In this document: piece by piece, positions 1-64,000 of the stretch
Position numbering within the stretch: position 1 is the first letter of the stretch
How the letters are laid out: each line of letters begins with the position of its first letter
Assembly (NCBI GenBank): GCA_976226885.1
Contig: OZ320321.1
Coordinates: 55,800,001-55,864,000 of the forward strand
Source: Iphione sp. A-MEVVRFRX5
Taxonomy: Eukaryota
Direction of reading: 5' to 3'
Length of the DNA: 64,000 nucleotides
Made by a program: the position numbers and the translations under genes
The notes under the pieces: model-generated
Database searches by the model: none
The model's input: only the letters and a program-made list of their open reading frames with translations
What the model was told of the DNA's origin: nothing

Positions 1-143
1 AAGAAATATGTCTACAAGTTATACGCAGTAACGAATCCCAAGCATATGTGACTGTTGCAACGCTTACTTTCATTGATTCATGAGTTACGAAGCCTCATTT
101 ATTACTATACATATAATCATGAAAATTGCTTTTTCTTTTTCAG

Positions 144-257
144 AAGCCCCGAATGGTTTGAAGAAAGGTAAAGAGTTTCTGCTGAGCCTTGGAGATGATG
201 GTGCATCTGAAGCAAATGAAGCAACCACATGTCTTCAGAAGACTTGCCCGTCCACAG
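144..257 (+). CDS. Internal coding exon of an unidentified gene entering from the left edge (EAPNGLKKGKEFLLSLGDDGASEANEATTCLQKTCPST)
   Basis: Polypyrimidine tract ttttctttttcag acceptor at 141-143 and donor ACAG|gtaatg at 258. The 114-nt exon is phase 1/phase 1 and open in the frame of ORF 80..310. No recognisable domain. Confidence 0.45.
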
Positions 258-446
258 GTAATGGGACGCATGTATGGGATGGCCCTAACGTCTCGTTCCT
301 TGGGTGCTGACACACCTTCCTTTTCATCGATGACCTAACCGCCCAATTACTGATCCCTGTCCAATGTGATTCCCTCGCCCATTAACACTCATTTTGTGAC
401 CTCCGCCGTCAACACAAAATTTTATTTCTGTTGGTCTTCAGAACAG

Positions 447-464
447 GAGATGCTTATCTCTCTG
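447..464 (+). CDS. Possible 18-nt micro-exon (GDAYLS) of the same gene
   Basis: Acceptor ttggtcttcagaacag and donor CTG|gtgagg; the 18-nt version preserves phase 1. An alternative acceptor at 441 would give 23 nt. Splice signals are the only support. Confidence 0.2.
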
Positions 465-3187
465 GTGAGGATTTGTTTTGATGGGGTTTTATAGCGATCG
501 ATTGAGAGTTTTCTGTCAGCGTTCGCTTATTTAGGCCATATAAGCACAGTAGATAGAGACAAAATAGAGACGCAGAAAGAGGAATATATGGGAAAGCAAG
601 GAGGATTATTAGTGATTTCTAGGCGAGGAGAGGAAGGGAGAAAGCAGAGAAGGAACTACAAACACCACAACAGCTGAGTACAGATGAAAGCACTGATAGT
701 GTTTTGTTACCAGAGACGGCTATATATAGCTTGAGTCACCTCATCCCTCGGTTGCTCTCCCGTATCATGAGCTCGTAACTCTCCCGTATCATGAGGTCAG
801 ACCATCATCAGGTCAGTTCATGACCACATGCAGTGACGCAATTACCAGGTCGTGCTGGGGATCAGTTGTTCGTAGTAATTTTACTGCTTGTGTGTGAGCT
901 AGTGTATGTGACCAGTCACATATGCTTATCTAGAGGTACACGCAGGACACAGAAGGTACCTCACACTATCCATCACCCCAAGAAACGTGCCCTTCGTTAA
1001 GTACAAAAGTTCTATATTGTGTCAGTGTCCTCATGCATTTCACCTTATTTATTTGATACTAACTAAATGACCACGTTATATGAGTAATGTTGAGAGGAGC
1101 CGGGCATTCTGTGTCGGGTGAGAAGTAAATAGTTTACTCACATACAAACTCACATTCCGGTGGATACATAGGGGTGCAGCACATTCCAATTTATATACTC
1201 ATTCGTTTAAATGGTCACATCTCAGCCTCACCACATGGAATGATGTAAAATTTGGTTGCTGTCATTATTCAGTAATCAGTATGTCTCCTCTGTGTAGTAA
1301 ATTTCAATACATGTAAATCTGAGAAGACATGTCGAAGCTGTGAGTCTGTAAAGATGCGATGTCTTCAGTTGGCAATTACACAGGTTGGCCTTGGCGTGAA
1401 TAGACTGTTTGTATAAGTGAGGCTTCGATCTGGTTAGTTGTGGTGTCTGGATTTGCCAGCTGTCTGACTCCCATCTCTTACCGTCGGTGAGAATATTGTT
1501 ACTCTGTCCATCAGCCAAATTTGCCAATTGTCTCCATGGTGGTTAGCATACTACTGCCTAGGGCCCCAGACGCACACATATGTGCATGTACCCAGATAGT
1601 TAATTACTCCCGGGCTTCCACCTGATGGGACTAGGACCACATGTTACACCTCGTCTGACTGCCCATTATATCTCACATCACGTGAGTGTCCTCCTAGCTC
1701 TCAGCTTATCTGACTGTCACAAGATCTTCCTTATCTCACTGTGACCACATGTCTTAACTTATGTGACTGCTAGGATGATAGCACAAATCACCAATGGCGT
1801 GCAACGTCGCCAAAGGCAATAGCAAGGTTAAGGAAAGTTATCTACCGAATTGACATTACCGATCATTAATTGGGAAAAACTAATTGATGCTCTCCTCCTC
1901 TGTTTACTCCTCTCTTTCATTTTCCCTTTCAGGTTGCCCATCCCGCCCCCCCCCCCAAACGCGCACACACAGACACTCACATACACTCAGCTGTTCGCCC
2001 CCCCCCCTTTCCATCCTTACGTCTTTTTTCATGTTTAGTGGAACTTATGCTCTGCGGGGCTTATGGAGTAACGTACTGTAAACACAGGAGGCCCATTCTG
2101 GCAGCAGGGTCGCAGATGGTAGTTCTTCTTTGAGGTTTTAGGGTTTGCCAACCACATTATATCATGTCATCTAAAAAAAAAAACAGGCAGGACAATTGCT
2201 CCGGTGGCCTGCGATGACCATAGCGGCAGAAGAGGCCTTATTTGATAGGCAGTAGTCAAGACATTAACCAAGGCTGTAGCTGAGTCAGCAAGATGTCAAC
2301 AGCCAGGAATGTACCTCCTGTAATGGGGAAAGAGAGGGAAAGGAGTGCTAGCAGAAATTTGGGGGATGGGGAGAAATACATGTTAACTCCTTGAACTTTG
2401 GTGCTGTTATCTGGAATTTAAATGGCCATTCATCAGTCTTTGCAATTTCATTGCAAATCATTTGAATGGTACACCCTGCTACACTGTGCTATTCACTATT
2501 GCGGAGTGCTAAACGTTGCTATACATTGCTTAACACTGTTGTAACATATAGCTGCACATTTTGATAAACACAATTTTCTTTATATCTAGTCAATCAACTA
2601 AGAAGAGCTCCACTTTGCAGATGTCCGTTGCTCTAAGTTTCTCTGTAAAGTTATCGACATCTTATTTCATGGTATCGATTATATAAGTCAGTTATCAGCG
2701 GATTCTGTACATGAGTACTGGTTGTGGCGTCCTCAACTTTATGCAGCATACAGCTTTGTCCTTGATGTGATTGGATTTTGTCTCATTTTAGACTGGTGGG
2801 TGTTGGTTTTGGTTTAATGGGAGGGGAGCAGTCAAAAAGACGGACTGAGTGGTGTTTGATGTATGACTCTATGGACATTTAACCTTCAGATTTCCGAAAC
2901 TGCAGTGAACTCACACTGGAAACTTATAGTCTCCTGTCTCCACTGGAATATCAACTCTTAAACATTTTTCTGAGGTTCCAAAATGTCAAATTCTTAAAGT
3001 ACTTGTCAGGTAACATAGGAAGCTTTGTTGCATTATTCACTGTTTGTATTTCTAAATGAAGTAAGTTATGCAAAACGCCTTTACAAGAACCTTCATCCAT
3101 TTAAATATACAGAATCATGGGTGATGAAAGCGTTTTGAGTGTTATTAATTATGAGAAACATTAAACAACCATGTTCCATTCACACAG

Positions 3188-3462
3188 GCACTAGCAGCGC
3201 ATCATCGCCTCTTCTGGATTTGACTCCTGCCAGCTCAGTTGGCCTGGATTCTTTGCCTGACGGTGAGGCAGCCAACATCTTGCCACAGGGGACCGAGGAG
3301 ATAACTGATGCCAGTGCGGAGTACCAGAGCCGACATGGCGTCTTCAATCCTGATATCTTTGATGACAACGAGCTGGACTCTATGTGTTTCAAACCAATGA
3401 GCACCGATGATACCCATATACAAAATCCAAGTGCAGATGAAACACTGAACTGCTCTTTTTAG
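3188..3462 (+). CDS. Terminal coding exon of the unidentified + strand gene (acidic Ser/Asp-rich C-terminus ending HGVFNPDIFDDNELDSMCFKPMSTDD...LNCSF*)
   Basis: Acceptor ttcacacag at 3187 is phase 1, matching the upstream exon. Open to TAG at 3460-3462 with protein-like composition, followed by an AT-rich UTR-like tract. Family not recognised. Confidence 0.55.
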
Positions 3463-6400
3463 TATGTGGTGCAGAGAAGCAAGAGTATGAAGACAGAAAA
3501 CGGTAGAACAAAATGTAAAGAGGAGAGTGACTGATTCGGTATTAATGTGTTGTTAATATGCTTTGGTGCATTTTCTGTGTGTTTGGAAGTAAAAGCAATT
3601 TGTGATCTCTACCGATGTTATACATATTACAAAATGTACTCACCTTGGTAGGGAGCAGGCAGGGAGTGGTAGAGAGACAACCAATAGGGAAAGCTGGTGA
3701 ATGTGCCCGCCGATGTCTATTTTATTCAGAGTAAACATTGCACAAATGTTTGAGAGAATTGTAAGATTTAATATATTGACATGAATATAATAAATTGTAT
3801 ATAAAACTAAAAAATAAAGTTCACTGAAGTACTGTTGGTTCATTGATTTAACTGGCTTTTGGTTTGATTTCAAAGCCCAAATATACTTTTTCCAACATAG
3901 GATTTGAATATGCAGTCAATCGGGCTGAACCGATCCCCAAATAACTGAATAAATGTCTCTGAATCAAGCATTTTCTCTCCTCTGTGATAGGTCATACAGT
4001 AGCCTTGAAAATAAATTTGAAAACCTATTTTTCTTACCTGAAAAAAATCTCGAGAAAAATTACTGAAAATTTACAGAGAATGGTCCAAAGTAAAAAAAAG
4101 TTATAGAAAAGATGGAACCGCTATTGAAAACTATTTTCGAACCTCTGGACACGTTTATTACAGTGTTTCAATTCACTCAGGTCCTAAACCTCAGTATTGT
4201 TGGTTTTGTTCTTTTCGTTCTTACTTTCTTTTAACATGAAAAATTCTATATGTGATAATTTATATCTTTAAAAAACATTTCCATAATTACATATGAATCG
4301 GCAAACGTTTATACAAAAATGCTTTTACATGAATACACACACGTTCAAGGACGTGCACATATATGTACGTGGATGCATGCACATGTATATCCAATGAAGG
4401 TAAGAGAATGTGTAAGGAACATGAAAAGTGAAGGGTTTGTCTGTTCTTTAACCTATTTAGATTAGCGAGGTAAATAATGCAGTAAATCAAGCTAATGTGA
4501 ACTTCTAATGTAGTGAAGCTAAGCGGTGAAGCTAATAGACCCATCGATTTCCCATTGAATCAGCAAAACCATGACCACACTATCACGAAGCTGACCATTC
4601 AAACCTCAGCTTTGAGCTATTAAGATGTTTCATTTCTGCCTTTCATGATCAACGGAATATAACTACATGTACATTGTCAAAGAACCTTGGAAATTCTTCT
4701 GGAGAACAAGGAAGAAATATCGTAGTTTTTACATTCCCTACTAAAATACACCAAAAACAATGAAACTTGATTGGTCTATTCCTAGAGTGAGGCAGTCAAC
4801 TTCTGTGTCTGTTACAATCCATCTTATGTGCGAAATACCATGTATATATCACCGGAGGTTGCAAATAACTTGTTTTCTCAGACTTCATCATTCACATCAT
4901 TATACACTGTATGATGCAAACCAACTCTGTTGAGGTTTTGGCTGTAGTTACCCTCCCTCTTTTAAAATGGCTGCTGGAGGTCGGCTGAAAGTAGATCTGT
5001 CAAGCAGTTCCTTCCTTCCTTCCTTATGAGGAAATAAGATATTTTTGTATGTATGGCCTCTACAGAATTATCTTTCAGAATGACTAGCACTAGAAAACTC
5101 TAAAACATTATTAAAATGCAGCAATAAGAAAAGGAATTTGGGAGAGGGGCACTATTTTCTTCAGTGTGTGTAGTGATATTGTCCTATACATCTGGGTCAC
5201 ATCAGGGAGAGAGATTATACAACACTGGCTGCCTCCAGCCATCCCCCCCTCCCCAGTCTCCTCCTGCTACCCCTAGACCCTTCCTCATTCCTGTCACTAA
5301 AGAGCATCCACCACCTCCCCGCGGCAGTGGACACACACACACACACACACACACAAATGGGGGGTGGGGGGTCAGGGGGGTACCCAATAACATGTCAATT
5401 CATAGTGACCATAACGCTTAAAACAACAGCAATTAACCCTTCACCAACAATTAAATCACCAGAATAGTTAACCCCCCCCCCCCTCTGTACACACACAACC
5501 AGTGCAAGCGCCGAAGGCGCTTGTATAAAGGAAACACACGGCAAACAGAGCTCCTGGCGTGGAATGACGTTATCCGGTGGGAGCATGTGCTGCCATCTAA
5601 GAGATTTCGTGGAACTAGGATTGTGCAAGCACTTCTTTTTACGACATCCATTATATCAAAGTTATTTTAGGAATTATCCTCCCAAATAGTCTTGATACGC
5701 ATATTCAATCTATGATTTATTTGACTACGCTGTGATGTTTTACCTGAGATACATGCAGCATCGTGTATTGCAAAGTCTAGTCAGATGACGTCACCTGGCA
5801 AGGCCGTCGAGTCGTGGCTGAACGGTGCTTCTGCTAGAAGAACATTCAACAGGTTGTATGTTCAATATTGTACACTGAAATACCGTAGCACGAACGTGTT
5901 GCATGTAACTGATTGAAAGCTTAGTTTCTGCATTAATGATACATAACGGAAGGAGTAAAATGAGCTGTTAGACAACTTTCACGTGCCAGTGCACACGGTA
6001 TAAACAGGGCAGGGGCGTTCTGTCGCTTCCGAATGGCTAAATGTGGATCTAGCGCTCGAGAGTTCTAGGGATGTGAATTGTTTGTTCTATTTCCTCACGT
6101 ACTTTAGAATTCCCTATAAGAGCAGGTCAAGTACCTTCTGCACAGAAATCGAGAGTGGTGACTTGATTGAAGTCTGTGAGGGTGAAGAAGAGCAAGTCTA
6201 GAGGTAGTGGACTCTTGTTTTGACACTCGCCCCTGGGTTGCAACAGTCACGGAAGCCATCCCGGGGTGGACAGCTTGGCTTGTTCATACTATGTTATTTA
6301 TTTATCTAGTTGTCGAGGAAGCTACAAGACACCCTAAATAAATACGTGTAGTGTATATGTCTAACACGTAAAGATGTCTGGATATATTTATGGTAAATAT

Positions 6401-9400
6401 GCCGACCAGGACTGGTGTACCAGCTTTTAGTTTTATGCAAGTCCGAACTTGAATTACCAACAACAACAAAAGGCTTGAACTTTTAAAACCCAATCCTGCA
6501 AACCAATGATAACTTTTGTAAAGAATCTCAATCGTTTTCAAAATGGCATCATGAAAGTGATAAACATGTGATCAGGCCCACGGATCACCACCATTTTCAT
6601 GATTAAATTACCTTTGCCACACTAGTTATTATATTATTCACATATTATGGAATACCTACAACATATATGCTCCAGGCCATATCATTTACATCAGCAACTC
6701 GTCCTATATAAAAAATCTAATCATATTACTATAAATCTGAACTAACCTGCTAATTTTATATCGGACAGTTTGATACGTAATTTGGACAGATTCTCGAAAT
6801 ATACTTGAGGAATAGGGAAGGAGCACAGATGGTTTAATTCAGACAGGCAATGAAAGCAAGTGGGACTCAAATGCTTTTACCTGTACAAATGACAAGCGGG
6901 TGTTATGCAGGAGCCAGATGACATGTGACTCACCGCTATTTGTTGCTTTTCCTCGAACAGAAAGCATTTTGGTAGATAGTACTGGGTGATCAGGTTTCAT
7001 GATGGTTGGAAACGAGGATTAACTTGCTTCAAGACCAAATCGAGGTTTACACTATTTGGTAATTTCATGGCCGAGTTGTATCACAATAAGCGCACGCGGT
7101 TTTCAACTAAGGACCTGGCCAGTTTTCTTGGGAGTGGGTGAAGAAACCTTGCCTTATTCGTGGGTGTCCTAGGGGGCTATCTTCAGTCTCCGTGCACGCT
7201 TTTCCAATCAGCTGTAAACCGCTTACTCCTCTCATGGATGAGAGATCTATAGTTCGGTGGGGGTCATAGGGTGATCGATAGGAGAGGTGTATCAAAGGTA
7301 TAGATCATGCTGTGATGTGATCCATATAGGTGAACTGTAATTAGGTCAGTCAACATAGCATGATGGAAGTGGGGGGGAGGGGGTTGTGGTAAACTTTGCA
7401 AGGCTAGGACAGACGCGTAGGATAGGACACGGTACTGCCATATAACTGTCTCATGGGATACACCATACGGGCACATGGCTGGCTATATCATGAGAACATT
7501 TACCGAGGTATCAAATGTTGCTGTGTTAAAAGAATCGATATAATTTTTTAAAAAAATGTAACGAGTGAATTGGTCTGTATTAATATTGTATTATATAATA
7601 TCTATTCTTAACGTACCCTGAGAAACACAGCAAGTTTCGGAGCTCCTCTCTCGTTTGCACCTGAGGTATGTGGTATTTAAGCTTATCTCAGCAAAATTTG
7701 TCCCAAGCTTTGTCCAATAAAATGGGCATATTACAAAAAAGTGTTGAGAATATAAGGATCAAACCAGCCTTTTTCCCAATAACTAAACTGAAAAGAGTAA
7801 AAGATCTGAAGTGAATGTGTGGGGGCCTTATTTTGTTGAATTGACATGTAATGACCCACATACAAAGTCAGTATGAGTTTGATGAAGGTGGGTTGCTGTA
7901 CGCTGAGGACCAGAGACAAAATTCATACTGATCAGGAATGGCCCTATAGTATGGGTTGATGTGCACATGATTTATTGTACATGACATCATTTTACACGGG
8001 TTGCAACTAAACGGACTCTTACTGCCCTATATCTCAAGGTGGGCCATTATAACAGTTTACCTCGAATCGAATCGCATGTTCCACACATTGCCGTTAACAG
8101 ACTGCTGTATTTTAGAAGTCGGGTCTGCATGTAGAATGTTAGACTCCGTTAACGACCAGCCCCCAGGGGAGACCAGACCAGGGCGAGGACCAGATTCTCA
8201 TAGAACCAAAGGGTTTAACATAACATGTACTATGCAAAAAAAAGGTCCCAGGGAAGAGCAGACTCTGGCACAGGGAAGACAGTGGAGACCAGACTGTGCT
8301 GACTGTGGAGGATACCCGGAGCCGGGGGGGGGGGTCCTTTACTGGGGGGGATCATAGGGGTGCAATGTCTGATATTAAAACTTTCAAGAGAAACAGGTAT
8401 ACATGGTGCAGATTTAAACTCATGAATACAAGACTGCAGACTGTCAGGAAAGTACTGATAACGTTTCTACCTGTCAACTTTAGTACGTGCACATTCCGCT
8501 AGTGGCGTAGCGGTAGGCGTTGCATACAGCGTCGATCCTACAGGTGCGCGTTGTGACAGTTCCATGCTGTTGCACTCTGAGCTCAAGTGGAACTAATAAT
8601 ACGTTCATTATTTTCACGTGTAATTTGGTCTGCTCACCCGTATATATTCTACCAATAGAGAAATACTTTCCTTTGTGCAAGCGTAACCATGAGAGAGGCA
8701 CCATAGTGCAGAATTTTCCTTAGGGAAGATCCTGAAGGGCCAGTAGGTGGGAGTGAAGTATAGGGGTGGCCACCGTTTCTTCAACTACTCGTATAGTCAG
8801 CCTGGCAGAAAGAATTCCAGGGTTCCTCATATAAATTCATCAGCTGACCTTACTAAAACATATTTCAGCCTGTAACAATTTTTCATATATTCACGAATCA
8901 ATTACATGATCTTGTGGTGAAGTGATCACAGTTGCAGCCTAATTGATTACAAAGGATCAGGTTGGGGGCGCCGGATATTTTTAGAGTAGGAGGGCGAGGG
9001 TAAGGGGTACGCGATACTTAGTGACCCCTCCACCCTGCCATTCAACCGTGTTCTTGTGTTGGCTTTCATCTTGCCGAACAAAGAGGACCGTTCAGGTACT
9101 TATAAATGTCGCCTTTAACCTCGTTGAATGGAAGGAAAGAAAACCGGCATCGTTTAACGCATCCGCAGATTCTCTGAGTGAACCTTATATTTCTAGGCTG
9201 CGGAGATACAAGTGTCACGTTGCCGGATATGCAGATTTCTCTGCTGTTGGCACCGCGTAGTGGGGCCCTGATGATCTGCTTCAGAGCCACACGGAAGATT
9301 GTTATAGAGAACCGACCCGTGAAATGCACAGGCTTTGACAGTAGTTGTACCGGCATCGTCGGTGGTGCTGAGAGAAAGAGACAAGTACATGTTTCTATAT

Positions 9401-10078
9401 TGCGAAACTGTGCTGTCAAATTGTTCTTTTTTTATGTGTATTCCTACCCAGTTAAACATTAAGCGGACTCACTTCCTCGGAATAGTGAAAAGGGATTTAA
9501 GACAGACTAATAAGAGTGTTGTCACTTTCGCACCGAGCATTTACACCACTTTCATCAGTATGAAAATATTGAAGCATATTTCGATAGTTAAAACATCTTT
9601 GTATCAGGGAAATGTATTGGGGAATTGCATATTTTCGGATATTGAGTGTTGGGAGTATCTTTTGATTGATGTTCCCAAAGAATAATTTGAAGGAAGCTTA
9701 AGGTACCTTCATACTAAGAATGAAGAATGCATTGCATGGAGAGGTATTGTTGCAGTATATTATCACGAAAGAATCTTTTTTAAATAGTGCACGTTTGGGA
9801 AGATCACCAAAGTGCAAGATCGTATTGATGTGTGATTGTGACGCATACTTGTATTGAGCCAGGGCTCATATTCAGACAAATAATTTTAACAATACATGTA
9901 TTGTCTACGGCACAGGTAGTGCCAATATATTTGTCTTTTAATATTCTTTTTTCGTTCATCCTGCATTGTAGACTTTGAGAGGAGGTGCGGTGGCGACTAC
10001 TCGTTAACAGAAATCACTTGACACGGTAGGAGACAAGACAATAAACCTTTTCTCGGTCTTCGCCGTACTCCACCAGCC

Positions 10079-12016
10079 ATGTCGAGGGACGTTGATACGA
10101 ACATAGATCGAGCCCTGTGTCTCTCTCACACCTTCCATCTCGTGGTGGGAGCCGGTCGGGCGGCGCTCTTTCCCTTCCTCTCCTTGTACCTGCGTCTGCT
10201 CGGCTTGTCGGGCACCCAGACCGGTCTGCTGCTGGGAGCCCGCGCCTTCATCAGCGCCTGCTCGGCCCCCGTCTGGACGGCCTGCGCCAAGGGCTTCAAC
10301 AAGAAGCGCATCGTTCTCTTACTCTCGCTCTTCACCTCGATGAGCATGTACCTCTTCATCTGCCTCATCCCGCCCGTCGACCCGCGCATCCCGCTCATGT
10401 TCTGTGGGATCGGCCTCAAGAACGGCTCGGAGCTACTGGACCGGCCTGCGTTCCATGGCACCGTCAACACCAGCGTCAGCAGCAGTCCGCACGGCAACCT
10501 CACCGGCTCGACAGGCGCCATTGTGGACGTGACCAGGTTACCTAACGGGACGAGGCCAGCTTCAGCCTGGCCCTCATCGGCGACTAGCTCCATGAAGCCC
10601 TCGTCCACGTCAACCACGACGACCTCGAGTACGAGCACGACCACTGCCACCACCACTACTACCACCACCTCTGCCACCACCACTACCACAGCAGCAAGCA
10701 CCACCACCACCACCACGAGAAGTAGAACGGCAGTCGAAGATAATAGGAGACACCATGCAAGTGGGACGAGTTCGGAGACAAACCGCCAAGAACTGGTGGA
10801 CTTGCTGCAGAATCTTCTGCCCGGTGAGGATTTCAGCCGTTTCTCCGCGGAGGAGTTGGAGAGCCTGGCGCGGGAGTTGATCCAGACGGCGGCCGACGAG
10901 AGTCCCTCCCGCCACCGACGCAATGTGCTGGAGGACGTGAGATCCAAGTGGCACGACATCTCCGTCCGTTTCGACTTGGCCGAGTACCAGACGTTCGTCT
11001 TCCTGCTGGTGGTGGTGATCATAGGGGAACTGCTGGCCAGTCCAAGTGATAAGCTGGCTGACGACTGTTGGTTCGAGTACCTGGACATCCTGGATTGTCT
11101 GGAGAAGTACGGGGGGCACAGGCTCTGGCGCACGGTGGGCTACGTGGTGGTGCCCACCATGGTGACGGCCCTAGTCGACCATACGGCCTGCCTTCTGCCT
11201 CTGGGCATCAACCACTTCCTCATCCACTTCTTCGTCTTCGCTGTCCTCATGGCCGTCGCCTTCCTGCTGGGGCTCTGCTACCCTGTCAGTCAACACAAGC
11301 AGACCCCCAAACGCACGCGCCTCAGTAAAGGCCTGCGCGTGCTATGCGCCGACGTGCATGCCTTCTCCATGACCTTCACCATGGTGGTGGTGGGCGCCGC
11401 CTCCTCCGTCGCCTCCATCTTCCTCTTCTGGCGGGTGCAGGACGTGGGCGGGGTGGAGCTGGTCATGGGGGTGGCCATCGCCGCCTCGGCCGGCGCCCAG
11501 TTCGTCATTCGCCTCATCCACCAGGGCCTCGTCGTCCGCCTCACGCCGGTGGGCACCATCTCGCTGGGCCTGCTCCTCTACGGCGGCATGCTCGTCTTCT
11601 ACGCCTTCCTTTGGTCGCCCTGGCTCGTCGTCGCCGGCGAGGTCTTCCACGGCCTGAGCCTCACGCTCATCTGGTCGGCCTTGCAGGGCTACCCCGACTT
11701 CCGCATCAACCCGTTCGTCATGGACCGGAGCGGCTTCGCCCTCGTCAACTTCCTCTTCACCGGCGTCGGCATGGCGGCGGGCAGCATGGCGGCCGGCATC
11801 CTCTACGACCAGCTCGGCCACATGGTGCTCTTCCTCGGGGCGGGCGGCCTCGTCTTCGTGTGGATGGTGATGTTTGTCGTCCTCCAGAAGCTCGTCAGCA
11901 AGAAGAAGAAAGTGCGCTACGCCAAGCTCTTGCAGGACGAGAACCCGGACGACAGCGACGAGTCGGTGGTCTACGAAGATGACTGGCTGGAGGTGGCCAT
12001 GAAGAGAGACCGGTGA
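10079..12016 (+). CDS. MFSD6L: Major facilitator superfamily domain-containing 6-like transporter, intronless CDS, 645 aa
   Basis: N-terminus (IDRALCLSHTFHLVVGAGRAALFPFLSLYLRLLGL...APVW..CAK.FNKKR) and C-terminus (YAKLL...EDDWLEVAM) resemble vertebrate MFSD6L from memory. About 12 hydrophobic segments, a large loop after TM3 and GC-rich third codon positions. Likely 5'-UTR acceptor ttgtag at ~9971. Confidence 0.9.
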   Translation: MSRDVDTNIDRALCLSHTFHLVVGAGRAALFPFLSLYLRLLGLSGTQTGLLLGARAFISACSAPVWTACAKGFNKKRIVLLLSLFTSMSMYLFICLIPPVDPRIPLMFCGIGLKNGSELLDRPAFHGTVNTSVSSSPHGNLTGSTGAIVDVTRLPNGTRPASAWPSSATSSMKPSSTSTTTTSSTSTTTATTTTTTTSATTTTTAASTTTTTTRSRTAVEDNRRHHASGTSSETNRQELVDLLQNLLPGEDFSRFSAEELESLARELIQTAADESPSRHRRNVLEDVRSKWHDISVRFDLAEYQTFVFLLVVVIIGELLASPSDKLADDCWFEYLDILDCLEKYGGHRLWRTVGYVVVPTMVTALVDHTACLLPLGINHFLIHFFVFAVLMAVAFLLGLCYPVSQHKQTPKRTRLSKGLRVLCADVHAFSMTFTMVVVGAASSVASIFLFWRVQDVGGVELVMGVAIAASAGAQFVIRLIHQGLVVRLTPVGTISLGLLLYGGMLVFYAFLWSPWLVVAGEVFHGLSLTLIWSALQGYPDFRINPFVMDRSGFALVNFLFTGVGMAAGSMAAGILYDQLGHMVLFLGAGGLVFVWMVMFVVLQKLVSKKKKVRYAKLLQDENPDDSDESVVYEDDWLEVAMKRDR

Positions 12017-13080
12017 TGGAGCTTAGACCCAGTCGCTATGGATGTGTGAGGAATGAGACAAACCCTCTCTTTCCTCATAATTGGCATCGTGAAATCCTGA
12101 TGTTTTCTGTTCTCTGACTACAGTTCCTCTTACCAGGATTTGTTCCTATTTTTTTGTATTTCGTGTAATTTTCATTTTTTGTTGGAACTTATTTTACTTA
12201 GTACACGGGGCACTCTTTCGAGACCAAAGTTGTCTTCCAAGAAAACTTACGTATAAGATGTAATTGACTGGCATTCCTTCGTTTATAATGGACTGACATT
12301 CCTTTGTTTTACTGGTTTCGTAATATTTTTGCATTTATCTGTCTAAACAGCTATATACAGTGTATATGTATAAATAGGCTCTACATTACCATGTGTACAT
12401 TCCAGGCAACTCCCATCTCAAGAAGGTATGATGATATATTGTAACATGTGATGCATCGCTAGTCTGAAAGCAGCTGTCTCATCCATCAGTTTTAGTTCAA
12501 GTCAAAAATGAAAAGTAATTTATGTGTAAACACTTGTTGGGATCTTGTGGAAGGGGAAAGTGCTCTGGTTTATAGAACGTGCAATCTTTCTTCGTGTTTA
12601 TACACGTATTTCTGATACCAAGACCCATGTTGGTATTTGGCTGATTTAGACAAGAAAATATACGACAATGAGGGACATGTTCTGTCTCATAGCTTATTCT
12701 GTTCATAGATACCCAGAGGTATGATTTGTATGAATATATCAAACAGTTAATTAACGTATTATTAAGGCAGTATTGAAGGTTTGGGCACCATAACTGAGAG
12801 TTGATGGCCCGTCTCATATCCCTATCCAGGCGGCCCCTATCGATGTGTACTGTAAAGTCAAATATGACTGATTACAGTCATGACTTCTGGGAATAACAGT
12901 TTTAAGGAGAGCAAGTGACGAGGTATACTGATTAAGATGAAGAAAAAAATACACAGACACAAAACATGTACATGTACATGTACGCACGTTAAGTAGAAAG
13001 GATTGGGATATGCATTAGCTTAATCTTGCTACATCAGTGCTGATCTTGGAATACGATTAGGCACTTGTGTTGAAGAAAAA

Positions 13081-13150
13081 TATTATTCCCAGGGATAACT
13101 CACGAGGCTTCTTTGTATTCCCCAGGGATAAAACATGAGGCTTCTTTGTA
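13081..13150. repeat. Short tandem duplication (~33 bp x2, tattccc(c)agggataa..c(a)cgaggcttctttg)
   Basis: Two adjacent near-identical copies are visible in the sequence. Confidence 0.7.
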
Positions 13151-13497
13151 GGCGCTGTAGTATTATGTATGAACTTATTTCTGGGTAAAATCAACCCGCA
13201 GTTCTCAGTCAACTAGAGATTTTATTGTACTCCTACGCGGTATGTCAATGTATGTAACGATCGGGTAAGGAGATTACTATTTCTTTAATGTTTCTTTGAG
13301 AAGTCCTATTATGTGACATTTTTTCCTGTTCATGGAACGTTCTCTTACTGAAGCAGTTGGCGCATAGTCTGTTTTTAATTGAGATATAATATTGCGAGAT
13401 TTGCGATTTGCGATTTTTATTGAGCTCACGTTGTGCGGGACTACTCGTAAAGTGATTAAGGCACACATGTTCGATCAGGTGATTAAACTTAGCGGCC

Positions 13498-13853
13498 GAA
13501 GATTCTTGGTTACATGATGTGAGTCGCTGTTTTACTCTAAAGTTATGGCTTACCGGCAGAAGATTCTTCATTACATGATGTTAGCCGCTGTATTACTGTA
13601 AAGTTATGGCTTACCGGCAGAAGATTCTTCGTTACATGATGTTAGCTGCTGTATTACTGTAAAGTTATGGCTTACTGGCAGAAGATTCTTTGTTACATGA
13701 TGTGAATCGCTGTTTTACTCTAAAGTTATGGCTTACCAACTGAAGATTCGTCATTACATGATGTGAATCGCTGTAATACTGTAAAGTTATGGCTTATCAG
13801 CAGAAGATTCTTGGTTACATGATGTAAATTGCTGTATTTCTGTAAAGTTATGG
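13498..13853. repeat. Minisatellite, 61-bp unit x ~6 (gaagattctt..ttacatgatgt...cgctgt.ttact.taaagttatggcttac..gca)
   Basis: Units start at 13498, 13559, 13620, 13681, 13742 and 13803 (exact 61-bp period), with scattered substitutions and a truncated last unit. Confidence 0.95.
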
Positions 13854-16484
13854 TCTGAAGGAAGTTAATATGAAGCAACTTGCACCTATCAGTCCAGTGT
13901 AAGGTATCATACCCTGAAAAAGTATTTCCGTAACGTTGATACGATCATTCTCTGTTTAGTATTTGAGTAATCTACAATGGAAATTGTACTTTCCTCGTCT
14001 TCCGAGTGATATTTACGTAAAATATGTTGTTGTTACTATTTACTGTAATTATGCTTCCTTTACAATGTGTACTATTTGTTGATCTGAAATATGTTTCTGG
14101 CAGTCGAACCATGTCAATAATTTTCTTAATTTTCAATTTCTACTATCATTTTTCATCTATTTCACGTATTAACAGTCATGTATTAACAAGTTGTTATGGT
14201 CTCTCTGCTGTTTTGTTGTCCTACAAGACTGGTTGTATTCTTGAAGAGAGACCTGTTTTTATTTGCCATGACACTGTTACCGAATTACCAAAATACCAGC
14301 AATTGGGCAGGTAAAACAAACCTACCTTATGGCGTGCCTTTCATATATATATACTAGTCATCCAGTCATCGGTTAATTCAGGCCGGACGCGTCGATGTAG
14401 ATGTTGCATTTCGAAAGCTTGAAATGTTTCCTTAATTTCCACAGACGCAGTGCATTCGTTTTTATGTGCAGTCTACTTAAAACTTACTGCTTGTCTCATT
14501 TCAAAAAGAAGACAAAGTAATGCCCTTCTCTGGTAGGTTGTGAGTAAATGTGAACTTGTGATAGGCACATCCTTAAAGTGCCTTTTGAAGGACCTTAGTT
14601 GGAATAGATATATTGATACCATTCCAGTTGTGTCTGCGTCATGACTTCTTTGGACTCATATTTCTGTGTGACGGTACTCCCAAGGGTGTTGTATTTGCTT
14701 ACGTGATGTTTTTTTCCCCGTGGAGTTTGTTTTCTCGATGTAATTTGATTACATGCTTTACTGTTTGGATGTTTAAACTAACACGCTGTACAGCTTCGGT
14801 AACGTTCAAAATAGGTTGTAATAATACCAAAAACAAGTCTTCCGATGCGCCACTTACGTTAGACGGGAATTAAAGGTTGTCGTATATTTTTTGAGCTGAT
14901 TCTTCGTGGTTATACATATATGTTTATATTTGTGTATTTTTGGACAGCCGTATGATTGACGGAGAGTTTGTTTGCTCCTCACGAGGAGCTGGTATTGAAA
15001 AGTCCTAAGGAGCAAAGACAAGCATATCCTTGCATGAGGGTTGGCCGTTGTTGTGCCCATTGTTTCATGTTAAAAGCATGTATAGTTTCACATCAGAGTG
15101 AAACTGCCTAGCGATACATACATTTGAATGTTACCAAACTTCCAAGATTACAAAGTAATCATATACATGTATATTTGAACGTGACAGAAAGTACCTTGGC
15201 CTGAACCTACCTTAGGCACAATACACAATGCACCCGTGAGGAAAGCTGCCCCAGGTTTAGCGTTCAGTTTCGGTTAAAGGGGTGGCTTAGAGATAGGGTT
15301 AGTGACATTATGTGCAGCAGATGAAGATTGTCTGTGATGCAGGTCACATTATCGAGTTATAGCTGCTTGTATACTTCTTTTACTTCGCCTAGGGTGTGGT
15401 GTTTTCCGCGATGTGTTTTCTCGTGTGTCTTTGTACATTAACTATGACAAGGAAGTCATTGCTTTTGGTGGGCTTCGTGTTACTAAGGGTTTACTGCCAA
15501 AAGAGCCGTGGAAGTAGTAGCATGGTCCCTTTGATCTTGTTTCTTCTTCGTTTTAAAACTTTTTACTTAGTTATCTTAGAGGTAGTCTCTTCCCCCATTA
15601 CCTGATATAGAGGACACACTACCTTCCACTAGTATCCTCGTGATGAGCGGTCTAGGACAGGGTGGGGGGATGGGGGGTAGGAGGATGGGAGGGAGGACAT
15701 GGAATGGAAGTGGTCCTATGACCCTTACGCTTGGTTGGCCCTTTGTGTGTATTTGCTGCAGGTTCCATCTGGTGGAAATGTGTGAGATGAAATTCACAGC
15801 AGGATGATCCCAATCCATCTAGGTAAGGTAAAAACCGCATCAGAAACCAAATCATTCACATATTTTGTATTGCTCTCCATCTGTCTGTCTGTGTCTGTCG
15901 GTTTGTCTGCGTGTATGTCTCTTTCCCCTCCTGTTCCTTTCTCTAGTCCCAGATAAGCTACCTCCGCTGCATCTCTGATTGGAAACAGTTGACTAACCTC
16001 TCTTTACTGCTGGAAGCTAAGTTCTTGAGAATTTCAGGGAAATAGAGCATATTAAAACAGTTTCATTGAAATCTGTGGTCCCAAAGGTTGTTGCTATTTC
16101 AAGAAACACATGTTGAGGATGGGCTAGAGTTTTGATATCGCTCATAATTTTCTGAAACAGTAGTGTGCGTGTCACCACTGCATCCTGCTTTAGAAGCTAT
16201 GAGATTATTGTATATTTATATATATTTAAGGCCGTAGAGATGCTGGTCCCACAGTCCCATTTTCTACCTGTAGCTTAAGAATATTCTTTAACTAGATTCT
16301 GATCGTGCATCAAAAGTTTTATTTGAGATTATTTAAATATACGTGTCCGCTGTAGATTAGATGTGTGCTTCAAGGATGAGACTGGCCCACACGCCGCGTC
16401 AGTTAGTCATCAGAAAAGGGTGTCCACCGAGCCAGGATCGAAACGCGTGCATTGCAGATCTGATCTGGGGTGTTATGGCTATGG

Positions 16485-16588
16485 TGCTGCCATCTAGTGC
16501 CTTCCTGTAGGACTACAAGGGAACCTCAGTTTAGCGTCAGCGACTTAACCACCATAGCGATAAGCGTATTAGTGGTGACATCTGCTGG
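16485..16588 (-). promoter_or_regulatory. Two same-orientation CTCF-like motifs (GCACTAGATGGCAGCA at 16485-16500; CCAGCAGATGTCAC at 16575-16588)
   Basis: Visual match to the CTCF core CCAC(C/T)AG(A/G)(T/G)GGC(A/G). They lie between MFSD6L and the 3' end of the receptor locus. Motif match only. Confidence 0.25.
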
Positions 16589-19500
16589 TTGTCAAATTAT
16601 AACTGACGAGGTGTAAACCGATAATTGTCCAGTGCCTTTTTGCTCTGCCTATTCAATAAATTGGCTTCAAAGAACACCGATAGTTGTATTTTCATTATTT
16701 TTATACACGTCTTCGTTGGTATAAATGGCAACGGTAATTGTAGTTTTGTTTTCTTTTTAAATCTGAGCCATTTTGCTTCGTTCACATATTTGTACGTAAG
16801 TCACACGGGAGAGGCCGAAACGACTTGTCTAAATGAAATTCTGTATCGTTAGGATATCACTGGGGATGCTGTAGTGGATGTATAAAGAATGCGGCAAGCT
16901 GATGGTGTCGGACATCAGGGCATAAACCGACCCGAGCTGTATCTCGCTCCTTGACTACAAATTAGAATAAGTCGGGTCAGTAGTTCTTCATTAATGATTA
17001 AGATTAGTGTCAGAGAATCGGATGGGATTACATGGGTGGATTCCGTAGATGTCAGTTCCACACTGTCTATTTATCATACTCTAAGGATCCTCAAACTGTC
17101 ATGGCAGAAGTTGAGCATTAGAATCGCTCGTGTCCCTGTGAGCTTGTCCCACGTCTGTATATGCCTGCTCCGATATCACAGGAGTCCATATTCCTTTTTA
17201 TGGAGTGCGGACTCCCCATGTTGCTGGAGAAGGAAATCAGATGGGAATCATTCCTCGCATGGAAAATGAGTCGAAATGTGTTGTTAAACACACACGTTAC
17301 CCCTCTGTTTGAGATAACGTAGCGTGTACATTGTAAAGTTTGAAACATTTATGTCATGTGATGAGTGTTTTCAACGCTCACCAGCATTATGAACTGCTAG
17401 CATTAAGTGATGCTCACTGAAGCTGGCTGCTTCTAGTTAACTCAGACACGTATTCTATATGGTATGGATTTCTATAGATTCAGTCTAATATTGTTATCGT
17501 AATATTTCTGTTTCAGGAGATTCTAGTTGAGTATAGTATATTTGCAGTACACACGTATTACTTTAACCGTGTCCCCACATTTATAGCTTTCTTCTATTTT
17601 CTAATGAAACGTTTAATGCACTAGATATTTGCCAAACAGATTCTGGCATCATTTCTCTTCCCATCAAAATACATGTATATAAAGGAGATGTTTTTTTTTC
17701 AAAGGATTCATCAAACTACCAACTGATATTAACGTTAGCCAGGCCCCTACCAATATGAGATATCTAATTATAGGCCTGTATTCCCAGTCGGTAATCTGGT
17801 TGTCGGAATGGGCCAATCAGGTTCGATGTTACCTAATGGGAAGCAAGAGATGACGAAGCCCAATCGCTGGCGAGGTCACATTGATCTGAAGCGACCTCTA
17901 GCCGAAGAAGGGCGTGATAGTTATAAGGCTTTACTTCCGGTAGTAGGTTCACTTGCATTACCCCTCCTCGACCGACAATATTTTAAGATACTATATGGTC
18001 GTTAATACATAATTAGTATAATTAATTTCCGTATGTTGCCGTACCCTTCAGTGAAGTGACGTGTGCCTGTGTATTTTATATTTGTACACGTAGTTTAAAT
18101 GCAGTTCTTTTTTTTCAGAATCCTAGAAGAAGTGGGTGATCTGCCTCGATAGAAAGCAATTTTGATGAGGTTCACATTATAATAAGGCCTGTATTCAAAG
18201 TTTATCAAACAGTATTTTATTAATACACAGGAAAGGTGCGAAAAGGCACCATACATAGATTGTGACAGTGCATCTGTTATTTTCTTAATACGTATATATG
18301 ATACAACAAGGCTCCCTTCACCGTGCCTGGAACTATTGGCATGCCTGTATGACTTCAAGCTTGTAACTCATGAAACGTTCAAAATACCTATATCATAACA
18401 ATTAAATTCAAAAATGGAAGTTGCAGGATACAAACAAAAACAGTCCAGTAACGCTATAGAATTTTGAAGGTCTTGAGAAATTTACAACATAAGCCTGTAT
18501 AACACAGGCCGCGATGGTTAGTATCTTAGTAAAACTTTGGAAGCTAATAACATGGTAGCAATATATATAGCAGTTACACTAGTACTGTCTAAAACAAATC
18601 CAGCGAATACTCATATATGGAGCATGATATGTATTTGTAAGTTCTAGATATCGTTTCTCTTTTGAAGGAACAGTCTAACGTTGTAGAGTGCATTGAGCTG
18701 CCCCTAGTCTCATGCCTCTCTCAGTATTGAGCCCATTGTATGCTTGGTTAGCCGACAAACCTGTGCAGATTAGAATTCACCCATAGAGACGGGGCTATAT
18801 GATTTGGACACAAACCGATAGGTTTCTATGTATGTTATGTTCTACAGGTGAGACTGTCGCAGTATGGATAACCGGTGTTTTTGTTTCTCTCTCTCTTTCC
18901 TCTCGTTCCTCCGGTGGAACCTGGGCTTTCCTTCTGGGTTTAAGTGCTGGGAACACACAGAGGCGTGGCGCCCCATCGACCCGAGTTATCCTGCCGCGAG
19001 GAAAGGGCGTGCCGACCCATGCGCCGGTCGGCGCCCTAAGTTGGCTTTGGTCGTTTGCCAGTAAGGGCCAAGGCGGGAGGTGACAACAATATTGGGTGCC
19101 GTCCTTTAAAAAAAATCGCTGGGCGCCTCCAATTTATAAACACACACACGCAGGAACACACCGACACACGCTCCCACGTCGACGTTCACGCGCGCAGACG
19201 CAGACACTCGCGCACACCTGCCCGCCTGCGTCACACACATGCAAATCCCATTGGCCGAGCGCATCTGAAACAATATTTTCCTGCCTGTGACAAAGGCGCT
19301 AGCTTGGGATATGCGGGGTATGAAATTTAGCGTGTTGAAATTCGGAAAGAAACGTTTAAAACAACTTCTTGGAACATGCAGACCAAAAACCACGTGACCT
19401 GATAATGGTACATATACGTATATATTATATACACAAAAGGAATGGGTAAAGCGTATGTACACGTCAAACACACATGCGTAGGAATTGGTTATAATTTAAG

Positions 19501-20632
19501 CTGGGGTCTCACGATTTCTGAACGAAACTCGCATCCAGAAATTTAACTGAAGTGATCTCGGTTATGGATCCAAGTTGGCTCATTGATATATTTTTTTGGT
19601 CGCACTATCGGAAGTTTCAACATGGCAGAAGTCCCTATGATAACAAATACCATCCAACAAAATATACTGTTTCCAAAGCAGCGACACTTTTGATTTGTAT
19701 TCGAGCTTATTTTTTTTAACTATATGGAACAACCGATTTCTTACGATAATGGTCATACATATTTCTGCCCTCATTTGAAGTGAAAATCCCCTTGTTCTCA
19801 AATAGCTTCTAGGACTAAATCTAAAAAACGCACGTGAGCAAATTGAGCTACATTTTAGTTCTTACAGCACGAGTAACTCGGTGGCTAACAATACTTGTCG
19901 CTATAACCTACTCGTGATTGGAGTATTTCCCAGGTACTGACCAGTTTTGTCACTGACATCCTGCAGCAAATTCGAAAAGAGTGAACATTATGAACATAAA
20001 TGAAATAAGAATAACGTGAAACACATAGAATTTCACTCTTCTCGTCAACACACAATATGATATCGCTTTTGCACACTTCTTAATAAGGATATTTACAAGG
20101 ATGACACGTATACATGTATAATTATGGTATATAGCGGTATACGAAGGACATACATACGGGGACTGGTGTCGGATCACGTGCCTCTCATATGATCATCCAG
20201 TAACTAGTGACGCCTCCTTCAAGCTGTGCGTGCTTACAAAGGAACCTCCTTTCCGTATTTATACCACAACAGAAATCCATTATCCGAACTTGGTGCATAA
20301 TAAACGTCCGTCTCATACATTCTTGGTTGAGGTCTGTACGCATGTGTGATGAACAGGTGTGAGGCTTTCATTGAGTCGATGTATAACGGTGAGGGACCAT
20401 TTAAGGTTTAATTGACGTTTTTTTATGGACTCGTGGTGCACTGTGCAAAAATACAGGATGATTATCCCGGAAAACAAAATACTTCCGAAGCAGATGTTAT
20501 TGGCAAACGTTTGGCCACCTGGGCGTTTCAGAGAGAGTGGCAGATCACTGTGTAATAGGTCTCTGTTGATTCTTAGTGCCAGATTTGTGCTTTTTTACTG
20601 AGCAGTGTTGGATGGATGAGCACTCGTCTTTC

Positions 20633-20638
20633 TTTATT
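20633..20638 (-). terminator. Candidate poly(A) signal (AATAAA) for nAChR module A
   Basis: First AATAAA I could find on the - strand after the module A stop codon, ~640 nt downstream. Confidence 0.35.
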
Positions 20639-21279
20639 CGAAGTGTGTGGCTTTGAGCTTAGGCCCTGGTGTTAGACGTTTCATGCTCAAACATGACCCT
20701 GGGAATAACATTCATATGCATTCTGTTTTCATTATGGGGCATTGCGTCACTATACAGACAAGTTGTGAGGTCCTCTAGGTATTTAAGTAGACCACTAAAG
20801 CTATGCAACCTTCGTTCAAAGATCTGACTAGCAGGACCATTCGGCGTACTGTATTACTTTACTAAGTATATATTCAAAAATGAAAGGAAAAGGATTATCA
20901 CATAGCAGTGCTTATGCTTATACATATGAAACTACACTGGCAGGGCACTGCTTAGAATATGCTCCAAGAGTATCAGGGCGGCATTTTGACTCCGAAGGCA
21001 AACCAAAGGGGTTGACAACACATCTTTCTGTTTAACTGCAATACATTCTTGGCACACTAAACGTCTTCCCATCCTCCCCAATAACGGCTAACATCAGTTG
21101 TCGCAGGGACTCACGTAAAAACCGGACGTAGGCCTTGTAGTGTGTTGTTGGAGACTCCATCACGTAGCGAGCGGCCCCTCGGATCCGCAACAGAGAACAA
21201 CAGAACGACCGACAGTGTTACTTGTCGCGCGTCTGTGGGGGTGTCCTGGCCACTGCCCACCTCACCAAGCTAAATTACC

Positions 21280-21735
21280 TTAACCCTTCGGGAAAATGGT
21301 ACAAAGGGCTATAATAATGATGACCAGATAGGCACAGAAGAAAAGCCTATCCAGGACGAGAGCGACGATTCGCCACTCCATCATCACCTTGGCGATGGCG
21401 TCCTTCTCTTGTAGACGGGCCATAAAGGATCGCAGGGCCCTGCGGATCTCCTTCACCTCGCTCTCCATGGCCACGTCGTGGATAGGAGAGCGGTCGGGGG
21501 TCTGGTAACGGGCCTGTACAGGGCTGTCCGCCCGGTGGTTGTTCGCCGACGGAGGCTCCCACTTGTTATAGGGGAGAATGGGGGATTTGATCTTGAGCCG
21601 CTGCTTCTCCTTGCCGGACTTTCGCCGAGAGTCTATGCTAATGGTGTGGTGCTCCATCCGACGCTCCCCCTCCTTGCTAAACTTGGGAAAGTCACCACGC
21701 ATGAACACAAAGCGCGCCAAACCATCTATAAAAAC
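21280..21735 (-). CDS. nAChR module A, terminal exon (M3-M4 cytoplasmic loop, MA helix, M4; VFIDGLARFVFM...EWRIVALVLDRLFFCAYLVIIIIALCTIFPKG*)
   Basis: Acceptor ttcag, phase 0; 456 nt to TAA. Contains the EWRxVAxVxDR M4-preceding motif of nAChRs. Confidence 0.93.
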   Translation of the reverse strand, partial: VFIDGLARFVFMRGDFPKFSKEGERRMEHHTISIDSRRKSGKEKQRLKIKSPILPYNKWEPPSANNHRADSPVQARYQTPDRSPIHDVAMESEVKEIRRALRSFMARLQEKDAIAKVMMEWRIVALVLDRLFFCAYLVIIIIALCTIFPKG

Positions 21736-21983
21736 CTGAAATATTCACAAAAACACAGGCCAGTTTTAGACTTCAGCCACATGAACATGTTATATTTGAA
21801 AGTCACGATCCGAGAATTCGAAATTTGTGTATTTCCCTCGGATTACACTGGCCAAAGCAAAGTTCCCACCCCACCGCCAAGAAAGTTGATTGAAAACTGA
21901 TAGTTGAAAAGAAACACTTTGCTTTAAATAACCGACTTCGATTCTAGGTCCACCACAACGAACTGCAGACTGGTGATGCGTAC

Positions 21984-22102
21984 CTTTTTCATACACATTG
22001 GTACTCGTGTGCGCTTGTCCCCCCGGAAGTAGAGATTGATAACGACGACCGACAGGAAGGTGGATAGAGTTATGATAACCATGTTGAGCCCAAAGTAGGC
22101 AC
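21984..22102 (-). CDS. nAChR module A, M3 exon (GAYFGLNMVIITLSTFLSVVVINLYFRGDKRTRVPMCMKK)
   Basis: tttgtag acceptor and AAG|gtacgc donor; 119 nt, the same length and phases as the module B M3 exon. Confidence 0.93.
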
Positions 22103-23042
22103 CTACAAATTGATGGAAAGTCAGTTTGCATAGGGGCAGGATCTGAGCACTTATTATAAAACATCAGTCCAGCACATAAAAGCACAAGTTAGTTCCTGTT
22201 TAATCTTAAGATTACACATGTACTGTCTTTGTAAAATTTGGCCTTGCTGTCCCATAACAAAGTCACCTGAAATTAGACACATTCCCTAGGTAAAATCACG
22301 GCCGAGTTGTGAGAGGATCGAACAAGACGTCACAGCTGGCTGGTTCCACAGCTTAACACATCTACACCACCGACTAACGACGGAGCATACTTAAATAGAA
22401 GTACACATTATGTTCCACCAAGATTACGATATGATATATCTCAATGTTCGGACACTCTATGTTTGTTTTAGTTCTTCCACACACACGGGATGACAGAATG
22501 GCTTCATTTCTTGAGAGGATCTAATCGGCAGCATGCTAAAGGGAGGAGTCGTCTTTACAAGTCTACCTGCGTAGGGTGTATATCAGGTAACAATTATGTT
22601 AAACTGTTAAAAGAAATCTCATGAAATGCCCTTAAAATGGCAAGATACTGAGTAAGTCCCCGTGAGCCTCTCAGACTTCTCGTTAGGTGAAGTCGGTCAA
22701 CTCTGAGCACTGTGCATATTTCTCGTGTGAGGGTATCTTTTTCGGTCAAATACATGTACATATTTTTTTTAAAGAACATGCAGAAACACTCCATCGACAA
22801 TTTATATAGGTTTAAACAGTGCAATCATCCTGCATAAAAATCAAAGGTGATCCAAATAACAACGCGGTTTCCTCACATGGTTGATATTCCTGAAACTGAC
22901 AGTAATACCCTAGAAGAATTAAGCATTTCCGCTTCCGCCAGACAATAGCAGAAGCGTACGGTTTTAAAGATCCAATACCATTATGCGACTAACGTTTTTT
23001 TCCGTTTTAAACTGGCAGAAGCCCATTGAGAGTATAACTCAC

Positions 23043-23129
23043 CTATTAGAGGCACAGAAGATGATGCCGGTGGGGTTGAGTCTGATAAGATTCGCAGCAA
23101 CAGAAAGAATGCTACGAAAATGTTCATAC
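23043..23129 (-). CDS. nAChR module A, M2 pore exon (GMNIFVAFFLLLRILSDSTPPASSSVPLIG)
   Basis: tatgcag acceptor and TAG|gtgagt donor; 87 nt, phase 1/1. Confidence 0.93.
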
Positions 23130-23512
23130 CTGCATAAAAGTCATAACGAAGAAGAGACTCCGAGTTAAGGGGCGTCCGCATGTCCGTAACAGTCCATGCT
23201 ATAGGGTGATTGCAGCAACCGAGATTCATCATAGCCATAACATTTGAAATAGGGTTAACTGTTATGTACTATATAGTGACTTATTACATTTTATTGAAAC
23301 AGGATACAGAAGAACATGGAAATGTTTATGTTTACGTTAAAGAGAGGCGCTGATACTTATTGACAGTGACTATATGCTGGGATAAGTTCAGTGAAATGTC
23401 ATAGGATAATTCACTGTAAAATATTCAGATGCAGCATTCATATTAAACATTGTACTCTTGCTCTTGTCGTTAGAGCTATATAATCAAATGACTGTACACT
23501 GGAATTGCTCAC

Positions 23513-23967
23513 CTAGGATCATCTTAGCGGACGACTCTGGAGGTAGCCAGAATATGACTAGCGTGATGGAGGAAAGAAGAACACAGGGCAAGATGAGGAT
23601 ATAGCTGTAGAAGGCCCCCATCCTCTTGACCTTCATTGTGAAGGTTAGGTCAATATAGGGCTCATCACAACAGGGGTACCTCTTGACGTTCCTGACAGCT
23701 GGGTGTTCAACCAACACCCACTCGTTGCTCTCGATATAATCATTGACGTCCACCTGATCCAGGCCATCATAAAAGTTCAGATCCACTTTGTATCCATCGT
23801 AAGTCCAAGATCCGAATTTCATGTGGCACGTTTGCTCATCAAAAGGAAAGTGTGTGATGTCGATGCTACAGGTACTCTTGTAGATGCCCATAGGGATCCA
23901 GAGAACCTGGCCGTCTTTGTCGACCACAGCTAGTGCTTCGCGCTTCTCGGTTAAACGAATGTCAGCA
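23513..23967 (-). CDS. nAChR module A, Cys-loop/loop B/loop C/M1 exon (CSIDITHFPFDEQTC; FGSWTYDG; YPCCDEPY; ...LPPESSAKMILG)
   Basis: gtacag acceptor and TAG|gtgagc donor; 455 nt, identical in size to the module B exon. Vicinal CC in loop C marks an alpha-type subunit. Confidence 0.95.
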
Positions 23968-24563
23968 CTGTACACAAGAAAGGCATATAGTGACTTGTCA
24001 CAGTTTTCAGAACAGCCACTGGACAAAGATGGTACATGTAGATGCAAAGCAAATTCTGGTGTGAAATAGAGAACTAAGGAAATGGCTTCCGTGAGGTAAA
24101 TAAGACACAGGGCCAGGCAACCTGGCATTACAAAATACGACAACTTTCTTTCACTGCCAAATGATTGAATGCTGAAATTGTTTTTTGGAACACAGACGTT
24201 AGAAAATGCGACAATCTCTCTTTGAGTGCCAAGCCGTGAGACATACACTTTTTGCACATGAGATAAATCAGAATAATTGATCCTATCGCTGGTAGGTCTG
24301 CAGCTAGGAAAGATACACGGATCTGCGTAGCAATCAGGACATCCTATCTTTCCTTGAGGGAAACCATACATTTAACGTCACAGAGAAGTTTCTGTCAACA
24401 TTTGGTGAAGATATAATCAAGAACACTTTTAGGGCGGACAGTGCATAAGCCTCCCAGCGATAGGTAAAATATATTCTACCACAGCCTTCTAAGTACAAGT
24501 ATCAATATCTGAGACTTCGTTATTGATACCTTATACATGTAGTTGCGTTCTCATCGTACTTAC

Positions 24564-24673
24564 TAGTTATAGAGAACTATATCTGGCGTCCAAATATGAT
24601 CGGACGGCACCCGTACATGATCCACTCCTCCAAAGTCTTCAGGATTCCAACGAAGGAGGATGTCGTTCCATGT
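24564..24673 (-). CDS. nAChR module A, first exon of the module ([37 protein letters not shown])
   Basis: ctttcttag acceptor (phase 0) and CTA|gtaagt donor; 110 nt; loop A WxPDIVLYN motif. Not in the ORF track and was found by reading the - strand. Confidence 0.93.
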
Positions 24674-27600
24674 CTAAGAAAGAGAGATACACATGTGTTG
24701 CTGACATATCCTTTCCATTCAGCCTGGATAGGAATGAGGAGAAAATCACGCCGAACATAGATGTGGAATGCTGTATTTGTCCGATATACTTTGTGGCGCA
24801 TGTGTAGATCAATTAACGCTAATTCCAAATTACGTCCTATTTAATGGAATATGGAACTGAATTATATAATGGGCTGTAATGTACTTTTCTCCAGAAACAC
24901 ACCATTGCCCTTTACAGGCTTCTGCGAGGATTGAATTGAAATTCGCACGAAGTCTAGTTTCGTGTTACTTTCATTGAAAATTGCACTGCGCCTAATGTGG
25001 AAAGACTTAACACTAATCAAGTCCCATGTAAGTTGACTTAAAATGAATGATACAGGCATAGTTACATATACAAGCGCGGAGCCAGTCCTCCTTGTCTCGC
25101 CAAATGGCATCATTAAGAATGTATGTTCGCTCGGCGTGCCCCTGTTGCCTTAGTTAAGGCCAACTTACCCATTACTCGTGTTTCCACACGAGTTGCCAAC
25201 TAGGTTTTCTTATGTCATGCTCTGAATATAGCAGTCGACGAGGAACATTCTGCTGTTACCAATTTCCATCCACCAGTGCAAAGTTAGTCCTTTCAGATCC
25301 AGATGTTTGACAGCAATGGCGTCTGCGTTCTTGTCACCGCTCCAGTACCGCCTCCGGAAGATGATTTCCATGGGGGAAAAACCACCGTTCATAATCTTTC
25401 ATGGCTGATACACTCTCACACACACCACAGCACATTCTCGTTGTACGACACATCACCCTTACGATGGTGAATTTTATTTTCCCATCGTTGATATACTTCA
25501 AGAAAGAAGAAGACACTCAATATTTTACTCAAATGTTTATTCCTCCTTATTGAGCAATGACTTACAGCGGCCTTATTATAAAGGTACATACAAAAGCAGG
25601 GCAACAAGATATAGTTGTACATCAAGGTAGCCTATAACGCCATGATCCTACTCCAACTCTAATCCCATGCCATACACCGAGGAATTATTTTTGTAACCAT
25701 GACAAACACGCTCTTAGCTTTAATTAAGAACAGTATCACGTGTTTTTCAATGCCATTAGCAAAGTGGAGGTTCTTCCCATCGCCGCCCTTCAGTTTCCCT
25801 CCTACACCATTGCCCACGAGTCTGTTCTAGAAAAGACAAGTTTTGGGGGGAACGAACTCGGTGTGAAGTGAGGGGTGCGGGACAGGGTTAACACCGCCCT
25901 GTGTCCTGTCAGGACATTCGAACCTTACCCTAAACTGATGACAAGGGTGGTGCTAACCTGAGGAGACCATTCTGGGGGTGGATATTGTCTCTAAAACAGA
26001 GGGATAGCCTGTCGGTTTGCACGAAACCACAATCAGCGATTTCCATATACTGGGCCAGATGACGCTAAATCATCCAGACAAAGGTAAAGCCTTGATATCA
26101 ATGTAAACACTGCGGCTCCTTTCCGTTCCCAAATAACCCTACCTTTAAAAAAAAGGTTTATTTCACAACAGATCCCCGCTAACCCTAGATAGAAACCTTC
26201 TCATGTTTTATGGTGGAGGGGGCGGGTATGATAAATGTATAGAGGATCAGACTCCTCGCTAAGGTAGGGGGAAACAGAGATTACCACTCTGGAACAAAGC
26301 TATAGGGTAGAATATTGCTAGTACGGCATCTGATATGTATTCACATGGAGGTTAGAGGCGTTGCTAGAATAAAGGTACCGGCCTCAACATTAACAGAATC
26401 AAAGCCATCGTCCCTACAATGATAACGTCAGTTAAAACACTGATACCCCTTACGTCTGTCTATTGAGGAAATGTACAAACACCAGCAAACACTGGGCATT
26501 TATTGGGCCTCAAATAACAGGGTCCTAACTCGTCGATATTTAGGCACAGCTATCGCTGTTTGTACAATATTGGTCTCGTTACTGGGATGAACTGTAAAGG
26601 CAACATATTTACTCCCCTCAGAATCTTCGTCGTTGCAATCTGCCCTAGAGGTCCGGTCCTTAAGATGAAAATTAATAGGTCTTAAGAACAAAGATATAAG
26701 GACAATGACGTTAAATATTACGGGAAGACCTCACGCTGTTATAACTAAGCTAGTTATTTATGTATATTTTAACAAAAACACATGGCGGTTCCCTTCAGAC
26801 ATGGATTTCCACCGGTCATTCATTGGGTTGCTCCCCCCCCCCTTTGCTCGGACAATTTTGACTGAGTGGCTATGAGATGATACAGATTTTGTGCATGAAT
26901 CGCTCCTGGTATATACTGTCAATCTGTCAAGGATAGGAAAGGTGTTAGAACTATCATATACGTGTACTGACAGAACGCCGCCAGCCGGTAATACGGCAGC
27001 TGTTAAATGGCAGGAAGACCAGTTAAACAAAAGTTAGAAGGAATCCCCTGACTTTTATCATAAGACACATTTTCATATTCGTTCGGAAATCTAAATAACG
27101 GGTAATTCATTTTTACACTAGTATTACCTCTTAAGAACATTTTGACAATAACTGGTAAATACTAAACAACAGCAATGCGATACACACGTTCAAATGATGC
27201 TGATAGTAGACAATCAATTTTTCTCTTTCGGTTATCCAAACGTGTCTCGTTTAAGTTTATTACGATGCACTGCTGTCTGATGGTGCATGGTGCACAAGAG
27301 AGATTAGTACATTACATGTATGAAATTTCTATATAATGTTCTTAGGTAACAATCAAAGGCTTACTGACAAAGCAGGAAGCCCATGAAACGGTCTTAATGA
27401 TGAGAGGGACCAACGTTTTAACAATGACCCAAACCATGTGACATCTGTAGTATACACGTACATATACTTCTAATGAGCTATAGGCACATCAGAGGAACAC
27501 GGATGTTATTTTTTTTCGGAGAAAAGCTATTAGAACAAGTGGAAAACGACCCAGATAAATCATTACAAGGAATACAAAAGCGGCCTACATAGCCGATAGT

Positions 27601-28414
27601 TTCCGATCCTGGATAATGTTGTTCTTAATCTACGGTCATTAGGTACATTCTTATATACGAATAATATTCCTTTATGTTAATAACGAAAATTATTTTCTTA
27701 CATAAGTCTTTATCCGTTGAAATTATTCCATCTTAACTAGACTAGTTGCTGGGGTTAATGTAAAATTTTGCCATCATTCATATTCTCTTAATGTTAGGAG
27801 TAAATATCACCATGCTTATGATTATTTTCTTACTTCCCTTATAGGTTAGAATAACGTAAGGATACGATAATGAATAGTAACGTAACTTAGACTACGATAA
27901 TCTCTTTCGTATTTTGTCACTATAGTCTAATTGTTTTTGTGTACTTCTCAGCCATTAAAAGAGGTTACTGCTGGCAACACAATTAAGGATTCGAATAATG
28001 ACTGCGTATAAACGTATGCACAACGTCTATAATATCTTTGCAAGCGTAAATGTATTGCACATTTGTAAACACATTTGTTAGTGAAGGTTTAGTTTCCGAC
28101 GTACAGTTACACTATTTATAGGACTAAACGTTAAGGAAATTTTATGAAAGGCAGATGGTCTGGTTAATGACTAAGGGACAGTACTTGTTGCCAAGGACGA
28201 GCGTTTGTACAGGAAAGTCTTCTTGCAACCCTCATGAGCCTCATGAACAACAACATATAAATATTTTGCCCATCACGAGTACCTCTGGCGGTTATATATA
28301 TATAACCAAATTTCTATTTAGGTCCTTTCTTCTTTATTGAATTTTATAGCTGTCGTCGAAAAATGTACACCAGTAACTTCGGCAGTATAAGGATATAGTT
28401 TTCCTGGCACTCAC

Positions 28415-28851
28415 ATCCAGACTCACACACATGCAGTCATATCCCGGCCATTCTCTGAACTACCCGAATCCCATCCCAACTGGAAAAGAAAGCCGGACCA
28501 GTGGCTGTCTGTTGAGGTAAAATATGTTCTAATTATTATGGTAGGAAGTCCACCACCCAGTCACGTGTCTATGTATATGCCTCGTTATCGCCGAACTATA
28601 TAGCGCCACCAAGCAGGCTGGCAGGATTCCACCTGCAAATCGGCGCCACATCTGCATAAGACGGAAGGGGGATGGATGGGTGGGTGGGTGGGGGGGTACG
28701 TTATGTAACTAATTAATCCCATACCCGAAGATTGTCGCAATCATCTATGGTCATTAATACGTTGCGTATATAAAAGTAATCGGGAAGGGAAAAACGTTCC
28801 TGCGTAAAAGACACCTGATATTTTTTTCGGCCAATAGTTCGCCATGGCAAC
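28415..28851 (-). promoter_or_regulatory. Possible internal promoter and short leader exon upstream of module A
   Basis: CTATATAG at 28596-28603, E-box cacgtg at 28562-28567, CCAAT at 28831, RFX X-box-like GTTCGCCATGGCAAC at 28837-28851. Two GTGAGT donors 12 nt apart (exon ends 28427 and 28415), both phase 0 relative to an ATG at 28432. Motif evidence only. Confidence 0.25.
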
Positions 28852-30542
28852 AATAACAATGAACACTTATTACCCAATACTATGTCTGCTGTAAAGGGGA
28901 AATAACTGAAAATATATATTCTCACCGAGGAGTCTAATTAACATCAAAATGACAAGCGCGAAAGGACTAATCTGGCCACAACATTTCATTGCTCCAAACT
29001 GTGAATGCCTTTACCCGCTCTGTGAACTTGTTTGTCGATATTTCATACAAATGGAAATTGGATATAACATGCATGCATTCGGATTAGTTGAGAGAGAGAA
29101 TCGCCGTATACATAACAGTCCCTATAACAACTAGCCAATATCCCCCCCCCCATTCCCCGTGTTCTTTCTCTCTCGCATGCATTATGATTCATTCAGAGCA
29201 CATCTTTCCATAGAAATATAATGCGCATGGAACTCAAACAATAAGGATCAAACTGAAGCTATAAACTACACACATGGAGCCAGTTAGGATATAATAGGAC
29301 CCTCGGCTACATTAACAGGGTTTTTGTTTTAGCACTACAGCTGATCTTGGCCTCTAACAGATCTCATAACGTGTCTAATTTTTATGGTTTATACACAATG
29401 ATGGCGAGGGTGATCGTGACCATGAAATCTTTCTCTCTGCTTCACGTACTCATATGTACAACCAGACCGGGTTTGTCTGATAAAACTACGACCAGTGAAC
29501 GGTGGCAACCGCCCAAACATTGGTCGAAACCAGACAGACTGTCTAAAAATCGTCTCTCTTGGGGGGGAAATGAAAAGCGGAACGGAAATCCCACTTTGTT
29601 TTGCCACTCTTGTACATGTATGTAATTTACAGCCTAGACAAAATTTACACTTTCAGTCGCATCTGGGAAAACGTATTATCCGAAGTACACGTCGTTCATA
29701 TATACCGTTTAGTTTTTAAGGAGTCGCATCATAACAGTGTGGATTCATATGATCTCAGACTCGGACATATGTTGGTGACACACTTGGTGAGCCCCTCGGG
29801 CTTAGGCCAACGTGTTAACAGTATGTGGTGACTGTGCTCCGCCCATCTCGGTTCGGGAGTCCATTTATATTCCTTATAATAGACCCGGGGACATTGTTTC
29901 CCATAGACCTCGTCGTCTACGCCCCTCCTACCACTTCTCTATCAGATTGTGGCTGTGGTAGTATGCAGTGCAGACGAAGCTGGTCGACCCGAGAGTCATT
30001 TGTCGACCAGTATCAGAGGTCACTCACTGAAGAGGCAGATACCCGGAGTCACCGTGAGTACGCATTGAGTTAATCTTTAGGCTCAAGTTTGGGCTTTTCT
30101 GTCGTCTTAATCGTGCCGGAGCACGCATTTGTAAACCAAGAGCGCAGAGAATGCATTCAGGACGCTTGTTATCAGTTTCATTGTTACGATTTCAAGCGGT
30201 TTGTCTGACCCTACCTGATCGGATGGCTTGCCAAATCACTTGATTTTTTTTCCCTTTTGCCATCGCCTTCCGCAAATTAAAGTGTTTGAAAACGGGTTTC
30301 AGGCCTATGATATTGTGAAACACAAGCCAGCTCTTTTATCACAGACATCATCGTGGACGATGGTGGCGCCTCCATGTTTCTTGTCTCATATTCAGTAAGG
30401 CAACTAATCATTACCATGGCTAAGTGTCGGGTGGTCGGTGGTTCAGTTGTCTCTTGAATTCTGGTCAGCATTGTTCGTGTTGCGAGAGTGTTTGCTTCTT
30501 GTCCAAGCTTCTAGAATTGGCCATGTGTGGCGGGCGACACCT

Positions 30543-30548
30543 TTTATT
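30543..30548 (-). terminator. Candidate poly(A) signal (AATAAA) for nAChR module B
   Basis: AATAAA on the - strand ~160 nt after the module B TGA. Confidence 0.45.
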
Positions 30549-30706
30549 AGTTTCGAGTGCACAGCATGTCAGCCAGTAGCACCGCATCAAGGAAGGCAGA
30601 TGAAAGAAAATTTACACAAAATGAAAAACAACAAAAAAACCCACCCAGCCCGATGAACCAGTGTTACTGCAATAGCGACTGCCTGCGTCTCTTTTGCATT
30701 TTGTTT

Positions 30707-31153
30707 TCACGCCTTGGGGAAAATGGTTGCCAGGGAAACAATAATCGTACACAGGTACATAAAGAAGAAAAGCCGGTCTAATACTCTCGCGACTATTCTC
30801 CACTCTTTTGCAACTTTCCCTTGAGCGTCCTTGTCATTTAATCGATTTATAAATGTCCGGAGGATCCGTCTGATTTCTTTAATGTCATTTTCTATGGCTT
30901 GATTATGCAAAGGAGAATAGTCCGGTGTGGCGTGGGACCGAGAAGACGGCCCACCGTCCCTGTAGTCAAACACAGGCGCTTGGAATTTGTTGTACGGAAG
31001 GTCTTTACACTTGATCTTTGCTTTGCGATCTTTGCTGTGTTTACTGTGAGCCCCGTCTAGGCTCAAGGTGTGATGTTCTTGCCGGGAGACCTCGTTGTCG
31101 GTTACGACCTCACTGCGCATGCACAGGATGCGAGCGAGGCCATCTACCATCAC
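30707..31153 (-). CDS. nAChR module B, terminal exon (VMVDGLARILCM...EWRIVARVLDRLFFFMYLCTIIVSLATIFPKA*)
   Basis: atttccag acceptor, phase 0; 447 nt to TGA; M4 motif; homologous to 21280-21735. Confidence 0.95.
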   Translation of the reverse strand: MMVDGLARILCMRSEVVTDNEVSRQEHHTLSLDGAHSKHSKDRKAKIKCKDLPYNKFQAPVFDYRDGGPSSRSHATPDYSPLHNQAIENDIKEIRRILRTFINRLNDKDAQGKVAKEWRIVARVLDRLFFFMYLCTIIVSLATIFPKA

Positions 31154-31551
31154 CTGGAAATACGAAACCAAATGACATAAGTGTCTCAGTGTACAAACAC
31201 GTATATATATAAAATAAATATGCGTGCGCACGTGTACACATGTGCGACCGGAAGCGCATTCGTGCAAGCGCGTACGTGTACACGTAGACCTACTGACCTT
31301 GACGGATCTGACCCCAAAGGCATACATTTCCGTGGAACTCAAATCCGTGTTCAATGTCAGATTCTTGTGCAAGATTTTAGTCAGTTAAGTGTATCACCAA
31401 ATGAATCTGGAGAGAGATACCTCGCAATACACACCACTAGTTGGAACGTTGCAATTAGAGTTCTTCATGTCTGGTTACTTTAAACAGCCAATATAAATAC
31501 TTGTACGCACGTATGTAATTGTAAAATGTGTACATGTAGCAATAAACTTAC

Positions 31552-31670
31552 CCGTTTGAGCCACTTCGGCACTCGGCTACGTTTGTCACCTCTAAAGTAG
31601 AGGTTTATCACGATGACGGATAAGAACGTCGAGAGTGTAATAAGAATCATATTTAAACAAAAGTATGCCC
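31552..31670 (-). CDS. nAChR module B, M3 exon (GAYFCLNMILITLSTFLSVIVINLYFRGDKRSRVPKWLKR)
   Basis: ttcatttcag acceptor and CGG|gtaagt donor; 119 nt. Confidence 0.94.
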
Positions 31671-33151
31671 CTGAAATGAAGAGAAGAGCACGTCAGGGGA
31701 TTACACAGAAAGCATCATATCACATCTAAATCAAGGCATATAGTTCTACGACTTGCATTCTGTGTAAACTTGACATAGCTGCATATGATTTCAGTAATTA
31801 CATATTCACTTATTTCTTTTGGGTACACTTATTGTCGCTCATGCTCTGATATACTTCAGGGCTTTTCAAACGCTAAGGGTGAAGATATATTTACGAATGA
31901 ACTTAAGAAATTTGGGAGCACGCATTTAAAGCTACATGAATGTATATAAGTCGTCACCTCCTACCAGACAAAAAGAAAGGCAAATTCAAAGTAGGCGAGG
32001 GGGTACCGGGAATGGCTTGTCTTTGGTATACTTTACGTAAAAAACGGAGGACACCAAGCACAGACATGGAACTTGGTATGGAAATGGGAGAAAAATGATC
32101 GAAACATTTCGCCTGCAATATTTGGTCCTAATGGAAGCAATGTGAACCAATCGAAACGGGGGTCACAGAAACATATCCATATATATATATGTATCACAAA
32201 TTAGGTGATCTAATATGAAATATAAACCTGTGCACCGATGTCCCCACTTTCACCCTTTGCTATGAAATACTTGCCGGTGGACGCCTCCAAGCAACCTTGT
32301 CGTGTCAGGAACACAGTCGAGGAAGCTACCTGGATGTTACTACAGTGCTGACCGTTCGTACCATTACCATTTAAAGGACACTTTCCGACTAATTTGGTCC
32401 GAAAATAGACCTGTTGTTTTGCACAAAATAGCCACAATTTTTTTTCATGTCACCTGTTATACTGCCTCAGACGTGGCGTGTGCATCCTGTTGCATTATTA
32501 GGTTTTCCTCCTATTCGAAGTTTCTGTTGGCTCGTCTCAATTTTGATGATATAAATTTTGTCCGAACCCGCCGTCTTTCCAAGAAGCTGACTCAGCCACT
32601 CAAGTCTGCTGCACTTATGGAGTTTCAGAATTTGTATGCTCTCTTTACATTCACATATCCGTATGCCGCATACAGAATAGACCTGGGTTATCCATGGATC
32701 TCCCCAGGTATAATTCGCAATGCACACAAGTGAAAAATATCACTTCTAAATTATATCGTGGGAAATGACACCATAATTTCCAATTGGTATCTGATGTTTT
32801 GAAATGTATGCTATAAAAGTGTGATAAGAAATAGTGACACCCCATGCGCTGAGCAGTGTGGCAATTGCTACCTTAGGTGGTTAGGACTATCCCTTCAGCA
32901 AACAAATATACCCTAACGGAGGGATAGGGGAAGCACACGGGATAGTATTTCAGTGTGCATAGAAGTGAATATGTTATCATCTAGTTTCAGAAAAAAGTAT
33001 ATATTTCCCAGTAATGGTTTCCAAATAATGTCATCATGCGTGCGCTTCTGCTTGACTGAGAAAAGGGTCATCGTTAAGATTTAAATGAAACGTTCCAACG
33101 GAAAGGGCAAAAATAATGAAGTTATTATGGACGTCGTAAACCCGTTCCTAC

Positions 33152-33238
33152 CTATGAGCGGCACGGAAGAGGCGGCGGGTGGCGTAGAGTCCGCAAGTAG
33201 TAGGAGCAACAAGAAAAATGCCACAAATATGTTCATAC
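33152..33238 (-). CDS. nAChR module B, M2 pore exon variant b (GMNIFVAFFLLLLLLADSTPPAASSVPLIG)
   Basis: ctctttacacccag acceptor and TAG|gtagga donor; 87 nt, phase 1/1, no stops. Absent from the ORF track. Confidence 0.9.
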
Positions 33239-33467
33239 CTGGGTGTAAAGAGGAGACAACAGGAGAGTGGCGTCAATGAGCACGGTCAAAAAACCAGGCA
33301 TGAAGTAATAGTTAACACAATGAAAGACCTAACAAATGATAAGTAACCAACTAGGGGGGCGACGAACGGTGCACACCCACAGGGCGCTAAAGGTCTCCAC
33401 GGCATGAGGACGAAAAAAAAAAAAGACAGTACAACCCTGCACGCCGCCTACAGCAGCCTGTGTACAC

Positions 33468-33490
33468 GCGGCGGCGGCGGCGGCGGCGGC
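33468..33490. repeat. (GGC)n/(GCC)n trinucleotide run just downstream of the M2a donor
   Basis: gcggcggcggcggcggcggcggc is directly visible. Confidence 0.85.
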
Positions 33491-33523
33491 ACGAGAGGAG
33501 TGGATGAAACCGGGTTGGCCTAC

Positions 33524-33610
33524 CTATGAGAGGTATTGATGACGCGGCCGGAGGTGTAGAATCCGCTAGCAGAAGTAGCAAGACGAAGAAGGCCACAAAT
33601 ATGTTCATAC
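33524..33610 (-). CDS. nAChR module B, M2 pore exon variant a (GMNIFVAFFVLLLLLADSTPPAASSIPLIG)
   Basis: ctctaccctgtgcag acceptor and TAG|gtaggc donor; 87 nt, phase 1/1. Confidence 0.9.
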
Positions 33611-34298
33611 CTGCACAGGGTAGAGGGAGGTAACCAATATGAGGTTGGATCGCAAAATGTTTTTGTTTTGGTTTGGTTTTCGCTTTTCTGTTCTCCTTTC
33701 TCGTTTATTTATTTTTTTTTCAATGAAAAAATGTCTTCAAAGGGGATTTTTTTCACTATTTGTCCCACCACAGGCCCAATTTGGAACATTAATCATAATG
33801 AATATGATTTCGATGTGTAGCAAATACATTCGACGTGTATTGATTAAATTCAGAATATACTAATTATCTTACGGCGAAGGCCTGGACCGAGAACGTGCTT
33901 CTGTTAACACTGATCATTCTCTATTAGTCTGGAAAATGCCATGCTAGTTGCACAAGCATATTGCTATTACTGGATACTGATTGTAAGATTTTATATAAAA
34001 GGTTAATATCTTTTTTGGGTAACTATCAAAATTCAAGGAATTTTTTTCCGCATGGACTTTTGACCGAATGTTTGAAAATTGGAACATAAATTACATGCAA
34101 GGGGGAATGTATATGGACCTAATGGATTGCTTGCTTGATTGGGCTGTACGTATCCAAATTTTTGTCGTGAAAATTTTGTCTATATGAGAAACATAAAAAT
34201 AGTTTCAAACAGTGTAACGTAGGCCCCTAATGTCTTACGTGGATGAGAGAAAAGGTCTCAGAGAAAGGAATGGTATGGCCCTCAGGAGTATAAAGCAG

Positions 34299-34364
34299 GT
34301 CGACATGGGCGTATCACATTGATCTGAACCGGAACCAGATCAAGAAATGTGTCGTCATGCCGAC
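34299..34364 (-). other. 66-nt imperfect RNA hairpin (~23 bp, 9-nt loop) in the intron before the twin M2 exons; pre-miRNA-sized
   Basis: GUCGGCAUG/CAUGUCGAC (9 bp incl. one G-U), CG/CG, CACAU/AUGUG and UGAUCUG/CAGAUCA stems around the loop GUUCCGGUU. Confidence 0.5.
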
Positions 34365-35476
34365 AGCAAACGAAGAAAATAAGTGGCTTGTGAACATATT
34401 ACAATCGAACAACGGCACTACAACACATACCGAAAGGAACGTTTGAGAGACCTCTCGTCGGGTCAATTATCTACTCCAAACAAAGCCCCCGGTTTGAAAT
34501 GCTTTGTGCCCCAGTACATATGCACAAGGTGATTTTGACTCAAATGAAAAAAAATCCCGTGAATATGAAGCAACTCTAGCAGCCGTTGGGTTCAAGTTTT
34601 TCTTCATGCTGGGATAGTGTTGATAATTCTGATATGGAGTGCAGGGGCAGAACCTGGGGTTTACGTACTGCATTTAAGCCGAGGACTCGTTTGCTTGCTA
34701 GGCACAAACTGTGAAGTGTAAGACCGTCGTGCCCTCTCTAGATTGATTCTATGAACACCTCTTCATTTACCGTCCATCAAATTGTTTTATATGGTATAAA
34801 TTCATCTGGCTTTATATTCAGTCGAAATGAATTGAAAGGAAAACTCTATACTACTATTACTTACATAAGACCAACCCGTTCAACCAACGGAGTAGCGTAA
34901 TAACTGAATTCTAAACTACGAATTTTGGTTCATTTCAGGATTTCAGAAGTATTATATCAATACACATATTAATGAAATGATCCGAAATTTACCTATCATT
35001 CATCGTCTTTCTACAAGTTACATAACAGATGTTTTAAGTATCAACTTACGGGCGAAAATGAATCAACCACAGTTGAACTAACTTCAGGGGCAGATTTCCA
35101 GGAATATTATTTTGTAAATAGACCCTTTACTTATTCTTGCAAATTCACTGATGCAATTATGTATCCTGTTTTTGCTTTCTTCGGATAAACAAATTTGTAA
35201 TTATAACTGTTAACATCGATTCCCAGTTGTTTAGTTTCTGAGATAATTTGTTCGCAGTTGATTCATCCTAGGCAGTCGTTTCATCCAAAATCGTAGTTAT
35301 ATCAATTCACAGGCGATATATTCTGATGTTCCTTTGCCTATATGTCAGTTTTCAAGTGGCCAGCCAAGCTAAGTTAAGCTTTACCATGAGAAATACTTAA
35401 ATGTGCGATTTTGGATTGAAAGTCGTGCCCAACGCTCGCCAAGAATGTATACCGTAATAGAAGACACACCACTTAC

Positions 35477-35931
35477 CTAGAATCATTTTGGCCGGTGACT
35501 CTGGTGGGAGCCAGAAGACTACCAGAGTCAATGAGGATAACAGCACACATGGCAATATTAGGATGTAGTTGTAGAAGGCAGCAATACGCTTTAGCTGCAG
35601 GGTGAAAGTCAAATCTGGATATGGCTCCTCACAGCACGGATAATACTTGACGTTCTTCTTGGCCGGATGGCCTAGAAGAGCCCATTCGTTGCTCTCGATG
35701 TAGTCACTGACGTCAACCTGTTCAAGGCCGTCGTAGAAGTCGATGTCGAGCTTAAAGCCATCGTAGGTCCACGAGCCGAACTTGAGGTGACATACTTGTT
35801 CATCGAAGGGGAAGTGGGTGATGTCAATGGAGCAAGTTGATTTGAAGATGGCCATAGGAATCCACAATACAGTGCCATCACTTGACACTACAGCCATAGC
35901 CTCCCGCTGCTCCTTCAGGCGAGTATCGGCA
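35477..35931 (-). CDS. nAChR module B, Cys-loop/loop B/loop C/M1 exon (CSIDITHFPFDEQVC; FGSWTYDG; YYPCCEEPY; ...LPPESPAKMILG)
   Basis: Acceptor aaaacag preceded by a (TC)n tract and TAG|gtaagt donor; 455 nt; alpha-type vicinal cysteines. Confidence 0.96.
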
Positions 35932-35940
35932 CTGTTTTTT

Positions 35941-35944
35941 AGAG

Positions 35945-35989
<45 letters not shown>
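35941..35989. repeat. (GA)n microsatellite, serving as the polypyrimidine tract of the module B large-exon acceptor on the - strand
   Basis: About 24 GA units ending ~8 nt from the acceptor AG. Confidence 0.95.
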
Positions 35990-35992
<3 letters not shown>

Positions 35993-36640
35993 TCCAAGTT
36001 GAGTACAGGAATTACAATCGAATGTAACCGACAAGATTATGAACTAGAGTACGTTATACAGCAAGGCTAATTAGCTGAGTATGATTCTTACGACGAGAGT
36101 CGCATTACTGTGAAATCATTCATATCAGCAGGAAAATCACTTCAAGAAATGAGCGAAATTTCGCGTGTTGAATTTTTGAAAGTCGCTTCAAAACTTTTCA
36201 AAGTAATATGACTCCACCGTATCTGTTAACCCAAGATAAATAGTTTTTTTTTCGATGAAGAAACAAGCAACTTTCCTGCATCACCGGTAAAGCGATACTG
36301 AATTACATGTATCTCACATTATTGCATATTGAACTGAAGAAGTATACCGAGTCTGCATGCATTAACACTCCAGATCATTCCACATTACTGTATTTCAAGA
36401 CAAAAATTAATCTGCTTAAATTTCCACGCGAGTGATATGAATTATTCCGCTTCATTGAATTTTGCAATGAAGAAACGTTAAGTCCACACCTATTAACTGT
36501 TCCAGGATTACACATAACACGTATCATTCCACTATACTTTGGTAGATATATTCTCACTCTATATTTTGGATCATGAAGACAATATGTTAAGGTGGCTTAG
36601 TTCAGATTCGTCAACAGAAAGAGCATTTCTCTAAACGTAC

Positions 36641-36750
36641 TAGTTATATAGAACAATGTCCGGTGTCCATATTTTCGTTGCAGGCACGCGAACGTGATCG
36701 ACCCCGCCGAAGTCCTCAGGATTCCAACGTAGTAGAATATCATTCCACAA
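36641..36750 (-). CDS. nAChR module B, first exon of the module ([37 protein letters not shown])
   Basis: cttttattcag acceptor (phase 0) and CTA|gtacgt donor; 110 nt; loop A motif. Not in the ORF track. Confidence 0.94.
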
Positions 36751-39700
36751 CTGAATAAAAGAAAAAGGCCAACATCATTTTACGAGCCTTAAAAAGTGAG
36801 AGGTGTTTAATTATTCATGAACAGTAGGAGCTCTCCCTAGGCAGTCACCCTTAGTTACAGCTAATAAGTGATCAAAGAGAGAGGTGACCACTGGTGAGAG
36901 TTTTATTCATAGAAGATAGTCACCTTTCCATGGCTATTTGACCATAATAGGAGGTTATCACTTGGAGATGGGTAACCAACAGGAGAGATGCTACTGTACT
37001 GATAAATAATTATCAAAACAATGGCCATGTCTGTATAATTAAAAGAGTAATGCGTGCACATGCTAGCACACAGAGGATATAAATGTATTAGTACTAAAGA
37101 AAAAAATGTTAGAGGTTATTCTTTTTGCACGTCCTCACCCTTACCATTCAAGAACATTCTCTCATTCTCTCTCACTCACTCATTGTATATATTTATATCA
37201 CATGTATAGATGGTAGTAACCGATATGCAAAGTATCCTGTGCCTCTCACGTGGGTGGACCCATGTTAGTTGTGCGAAATGATAAACACTGATGCAGGAGA
37301 TATGTCTAACTTTTATTGTTCTCGCTCTCTTGTGTGGCGGCTTTCCCCTGCCCGTTCCCCCAAATCTACCCTTATTCTCTCTCTCTTACTCTCTTATACG
37401 GGTGTCCATGTTATCTACGACATCGCTTTCATTTGAGAATTTCAATGAAAGCTTCGCCCCTAGGCATGTTTCGTTGTTTTCCGAGGTGCGCGCGGAATCT
37501 CGCAAGCCACACGGGCAAAGCACCGGTTCCGTTTGTCCGGGTGACGTACACTGCTGCCCGGGCTGGACATCGGCGAGTGAAATTTTGACACATACGGAAA
37601 TTCCAAAATCACCGCTTCATCGGCCCTCGTTATGAACCTGCGGAGAGATTACAATGCATATATCAGATACCAAACGCGATGTTAGCAATGTGATGGACAC
37701 AGAATGGGAGAGAAAAATCTAATAATTTCTCGTTTACCGACTTTAACCGATTTTGCTTTCAAAAATGGGGACTCATATCTCAGTGAGGCAACTCGGTGGG
37801 GCACCTAAAATAAATCATAATCCTAGTCTGACAGATGTTACTTTGATAAGTGAAATAAGTGCTTTAATGAGAGACATCATCATACGAAGAGCGTTTGGCG
37901 TCTGATATATTCAAAGATCTTTTTCTTTTTGAAATTAAACGATGGCCAGGATATCCTTACTGCTTTCCAGAACTTACAATATGTAGGTATACGTGTTCAT
38001 TCAGAGCGAGCCATTCACCTATCATTAATTGTTCGGAAGAAATTAGCATCCAGCAGCCCGTGAGCTATTTGAGGAAAGTTGACACTTTAAGAGAGAAGAG
38101 AGAGAATTAAATGGAAAAGTGCTACATTTCACCTTACGATAAGTCTTCCTCACAAAGCAATCCATTCAAGAAAAAAAAATTGAGGAAAATTCTCCATAAA
38201 ATTTCAGGAGAGTAGGAAACCTTGCAATTGAATCGGATGAGCCACCATCGTTTGAAAGCACAATGCAGTAATGGAATCAACAGGAAACCACCAGCACCTC
38301 ACAAGAATTAGTATAATTCATGCAGGCTTAAAGCATTAGGCAGTAGCACCCATATCAAACCGACTACCCCGGACAGCCCCATCGTGCAAAGAATAGACTT
38401 AAGTAGTGAGTGTTATGAATATGATAGTTTGTAGGCAGAACGAGAATTTAGTGAAGCATAATACTATGTGATACCGCCCCATGCTTACTGAGAGTAATAA
38501 GAGTAGGAGTTGTACTCACCTTCCTTGGCTCTTTGATCTTCTGTGAAGCCACTTTCAAATTTTCTCACTGTGAAGAAATGGCTTGCTACCTCCAACCATC
38601 CACTTCTTGCGGAACGTGAAAATACTTAGCTGAGAGCTTCCAGGAGAAAGTTTTGTTTTCGTTAATTTCGGCGATACAGTATATTGATACGTTTGTGCTT
38701 AGGGGACATCCCCATTCTCTCTGTCCGAATACACACAGTTACATTAATCTAATTTAAGCAACTTAATTAATAAGTACATGTAACTCAGTTGGTTGTCATG
38801 GTTTCGTTCGTCTAACCGTCGACATTTGTACTGAAAAGAAGCGCCACTCCCCAATTTAGAATTTGCTGATGAGCTAGACTAGAAGGAAGCACTGGAAGGA
38901 GCGGGTCAGGCCCCCCCCCAATTAGATTCAGTGGTGGAGTCGGCTTTGCACTTAGTCGTCTCTATTTATTGGCATTGCGACCGTAATGGCATTATTTAAT
39001 AGTGCAATTCCAGCGGTTCGACACAAAAGGGGTTCTGGAATGTAATATTGCCGCAGTCAAATTCATTCTGCAGGAACATTTTGAAAGAGTTTGAAATAGA
39101 GGCTCCCCTCGAACACACCCAGTGAAAGGAAAAGTCAAATCGGATGGAATTTCCACTCATTCCCACCTTTATTGGTGGAGATGGAAGACTTTGTGAGGGC
39201 AGCACACGAAGAAACCGAAATGCGGCTCCCATGCCAGATTCTCGTGACAAAACAAAAGCCTTCTGCAAGATCCATTACGGTAGCCTGCATTATCAATTTT
39301 GAATACGTATTTCTTTTGATTGCACACTGTTTGCCATAACAGTTGGAAAGGATACCTGAAGTCTGCATTCACACAGCGTCATTTCGAATGCGATACACTT
39401 AAACACGCCATCGCTTACTTGTTTCAGAGAATATTTCAGAAATACACGTTTATTCATTTTTGTTTAAAGAAAGGACTCTCCCATTGGGTGAATATTCCCT
39501 TGTCCCTCAGGTCATTTATTTAAATTCGCGAAAGTGATGCCCAAGGTCCCTGACAGAAGGACAGGGTACTTTCAGGTTGCCCTTGGCGAGAAGGACACCC
39601 CTCATATCGTTCAAGTGCCATATTTACCATGGTCATAAAACAAAGTCCCAACTCCCATGTGCATAATAGCTCCTTTTCTCCCACTTCTCGCCCCCTTTTT

Positions 39701-41344
39701 GGTGATTCATGTTCATGTCAGCTATAGTGGCTCTCTCGCTGAAGTAACGGTACTTTGGGCCGGCGACATTGTCCTTTACAGATTCCGAGGGCAGCCATTA
39801 TGTCTCTGTACTCCTCTGATATTCTGTGTGTTCCATCGACTGATGTCGAATGCTTTTAGCCCTCGTTCCTCTTCTAAAAGGACGGCTGCCGTTCCCGCTA
39901 ATTCCCGAAATGCAGTGTATTAAAAAACTTCATAAATTCGCCTCGACTCCGCTGGATTGGTTACCTTTCTGGGGAATTGGCGGTACAGAGTATATATTTT
40001 CTGGGGGGGATTGACGTACAAAATAATTAAACTGAATAATTGAAACACGCGTACGAGTAATTAGATCGAGGATGTTGACATTCTTTTTGACAGACCTGAA
40101 GAATAAAAAAAAAGATTAAAGGGACTTTCTACGAGATTATTTTTGGGTGGCGAAGTTAAGCTGTCTTTTAAAGAGTACGTCGTCCCCCCCGGCGGATTGA
40201 CGTAGTTGTCTGTGGCATTGCTGTAATCTGATGCTGATAGTGGTGAGAATCCTATGCAACGCACGTCGAGCCTTTGCCTCCGCTCTTCAACCGAAACGTC
40301 ACTCACAACGCTTGACCATTTGTCACTTATGCTCGTAGCAGGCCTGTAGTGACATGGGGGCTGTCTGGTAAGGGGCCACCGGGTCAAGCAGTCAGCCCCT
40401 GTCGGGCTCTGCAGTGGCAAGAGGTCTTCTGGGACAATCAGAGGCGAGGCTTGGAGAAGTAACATAGGAGCGTTGATGTTAGACAAATGTTGAAACATAT
40501 TTCTGTATTCAGCGGCCTGGCATTTCGTGCTCGAGATGAGGCCAGGACGCCGAAACTGAACTAGACCGCTATGCTTGCTTTGAATAATAAACGGAGAAAA
40601 AATACGCCGCCGCGAAGAAGAAAAATGGAGATGTTTGCTTGACAGTACGTAACATAAATCACTGAAACATCAAGATAGTGGTGAATCTGATTTACCCATA
40701 GATGTTTTATGCACCAGTGGTTTTTATATTCATGTTGGTTATGTATTGCAAATGCCTGTAGAAAACACAAAACATCGCATGTTACGAACGAACAGCGTCT
40801 GTGGTGGAGAAATACATTAGCTGTCGATTTCGTCAATGCGCCACCACCCACAGCGATAAAAAAAGACATTATATCTGAATTATCTAACATCACATCCATC
40901 TTACTCGGTGAAATACATCACGCGTTCAAATATGTATCATATATTTTTGCTTTGAAATACACTGTAGGATACTCGCTGTGATCGACCATAGGGGGGATCT
41001 TTGCATCTATCATCAGTCACATGGTCCCCATTGACCAATAAGCCTTTGAGGCTTGTGTTATGCCACCCCGACCGAGTGGCAGTCGAAGCCAAACAAACAG
41101 CAGCAGGGCATTTGCCCAGACGGTAGCTCAACGCGGCTTACTTTGAGCCACTCGTAATCTCTAACGAACACAGAGACACTAGCAAACATTCCTGCGATGA
41201 GCATCACGTTTGCTCAGACCTTGAATGTATTTGGATACAGGAGTAAATTCTGTCATGAACGCCATACTTTTCAAGCTATCCTTGGACATTCACTCTCGCA
41301 CTCGCTACTCGCACTATGGGAGTCACACTGTTGTCGATACTTAC

Positions 41345-41538
41345 ATATCTGCTCCAGACATTCGTTGTTAGGACTTGATTCTTCTCATCCAAATCAAGAA
41401 TCTGAATGAGGGCGAGGCCGTAGCTGACGCGGACCGTCTCAGAAGTGTTGTAGACCGGACGGCCGACAATCCCTACTCTCTCGTAATTCTCGAGCAAATG
41501 CTTGATCAACCGCTTTTCATCGGACATTGCTATTGTCT
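41345..41538 (-). CDS. nAChR N-terminal exon, the only copy found (TIAMSDEKRLIKHLLENYERVGIVGRPVYNTSETVRVSYGLALIQILDLDEKNQVLTTNVWSRY)
   Basis: ttttttcaccatttcag acceptor (phase 1) and TAT|gtaagt donor (phase 0); 194 nt. Contains the RPV, LIQI..DEKNQVLTTNVW (loop D) motifs. In frame with both 36750 and 24673. Confidence 0.95.
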
Positions 41539-43627
41539 CTGAAATGGTGAAAAAACCCACATATATTACAGTCTGGAGTACAATTTTAACGGAGTGACAA
41601 ATATGATTGTAGATCACATTGGTACGTTATAGGAACATGCCTACCTACTATAATTCTCTTCCATCATAACACATTGCATTTCTCTGATAGAGAAGGAGCA
41701 AATATAAGGTTGCGTTAGATTATTGCCATTGGAGTTTATACAGAAGGGTTGGACCATTTAAGAAGGACAGAGTAAAATACCAATGGCACATTTTGTCATA
41801 CTTGGCAGAGTAGTATTTCTTTACAATAGGATGAAATCCGGCCAATAATTTATCATAAGCACACACTCTAAGCACCACTATATACAATGTACCTCAGACC
41901 CTTTCAACTCAATGTATGTATATCTTTTGGTAATTGTTTGAGCAGGGTCAACATATAAGGCCGAACCTGGGTTGAAAGACTAGGGTTATTGACAAATGAA
42001 GGATAAGATGGGTGATCAAAAGAATGGATTTGAAAGGGGAAGAGAAGGTCGCGCGAGATCCATCTATAACACAGGCCCGGGGGTGGAGTGGGGCAGATAA
42101 GGGCTCAAAAAGGATACGGAGTGCAGGAGAAAGACAGATGCCAGGAACATTGCCGATGTCTGGCTTGCCAGGCTTTCATGTGTCCTCCTCATAGAAGACT
42201 GGCGCGTACGATGCGATTATAATGGACGGTTGCCATGTCACCAGCAGGCGCGAGCTGCTCCCAGAGCAGCTCATGAGGAGGGGAGATGAAAGCCATACAC
42301 AATTCCCGACATATCGTAAGAGAATGGCACCGGGCTGTGACTTTTCGTCATCACTCTCCCTACCCCTCTCATTCAGCACTAGAGGCTTGATGTTACAGTC
42401 TGGTCATTGTACCCACAGCATCATATCCTCCAAGTGTTGACCGGGTGTTCCCTGATCGCTACAAACGCAGTTAGCTCCCTATACGTGTTGTCGACGGTTG
42501 GGATGGGGTGGGGAGGGAGAGCAAGATTGGGCACAAGATACTTTGAAGTTGGCACATACATTCAACGTAATGAAGCGTATATGAATAGAAACAGATCGGT
42601 TCGCGCACTCTCTCTGTCATATTTTTGCAATTGAATTGAAACTTTCAGATGACGGAAAACATCTGGTTGCTCTTCTATTTAATTTACCTCTCTTAATTTA
42701 GACCCGAATTGGATTTCCGTCACTACATAGCTTGCTATTAGAAAGGTTTCTATATCTTTACTTGTGATACTGGTGCAACAATTAAGCAGCACTATTCTGT
42801 GTCATTGCTAACCTGCTCACTGCCTATATCACCTCCACCGTGCTTAAATGCAAATAATGTAGACCAATTTGAAACGTTCCCCAGTCCCTACATCATTACC
42901 CTCGAGCCGGTTAAATTTTGAGTTACATGTCAAGTGATTCCCGAAATACAAAATTCCGCACAATTAAGATATGCGATAGACAATATTCTCAGACTTATGT
43001 TGTAAGCTCAGAGAAGGCAAGCAAAATTCAAGGAGAAAATGCAAGATTTACTTATGGGTCAGAGACAACGATCTTGCACCCGATCTCGAAGGTAATATGC
43101 CGAAATATGCAGTCGGGATGGGTGATTCCACTCCCCCGGAGATTTGAATCAAACCGTTTTACCGAGGAAGGTAAACGATATTGTGTTTTAAGGAAAAATA
43201 AAATTCTTGATCCACCTACCTATGAGTGTCAGTAATGTAGCAGAACACAACAGTAACTCCAAAACATGGCATTCCATTCGCGCGCTACCTAAGCTCCATG
43301 AGGAAAACTATCATATGTTGACCAGGCGATAGTTGTTGGTTGTGTATGTACACACACACAACTTCTGAGTGCGCGACTCCCCTCCCCTCAATGAACCTGG
43401 AATTTAGGCGACCTCCGAGCGGCGAGGTGGTGGGCCGATGGGCAATAGGCACACACACAGGGCGAAGCCAGGCCCTGCATTCAGGAAGAAGCAGGGGTTG
43501 GTGGGGATTGCTTAGGAATGGATTGCAAGCAATAAAGCCGAGGAGACGAGCGCGCCTGCCTTGGGCTATATAAGTTATAGGGTGAGACAGGCGCTTGTGT
43601 AGGTGGCACTAGTGGAGGTTCTCTTAC

Positions 43628-43690
43628 TCGCATGGGGAGGAGGAGAAGGAGGTGGACGGGGGGGAGGGTAGGGTTTAAGATGGCTGACAT
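43628..43690 (-). other. Weak candidate for the nAChR signal-peptide exon (MSAILNPTLPPVHLLLLLPMR)
   Basis: Lies in a GC-rich promoter-like tract, with a Leu run and a CGA|gtaaga donor. The donor is phase 0 whereas the preferred exon-2 acceptor is phase 1, so joining would need the disfavoured GAG acceptor at 41537. Confidence 0.15.
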
Positions 43691-44627
43691 GTAATCACTG
43701 CCTATCGGCAAACTCTCCCGATTCTTGACAGAGCCTCTTGACAGAGCTCCCTGCCGGATCCGTCAGGGACGTCCAGGCCTGGAGCTGCATAGGCGGCAGA
43801 AGGAGTCGGGCGTCGTGGGTGGAGGAGGAGGCAGGCCGGGCGGGCGGGCGGGCGCTGGGGGGGACTTTTAGCAGCTGAACAGCGCGGTACAATATCCGGT
43901 ACAGAGGCGCGGACACGGGGGCCGTCGACATAACTCATCCGCCGACTTCCATGCCAGGAATCTAATTATCCCCTGGTAAGGAATTCGCAGATTGGCCACT
44001 GCGGGGTAGTTGCTAACCACACAGCAGTGCCTCTAGATCCACGGCCCGTTCGGGATGGTACCCTGGAGGGGTCGGGCTGTGCACTGGGAAGACACGCTGG
44101 CAAGGTAACTGAAGACGCCGAATCTTGCCTGCTATCATGTCAGGCTTGGTGAAAGCAGACTCCATCGGCTAATTGATTCACCTGGCCGTTCTGCTTCCCA
44201 GTAAGCAGTGCTTCTCATTTAGTGTGTAAACATACAGTATGCGGCATTCGCTTTGTGCAGAGGGCGACATTTTCGACTGGCATACATTTTCCCCTCACTT
44301 GCATGCTCCGTATATATCCAATTTTAATATGACCTGTAATGATTTTGTTTTTTTTGTGAGGTTTTTAATATAAGTTTTGGGAATTTGGAGAACGAACCGC
44401 CACCTGACGATCTGCAATATTGATGAAATAGCTAAAAGACCATTACCCGTTACAATAGAGAATCTTATTACATACAAATGTATAGGGAAGGAAATCAGAA
44501 CCATCCTTATTTTGATTTATAATAGTAAGATAAATCGACTGTCCGAAGAGATTCAAAACCACATGCATATCTGGCATACATTGCTTCATTTAGGTGAGGA
44601 AATGATAGATGAACGGAGTTCTGACAT

Positions 44628-44680
44628 GAGGAGGAGGGGGAGGAGCAGGAGGAGGGGCAGGAGGAGGAGCAGGAGGAGGG
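44628..44680. repeat. Degenerate (GGA/GCA)n purine-rich simple repeat
   Basis: gaggaggaggggg aggagcagga ggaggggcag gaggaggagc aggaggaggg. Confidence 0.8.
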
Positions 44681-47600
44681 CTCTTTGCAAGTAGACACCA
44701 ATTACTCTGTGATGGAGAGTTTCAATGATGCTCTGTTCTAGACGGATAGATGAGAGTGGGAAAGCTTGTTACGGATAATAAACACAGCTAAAGCCCCCCC
44801 GCCACTGGACACCCGCCTGCTGTATAGCGTTGACGTGCTGATGGCAAGGCCCACATTACAAGCAATCCAGCTATCTTCACCCAAGATACCCCAAAGCCTT
44901 TCAGCGAAAATGAGATTGGAGGGGAGAGAAGGACGGTGGTGAAAATAAATTTCCCGGTCATTCACCTATCTTGCAGTGTTCCAAGTGTGTGGTGGGGGTT
45001 GCGCCGTGTGGCCAGTGCATGGCTCGTCTCAGAGTTGCCATACAAACACATGCCTGGCAAGAGTATCCCCCGTAGGTGGCCTCGCATGATGGATAGATGA
45101 CACTTCATTCCGATAAGGTTAAAATTCCTAACGTGTGTTGTGCCCTCAGCAGGTCTCCGAGAAGCGAGGTAGGTTCGAATCTATCGAAAAAAGCCACTCC
45201 TGTTCTCTCTGGGTAGAGAAAGGGGGATTCGGGGATGGGTGGGTTGTGGGGCATCTCTTTAAGCGTTATGCATATTCTTAATTCCTGGAAATGCGTTATT
45301 GGGTACCCCCTGATGCCCTCTGTGTATATACATGATGCACGTGTACCATCCCATACTTTCTGGCTTCATTGTCTTCCTCATAAACTGCGTCTTCTCGATT
45401 TGTCTCTGATATACCTCACTACCTACGTCAGCCTCCGTTTCCCACGACAGCGAGTCACTGAAGCAGCAACTGTTCGTAATCTTTTAATGCTTGAAATAAA
45501 ACTGGGAATAAGATGGACGTTTTGGTTTCCGTTTTCCCGACCGGTTTGCTCAGCGGGTAATTCGTGGAGGAAATTCAACCTGATAATTGTGCAAATAGTC
45601 GTTCACTCATTGTCTCAGGTCAACTGTACAGAAGTGCTGAAGCCTTCATGGGTATATACTTCATAGTCGAATTTAGGGACCTACGTTACTCGGTTGTTGG
45701 GGCACCGGAGCGAAATAAACAACATTGTCTAGGTAAATTCTCTCCCTGTTGACAGATTGTTTTCCAGGATATTCGCCGACGCGTTGACCAGCGATTGGTG
45801 TCAGACATAAACAAGGCACAGTGAGGAGCAGTTATATTACAGACGACCTCATACCTTTCACCCACCGCAGTGCTCGTCCGTGCGTAGAAAATGCACAAGG
45901 CCGGTTGCATAACCGATCAGAGTTGCCTGGTAAATTTACACGATAAGGTTTTAATTTCCAGAAGCGGGTTCGGTGGGGCAGCGTCCGAGACGGACGCCCA
46001 ACCTGGACACTGGCAGAGCACGTGGTCTTCAACCTCGACCCCTTCTCACATGGCCCAACCGCCATGTTTACCTTGGTACCGCCAGGACTTATCGCCGCCC
46101 GTCCACACGTGTTCCTAGCTTCCCACGAGTAATTAAAGGCAAACACGTCTCGAACCCTACTCGGCAATCACACCTTCCTCAAGACACCACGAGATCACTC
46201 CCTCCTTCCAAAATAGTGAGAAGGATTTTGGTACGTCAAATAGATGTTAAGAAACCGACGGGGATTAAAAGTGCGGTGGCGTCGACGGAAAGAGAGCTTG
46301 TGTATTTGACACACTGAACTATGATGAGATTTTGTGATCGCACCTCTCCACGGCAAACAGAATGTATATGAACGCTCTTTCTGAACTGCTTATGAAGAGG
46401 TCTCCGCCGGTCTTTAGTAGATGTAAGAGGCCGAAAACTTTGTTTTCATTAGAGACGTGAATTATTGCAGATTGAAATGGGAGCAACTAATGGAAGAAGC
46501 TATACAAGGACGCTGCTGATTAATTTGGCAGCGCATGTATATGCCAGTTTAGAAGTTTGAATTCATACCTCCCCTTCACCTTACAGGAATGTTGTTAAAT
46601 GTAATGCAAGAGCGGAAGTAATCAACGAAACGAAAATAATTCTGCACTTAAAAGAATGAGGTATATTTCAGTCAATACCCTGTGGTTTACACACCAATCC
46701 ACAAAGCCTGGTTAATAAAATTAAATACTATTACCAAAAATAAAAGATTAGCACACGGCTTTTAAAGGTTAATATTAAAGAGAGGCTTAATTTCCATGTA
46801 CCATGTTTCCTGTATGTGTTTCCATAATTTTGGTGACGGTTGTCGTCAACTGCAGTGATTCCCATGTGCTTGTACATTCAGAATAATAAGACATCATGTT
46901 TCACATTGACACCTGTCCCATCCTTCAAGGAGCATGTATATATTTCCAGCATAGAAGTACATAAAGAAAGGTTTAGACAGCACAAGAAGGCAAAGTTACA
47001 GACAGTGGAGAAGTGTTCTGGTCTGAATTTGTTTTAGAGACATTTGCACCCAAAACGACGGATTATACTCATTTTCAGACACATGTAAACATTTGCATGT
47101 TTACATTTACACACATGTATGTACACATATTAACTCAGTCTACTACAGGCTCATCTGCAAGAAAAACTGCATTTATGCATTGGTATACACCTGTCCATAT
47201 TGACCTTAATATCTGTACAAATATCTCCATGGATAGGCAAGGAATACACATGCATGGGTACATGGAAATTTAGCCTTAACGCCATAAAATTGTTCCGTTA
47301 CCCTAAAGTAATTTTAAACTTATCCAATGGCTAGTTTGATTGAAAACATACAAACTTTCTTCATTGTGATCTACACTTACAGAGAGGTTGTCAGTACTCT
47401 TTTCAGTGCAGGGTCCTCTAAATCGTTGCAGGCACCTTATTTCCAATAGAATTATAAAGTACATGTACTATAATTTTGGGGACCGAAGGACAATGCCTTC
47501 CGATCACAATGGGCAAATACATGTAGTTTCGTGTTGATGGAGCCAGAGACGAGCATTTCTCGCTTCGCTCTTCCATCGGGTGTTAGTGCCATATGGCAAA

Positions 47601-50600
47601 CGTATATCTTTAAAACAAAACCACTCATCACACCACAGCAATAAGGTCGCAAAGCCAAGCCGCACCAAGGCAAATACCTTTCTTCCTAGACCCGCGTTGT
47701 TTTCGTGCATCTGTGTTTAAAAAGAAGAGAGAAATAATGGCAAATGAATACAATACTGATTGACAGAAGGGGTTTTAGCAGCAAAGTTCAGTAAGCAATA
47801 AATCCAACGGTGTTGGTATTAGCATATGTGTGTTGTCATACAGGCTATATTGTCGAAGTTCGATGCAACAGAGCTATCAAACTATGAACAGATGAAAAGC
47901 AGCATTCCATAACGGTCATGTTCACCTTTTACATCGACAGCGCCCGGCGGCAAAATTCTATGGGCGTGCGCAACCGACGAGGAAGTGGGTGTACATTGTG
48001 CTGATACACGTGTAAGCATTTGTTAGCATTGGGGTAAGATGGAACAGGGATCAAACCAGAATTAAGACATAGGAAAAGGTTACGGAGGGGGCTTTTCAAG
48101 CTAGGCATTAAGAAGACCATGGGTCAGGATGCTTTTTATCAGTCGTGACTGTAAAAGGGATCGCGGCAGGGAGCGAACACTGTAGACCTTCAGAATAAAA
48201 GGGTTGCAAGGCGAAGCATAAGGCCAAGCTTTCTACAACGAAAGTTAGAATCTATGCGCAACAGTATACGTCAGAAGGAATATTTTTCCCAGGCAAGTTA
48301 CAAATCCAGTTCGATCAGGCGAAGCGGTGCGGAGCTGTGTGTCTGTGCTACCCGTGGACAGAGCGCGATCCAATTTACCAGAGGAGCAAATCGAGTTTTC
48401 CACTCGCCCGTGACCCTTATTATCGCTCAAGAACTCTTGCCCGTCTCGTACCCTACCCAACTGACATCACTACTTGATCGCAGAGACGGTTGTCTCGATG
48501 ACTGCCATCGTCCATCTCCCAACTGGAAGCAAGATGAACATGGCCCAGTGGAAGGCAGCTACTTCTCCTCTCACGGATCGAGCTTTATCGTCTGACGTGC
48601 TTTATTTTTCTACCGTTTGTCCCTCTGCCTTACTACTGGCGCTTTGGCTCAGCATCCACTTTACCATCTCCCTCTAGTCGTGTTGGCCTGTTTGCCCCTC
48701 CAACCCCCCCTTGCCACACACACACACACGCGCGCGCACACACACCAACCGCCATCTCCATGCCCTCAGGGAATACTCTTCTCAGACCGTCTTTATCATC
48801 ATTCGAGACGAACCAACCAGGCAAGGGGGGAAATGGGCTTTGAGATTGATTCGGGGGAGCTGTTTCTAGATTTAGCTTTCAAATGTACTTTCAATGAAAA
48901 GTAGGCTGGATTTCATTGATGTCAGTAACAAATAATAGCAACTCATGTGTAATGTATATGCCGCTTTCCTTCTAGAGTGGTATACATTTATTCTTTCTTG
49001 TCATTGCACAGACCCGTGGCGTGTCTTTTGTTTAATGCATGAAATACTGAAACATTCGGAAAGCTGTAAAACAATCTGATTCAGACATGATAGACAATCA
49101 TGCACATTTGAGTAAATTGCCGCCAGCAGAAGGCATCTGATCTAGGAAATTCATACCGAACGATCAGGGAGGCAGTTCCGCCGTTCAACCCATGTGCATA
49201 ATGTAGTCAATATCTGACCGTTGTTGCTGCATTCAATCAATGTATGGACCGACGTTGTCTCTGGCCAGGCGCATTATGTGCATATTTTGTTGGCGGAGGG
49301 CATCGACCATCAGGCCTCTGGTTTAATAGCCTGGCTGTATATGATGATAGAAAGATCCCCAGCTCGCCCTGTCTAACATTTTAGATGGTTTGTCGAAGGT
49401 TGTAGTGGTCTACCACTACCCCGTATACAAATATTGGACTTTTCTGCCCTTCATCTTGCCTGCTCTTCTTGTTAATTTTGTGTGATTTTGTTAGTTTCAT
49501 GTAGGATGAGACCTGAATGTATGCATTAACATGTACATGTACATGCACATGTATATAAGTTGAGATAGATTCACTTATCTTATTGTGTACAGCTGCGGCA
49601 CAAACAGTATTCTTTCACCGACGACATTTTCCCCTCTTTTATTGATATTAGTGAATCAAAATATGGCTTTTCTTGACACCAAACAATGAAAATGACACGT
49701 AAATCACTGTGGTGACCTTAGACGGAAAACGGAATCACACAAAGTCTTTTTACATCGCCATCTCATCAAACTATTGTCTTTATGACTGTTTCAACTATTT
49801 GTTTAAAAGATGCCATCTTCTTATTCCGCAACCATAATATTCATTTACCTTTGTCTGGCGTAAAGTTAAAAATGACCTTTCTTCTTACCCTCAGCCATTT
49901 TTTCTGCATGCATAAATGTCGGAGGAGAAGCGCAAATATCCAGCACATCGCCTGGGGATGCAGCCATTCATTTCCGCACCACTCTAGATGGCGCCACTGT
50001 CATGTCTTTCAGTCAAGCCGTCAGGCAACAGGCATATCTTTGACGCAGTAATTCTGGTTAGCATCCAGTTTGGGTTCCTAATTATCCTTCTGTACTTTGT
50101 ATATCGGTTAACTCTGGATCTAAGAAGTGCTTCACTATGATCCTGTCTACGTTACCTGCCCAATAGTGTTGTCTGTGACAATGTAAATTTTAGTCGAGTT
50201 TGGTTGGAAATTAGAGGAGGAATCAAGAGGGCACTCATCCATTCAGTCCATGTAATTTTACCTCCTCCGAGACAGTACAGCCGTGTACTCTCGGACATAT
50301 TCAATTTTCTCAGCATTCTTACCATTAAGATATCAGTAGCAGTACGACTGACATGTTACTCAAAGGATGGGACGTTCTGTTTGACTGCTGGCAATACTCA
50401 AACATTCCTTATCTGCGGACCTTTGTAGAACGGTGAAAGTTCATGTGTAAGGAGGAAATGTGCGAAGGCTTTAGAGGATTCAGCTATCGAAGTCATGTGT
50501 GGAGGGACAATGTCTAAGGTTCACAGCGATAATGTTCTTGATTCCAATGCCAATCTTCCATCTCAAAATAGAGTGTATGAAAACAAGACTTCGTCGCATG

Positions 50601-53600
50601 AATGACCTCTTCTCACTCAAATCATCTCGATCGTAGTTTCGTCATGACGTTCAGCTTGATCATTAAAGTTGATGTATCACTCCGGTAAAATGTTATGAGA
50701 TATTTGCTCGGGAACATTATGCAAGTACTCCAAATTTCACGGAGAATGATCCAGACAATAGTGAAAGACGGTCGAGGAAAGGCATTAAGCTTTATGTCAA
50801 TCTCCGACCTCTTTTACGACGAGATATAGACCATCGAGCATAGGGATAATGATAGGGTAAAATACATAGCCCCGTTCTCTTAAGACTGCATCAAAAGAGA
50901 TGGCTCATCCCTTATTTAGTGCAGCCTCGGGGAACAACCGGCGGCCAAACATTGTGTAGGAGGCAGGTTTAATTCCTATAGAATTTACATTTATCAAGTC
51001 CACCATAATTTTCGCAGGCACTAGTAACACAACATTTTTTTTATTTGGAAGCTCTTGTGCCTAACAGTAGCATAAATTTGATATCACACAAATATATTTG
51101 GCATTTCGTTTCATATATGACATTCTGACATATTTATACATTGTGAACGAATACATTTTCACGTTGGATAAGGAGAAAGCAAATTTGATCCCTTGTCTTT
51201 TCGTGATCCATGAAGATATGTTTTCTGTCATGAAGCAATAAATATTAGCTTGTGCATTTCGAGCGAACGCACATAGCGAAAATAATACTAGGCCAACAGA
51301 ATGCACTTAAAGTTATCCCAATCTTTATAAATCAGCAGCCGTATGCCAAAAGTTGAAAGTGAAATGCACAAAGTTCAACATGTACGTCATAAACTTTAGA
51401 AGAAGGAATCTGTCACCTCTGGCAAAGTTTCTTGAAGCCAAGGCTGTCCGTTGGTATTCATAGGACTTTTACTCCTTCATAAAAAGGAAAACATACACTT
51501 AACACGACAAAGTTATGGCCTATTGAACATGCTCTATTTACCACCATGGACTGGCGTAAAACATTGAACAAACAACAGGTAAATGCGTTGAAACTATGGA
51601 GATGCCACGTAGCATTTCCATGCAATATAGAAGGTGGCGTACTGCTTGTTAGTGAGAGAAAACAGGTCCGCTGAAAAGGATGGTGTGGCTTTTGGGACGG
51701 GACAATGCACCGTGTGCCTGCAGGATGCCTCCACCCCTTCGCCTTGAGCATGTCTTTTGTTCCCCGTAGGACATGCATGGCTCCTGGTTTCAGGCAGGGT
51801 GAATGTCCTGTGATATCCAGCCGTCAGGCAGCATATTCGACTCTCGTCAGGAGGACAACCGACCGCCGTTTGGTCGGTACACAGAAATTCATTAAACTAA
51901 ACAGTCAGTGCAGCTCCAGGTCTATGGACACTGCATTAGGCCGCCATCGTTGCGCGTCCCCACCATCGACCTGTTAAGGAATGGTTGTAGGGTGTGCTGC
52001 TTTGGCGTTGATGCTGGGTTGAAGCTTACAGAGGGCGGAGTTGGCAGCTGCTGCGGGCGCCGTTGGGGCCTCAGAAGGCTGCTTATTTCATGCTGCTACT
52101 CGAGGCCGAAAGGGACTTGTCAGGTCTCTCCCAGTGCATAAGCCGTGCGCTGTTTTCCATGTAAATCTGCGTCAGATTGGTTGCTAAGCGGTGATTTGCC
52201 GCTGTATCTGCATGGCAGCACTAGAGGGGGGGGGCTTGAATCGGGCGGGTCCTCCCGCGGGAACAGGCGGATTATAACTATGCCATGGCCGCCTCCCAGC
52301 AGCATCCTTCGACCATATTTTATTGTCAAACACAGGCGGTCCACAGAAAAGGCAGATGTTGGGAAAAAAAACACATGCAAACGCCAAACTAGCATATTGA
52401 CTAAAAAGTGTCGCTTGTTTTGAAGAGGATCAGAGTAAAAACCCATTTTGTTATTCATTGCTCACTTCCGCCGGAAGGGCTCTCCGAAGAGGAGGAGAAA
52501 AAGACGGAGGACAGAGAAAATGCATGGTATCATTTTATATAAAGTAATTGAAGTGATTATGATTATGGATGAAGCAAAAAGCGACCAAGGTCCATTAATT
52601 GATTCTTGTTTATATCACTGAGACACGAGAAAACTTTCCAAACTACCATACACCTAAAAGATATATAACCTATTCTTATGCTACAAAAAACACTTGAGGA
52701 TGAATGAGCCTTCCCAGTCCTCATGGGTCGCATTGCTATATGAAAGACAGGGTAAGCACTCTTGGAAAATAAACGATTGGCTCCGATATAAATTCAGCGT
52801 CATTCCTGCTGAATGACCTCAGAGAATTTCCATGGAAGAGTCTGGCTTTGGGGGCAAGCACGATAGGAGGGACATTTGTTCTCGTCTGCAACACTGGATA
52901 TGTGTCTGGATATGTTCATGCATAGTCGGTTGTAGGATGACACGAGGACAGCTATAGAGCTCTCGTTGTAGAGAGTGATTGCTCACCAAATGTCTGTCAT
53001 TAAGAAGAATATCACATTGCACTCGCGTCTGCAGCGCATGTTATGGGCGAGCACTGATTGGCTCGTCTACTCCTGTAGTCCCTTGTTCGCTCCCCCAGTG
53101 GTGCACGCCATGCTGCGGAGGAACCATCTTAGAGTTTACGTTTACAGAAGATGTGTGACTTTACTCTCAGGAAATAAGAGAATCAAACTTTTTTTCACCA
53201 CTGAGACCATTACGTTACTAATTTTTAAAAAAAAAAGGCAATCAGTTAATATGCACTGTGCTCCAATGATAAGCCTCTGAATACTCCATTATCTTAGAAA
53301 GCCGAACTCGAGAATCCTGATTTCCGGCTATCCGACCTCAAGGATGTCCAGTTTTCCAAATCCTGTGTGTCTATTAACGTCGGACTAAATAAACTTAGAA
53401 TTCTTGTAAAAAAATCTCCCTGGTGACTTTTTATCAGATATGTTGCTTTTTGGGTCTCCCAGCATCTTGATAAGCTACTAGCATCTCAGCTAATCAAAGG
53501 GCAGTGATAGCATTTCTTCTGTTTAGAATAAATTTTGTGCCCTCAGGTTAAGAAAGACAGGAGATATTCACGTTTACCCGCATCTATGCTAATTAAATAT

Positions 53601-56138
53601 ATCGGTTTGGACTGTAAGGCTTAACTTCCTTGTACCTGTGTATCCATGTAGTATGTGTCCAGTCTAGGTAATGACATGAAAAGTTTGTGCCCTGCTTATC
53701 ATCCAAGACCACTCAAACACAGTGTGTTTGCCATATACATGTCTGTTCATAAGTATAGGTCCCCCTCAAAACAGAGATGAGCATGGAACATGGACCATGG
53801 TGGAATAGGACAATTCTCAATTCCACACACTGCGCCATGGCCATTGAAACAGGCTACACACTACACCAGTACATGGATACACTCCTGCTGCTCACCTGTA
53901 TTCCGCTCGACATGGCGACATGCTACACAAAGACATGGGCACAAGAAAATCCAGCCTAAGCAGCATGTATGTATATTTAGGAATGAGTCAGGATAAATGA
54001 CTGGGGGGGGGAGGGAATCAAGAAGTTCCCGGGGCACTTGTTTCTGTATTAGAAAAGAAGAAATATGTTAAACATGTTGAACTAAACATGTAAACTGCAA
54101 CCAGTTCAGGCGCATCTTCTCAAATGTTTCCCTTGGTTCTAGAATGCAGGGATGGCAGGCAAACTTTCTCTTTCGATTCATATGCCCCTTAGGATAATGA
54201 GAAGGTATCAATTTATCATTCAATAGCATCCAGAACATACTGCAGGTCATAATGAACATCGGTACAGAAGGCACGATTAAAATATCATCAATCAGAGTTC
54301 AAAGCAACGATTATGATACAGGCATCCCCCCAACTTCCAAGTTCTAACATGACACCAGAGATGTGGAGTATAGTCATAGGAAAGATGTAATGAAGAGGGT
54401 AGCTGCTGCCATTCCTTACCGGCTGTTAAAGGCTAAGTCGTGGCAGCAACCCTCTGCTAAAAGTTCTGCCATTCTGGCCATTCGGTCAGAGGGGAGTACA
54501 GGGCGAGGGAGTCATTGCCGGCGGCGGGTCGAGAAACCCCCGGGATGCCGCCTTAACGGAGGCCGCGCGGCCGCTCCCAATAAACATCCGTATGATGAAT
54601 GAGGCCGACATGGCGCTCAGGCCCGATGGCGTCGGCGGAAATCCGGTTGCGCCGTCAATCGGGGCGCGGTGGTGTGCCCCGTTAGACGACAAGAGCGGCG
54701 CCAGGGACACCTCCCCCGACAGCTGGGTAGGCGGATTGCGGGCGCGCGGAGGCGGGAACGGAGGCAGTAGTTGCCGTGGCACTACTACCGCGTCCGGCGC
54801 TGCCTGGCCCCCTGTGGTCAACGGCCCCTCTAATCGGCTTCACAAGAAATAATGTGCTTCCTGCGAAGCAGGCTTTCCCTCGGTCTCTGCTAGGGTCCTC
54901 CGAGAACTCGTGATAACTGATCAGAGCCGCCTACCGGTAAAGGATAAAAGCACTACTCATGCCATGCCCAATTGGGAAATCAATCGAACCAGTAATCGTC
55001 TTTTCATTAGAGAAGCAGTATAATTAGGAAGGATTGCTACAAATATCGCTCGGGAGGTAATATTTGTTCCGCGGCAGCTGACCATTGATTGCAGGCAATG
55101 TGCCGGTGATGGCGCTGTGTGACAGGAACAGGAATGACATAGGCTGTCTAGACCGGATACCCAAGACACAAAAGAGACAAGGCACATTACTACGTTAATA
55201 AAACACGACAAAAAGGGAACTGCTATCTTTAGCATCAAGGCAGCCACTTCAGCTAGGTCACCTTTTCTAACGACACGTAAAGACTGTAGAGTTCAAACTG
55301 CATGAGAACGAAGGAAATAGTCCAGCGGAAAAAGACAAACCATGGCCTGTCAAGATGTGAGGGTAATAGAAAGATTTATAGGTACGCCAAGGGACTTGAA
55401 GAAATACGAAGCGACTGGCACACACATGTGGTACGGGGAGCCGGCTGAAGGAGAGGAAGGTACCCGGTGTCCAAGGAAACGTATGGGTGAAAATACATCA
55501 TTAAAGGACAGGAGGCACACCTGCGCTTCTAACTTCTCCTATAGAAAAAAATGTTGGCTAGGTCGAAAGGTGGAAAAGTAAGCTGTGCAAAACATCATGG
55601 ATTTACCTGACGGAGAGAGATATGCAGCTGGGATTAAGGGAGAAACACTGTAATGATACAGGATATTTCTACATGTAAAGGTCATAACTACACGAAGTAA
55701 AGTAGCATGTATTCTCATTCCGCGACGAATTTAATGTAGATATTTATTGAAGACGATTAGAAGCTCTAAAGTAAAAAGCGGAAAGGAAGGGAACACTAAT
55801 GACAGGATACCGAACTGGTTCCCAGAACAATACTAGTGACAACCTGGAGAAAGAATCCCCATACCCCGACAGGGAAACGTACAAATTAAGAAGAAAGAGC
55901 AATATGAAAGGCCGCCCATTTAGTATTCATCCCCATAGTCCTCAATCATTATCCCTTCCGTGCAATTGTCCATTTATAAGGGCCTACTTCCCAAAGGTTG
56001 GGTAGCATGCTGGCTCATGTCCCACGAAAAGCCATAATACAGCGTGGGGAGAGTGACTCTATATTCGGGACTGCGAAAGTGAATAGACTAGGTAATCACT
56101 ACTTATTGCCACGCCCAAAATAGGCTCAAATGACTCAC

Positions 56139-56181
56139 CCCCACTAGATTGTGGCAGGCAACGATCTCTCCAGTAATCCAC
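56139..56181 (-). other. 43-nt exon with strong splice sites; probably a 5'-UTR or leader exon of the nAChR or of another - strand transcript
   Basis: ttcttttcttccag acceptor and GGG|gtgagt donor. A CCAAT-containing GC-rich region lies upstream at ~56650-56850. Confidence 0.35.
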
Positions 56182-56295
56182 CTGGAAGAAAAGAAGTCAT
56201 CTCCAGGATCGTTTGTTTATCAACTAAATAACTGCTTGTGGGTTGTCGGATGGCAACAACGGGGCGGACAAATGGCTTGACGATTCAGCGAAGTC

Positions 56296-56300
<5 letters not shown>

Positions 56301-56326
<26 letters not shown>
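56301..56326. repeat. (TC)n microsatellite
   Basis: 13 TC units. Confidence 0.9.
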
Positions 56327-56331
<5 letters not shown>

Positions 56332-58400
56332 GAGATCACCGTCGTCCCTTCCCGAGATATAAGCTGATACTTGTCAAAGCCGGGTAATGTGGAGTAATAG
56401 AAGGTGACGATGTATCTTAAATGGGACTCATGCCCTAGCTCCCACCCCACCACCATCCCTTGCAGATTATATAAAAATTGTACCCACGGTTTCTCGACGA
56501 CCGTGTTCCTCACGCTCGTCGAAGAAAATATGCATGCGAAGGCTTTCCGGTTACCGGATAATTTAAACTGACGGTCTTTTCAGCCCTGTTACCTAAAAGC
56601 TCCCACATCAGGCAATTTACCTATCATCCTTCACCAGGCCTATTGCTCACGTCACGATGTGTTGCCAATCGCCGTTGGTTCACTCGGAACCCGCCCGGAT
56701 ACATCCTTTAAAGCCAAACATGACATTTTGGCCTTGTAGTTCACAACACCCTGTATTAACATCCAGTGCCGAAAGCATGTGCTAGGTTTCCTTCATGGCC
56801 ACGGAAATCCGCTTTTCATTGGTTCTGGCCAATCAATTGGCAATTTGTTGCTATGTACGCGTTCGCGGATAACTAAGCTCGGCGCATAAAAAATTCATTG
56901 AAACTGTCCAAAGGAATTTAATTTGCCACCTGTTGCCAGTTGTAAGGCTTCATTATACATGTCGATCAGGGACTTAAGTGTGTGTGTGTGTGTGTTTGTG
57001 GGTAAAAGAAAGAGAGTCAGTGAGACTTTTTGTACTGCTTGACAGCAGAGAATACATTTGTAAAGTTTCTGATACATTTTCAATGAATGCAGTGCTATCT
57101 AATATGACTTGACTGCTTTGCACATACAGAAACATACACATTCTCTGACTGACGATATTGCATTTTATAGGTAACGGGATAGTTTCTTCACATAGTGCAC
57201 TCAGTTAATTTTCAAACGCCCTATGGATGTTTCATCGTCTGACAATTCCTTTCTGTGGCTGAATGCATTATAGATGTAACGTGGAGTGCGCATCACTCGC
57301 GTGGCCAGTCCTCTCGTCATAAAATGCCAAGAAGTTCGATTGAAGATACCTTAGACTTGGCTTCAGAGGAAAGGTTTAGGTCATTACAGAAAAGTTGCTT
57401 TGACGTGAACTTGGCGAACCTTGTTCATTAGACAGCTAGGTCAAATTTGCCACGCAACGATACCACCAAGTCTATACTGTATGCAAAAAGGCTGAATCGT
57501 GCCGAGAAGAGCAAAAAATGCATATTCTTTGAGTCACATATGGGATATATTACTTCGCTATACTTGATATAACGTGTCGAACAGGATCTTCATTGAACAA
57601 AAGACATCTACTTAATGATTTGGAGACGCACTTCTCCGAATCTGTTCGATGCATTTCGGCCACGCAATTAAGAGCTGGCGGTATACAATGTACTTCTTGT
57701 GGGATTGCCTTGCCTGCGTATTCCTTCACAGTAAGAGAACATCATATTTCTATTTCTGTGTGTGTATGTGTACCAGTGAAAAGGTGGAGTCACCCTGCAG
57801 ACTTTCTCTATGACGTCACAGAATGAGACTATTAACGGGGGGGGGGCCAAGCGTCTTTTGTCACAATGACTCTATGGGCAGCTTCGTCTTCAGCGGCTTC
57901 CTACAACTCTGCCAGCTATAATAGGTGGGACTAATGAGGATGGATTTATGGGTCCACACGGTCTGCGGCCATCCGGGCGGATGGCCGTGCATATCTAGAC
58001 TATCGATCCGTGTTTGGCCAGCAATGTATTGGAGTACTACTCCTTGGTTGAGATCAATGACGGAGGGCGAGAAAGAGGATGAAGGACATAATAGGAAGGA
58101 AGGACGACAAGACGCAAGCCATTCGGCGGTGATAACCGGAAGAAGTGGCCTTTTGTTGACAGGAATTTCTCAGCACATCAATATGTAGATCAGAAAAATA
58201 CAGATTTGGTTTATAGAATATATGGAGCCCTCAATAGTAGATTATTCAAGATTTATATCTTTTAGACTACCCCGCGGAAGGCTTTGAACGGAGATAGCTT
58301 TAGATATGTGCTGAGACGCAGAGGAACAGATTAGCCCTTTTGGACTTGCGTATCCTTATCCGTATTTGCCTGCCCTGCTCTCATCGTCGGAGTCTTCTCC

Positions 58401-58781
58401 TCATTCGGAACCTAACACTGCCGAAATGGCCCTATCATATTTCACGGCTGGACCTAGGATGGCATCGATTTGTTTCACAAGCAATCGATTGGACTGCAAG
58501 ACGGCCTTTCCAATGGCGACCGCGGCCGCCGCCCTTGATGACGGCCCGAGTCGAGAAGAGGCGCGGCTCGCGGCTCCTTCATTGACGCCGCCGCCGCCGC
58601 CGAATGACCGGCCGCTGATCCGCTGCGCGATGATATCAGCAATGGCTGTATGAATCGAGGCGCTCTCCTCCTCCTCATCCTCCTCGTCTCTCTCGACTCT
58701 GTAAAGGGGACGTCCCGGCCCGGGGAGTGGCAGCCGCAGCAGTGCCAGCAAAATCAATGAAAGCAATCCGCCTGTAGACAT
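58401..58781 (-). CDS. Candidate secreted prepropeptide, 126 aa, single coding exon
   Basis: Hydrophobic signal-like N-terminus MSTGGLLSLILLALLRLPLPGPG, then RPLYRVER (R-x-x-R), an acidic run and GR/GK sites. ATG has A at -3; acceptor tctctccgacgcag opens an exon at 58859; locally GC-rich codons. No family recognised. Confidence 0.45.
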   Translation of the reverse strand: MSTGGLLSLILLALLRLPLPGPGRPLYRVERDEEDEEEESASIHTAIADIIAQRISGRSFGGGGGVNEGAASRASSRLGPSSRAAAAVAIGKAVLQSNRLLVKQIDAILGPAVKYDRAISAVLGSE

Positions 58782-58896
58782 GTTTCATTTGCAAAAATGA
58801 CCTTGGCGATGGCCAAACGAACGGCCAACAACGGGCTATTATTTCCGCTAAAATGTCACCTGCGTCGGAGAGATACATACGTTCGTGTAGTGTATA

Positions 58897-59050
58897 GAAG
58901 AAAAAGAATGAGAAGCAGAAGAAGAAGAAGAAGATGAAGAAAAGAAAGGGAGAAGCAGAAGAAGAAGAAGAAGAAGAAGAAGATGAAGAAAAGAAAGGGA
59001 GAAGGAGAAGAAGACAGAGAGGGAGAAGAGACACGAGTAACGGCAGAAGA
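58897..59050. repeat. Compound (GAA)n repeat with an internal ~40-46-bp duplication
   Basis: gaagca(gaa)n gatgaagaaaagaaaggga occurs twice in tandem. Confidence 0.9.
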
Positions 59051-60699
59051 TCCGCGAGAACGGATGAGGGTGAAGTTGAACGATTAGTAAGAAGGAGCAA
59101 GAGCGGCAGTAAATGATATTTTTTTTATTCAGATGAACATATCTGTTATCATTCTGCGAGAGCAAATTTAAAAACTATCTTAAACCGGGGGAGGTTCGCT
59201 GTTATTACCGACAGCAAATTATCAGACATGCTTATTCTTTCTGGAAGTCTCTCGAGGTTTCTTAAAAAAACATAACAAAAATCCTATTCAGCGACACCAT
59301 CATCCGCCATACCCAGTGCAATAGACATTAATCAGGCTTGATTGCCGTTCTGAATAGATAACTCAAATTAAAATAAGTTGTTATGGAAATGAGGGTGGCA
59401 CAGCCATTGAGGCCTGGCTGACTTTGCAGATAGCCAGCCGCTGCTCTCTTTGTCAGAATCTCGCCTGGACCCGATGATAATTGGCGTACCGGAACCGAAG
59501 GCATTAAGTGAATAATTGTGGGCTAAATGTTACTAATTTGGCCCGAGAAGGGAACGTTCCGACGCCGTCCGATAAGACAGCACGCTGACAACGCCTCGTT
59601 GCCTCTTCGGAAACTGGTTTCTTGACAATTTACTTTCGTCTTCGGAAGAAGAGGAGGAGAACAACTGCCTCATTGTGCAGAAAAATGCGATTCTTTTTAT
59701 CGGCAAAGTCCTTCGGGGCCTAGCTTGCTGCCCTCAGTGACTTCCAAGATACGGTAGAAGTATTATTCTGCTCTGTATCAGCGCAATTTATCAAGGCTCA
59801 GTTATATAGGCTCTTATCAAATATGCCCCTTAGGGACGAGGGAAGGAGAGTCAGTAATAACTACGTTAGGACGAAGTTAAGGCTTCCCATTAAGCTTACA
59901 ATAAATCTTGAATTTTAATGGCCTCCCTCTAAGTTGTAATGGTATTAACACAGTCCTGTGCTGCTCAGTTTCACGACTGGATCAACAGTGAATGATACTT
60001 TTTAACTGGTCGACACAGTCGTAATCGAAGACGAAGGGGCCCAAAGGGTATATTGTCGGAAGGTACGGTTTACTTCAGAAGCTAGAAGACGCACTGATGT
60101 AGCCCATGGTTTCATTAAGTGAACCTACGCCAGCCATGCTGTGTATGCTTCTCAATACCGTATAAAAGGAAACTTCAAAGGAAGAGAAATCGACTGATGC
60201 CAATACACGTCCATGGTGTGAGGGCCTTAAATTGGCATATACATATATACATGTATATGTAGAGTGTGAGGAGCTTGGCTGCTTGATACGGCAGGATAGA
60301 GAAATGGTTACTAGGCACATGTTGAGGTTATATGCATTTGGTTGAAAGCTTCCTTTTCCCGCAAGCGCTCGGCGCTCGGGAAGGACTTCCTTTACACCGT
60401 CAATCCAGTGACTGCCTTTGTCGCCAGCATGGTTGCTTCACACATTAGCCAAGACCAGGCCAGCTGTGAATATCTTCACGCCCCATGCGCTCCGCCTGCG
60501 GGTCAACGGTCGTGGAACTTGGCTTTTTTCGGTGGCCAAGGCCCGGCTAGTGGGGTTTGGCGGTTAACGGGACGAATTCCACGGAATCCTGCCCATTAGG
60601 ACCCCCAGACCAGGAGGACTAACCCTGGGCAGATGGCTACAGGGCGTTGATCCCTAAATGCACGCCATTAAACAGAGGCTGTAGGTTACTGGCCATCTC

Positions 60700-61050
60700 C
60701 CCCCCCACCCCTTGCTGACCGATGGACGTTGGTAGCTGGCAAGAGAGCAACCTATATAAGGGGGCCTTGGTAACGTCCCTCTTGCCACCTACATCTGCAA
60801 CCTTGGAAACCTTGGCAACGGCAACGATGACTGCGTCCCTCTCCCCGCCCCCCCCCCCCCTCAGTGTATATGGCTGCCATGCACATTTGCACGAGATGCG
60901 TTTTCGGTCACATGGCCTGCCACCTTGTCGATGGTAACAACTGATCCCAAGCGTCGTTATCGCCTCACGCTCCGGTGACGCCTCCTTCCGGTGAGCAGCC
61001 CTCCGCATGACGCCAGGTGGCGATAGTGCTTCCTGTGACGTCATCACTGA
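60700..61050. promoter_or_regulatory. Promoter/enhancer-like GC-rich tract
   Basis: ctatataag at ~60752, several RFX half-sites (ggcaac/ggtaac), a GC box and a TGACGTCA CRE palindrome at ~61036. Motifs only. Confidence 0.25.
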
Positions 61051-63519
61051 AGGACCACACGGGAGAAGAAGACATGTATCGGAAAGAAGAGTAGAGAAAA
61101 GGACTAGGTTTTGGTTTTAAAAAAACATGCATTTATACTTATTTTCATACATATATGTACGTTATGCTTGTGCCCTTGGGATGCGACTAATCCTAACAGA
61201 GCACACTACAACCTTGAACGTTGAAAGTTGTTTGGGAGAAATTTTTATCTGAAATGGATCTCTTGTGGGCAGCTACCATTGTTCAGCATTAAGTTGTCTG
61301 CCTGGACTCAGAACAAAGCGAGCGGAATACCTTACATCTATTGGCACGTTGGTAGATCGCATGTTACACGCAAAAAGACTACCAGGTGCAAGTCTGCTCA
61401 GTGCATGCTATTCTAAAACACCAGCATTATAGCTTGTTATTCACATGGGGTCTTCTGGGAAATTTTAAGCAGGGAGCTCTTGTATTAATTTACAAGATTC
61501 TTGAGAATCATACTAATGTATTGAAGACTGGCAAGTCCAATATTGGTTTATTGGCCGGTGGTCCTTGTAGTAGTTATATCAAATTAATGTTGGTATATGC
61601 AATGGACTGTGACCAACACCAGTCTGAATACATTTAGTTACTAAGATCAGAAAAGAAGAGAAAATACGAAGCATGTACGATCCAAACGGTTTAAAACCTC
61701 TACAAACACAGGAAATTGCCAAGAGCTGAACTTAAATGAAATGCTCCTCTAGTTTACAGTCATGTATATAAATATAAAGCTTGGATAGTCAGAGACAAAA
61801 CCATTTAATATAACAACTTTTTGCGACATCAGCTAAACCGAGCGATATTCTCACACACCCACACGAAGGTTTAGCGTTATACATGGCTAGCATCATGAGG
61901 GGCAAGTACTGATCTCTAGCTATGCTAATAAGGATTGCTCAAGTAGCAGTGCACCTGTTGACCTGAGAAAGAAAAGCACAATGTGGTTCAACACATTTTA
62001 AAACGTACAAAATAAGTTTAAAAACACATTATAAAATGTTACGGGTACAAATGTATATTAACATCTTATCTTGGCAAGGTTTGAAATTTATGCGTTTTGG
62101 GAACGGTCTAAAATCAGCATGTTATGTCCTTCTGCAGGATGCATTAGTGCATACTGTACTCAAGGCTAATTATACATATCAAATGTTACACTCCATCGAT
62201 TTCGCCATCTATCCAGTTTTAAGGACAGAAACAGAGTGGTGTTTCCACACACAGGGAATTCTTCATCAGAGGGCTGATGGAGATCGATCTTTAGGACCAA
62301 ACAAGCTCGTAAAAAAGAAGAGATAATAACACCAGAGAGGCGGTGGGCTTTGGTCCGCCAAGCGGCCAGGCAAAGAGATGAAGACGGGGATGTCTAAAGA
62401 TGATCAGAAGGGACGTCCGCGGCCAAAGCGAAAGGTCGGACCCATAGAAGCCATGTCGTTCTCTTCGGAATGGGACGAAGGGTTTATGGCGGATTAGATT
62501 TCCACCTGACACAGGTAGCTGCACTTGCATGCTAACATGCAATCATGCAAACATTTCTAGACTGTGCCGCAGACACGCTGGAAACAGTCTGTAGAAAGCT
62601 GTGATGACAATTTCAGGTAGGGACTTCAACCTGTAGGCGTATAATAACTTGTAATAGCATGCATGTTAGTACCTAGGCGACAGAAAACTTTGAAACATTG
62701 AAGTAATATTCTGGTTTTTAGAGGGTGGAAAGTCAATTAGGAATTTTCGATTTTTGTCTTAAAAATGGCATTTAAAATTGCAAACCATTTGCGACCAGGA
62801 CCGTTGGAGACCTTTCCCTAACGTCGACAAAATTCTGGGAGGAATTTCAAGAAAAAAAAAATTACGAGAAGTGAAATGTTAAATCTATTAGTCTGCGGAT
62901 TTCTGTGGAGTCTACAGTTAATGAGGCAAGCCTTTTTTGCCCAGCCTTCGTTCCTACAAACTTCAGCGGAAATGAAGCTTTTTACGGTTGTCAAGACACC
63001 ATATGGTAAAGCTACCTGTTCCTCTGCCGATTCCCATTAGCCCTGCATTTTACCTGGTCGAGGCTAAAAGCCCGAAGGCCACACGGCTCATGCTGACCAC
63101 AGCGGGACCTGACCTACGTTTGCACTGGAGCCGTAGCTGCTGCTTGCCTCCGCGCGCTGCAGCCTGTGTCGTTGTCAGAAAGGTGAGCCTCGTATCGAGC
63201 CAACCTTGCTCGTTGGCCTTTATTTCCTTTGCAAAAGCGTGGATCGAATGCACATTAAAAAACCGCTGTTTCTGGCTAGCATTAAGGTTTTAAGCGTGGC
63301 GAAAGTGAAGTTCTAGCTGTATGGATATGGCTGGATTTGATATTCATAGTTGGAGATTTTCTAGGAGGCACACATCTAGAGTCTGTATTCTTGGATATAA
63401 ATATGAAAGGGTCATTTTTCACGGTCAACATGAGAGATATGGCTTCAAAAATCAATCTTAGCCGTCTGACATTTGCTATTTTCTACAGGCGGGTGCAGGA
63501 TTGTGGACAGTGATATAGT

Positions 63520-63650
63520 GGTAGTGAGGCAGGAGAGAGAGGGAGAGCGAGTGTGTGAGACATGGAGAAAGAGACAGAACAAGAAAAAGAAAAAGGGACA
63601 AAGAGGGAGAGAGAAAGAGAGAGAGAGAAAGAAGCAGAGAGAGACAAAAG
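63520..63650. repeat. GA-rich low-complexity tract
   Basis: Degenerate (GA)n/(GAAA)n sequence. Confidence 0.75.
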
Positions 63651-64000
63651 GAATAACAACGATAGACGGCTTAGAATAGATCTTTTTCCTTAGATTCTGA
63701 AGCACATCTATTTACTGAATCATATTACAACACACGAAGCACTGCATATTTAAGTGGAAAGTGGACTATACAAACTCAGTTCACGGGAAAGACACTTCAC
63801 ACTAGAGGCAACTGAAGCCGAGAAGGGAAAGAGGCCGATAGATTTCCGGTATTGATACGACAATCTGATAGCCAATCAATACAAATGCACGTAACCGGAC
63901 CCGCCTGAGGTTGTACCCGGCCCAAGTGCTAAAGGCTGCTGACCCTACAGTGGCTCGACAATGCTCATAAGTAATAAACTCGGCCTAGGGATAAACATCA

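Follow-up and report, generated by a model that had tools for sequence, protein, structure and literature searches.

An annelid nicotinic-type receptor locus with one N-terminal exon and two downstream five-exon bodies that may share it

The window analysed here is a stretch of 64,000 nucleotides from Iphione sp., the minus strand of which carries a single N-terminal exon (41345-41538) and two five-exon gene bodies, referred to as B (36750-30707), with two alternative M2 exons, and A (24673-21280). The individual features are listed in Table 1. The N-terminal exon encodes the alpha1 helix, beta1-beta2 and loop D, and corresponds to positions 1-54 of the 216 in the Pfam domain Neur_chan_LBD. 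AG...GT is found at every internal boundary of both bodies, and the exon coordinates, sizes, phases and canonical splice sites given in a sequence-only reading of the same DNA were reproduced exactly. Joined to the N-terminal exon, B gives an open frame of 469 aa and A one of 472 aa, each with one terminal stop; that reading had described both frames as open, which holds, and had put their lengths at 470 and 473 aa. The candidate AATAAA that it had assigned to each module after its own stop is also present, 159 nt past the stop of B (at about 30543-30548) and 642 nt past that of A. An assembly gap or a haplotype duplicate was ruled out, since no N occurs in the window and the large exons of the two bodies disagree at 31% of their nucleotides.

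Table 1. Features of the locus in window positions, in the order of the minus strand; a slash marks an exon boundary.
Feature	Position	Strand	Size and remarks
Candidate signal-peptide exon, coding part	43220..43277	-	MECHVLELLLCSATLLTLI + one base; donor ATAG/gtaggt
N-terminal exon	41345..41538	-	194 nt; acceptor ttcag/AG, phase 1 in; donor TAT/gtaagt, phase 0 out
Body B exon 1	36641..36750	-	110 nt; phase-0 acceptor
Body B exon 2	35477..35931	-	455 nt; loops E, B, F, C, Cys-loop, YPCC, M1, ESPAKM (Pro-Ala motif)
Body B M2 exon, version a	33524..33610	-	87 nt
Body B M2 exon, version b	33152..33238	-	87 nt; two residues unlike version a
Body B M3 exon	31552..31670	-	119 nt
Body B terminal exon	30707..31153	-	447 nt; cytoplasmic loop, M4, stop
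B-A gap	24674..30706	-	6.0 kb; no N-terminal exon; nothing conserved relative to the equivalent gaps in other annelids
Body A exon 1	24564..24673	-	110 nt; acceptor ctctctttcttag/, phase-0 position as in B
Body A exon 2	23513..23967	-	455 nt; ESSAKM in place of ESPAKM
Body A M2 exon, single	23043..23129	-	87 nt; FFLLLRIL
Body A M3 exon	21984..22102	-	119 nt
Body A terminal exon	21280..21735	-	456 nt with stop; A-type signature SPILPYNKWEPP

The N-terminal exon, both 455-nt exons and the terminal exon of B match Pfam Neur_chan_LBD or Neur_chan_memb, while the terminal exon of A reaches 27.8 bits, just below the cutoff of 28.1. The best solved relative in the PDB is alpha7. Both bodies contain the Cys-loop (C-x13-C), CSIDITHFPFDEQ(V/T)C, as well as the vicinal cysteines of loop C, YPCC(E/D)EPY, and by these sequence features each is an alpha-like subunit of a nicotinic-type Cys-loop receptor. 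In Biomphalaria, the orthology group into which both bodies fall is named 'nicotinic acetylcholine receptor subunit type B'. A Pro-Ala pair before M2, replacing the Glu of the intermediate ring, marks acetylcholine-gated chloride channels (PMC4055736). This feature is present in B, and in A the Ala is kept and the Glu is absent, with Ser instead of Pro; the M2 motif of A, which also occurs in gene models of Lamellibrachia, Paralvinella and Intoshia, places an Arg at 16', the Lys of AKM being taken as 0'. The locus would encode an alpha7-like subunit of the Pro-Ala type, probably anion-selective. It resembles the anion-selective nicotinic receptors LnAChR type B of Lymnaea and SmACC of schistosomes in belonging to the type B orthology group and in the Pro-Ala motif of B, and it is unlike them in the Ser-Ala of body A; no report of a two-body locus for genes of this kind was found in the literature searched.

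The window holds only one N-terminal exon. A profile HMM built from 22 sequences of this exon, run with --max over all six frames of the 64-kb window, matched 41345-41538 alone, with 118 bits and nothing else above 10 bits, and tblastn searches that used the exon as query, or eight full-length homologues, likewise found only this position. The same three kinds of search detected no second copy in the B-A gap, in the rest of the window or in the other annelid loci, in agreement with the earlier claim that 24674-30706 is free of one. Because the exon is 84-87% conserved among annelids, a further copy should be easy to detect. Two weak tblastn matches, 37206-37379 (E=1) and 5535-5657 (E=0.16), were seen neither with full-length homologues nor with the profile, and were set aside as chance matches. 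For the signal peptide, a heuristic scan of 41539-64000 for an ATG, a hydrophobic core and a phase-1 donor yielded one plausible candidate exon at 43220-43277. Its phase 1 is compatible with the AG at the start of the next exon, and the joint would read ...TLIETIAMSDEK; homology searches for a signal-peptide exon returned nothing, and no orthologous exon was recognisable in the L010 or L005 loci.

The sequence-only reading had proposed looking for the same arrangement in related genomes, and the order B-then-A with no intervening N-terminal exon is indeed retained in Lamellibrachia satsuma (L001), Paralvinella palmiformis (L002) and an ENA annelid contig (L003), each with a B body containing two M2 exons and an A body 3-6 kb downstream. 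The layout is therefore shared by at least three other annelid genomes, which is new here. The L001 and L002 loci cover the B-A part, with their upstream ends outside; L003 and L010 together show the whole locus, with a single N-terminal exon across about 28 kb of that ENA contig. In a fifth genome (L007), the 4.8 kb upstream of the A body contain no N-terminal exon. When the B-A gaps of five genomes were compared by blastn and tblastx, no conserved element, coding or non-coding, was detected. In the public A-type gene models of Lamellibrachia and Paralvinella the N-terminal part is missing, as would be expected if annotators found none nearby.

The first exon of A is an internal exon. All four species retain its polypyrimidine tract and AG acceptor at one and the same phase-0 position, and in the window it contains no Met and the TAG of its acceptor stands in frame, which makes it an internal coding exon in need of an upstream phase-0 donor. 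The donor at 41345 is in phase 0, and joining it to this exon restores the canonical VW-x4-W spacing. The same junction occurs in P0121, an intronless full-length A-type open reading frame found elsewhere, in which '...NVWSRY' runs into 'TWND...' as predicted here; P0121 is silent on whether its N-terminal part also served a B body in its source species. Searches of 5.8 and 1.8 billion proteins with a Lamellibrachia A-type sequence and an A-type C-terminal profile (the profile in the 1.8 billion representatives), and a further search with a full-length Lineus sequence, returned no transcript-derived A-type protein, only open reading frames of genomic exons and gene models; the Lineus search brought up no B protein of Lamellibrachia or Paralvinella. 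One candidate, P0279, was rejected as a cephalopod-like orthologue.

Body A is also old and under selection, as judged from sequence comparison. The A-type bodies form one clade with support of 100/97, which points to an old duplication. In exons 1-4, synonymous sites between A and B are saturated while dN is 0.15, and the reading frames of A are intact: those of the window, Lamellibrachia and Paralvinella are complete, and that of L003 is open over the covered part. In the large exon the two bodies share 77% of amino acids and 69% of nucleotides, so the identity of about 78% reported before fits the protein and exceeds the nucleotide value, and in the terminal exon amino-acid identity is 48%. 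The closest relative, P0062, lies on a 56-kb ENA contig and is 92% identical to the large exon of A.

On this basis, it is likely that splicing joins common 5' exons to body B or to body A. In an annelid ancestor, the last five exons, encoding about 85% of the protein, would have been tandemly duplicated without the 5' exons, leaving both bodies in one transcription unit. The common 5' exons would be the signal-peptide exon and exon 41345-41538. By one route they would be joined to the acceptor of B at 36750, and the transcript would end at B's own stop and poly(A) site; by the other, transcription would continue past that poly(A) site and an intron of 16.7 kb would be removed to reach the acceptor of A at 24673. 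The two resulting subunits would have the signal peptide, alpha1 helix, beta1-beta2 and loop D in common, and the other binding loops, the pore and the cytoplasmic loop would be specific to each. Features of an alternative 3'-module gene are found, namely one common 5' coding exon (in the window and in L003 with L010) and two sets of 3' exons that both match the phase of the common donor and both end in a stop of their own. Of the interpretation offered by the sequence-only reading, the anatomy and the lack of an N-terminal exon proper to A are thus upheld and strengthened by the other annelid genomes, while the splice, and the decision between joining to B and reading through to A, are what we infer; overall, the interpretation is partly supported. 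A search for docking or selector pairing found no long-range inverted repeat beyond simple AG/CT runs; the best duplex between 41195-41344 and the gap has -85.5 kcal/mol, which does not surpass shuffled sequences (mean -83.9, minimum -92.9), in a crude test that short conserved pairings could escape.

Other accounts of body A have to be weighed against such splicing. A could be an independent gene that has a promoter, a signal-peptide exon and an N-terminal exon to itself, located outside the region covered, for example far upstream of 41538, with a first intron that spans all of B. The sequence covered upstream of the N-terminal exon extends over 22 kb in the window and 3.1 kb in L010, and very long introns do occur at the locus, as in L010, where 14.2 kb separate the N-terminal exon from B exon 1, which leaves room for such a gene. 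It is nevertheless unlikely, since a rearrangement besides the duplication would be needed and would have to be retained in four lineages, whereas a tandem duplication of the body alone accounts for the layout directly, and since genuine N-terminal exon copies score 115-118 bits with the profile and no second one appears in the window or the other loci. Trans-splicing is known from Drosophila mod(mdg4) and lola, where two pre-mRNAs are joined, and A might similarly have a promoter of its own in the gap, its transcript being attached in trans to the common 5' exons. This would fit every sequence observation behind the shared-exon reading and would spare the transcript the passage through the poly(A) signal of B, but neither promoter evidence nor a conserved element is found in the gap, cis-splicing is simpler, coding trans-splicing is rare and, to our knowledge, none of the mod(mdg4)/lola kind has been described in annelids; we regard it as very unlikely.

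Another idea is that A is a partial duplicate truncated at its 5' end, which either is a silent relic or, as with human CHRFAM7A, is expressed with the N-terminal quarter of the ligand-binding domain missing. It draws on the presence of the CHRNA7 exons 5-10/FAM7A chimera among the PDB matches, which indicates that partial duplication of nicotinic bodies occurs, and on the public Lamellibrachia model, which lacks a signal peptide and whose opening exon is short and looks invented. It is made very unlikely by the fact that several distant annelids have kept the frame of A, its splice sites and its phase-0 acceptor, dS being saturated and dN low, by the existence of the full-length A-type protein P0121, and by the first in-frame Met of A, which falls in the middle of a beta strand and is not accompanied by a signal peptide; a conserved novel 5' exon is likewise missing from the gap.

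If common exons do serve both bodies, a regulated switch can be tentatively envisaged, although we hold it to be doubtful: one promoter and one signal/loop-D exon would provide, cell by cell, either of two acetylcholine-gated anion-channel subunits, through competition between the poly(A) site of B and the 16.7-kb splice or through trans-splicing as in mod(mdg4). Most of the agonist site would differ between the two subunits, as would the pore, where B has Pro and A has Ser at -2', and B has Leu and A has Arg at 16'. The switch would date back at least to the last common ancestor of the sampled A-bearing annelids and would have been retained from then on. It would then be the first near-whole-subunit exchange by splicing in a nicotinic receptor.

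Arrays of 3' terminal modules with their own stops behind one promoter and common N-terminal exons are familiar from Drosophila lola, mod(mdg4) and PGRP-LC. The general architecture of the annelid locus is the same, but those genes encode unrelated protein families, and their modules usually comprise one or two exons rather than a near-complete gene body. CHRFAM7A (dup-alpha7) offers a likeness of origin, as the 3' body of an alpha7-type gene was partially duplicated and the original 5' exons were left behind. The human copy has moved, is fused to foreign FAM7A exons, is recent and encodes a truncated subunit, whereas the annelid A copy is old, sits immediately 3' of its parent and could use the parental 5' exons for a full-length subunit; conserved novel 5' exons of the CHRFAM7A kind were not seen upstream of A in the gaps of the five genomes. 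The sequence-only reading knew of no Cys-loop receptor with variable 3' regions, and here it must be amended, because the nematode GluCl gene avr-14 (gbr-2), in which a shared ligand-binding domain is spliced to alternative channel domains, is such a precedent (PMC3144221). Its common 5' exons and alternative sets of 3' exons give AVR-14A and AVR-14B, which are identical in the N-terminal part and different in the channel and intracellular parts (PMC3144221). This arrangement is conserved across a phylum. In avr-14, however, the whole ligand-binding domain is common and the channel part alone is swapped, whereas at the annelid locus, which belongs to the nicotinic-type acetylcholine receptors, only the first quarter of that domain would be common and loops A, B, C, E and F would be swapped too. 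The avr-14 isoforms are backed by cDNA, and those of the annelid locus are proposed from sequence.

Should the splice be real, one annelid gene would encode two nicotinic-type subunits with only the first ~90 residues in common, and the boundary would fall within the ligand-binding domain, whereas that of avr-14 comes behind this domain. A partial tandem duplication would have created a new subunit at once, through borrowed parental 5' exons, and alternative polyadenylation or splicing would be linked in a testable manner to the properties of inhibitory cholinergic transmission. A-type models without N-termini, such as those of Lamellibrachia and Paralvinella, would be taken for partial genes or pseudogenes, and such loci would be counted wrongly in censuses of the expanded lophotrochozoan nAChR family.

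The exchange would also be far larger than the single-exon swaps of insects, in which exons 3 and 8 of nAChR alpha6, as well as exons of RDL, are mutually exclusive. Exon 3 of GluCl is a further example of mutually exclusive exons (PMC13512814). The insect genes exchange one internal exon within a common transcript, whereas the unit exchanged at the annelid locus would be a block of five exons that carries a stop and a poly(A) signal of its own. A closer likeness to the insect pattern is provided within body B by its pair of 87-nt M2 exons, which are tandem alternative exons of equal size and phase; this pair does not appear in the sequence-only reading, and it is present also in Lamellibrachia and in the L003 and L004 loci.

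The coding sequence of the nicotinic receptor lies entirely on the minus strand of the window, which contains no N, and its exons are collected in the table together with neighboring features and the corresponding loci of other annelids. The shared exon, whose phase-1 translation is TIAMSDEKRLIKHLLENYERVGIVGRPVYNTSETVRVSYGLALIQILDLDEKNQVLTTNVWSRY, corresponds in Pfam to the first 54 of the 216 positions of Neur_chan_LBD and is followed by two five-exon bodies, B and then A, with AG...GT at all exon boundaries. With the shared exon joined to B or to A, the VW-SRY(L/T)-WND spacing is again canonical, and the frame is open with a single terminal stop, at 469 aa for B and 472 aa for A. The exon sizes, GT-AG sites, intact frames and separate stops described in the sequence-only reading are confirmed by this exon reading; the two frames are open as it had stated, at lengths one residue below its 470 aa (B) and 473 aa (A). 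An AATAAA is located 159 nt past the stop of B. Body A has one copy of the M2 exon, and body B has a tandem pair differing at only two residues. This B-type pair also occurs in Lamellibrachia (L001 4281-4370 and 5071-5160) and on two ENA annelid contigs (L003, L004), and a Dimorphilus model (P0032) includes both copies, and the tandem exons are probably a conserved mutually exclusive pair.

Coordinates of the receptor exons, flanking features and corresponding annelid loci
Feature	Position	Strand	Details
Candidate signal-peptide exon	43277-43220	minus	heuristic; ATG, hydrophobic core, donor ATAG/gtaggt phase 1
Shared N-terminal exon	41538-41345	minus	194 nt; acceptor ttcag/AG, donor TAT/gtaagt phase 0
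Body B	36750-30707	minus	exons 110/455/87/119/447 nt
Body B, M2 exon, first of tandem	33610-33524	minus	87 nt; FFVLLLLL...SSIPLIG
Body B, M2 exon, second of tandem	33238-33152	minus	87 nt; FFLLLLLL...SSVPLIG
Body A	24673-21280	minus	exons 110/455/87/119/456 nt
Tandem repeat	13488-13853		six 61-nt units, 87% matches
MFS_1_like transporter ORF	10079-12016	plus	645 aa uninterrupted, E 4.9e-44
Lamellibrachia L001	B end 7311; A start 10470		B-type body with two M2 exons
Paralvinella L002	B end 2870; A start 9073
ENA annelid contig L003	B end 15119; A start 18094

Within the window, the N-terminal part of the receptor is encoded only once. With the shared exon and eight full-length relatives as tblastn queries, nothing in the window matched except the shared exon itself, which a profile built from 22 N-terminal segments, run at full sensitivity on every stop-to-stop segment in six frames, scored at 118 bits; no score above 10 bits was obtained in the rest of the window. 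Both searches agree with the earlier statement that a single exon encodes this part and that no copy lies in 24674-30706. The shared exon encodes one of the most conserved portions of the receptor, with 84-87% identity between Iphione and other annelids compared with 66-67% for the extracellular part of A, and a diverged second copy would therefore have been detected. Upstream of the N-terminal exon, at a distance of 1.7 kb, is a candidate signal-peptide exon translated as MECHVLELLLCSATLLTLI, and its donor has the phase needed; no counterpart of this candidate was found across species.

The first exon of body A begins at a position homologous to that of B in all four species, with a polypyrimidine tract and an AG in phase 0. 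In the window, this acceptor AG belongs to an in-frame TAG, the exon contains no Met, the first Met of body A falls inside a beta strand, and the body has no signal peptide. Lacking a usable start and signal peptide, A alone cannot encode a receptor and needs an upstream coding exon ending in phase 0. Among the donors of B, only that of the post-M3 exon is also in phase 0, and judging from the exon lengths, its joining to A would yield a nonsensical topology. The donor at 41345 is the sole one in the window predicted to yield a canonical subunit.

The closest named proteins are from annelids (Owenia, Dimorphilus, Paralvinella, Lamellibrachia), with nemertean, brachiopod and mollusc sequences coming next, and the relatives include a Biomphalaria protein named "nicotinic acetylcholine receptor subunit type B". 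On the question of whether related genomes keep the arrangement, B followed by A was found in L001, L002 and L003, with no N-terminal exon between the bodies by either tblastn or the N-terminal profile. L001 corresponds to JAHXPS010006220.1:853990-881759 and L002 to JAODUP010000006.1:736939-764070, and the A starts given in the table are the acceptor positions. On the ENA contig of L003, extending the sequence by 8 kb in the upstream direction (L010) reveals a single N-terminal exon 14.2 kb before B exon 1, making this a second species with the complete order of one N-terminal exon, B and A. In a fifth genome (L007), the 4.8 kb upstream of the A body contain no N-terminal exon. Another ENA annelid contig (L004/L011) has a B body that clusters weakly with Owenia P0008 in the tree (86/89); over the 11.7 kb downstream of B no A body was found, so a B-only state exists too. 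Pairwise blastn and tblastx of the B-A gaps revealed nothing conserved beyond simple repeats. Paralvinella has one more B-like receptor gene, in tail-to-tail orientation about 8 kb downstream of its A body (L002 24975-26194, minus), with no counterpart in the window.

The large exons of A and B share 77% protein identity and 69% DNA identity, so that the earlier estimate of about 78% holds for the protein and not for the DNA; over exons 1-4, dN is 0.15, with saturation at synonymous sites. Maximum-likelihood analysis of the bodies places window A, Paralvinella A, Lamellibrachia A, L003 A and the intronless ORF P0121 in a single A-type clade (100/97), which is nested within annelid B-type sequences (98/96), indicating that the duplication is older than the split of these annelids. 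Since the duplication, the frame and splice sites of A have stayed intact. Features that set body A apart are the M2 sequence FFLLLRIL, the loop motif SP.L.YNKWE and the replacement of ESPAKM by ESSAKM; they recur in two public annelid models, P0037 of Lamellibrachia satsuma and P0043 of Paralvinella palmiformis. Both models are without the N-terminal exon and lack the first quarter of the ligand-binding domain; their 5' ends consist of short exons that are not conserved or of intron sequence that was retained (L001 10001-10030), and they probably need re-annotation. In window A (23043-23129 and 23513-23530, minus), Ser replaces Pro at -2' (ESSAKM), and position 16' of M2 is occupied by Arg (FFLLLRIL). 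The A-type sequences of Lamellibrachia, Paralvinella and Intoshia also have Arg at this position; P0121 and Helobdella P0122 have Lys, and L003 has Ser. This suggests a pore specific to A-type subunits. Single genomic ORFs of 390-530 aa (P0145-P0153) bear A-type signatures (KIKSPVL.YNKWE, C-terminal FPW...) and have low-complexity, hugely expanded cytoplasmic loops; A-type terminal exons seem inflated in some lineages.

The anatomy of the locus is real and conserved, and its most economical reading is tandem duplication of a five-exon body combined with alternative splicing of common 5' exons. The body would have been duplicated in an annelid ancestor, and the common 5' exons would be spliced to B or, alternatively, the poly(A) site of B would be read through and the same exons spliced to A. 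We regard this splicing to either body as probable. Full-length A-type proteins are represented by P0121 (520 aa), whose 1563-nt ORF is uninterrupted and lies on an ENA contig of 24 kb. Retroposition has commonly given rise to intronless nAChR genes in lophotrochozoans (PMC6896357), so a plausible reading is that P0121 arose as a retrocopied A-type mRNA. P0121 demonstrates that the N-terminal part and the predicted junction occur in A-type proteins; its evidence does not extend to a sharing of the exon with B in that species. A truncated, dup-alpha7-like product is unlikely given the conservation of A and the full-length P0121. Two other explanations are less probable than this splicing, namely that A has its own 5' exons located beyond the window, and that A is joined to the common exons through trans-splicing. 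No A-type sequence derived from a transcript came up in three large protein searches, and long-range RNA pairing at the locus did not rise above shuffled controls.

Both bodies qualify as alpha-like nicotinic Cys-loop subunits and, by sequence, probably fall in the Pro-Ala group together with the ACh-gated chloride channels of Lymnaea and schistosomes. B carries the Pro-Ala motif itself; window A is Ser-Ala, and its ion selectivity is therefore uncertain. The sequence-only reading knew of no Cys-loop precedent for alternative 3' modules, yet nematode avr-14 is one, producing AVR-14A and AVR-14B, which have the ligand-binding domain in common but differ in their channel and intracellular parts (PMC3144221). 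Unlike in avr-14, the modules here are near-complete gene bodies of five exons, and the switch point would fall a quarter into the ligand-binding domain, so that most of the agonist site would be exchanged as well. No such two-body locus turned up in the literature searched on lophotrochozoan nAChRs. Outside the receptor locus, the MFS transporter gene is convergent with it, about 9 kb beyond the stop of A, and the tandem repeat lies between the two.

What the first reader, a model, noticed from the sequence alone, without database searches (positions are those of the whole stretch)
33152..33610. Tandem duplicated, presumably mutually exclusive M2 pore exons
Seen in sequence: two intact 87-nt phase-1/1 exons 285 nt apart, both with good splice sites and extensive synonymous divergence but only two amino-acid differences: V vs L at M2 position 13' (counting the K of PAK as 0') and I vs V in the M2-M3 loop. 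Established: 13' is pore-lining and is one of the three positions (V13'T) used to convert alpha7 to anion selectivity. Drosophila Dalpha6 duplicates the homologous 87-nt M2 exon (8a/8b/8c). Inference: including both would keep frame but add a second M2 and break topology, so exclusion must be actively enforced. The spacing is too long for simple steric exclusion, and AGs in the intervening intron argue against a distant branch point. With module A this gives three pore variants from one locus.
Basis: partly seen in the sequence, partly recalled or inferred. Interest (0 to 1): 0.75.

Follow-up and report, generated by a model that had tools for sequence, protein, structure and literature searches.

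The report
Two alternative pore exons, ACh-gated channel
A worm-type acetylcholine-gated (probably chloride) channel gene carries two interchangeable copies of the small exon that builds the upper half of its pore; both copies have been kept intact across many related genomes, so the gene almost certainly makes two channel versions, an isoform switch known from insects but apparently not yet described for this receptor family.

Summary
On the minus strand, two 87-nt exons of the same phase (33610-33524, "a"; 33238-33152, "b") lie 285 nt apart. They differ at 18 of 87 bases but at only two residues: V/L at M2 13' and I/V at 29', just before the conserved PLI.

The gene is an alpha-type nicotinic-like subunit with the PAK motif of the spiralian acetylcholine-gated anion channels (the AChRB, Lymnaea type B and SmACC family).

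The pair is not an assembly artefact or a dead copy:
- Five orthologous loci, contigs of three close relatives, the annelid Dimorphilus and the brachiopod Lingula all carry an a/b pair. All but Dimorphilus, whose first exon has F13', keep the V+I versus L+V signature.
- Synonymous sites are saturated while the peptides barely change.

RefSeq isoforms of Lingula and of an Octopus paralog differ only by this exon, and RNA-assembled cephalopod transcripts carry the b form. No RNA run was listed for this species, so one-at-a-time use here is inferred.

How exclusion works here is open. Steric block is excluded in this window, yet one ortholog has only 22 nt between the exons. Introns next to the two exons are far better conserved in close relatives than constitutive coding exons, and both donors are weak, which points to regulated choice.

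The scan noted a similar tandem pair, of loop-A exons, in another nAChR gene of this genome. Verdict: new member of a known kind.

The parts
41345..41524 (-). N-terminal ligand-binding-domain exon (matched part, SDEKRL..WSRY). It is the only copy in the window.
36641..36750 (-). 110-nt ligand-binding-domain exon ([14 protein letters not shown])
35477..35931 (-). 455-nt constitutive exon holding the Cys-loop (C-x13-C), loop C with YPCC, M1, the PAK motif (-2' to 0') and M2 1'-3'. Its donor is GTAAGT.
33611..33657 (-). Intron stretch upstream of exon a that stays alignable in close relatives
   Evidence: contig pieces 33501-33657, 7 differences in 157 nt
33524..33610 (-). M2 exon a (4' to 33'): V13', I29'. 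Donor GTAGGC.
33239..33523 (-). 285-nt intron between the two exons. 33239-33386 and 33501-33523 are nearly invariant in close relatives. 33387-33500, holding a (GCC)n run and a T run, does not align. The last internal AG is at 33330-33329.
33294..33304 (-). Candidate element complementary to the acceptor and first bases of exon b (11 bp with 33242-33232), and in 10 of 11 positions to the same bases of exon a. It is a lead only and is not statistically supported.
33152..33238 (-). M2 exon b (4' to 33'): L13', V29'. Donor GTAGGA.
33083..33151 (-). Intron stretch downstream of exon b that is nearly invariant in close relatives
   Evidence: 33083-33386: 3 mismatches and 8 gap letters in 304 nt
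31552..31670 (-). 119-nt constitutive exon holding the end of the M2-M3 loop and M3
30707..31153 (-). Last exon: intracellular loop, M4 and the stop codon

Best explanation
The gene encodes an alpha-type, nicotinic-like pentameric channel subunit of the spiralian PAK-motif family, whose characterised members are acetylcholine-gated anion channels.

The 87-nt exon that encodes M2 from 4' to the start of the M2-M3 loop exists in two tandem copies. The pre-mRNA most likely includes one copy at a time, giving two subunits that differ only at pore-lining 13' (V or L) and at 29' (I or V), next to the conserved Pro of the gating loop.

Shown:
- Both exons are intact.
- The pair and its two diagnostic residues are conserved across diverged genomes under strong purifying selection.
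- In Lingula and an Octopus paralog, annotated isoforms or RNA-assembled transcripts carry a or b and otherwise match.

Inferred: one-at-a-time use in this species, and a functional difference such as gating, desensitisation or conductance, since 13' lies in the hydrophobic girdle.

For the choice itself, neither reading frame nor geometry can enforce exclusion here. Including both exons, or skipping both, stays in frame. The most likely mechanism (about 0.4) is regulated competition. Both exons have sub-consensus donors, both keep an unusually constrained 5' end (ATGAACATATT..), and their flanking introns are far better conserved than coding sequence. A regulator bound in the inter-exon intron would sit downstream of a and upstream of b, and could therefore act on the two in opposite directions. 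Products with both or neither exon would be non-functional subunits removed at assembly.
For: - Anatomy.
- Family: Pfam Neur_chan_LBD and Neur_chan_memb match. PAK-motif homologues include Biomphalaria 'subunit type B', flatworm ACh-gated chloride channels and Octopus AChRB. The family is described in bioRxiv 10.1101/2025.04.02.646353 and PMC4055736.
- Conservation: the pair is present in L001-L005, Dimorphilus L006 and Lingula L007, and on single contigs of three coded relatives.
- Selection: orthologous a exons and b exons have pS about 0.67 (saturated) with almost invariant peptides.
- Exclusive use elsewhere: Lingula X1 and X2 differ only at 8 positions inside the M2 exon. Octopus X1 and X2 differ at 6 positions there. 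Logan RNA contigs encode full-length b-form proteins.
- Regulation signature: in close relatives, exon b with its flanks has 3 mismatches in 304 nt. The constitutive exons have 33 in 466 and 11 in 128, and their introns stop aligning within a few bases of the exon.
- Donors match the GTRAGT consensus at 3-5 of 6 positions, against 5-6 of 6 for the constitutive exon.
- Codon entropy of the first six codons is 0.52 against 1.71 for the rest, across 12 exons.
Against: - No RNA of this species was available. Both run searches listed no RNA run, and the four runs laid were genomic contigs.
- No exclusion mechanism is demonstrated.
- Predicted folding of the cluster is no better than shuffles, with z of -0.16 and 0.00.
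- Searches for intronic elements complementary to the exon starts gave about the chance number of low-probability hits, at inconsistent positions.
- No intronic block is shared with the more distant orthologues.
- The Dimorphilus gene model joins both exons and Octopus models include skip-both forms, so exclusion may be leaky.
- A YCAY motif excess is not significant.
Confidence: 0.78

Rival explanations
1. Exclusion is enforced by competing RNA base-pairing. A single intronic element (33304-33294) pairs either with the acceptor and first bases of exon b (11 bp) or with the near-identical bases of exon a (10 bp). It hides one acceptor at a time, in the manner of docking-site and selector systems.
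For: - The helix appears in the centroid structure.
- The first 19 nt of the two exons are identical here and are constrained at synonymous sites in all six species.
- L001 has an 8-bp perfect complement of the exon start about 40 nt upstream of its exon b.
- The element lies in the block that is invariant in close relatives.
- Tandem duplication is a known way to create competing selectors (PMC6071210, abstract only, in the listing).
Against: - Duplex energies are not better than dinucleotide shuffles for the window (63 of 100 shuffles are as good for exon a).
- About 34 tests gave only a few hits at 3 of 100 or fewer, close to chance.
- Positions differ between species.
- Regional folds have z about 0.
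- No covariation can be measured, because the close relatives are invariant there.
Confidence: 0.15
2. The two exons are independent cassette exons without strict exclusion. Transcripts with both or neither are made at appreciable levels and are simply non-functional, or act as dominant-negative or regulatory forms.
For: - Including both or skipping both keeps the frame, so NMD cannot remove such products.
- Octopus RefSeq models P0303 and P0305 skip the exon.
- The Dimorphilus model P0125 contains both.
- No enforcing mechanism was found here.
Against: - No annotated or RNA-assembled protein with both exons was seen, apart from the Dimorphilus model, and the evidence behind that model is unknown.
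- In L005 the 22-nt spacer makes joining the two exons physically implausible, so in that lineage exclusion is structural.
- The skip forms may be annotation noise.
Confidence: 0.12
3. One copy is an unused pseudo-exon, or the pair is a haplotype or assembly duplication.
For: No transcript of this species was seen.
Against: - Both copies keep frame, splice sites and peptide across genomes whose synonymous sites are saturated.
- Both lie on single contigs in independent assemblies of other organisms.
- The flanks of the two copies do not align with each other.
Confidence: 0.03

Closest known systems
Insect nAChR alpha6 (Dalpha6) exon 8a/8b/8c
   Same: Tandem, mutually exclusive copies of the exon that encodes part of TM2 of a nicotinic-type subunit (PMC6393475, PMC1919356). 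The duplication is old and conserved. One copy is extremely conserved even at the nucleotide level in close species, as exon b is here.
   Different: It belongs to a different branch of the nicotinic family (cationic, alpha7-like) and to a different phylum. It has three copies that differ at more residues, and it is combined with A-to-I editing. Orthology of the duplication was not tested, and independent origin is likely.
RefSeq isoforms of the Lingula anatina 'alpha-5' gene (X1/X2) and the Octopus 'alpha-3' gene (X1/X2), both PAK-motif AChRB-family genes
   Same: Same family, same exon, and the same two diagnostic changes (V13' to L, I29' to V). The isoforms are otherwise identical. Logan RNA contigs encode the cephalopod b form.
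   Different: The b exon is 84 nt (one codon shorter) in both. In Lingula the order is b then a. On a weakly resolved tree these genes fall in another clade of the family than the window's gene. They exist only as computed annotation. The papers searched do not mention the isoforms.
Sterically enforced exon pairs (alpha-tropomyosin exons 2/3 type)
   Same: In ortholog L005 the two exons are 22 nt apart, so the branch point of the second must lie in or before the first. Dimorphilus has 47 nt between them.
   Different: This does not apply to the window, where the spacer is 285 nt and the AG-free zone is only 88 nt.
Docking-site and selector competing RNA structures (Dscam1, 14-3-3xi, ATE1)
   Same: A tandem exon cluster whose exclusion cannot be explained by frame or spacing. 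One intronic element is complementary to the duplicated start of both exons.
   Different: The pairing has no statistical or comparative support here. No homologous intronic selectors are visible.

Membership tests
Pentameric ligand-gated channel, nicotinic alpha type | Neur_chan_LBD and Neur_chan_memb domains | tested here: met
   PF02931 matches at 3.5e-33 and PF02932 matches in exon 35931-35477. PF02932 also matches in the last exon.
Pentameric ligand-gated channel, nicotinic alpha type | Cys-loop (C-x13-C) and vicinal Cys pair in loop C (YxCC) | tested here: met
   The translation of 35930-35478 holds C-SIDITHFPFDEQV-C and YYPCC.
Spiralian ACh-gated anion channels (AChRB, Lymnaea type B, SmACC) | Pro-Ala(-Lys) at -2' to 0' in place of the cation-channel Glu | tested here: met
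   PESPAK-MILG is present at the end of exon 35931-35477. The motif is defined in bioRxiv 10.1101/2025.04.02.646353 and PMC4055736.
Spiralian ACh-gated anion channels (AChRB, Lymnaea type B, SmACC) | Sequence kinship with characterised members | tested here: met
   Biomphalaria 'subunit type B', Schistosoma and Cryptocotyle ACh-gated chloride channel proteins and the Octopus genes are 60-70% identical in the exon and have near-identical M2.
Spiralian ACh-gated anion channels (AChRB, Lymnaea type B, SmACC) | ACh-gated anion current | not testable with these tools
   This needs expression and recording.
Mutually exclusive exon cluster | Tandem homologous exons of equal length and phase with own splice sites | tested here: met
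Mutually exclusive exon cluster | Both copies maintained by selection | tested here: met
Mutually exclusive exon cluster | Mature transcripts hold exactly one copy | not testable with these tools
   No RNA run was listed for this species. Isoforms and transcripts of Lingula and Octopus, where available, carry only a or only b.
Steric exclusion | Donor-to-branch-point distance too short to splice the inter-exon intron | tested here: not met
   In the window the intron is 285 nt and the branch point is at least about 195 nt from the donor. The feature is met in ortholog L005, which has 22 nt.
Competing RNA structure (docking site and selectors) | Conserved complementary elements of which only one pair can form | tested here: inconclusive
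   There is a candidate 11-bp helix, but it is no better than shuffles, it is not positionally conserved, and the regional fold z is about 0.
U2/U12 incompatibility or frame/NMD policing | U12-type sites on one exon, or exon length not a multiple of 3 | tested here: not met
   All sites are GT-AG of U2 type. Each exon is 87 nt (29 codons), and including both or skipping both stays in frame.

The most novel reading that the evidence does not exclude
The a/b switch (V13'+I29' versus L13'+V29') is a single ancient invention of the spiralian ACh-gated anion channel family. It would predate the split of annelids, brachiopods and molluscs, and then have been retained in some gene lineages and lost in many. 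Lineages would have evolved different ways of keeping the exons exclusive: a 22-nt steric spacer in one, conserved intronic regulators in this genome. That would make it a deep-time natural experiment on how pore residue 13' and the M2-M3 loop tune an inhibitory cholinergic receptor, and on how exclusion mechanisms turn over.
Probability: 0.3. Interest if true: 0.65.

Novelty: new member of a known kind. Interest (0 to 1): 0.5.

Why it matters
Acetylcholine-gated anion channels mediate cholinergic inhibition in molluscs, flatworms and annelids, and are only now being characterised. A conserved, genetically encoded two-state switch in the pore would mean that one gene supplies two kinetically or conductively different inhibitory receptors. 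The switch consists of two conservative changes, at 13' and at 29' next to the gating-loop proline. These are natural variants, easy to test in oocytes, at a position long used in mutagenesis of alpha7.

The cluster is also a compact case of in-frame mutually exclusive exons that neither NMD, exon spacing nor splice-site type can police. A related genome solves the same problem sterically.

Tried and rejected
1. RNA evidence. The look-up of sequencing runs with kind rna on 31400-35900 listed nothing. With kind any on 33100-35940 it listed 14 runs with small shares, none on record as RNA. The four runs laid were genomic contigs of close relatives with no splice joints.
2. Transcript-derived proteins of near relatives. 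The 151-aa exon query returned only genomic read-through ORFs.
3. Conserved intronic blocks shared with L001-L005. None was found beyond a pyrimidine tract.
4. RNA structure. Folds of 33083-33657 and 33140-33390 gave z of -0.16 and 0.00. The inverted-repeat list showed nothing compelling. Duplex scans of exon starts against all three introns in six species gave chance-level results.
5. Rfam on 32800-33900 gave no match, so the intron conservation is not explained by a known RNA gene.
6. Motifs. YCAY is not enriched (188 of 2000 shuffles reach the observed count). GCAUG clusters occur only in L002.
7. Dating the duplication. The tree on the 151-aa exon is poorly resolved, and the exons are too short and too saturated for an exon tree. 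The Octopus and Lineus loci were too long to fetch, and the Owenia locus was withheld.
8. Mollusc orthologue. Patella vulgata has a single a-type exon and no hidden b copy.
9. Rejected outright: assembly artefact, pseudo-exon, U12 incompatibility, NMD policing, and steric exclusion in this window.

Full report
**The observation**

Reading the minus strand shows a constitutive exon ending at 35477 (..W-L-P-P-E-S-P-A-K-M-I-L, then G|gtaagt). Two 87-nt exons follow at 33610-33524 (a) and 33238-33152 (b), and then an exon starting at 31670 that encodes the end of the M2-M3 loop and M3.
- Each 87-nt exon follows an AG with a pyrimidine tract, precedes a GT, and has intron phase 1 at both ends.
- The intron between them is 285 nt.
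- A script counts 18 differences in 87 nt. Fourteen codons differ only synonymously and two change the residue: V/L and I/V.
- With K of PAK as 0', the invariant landmarks G4', A19', D20', P23' and P30'-L-I fall where they do in standard M2 numbering. The changes are therefore at 13' and 29'.
- The sequences flanking the two exons do not align with each other.

One nuance: both donors (GTAGGC, GTAGGA) are weaker than the GTAAGT of the neighbouring constitutive exons.

**The gene**

The remaining exons were located by translation and tblastn:
- 41524-41345, the N-terminal ligand-binding part
- 36750-36641
- 35931-35477, holding the Cys-loop, the YPCC of loop C, M1 and PAK
- the M2 exon a or b
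- 31670-31552, holding M3
- 31153-30707, holding the intracellular loop, M4 and the stop codon

Pfam finds Neur_chan_LBD and Neur_chan_memb.

Homologues with the same ..PPESPAK.. motif and a near-identical M2 occur throughout Spiralia. They include Biomphalaria 'nicotinic receptor subunit type B', flatworm 'acetylcholine-gated chloride channel' proteins and Octopus genes.
- A 2025 preprint names this group the AChRB family. It notes the PAK motif and shows an ACh-gated anion current for one Octopus member.
- The Schistosoma paper defines the Pro-Ala criterion.

The closest named relatives are annelid, so the genome (1.18 Gb) is probably an annelid's.

**The pair is real and old**

Protein hits to the 151-aa exon were mostly gene calls on genomic contigs of other animals. 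I fetched their loci and scanned them.

| Locus | Order and spacing |
|---|---|
| L001 | a, 121 nt, b |
| L002 | a, 936 nt, b |
| L003 | a, 420 nt, b |
| L004 | a, 1194 nt, b |
| L005 | b, 22 nt, a |
| L006 (Dimorphilus gyrociliatus) | F13'/I exon, 47 nt, L13'/V exon |
| L007 (Lingula anatina) | 84-nt b, 689 nt, a |

- L001-L005 are 83-93% identical to the window in the large exon.
- In all but Dimorphilus, one copy has V13' with I29' and the other has L13' with V29'.
- Genomic contigs of three coded organisms closely related to the window's species also span both exons on one contig.
- Among the six closest genomes, synonymous sites of orthologous exons are saturated (pS about 0.67) while the peptides are almost invariant.

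A copy that is never translated would not survive this, and an assembly duplication would not recur in independent assemblies. The limpet Patella vulgata has only an a-type exon. In this genome only this gene has the pair.

**Evidence for one-at-a-time use**

No RNA run was listed for this species, and the runs that hold parts of the stretch are DNA. Direct proof here is therefore missing. In other members of the family:
- Lingula RefSeq isoforms X1 and X2 differ only at eight positions inside this exon.
- Octopus sinensis and O. bimaculoides isoforms X1 and X2 of a paralogous PAK gene differ only at six positions there, again including V13'L and I29'V.
- Four full-length proteins predicted from 2.1-2.6-kb Logan contigs carry the b form. 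These contigs must be spliced RNA.
- No model has both exons except the Dimorphilus gene prediction. Two Octopus models skip the exon.

**How the choice could be made**

Including both exons, or neither, keeps the frame, so nonsense-mediated decay cannot police it. All sites are U2-type GT-AG.

Steric exclusion is impossible in this window. The last internal AG is 88 nt upstream of exon b, so its branch point lies at least about 195 nt from exon a's donor. L005 is a contrast: only 22 nt separate the exons, so the second exon's branch point must sit in or before the first. That is a classical steric design.

Three features of the window's cluster are typical of regulated alternative exons:
1. 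In close relatives, exon b with 148 nt of upstream and 69 nt of downstream intron shows 3 mismatches and a few 1-2-nt indels in 304 nt. Exon a with its flanks shows 7 differences in 157 nt. The constitutive exons show 33 in 466 and 11 in 128, and their introns become unalignable within a few bases of the splice sites.
2. Both alternative donors are sub-consensus in nearly every species, while the constitutive donor upstream is near-consensus.
3. The first six codons of both exons (ATGAACATATT..) are constrained at synonymous sites in all twelve exons of six species. That includes the Ile codon ATA in 12 of 12. The remaining codons are scrambled.

I take regulated competition to be the most likely mechanism. 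Factors bound in the inter-exon intron would sit downstream of a and upstream of b, and so could act on the two in opposite directions. This is an inference.

The RNA-pairing alternative has one concrete candidate: 33304-33294 pairs with the acceptor and start of exon b, and almost as well with exon a. It fails every control available. Regional folds have z about 0. Duplex energies are no better than shuffles, positions are inconsistent across species, and no blocks are shared with distant orthologues. Rfam finds nothing in the conserved intron.

**Comparison with what is known**

The kind is known. Insect nAChR alpha6 has mutually exclusive exons 8a/8b/8c that encode part of TM2. [quoted passage not shown]

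The present case is the same trick in a different branch of the family (anion-type, spiralian), with two copies and a minimal two-residue difference. It is visible in RefSeq annotation of Lingula and Octopus. None of the papers I could search or read on this family or on lophotrochozoan nAChRs mentions it.

Whether the spiralian pairs share one origin is unresolved:
- The shared V13'L and I29'V signature, and the shared 84-nt b exon of Lingula and Octopus, argue for common descent.
- Different exon order, different gene clades on a weak tree and free variation of 13' and 29' among single-exon paralogues argue for caution.

**Verdict**

This is a real, conserved pair of alternative M2 exons and a new member of a known kind. 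Confidence that the gene makes two isoforms, one exon at a time, is about 0.78. Confidence in any particular exclusion mechanism is low.

Noticed in passing
window 21283-24670 (minus strand): A second block, 'module A', lies downstream of the gene's stop codon. It holds a [10 protein letters not shown] exon (24670-24566), a large exon with SAK (23966-23514), a single b-like M2 exon with R16' (23130-23041), M3 (22100-21987) and a last exon (21735-21283). No copy of the N-terminal exon lies between 30707 and 24670, even at tblastn E up to 1000. The annotated look-alikes in Lamellibrachia and Paralvinella also lack an N-terminus. Module A may therefore be an alternative 3' block that shares the 5' exons, not a separate gene. 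L004 keeps the same arrangement.
   Followed up: partly
L005:11118-11313: In this ortholog the order is reversed (b then a) and only 22 nt separate the exons. That is too short to be an intron, so exclusion is structural there.
   Followed up: partly
L006:5144-5364 (Dimorphilus gyrociliatus, DgyrCDS7085): The deposited gene model splices both M2 exons together across a 47-nt interval and adds six residues from the upstream intron. This is probably a mis-prediction of an alternative exon pair.
   Followed up: no
G000:C19:56478332-56478415 (+), about 614 kb beyond the window: Another M2 exon of the same family lies here, 89% identical to exon b at the peptide level. It appears to be single.
   Followed up: no
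window 33387-33500: A (GCC)n run (about 33490-33468) and a T run (about 33424-33413) lie inside the inter-exon intron. They are the only part of that intron that does not align with close relatives.
   Followed up: no
window 35945-35990: A long (CT)n microsatellite lies directly upstream of the acceptor of the 455-nt exon and forms its pyrimidine tract.
   Followed up: no
L003:3169-8766: A retroelement (reverse transcriptase, integrase-like ORFs) is inserted in the intron between the large exon and exon a. It stretches that intron to 9.1 kb without disturbing the exon pair.
   Followed up: no
window 35477-35500 and 33524-33610: The pore is unusual beyond PAK: I2', N6' and V9' replace the usual polar 2' and 6' and the Leu at 9'. 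These residues are shared by the whole family.
   Followed up: no
window 10001-12000: One 2-kb bin has 62% G+C, against about 42% elsewhere in the window.
   Followed up: no
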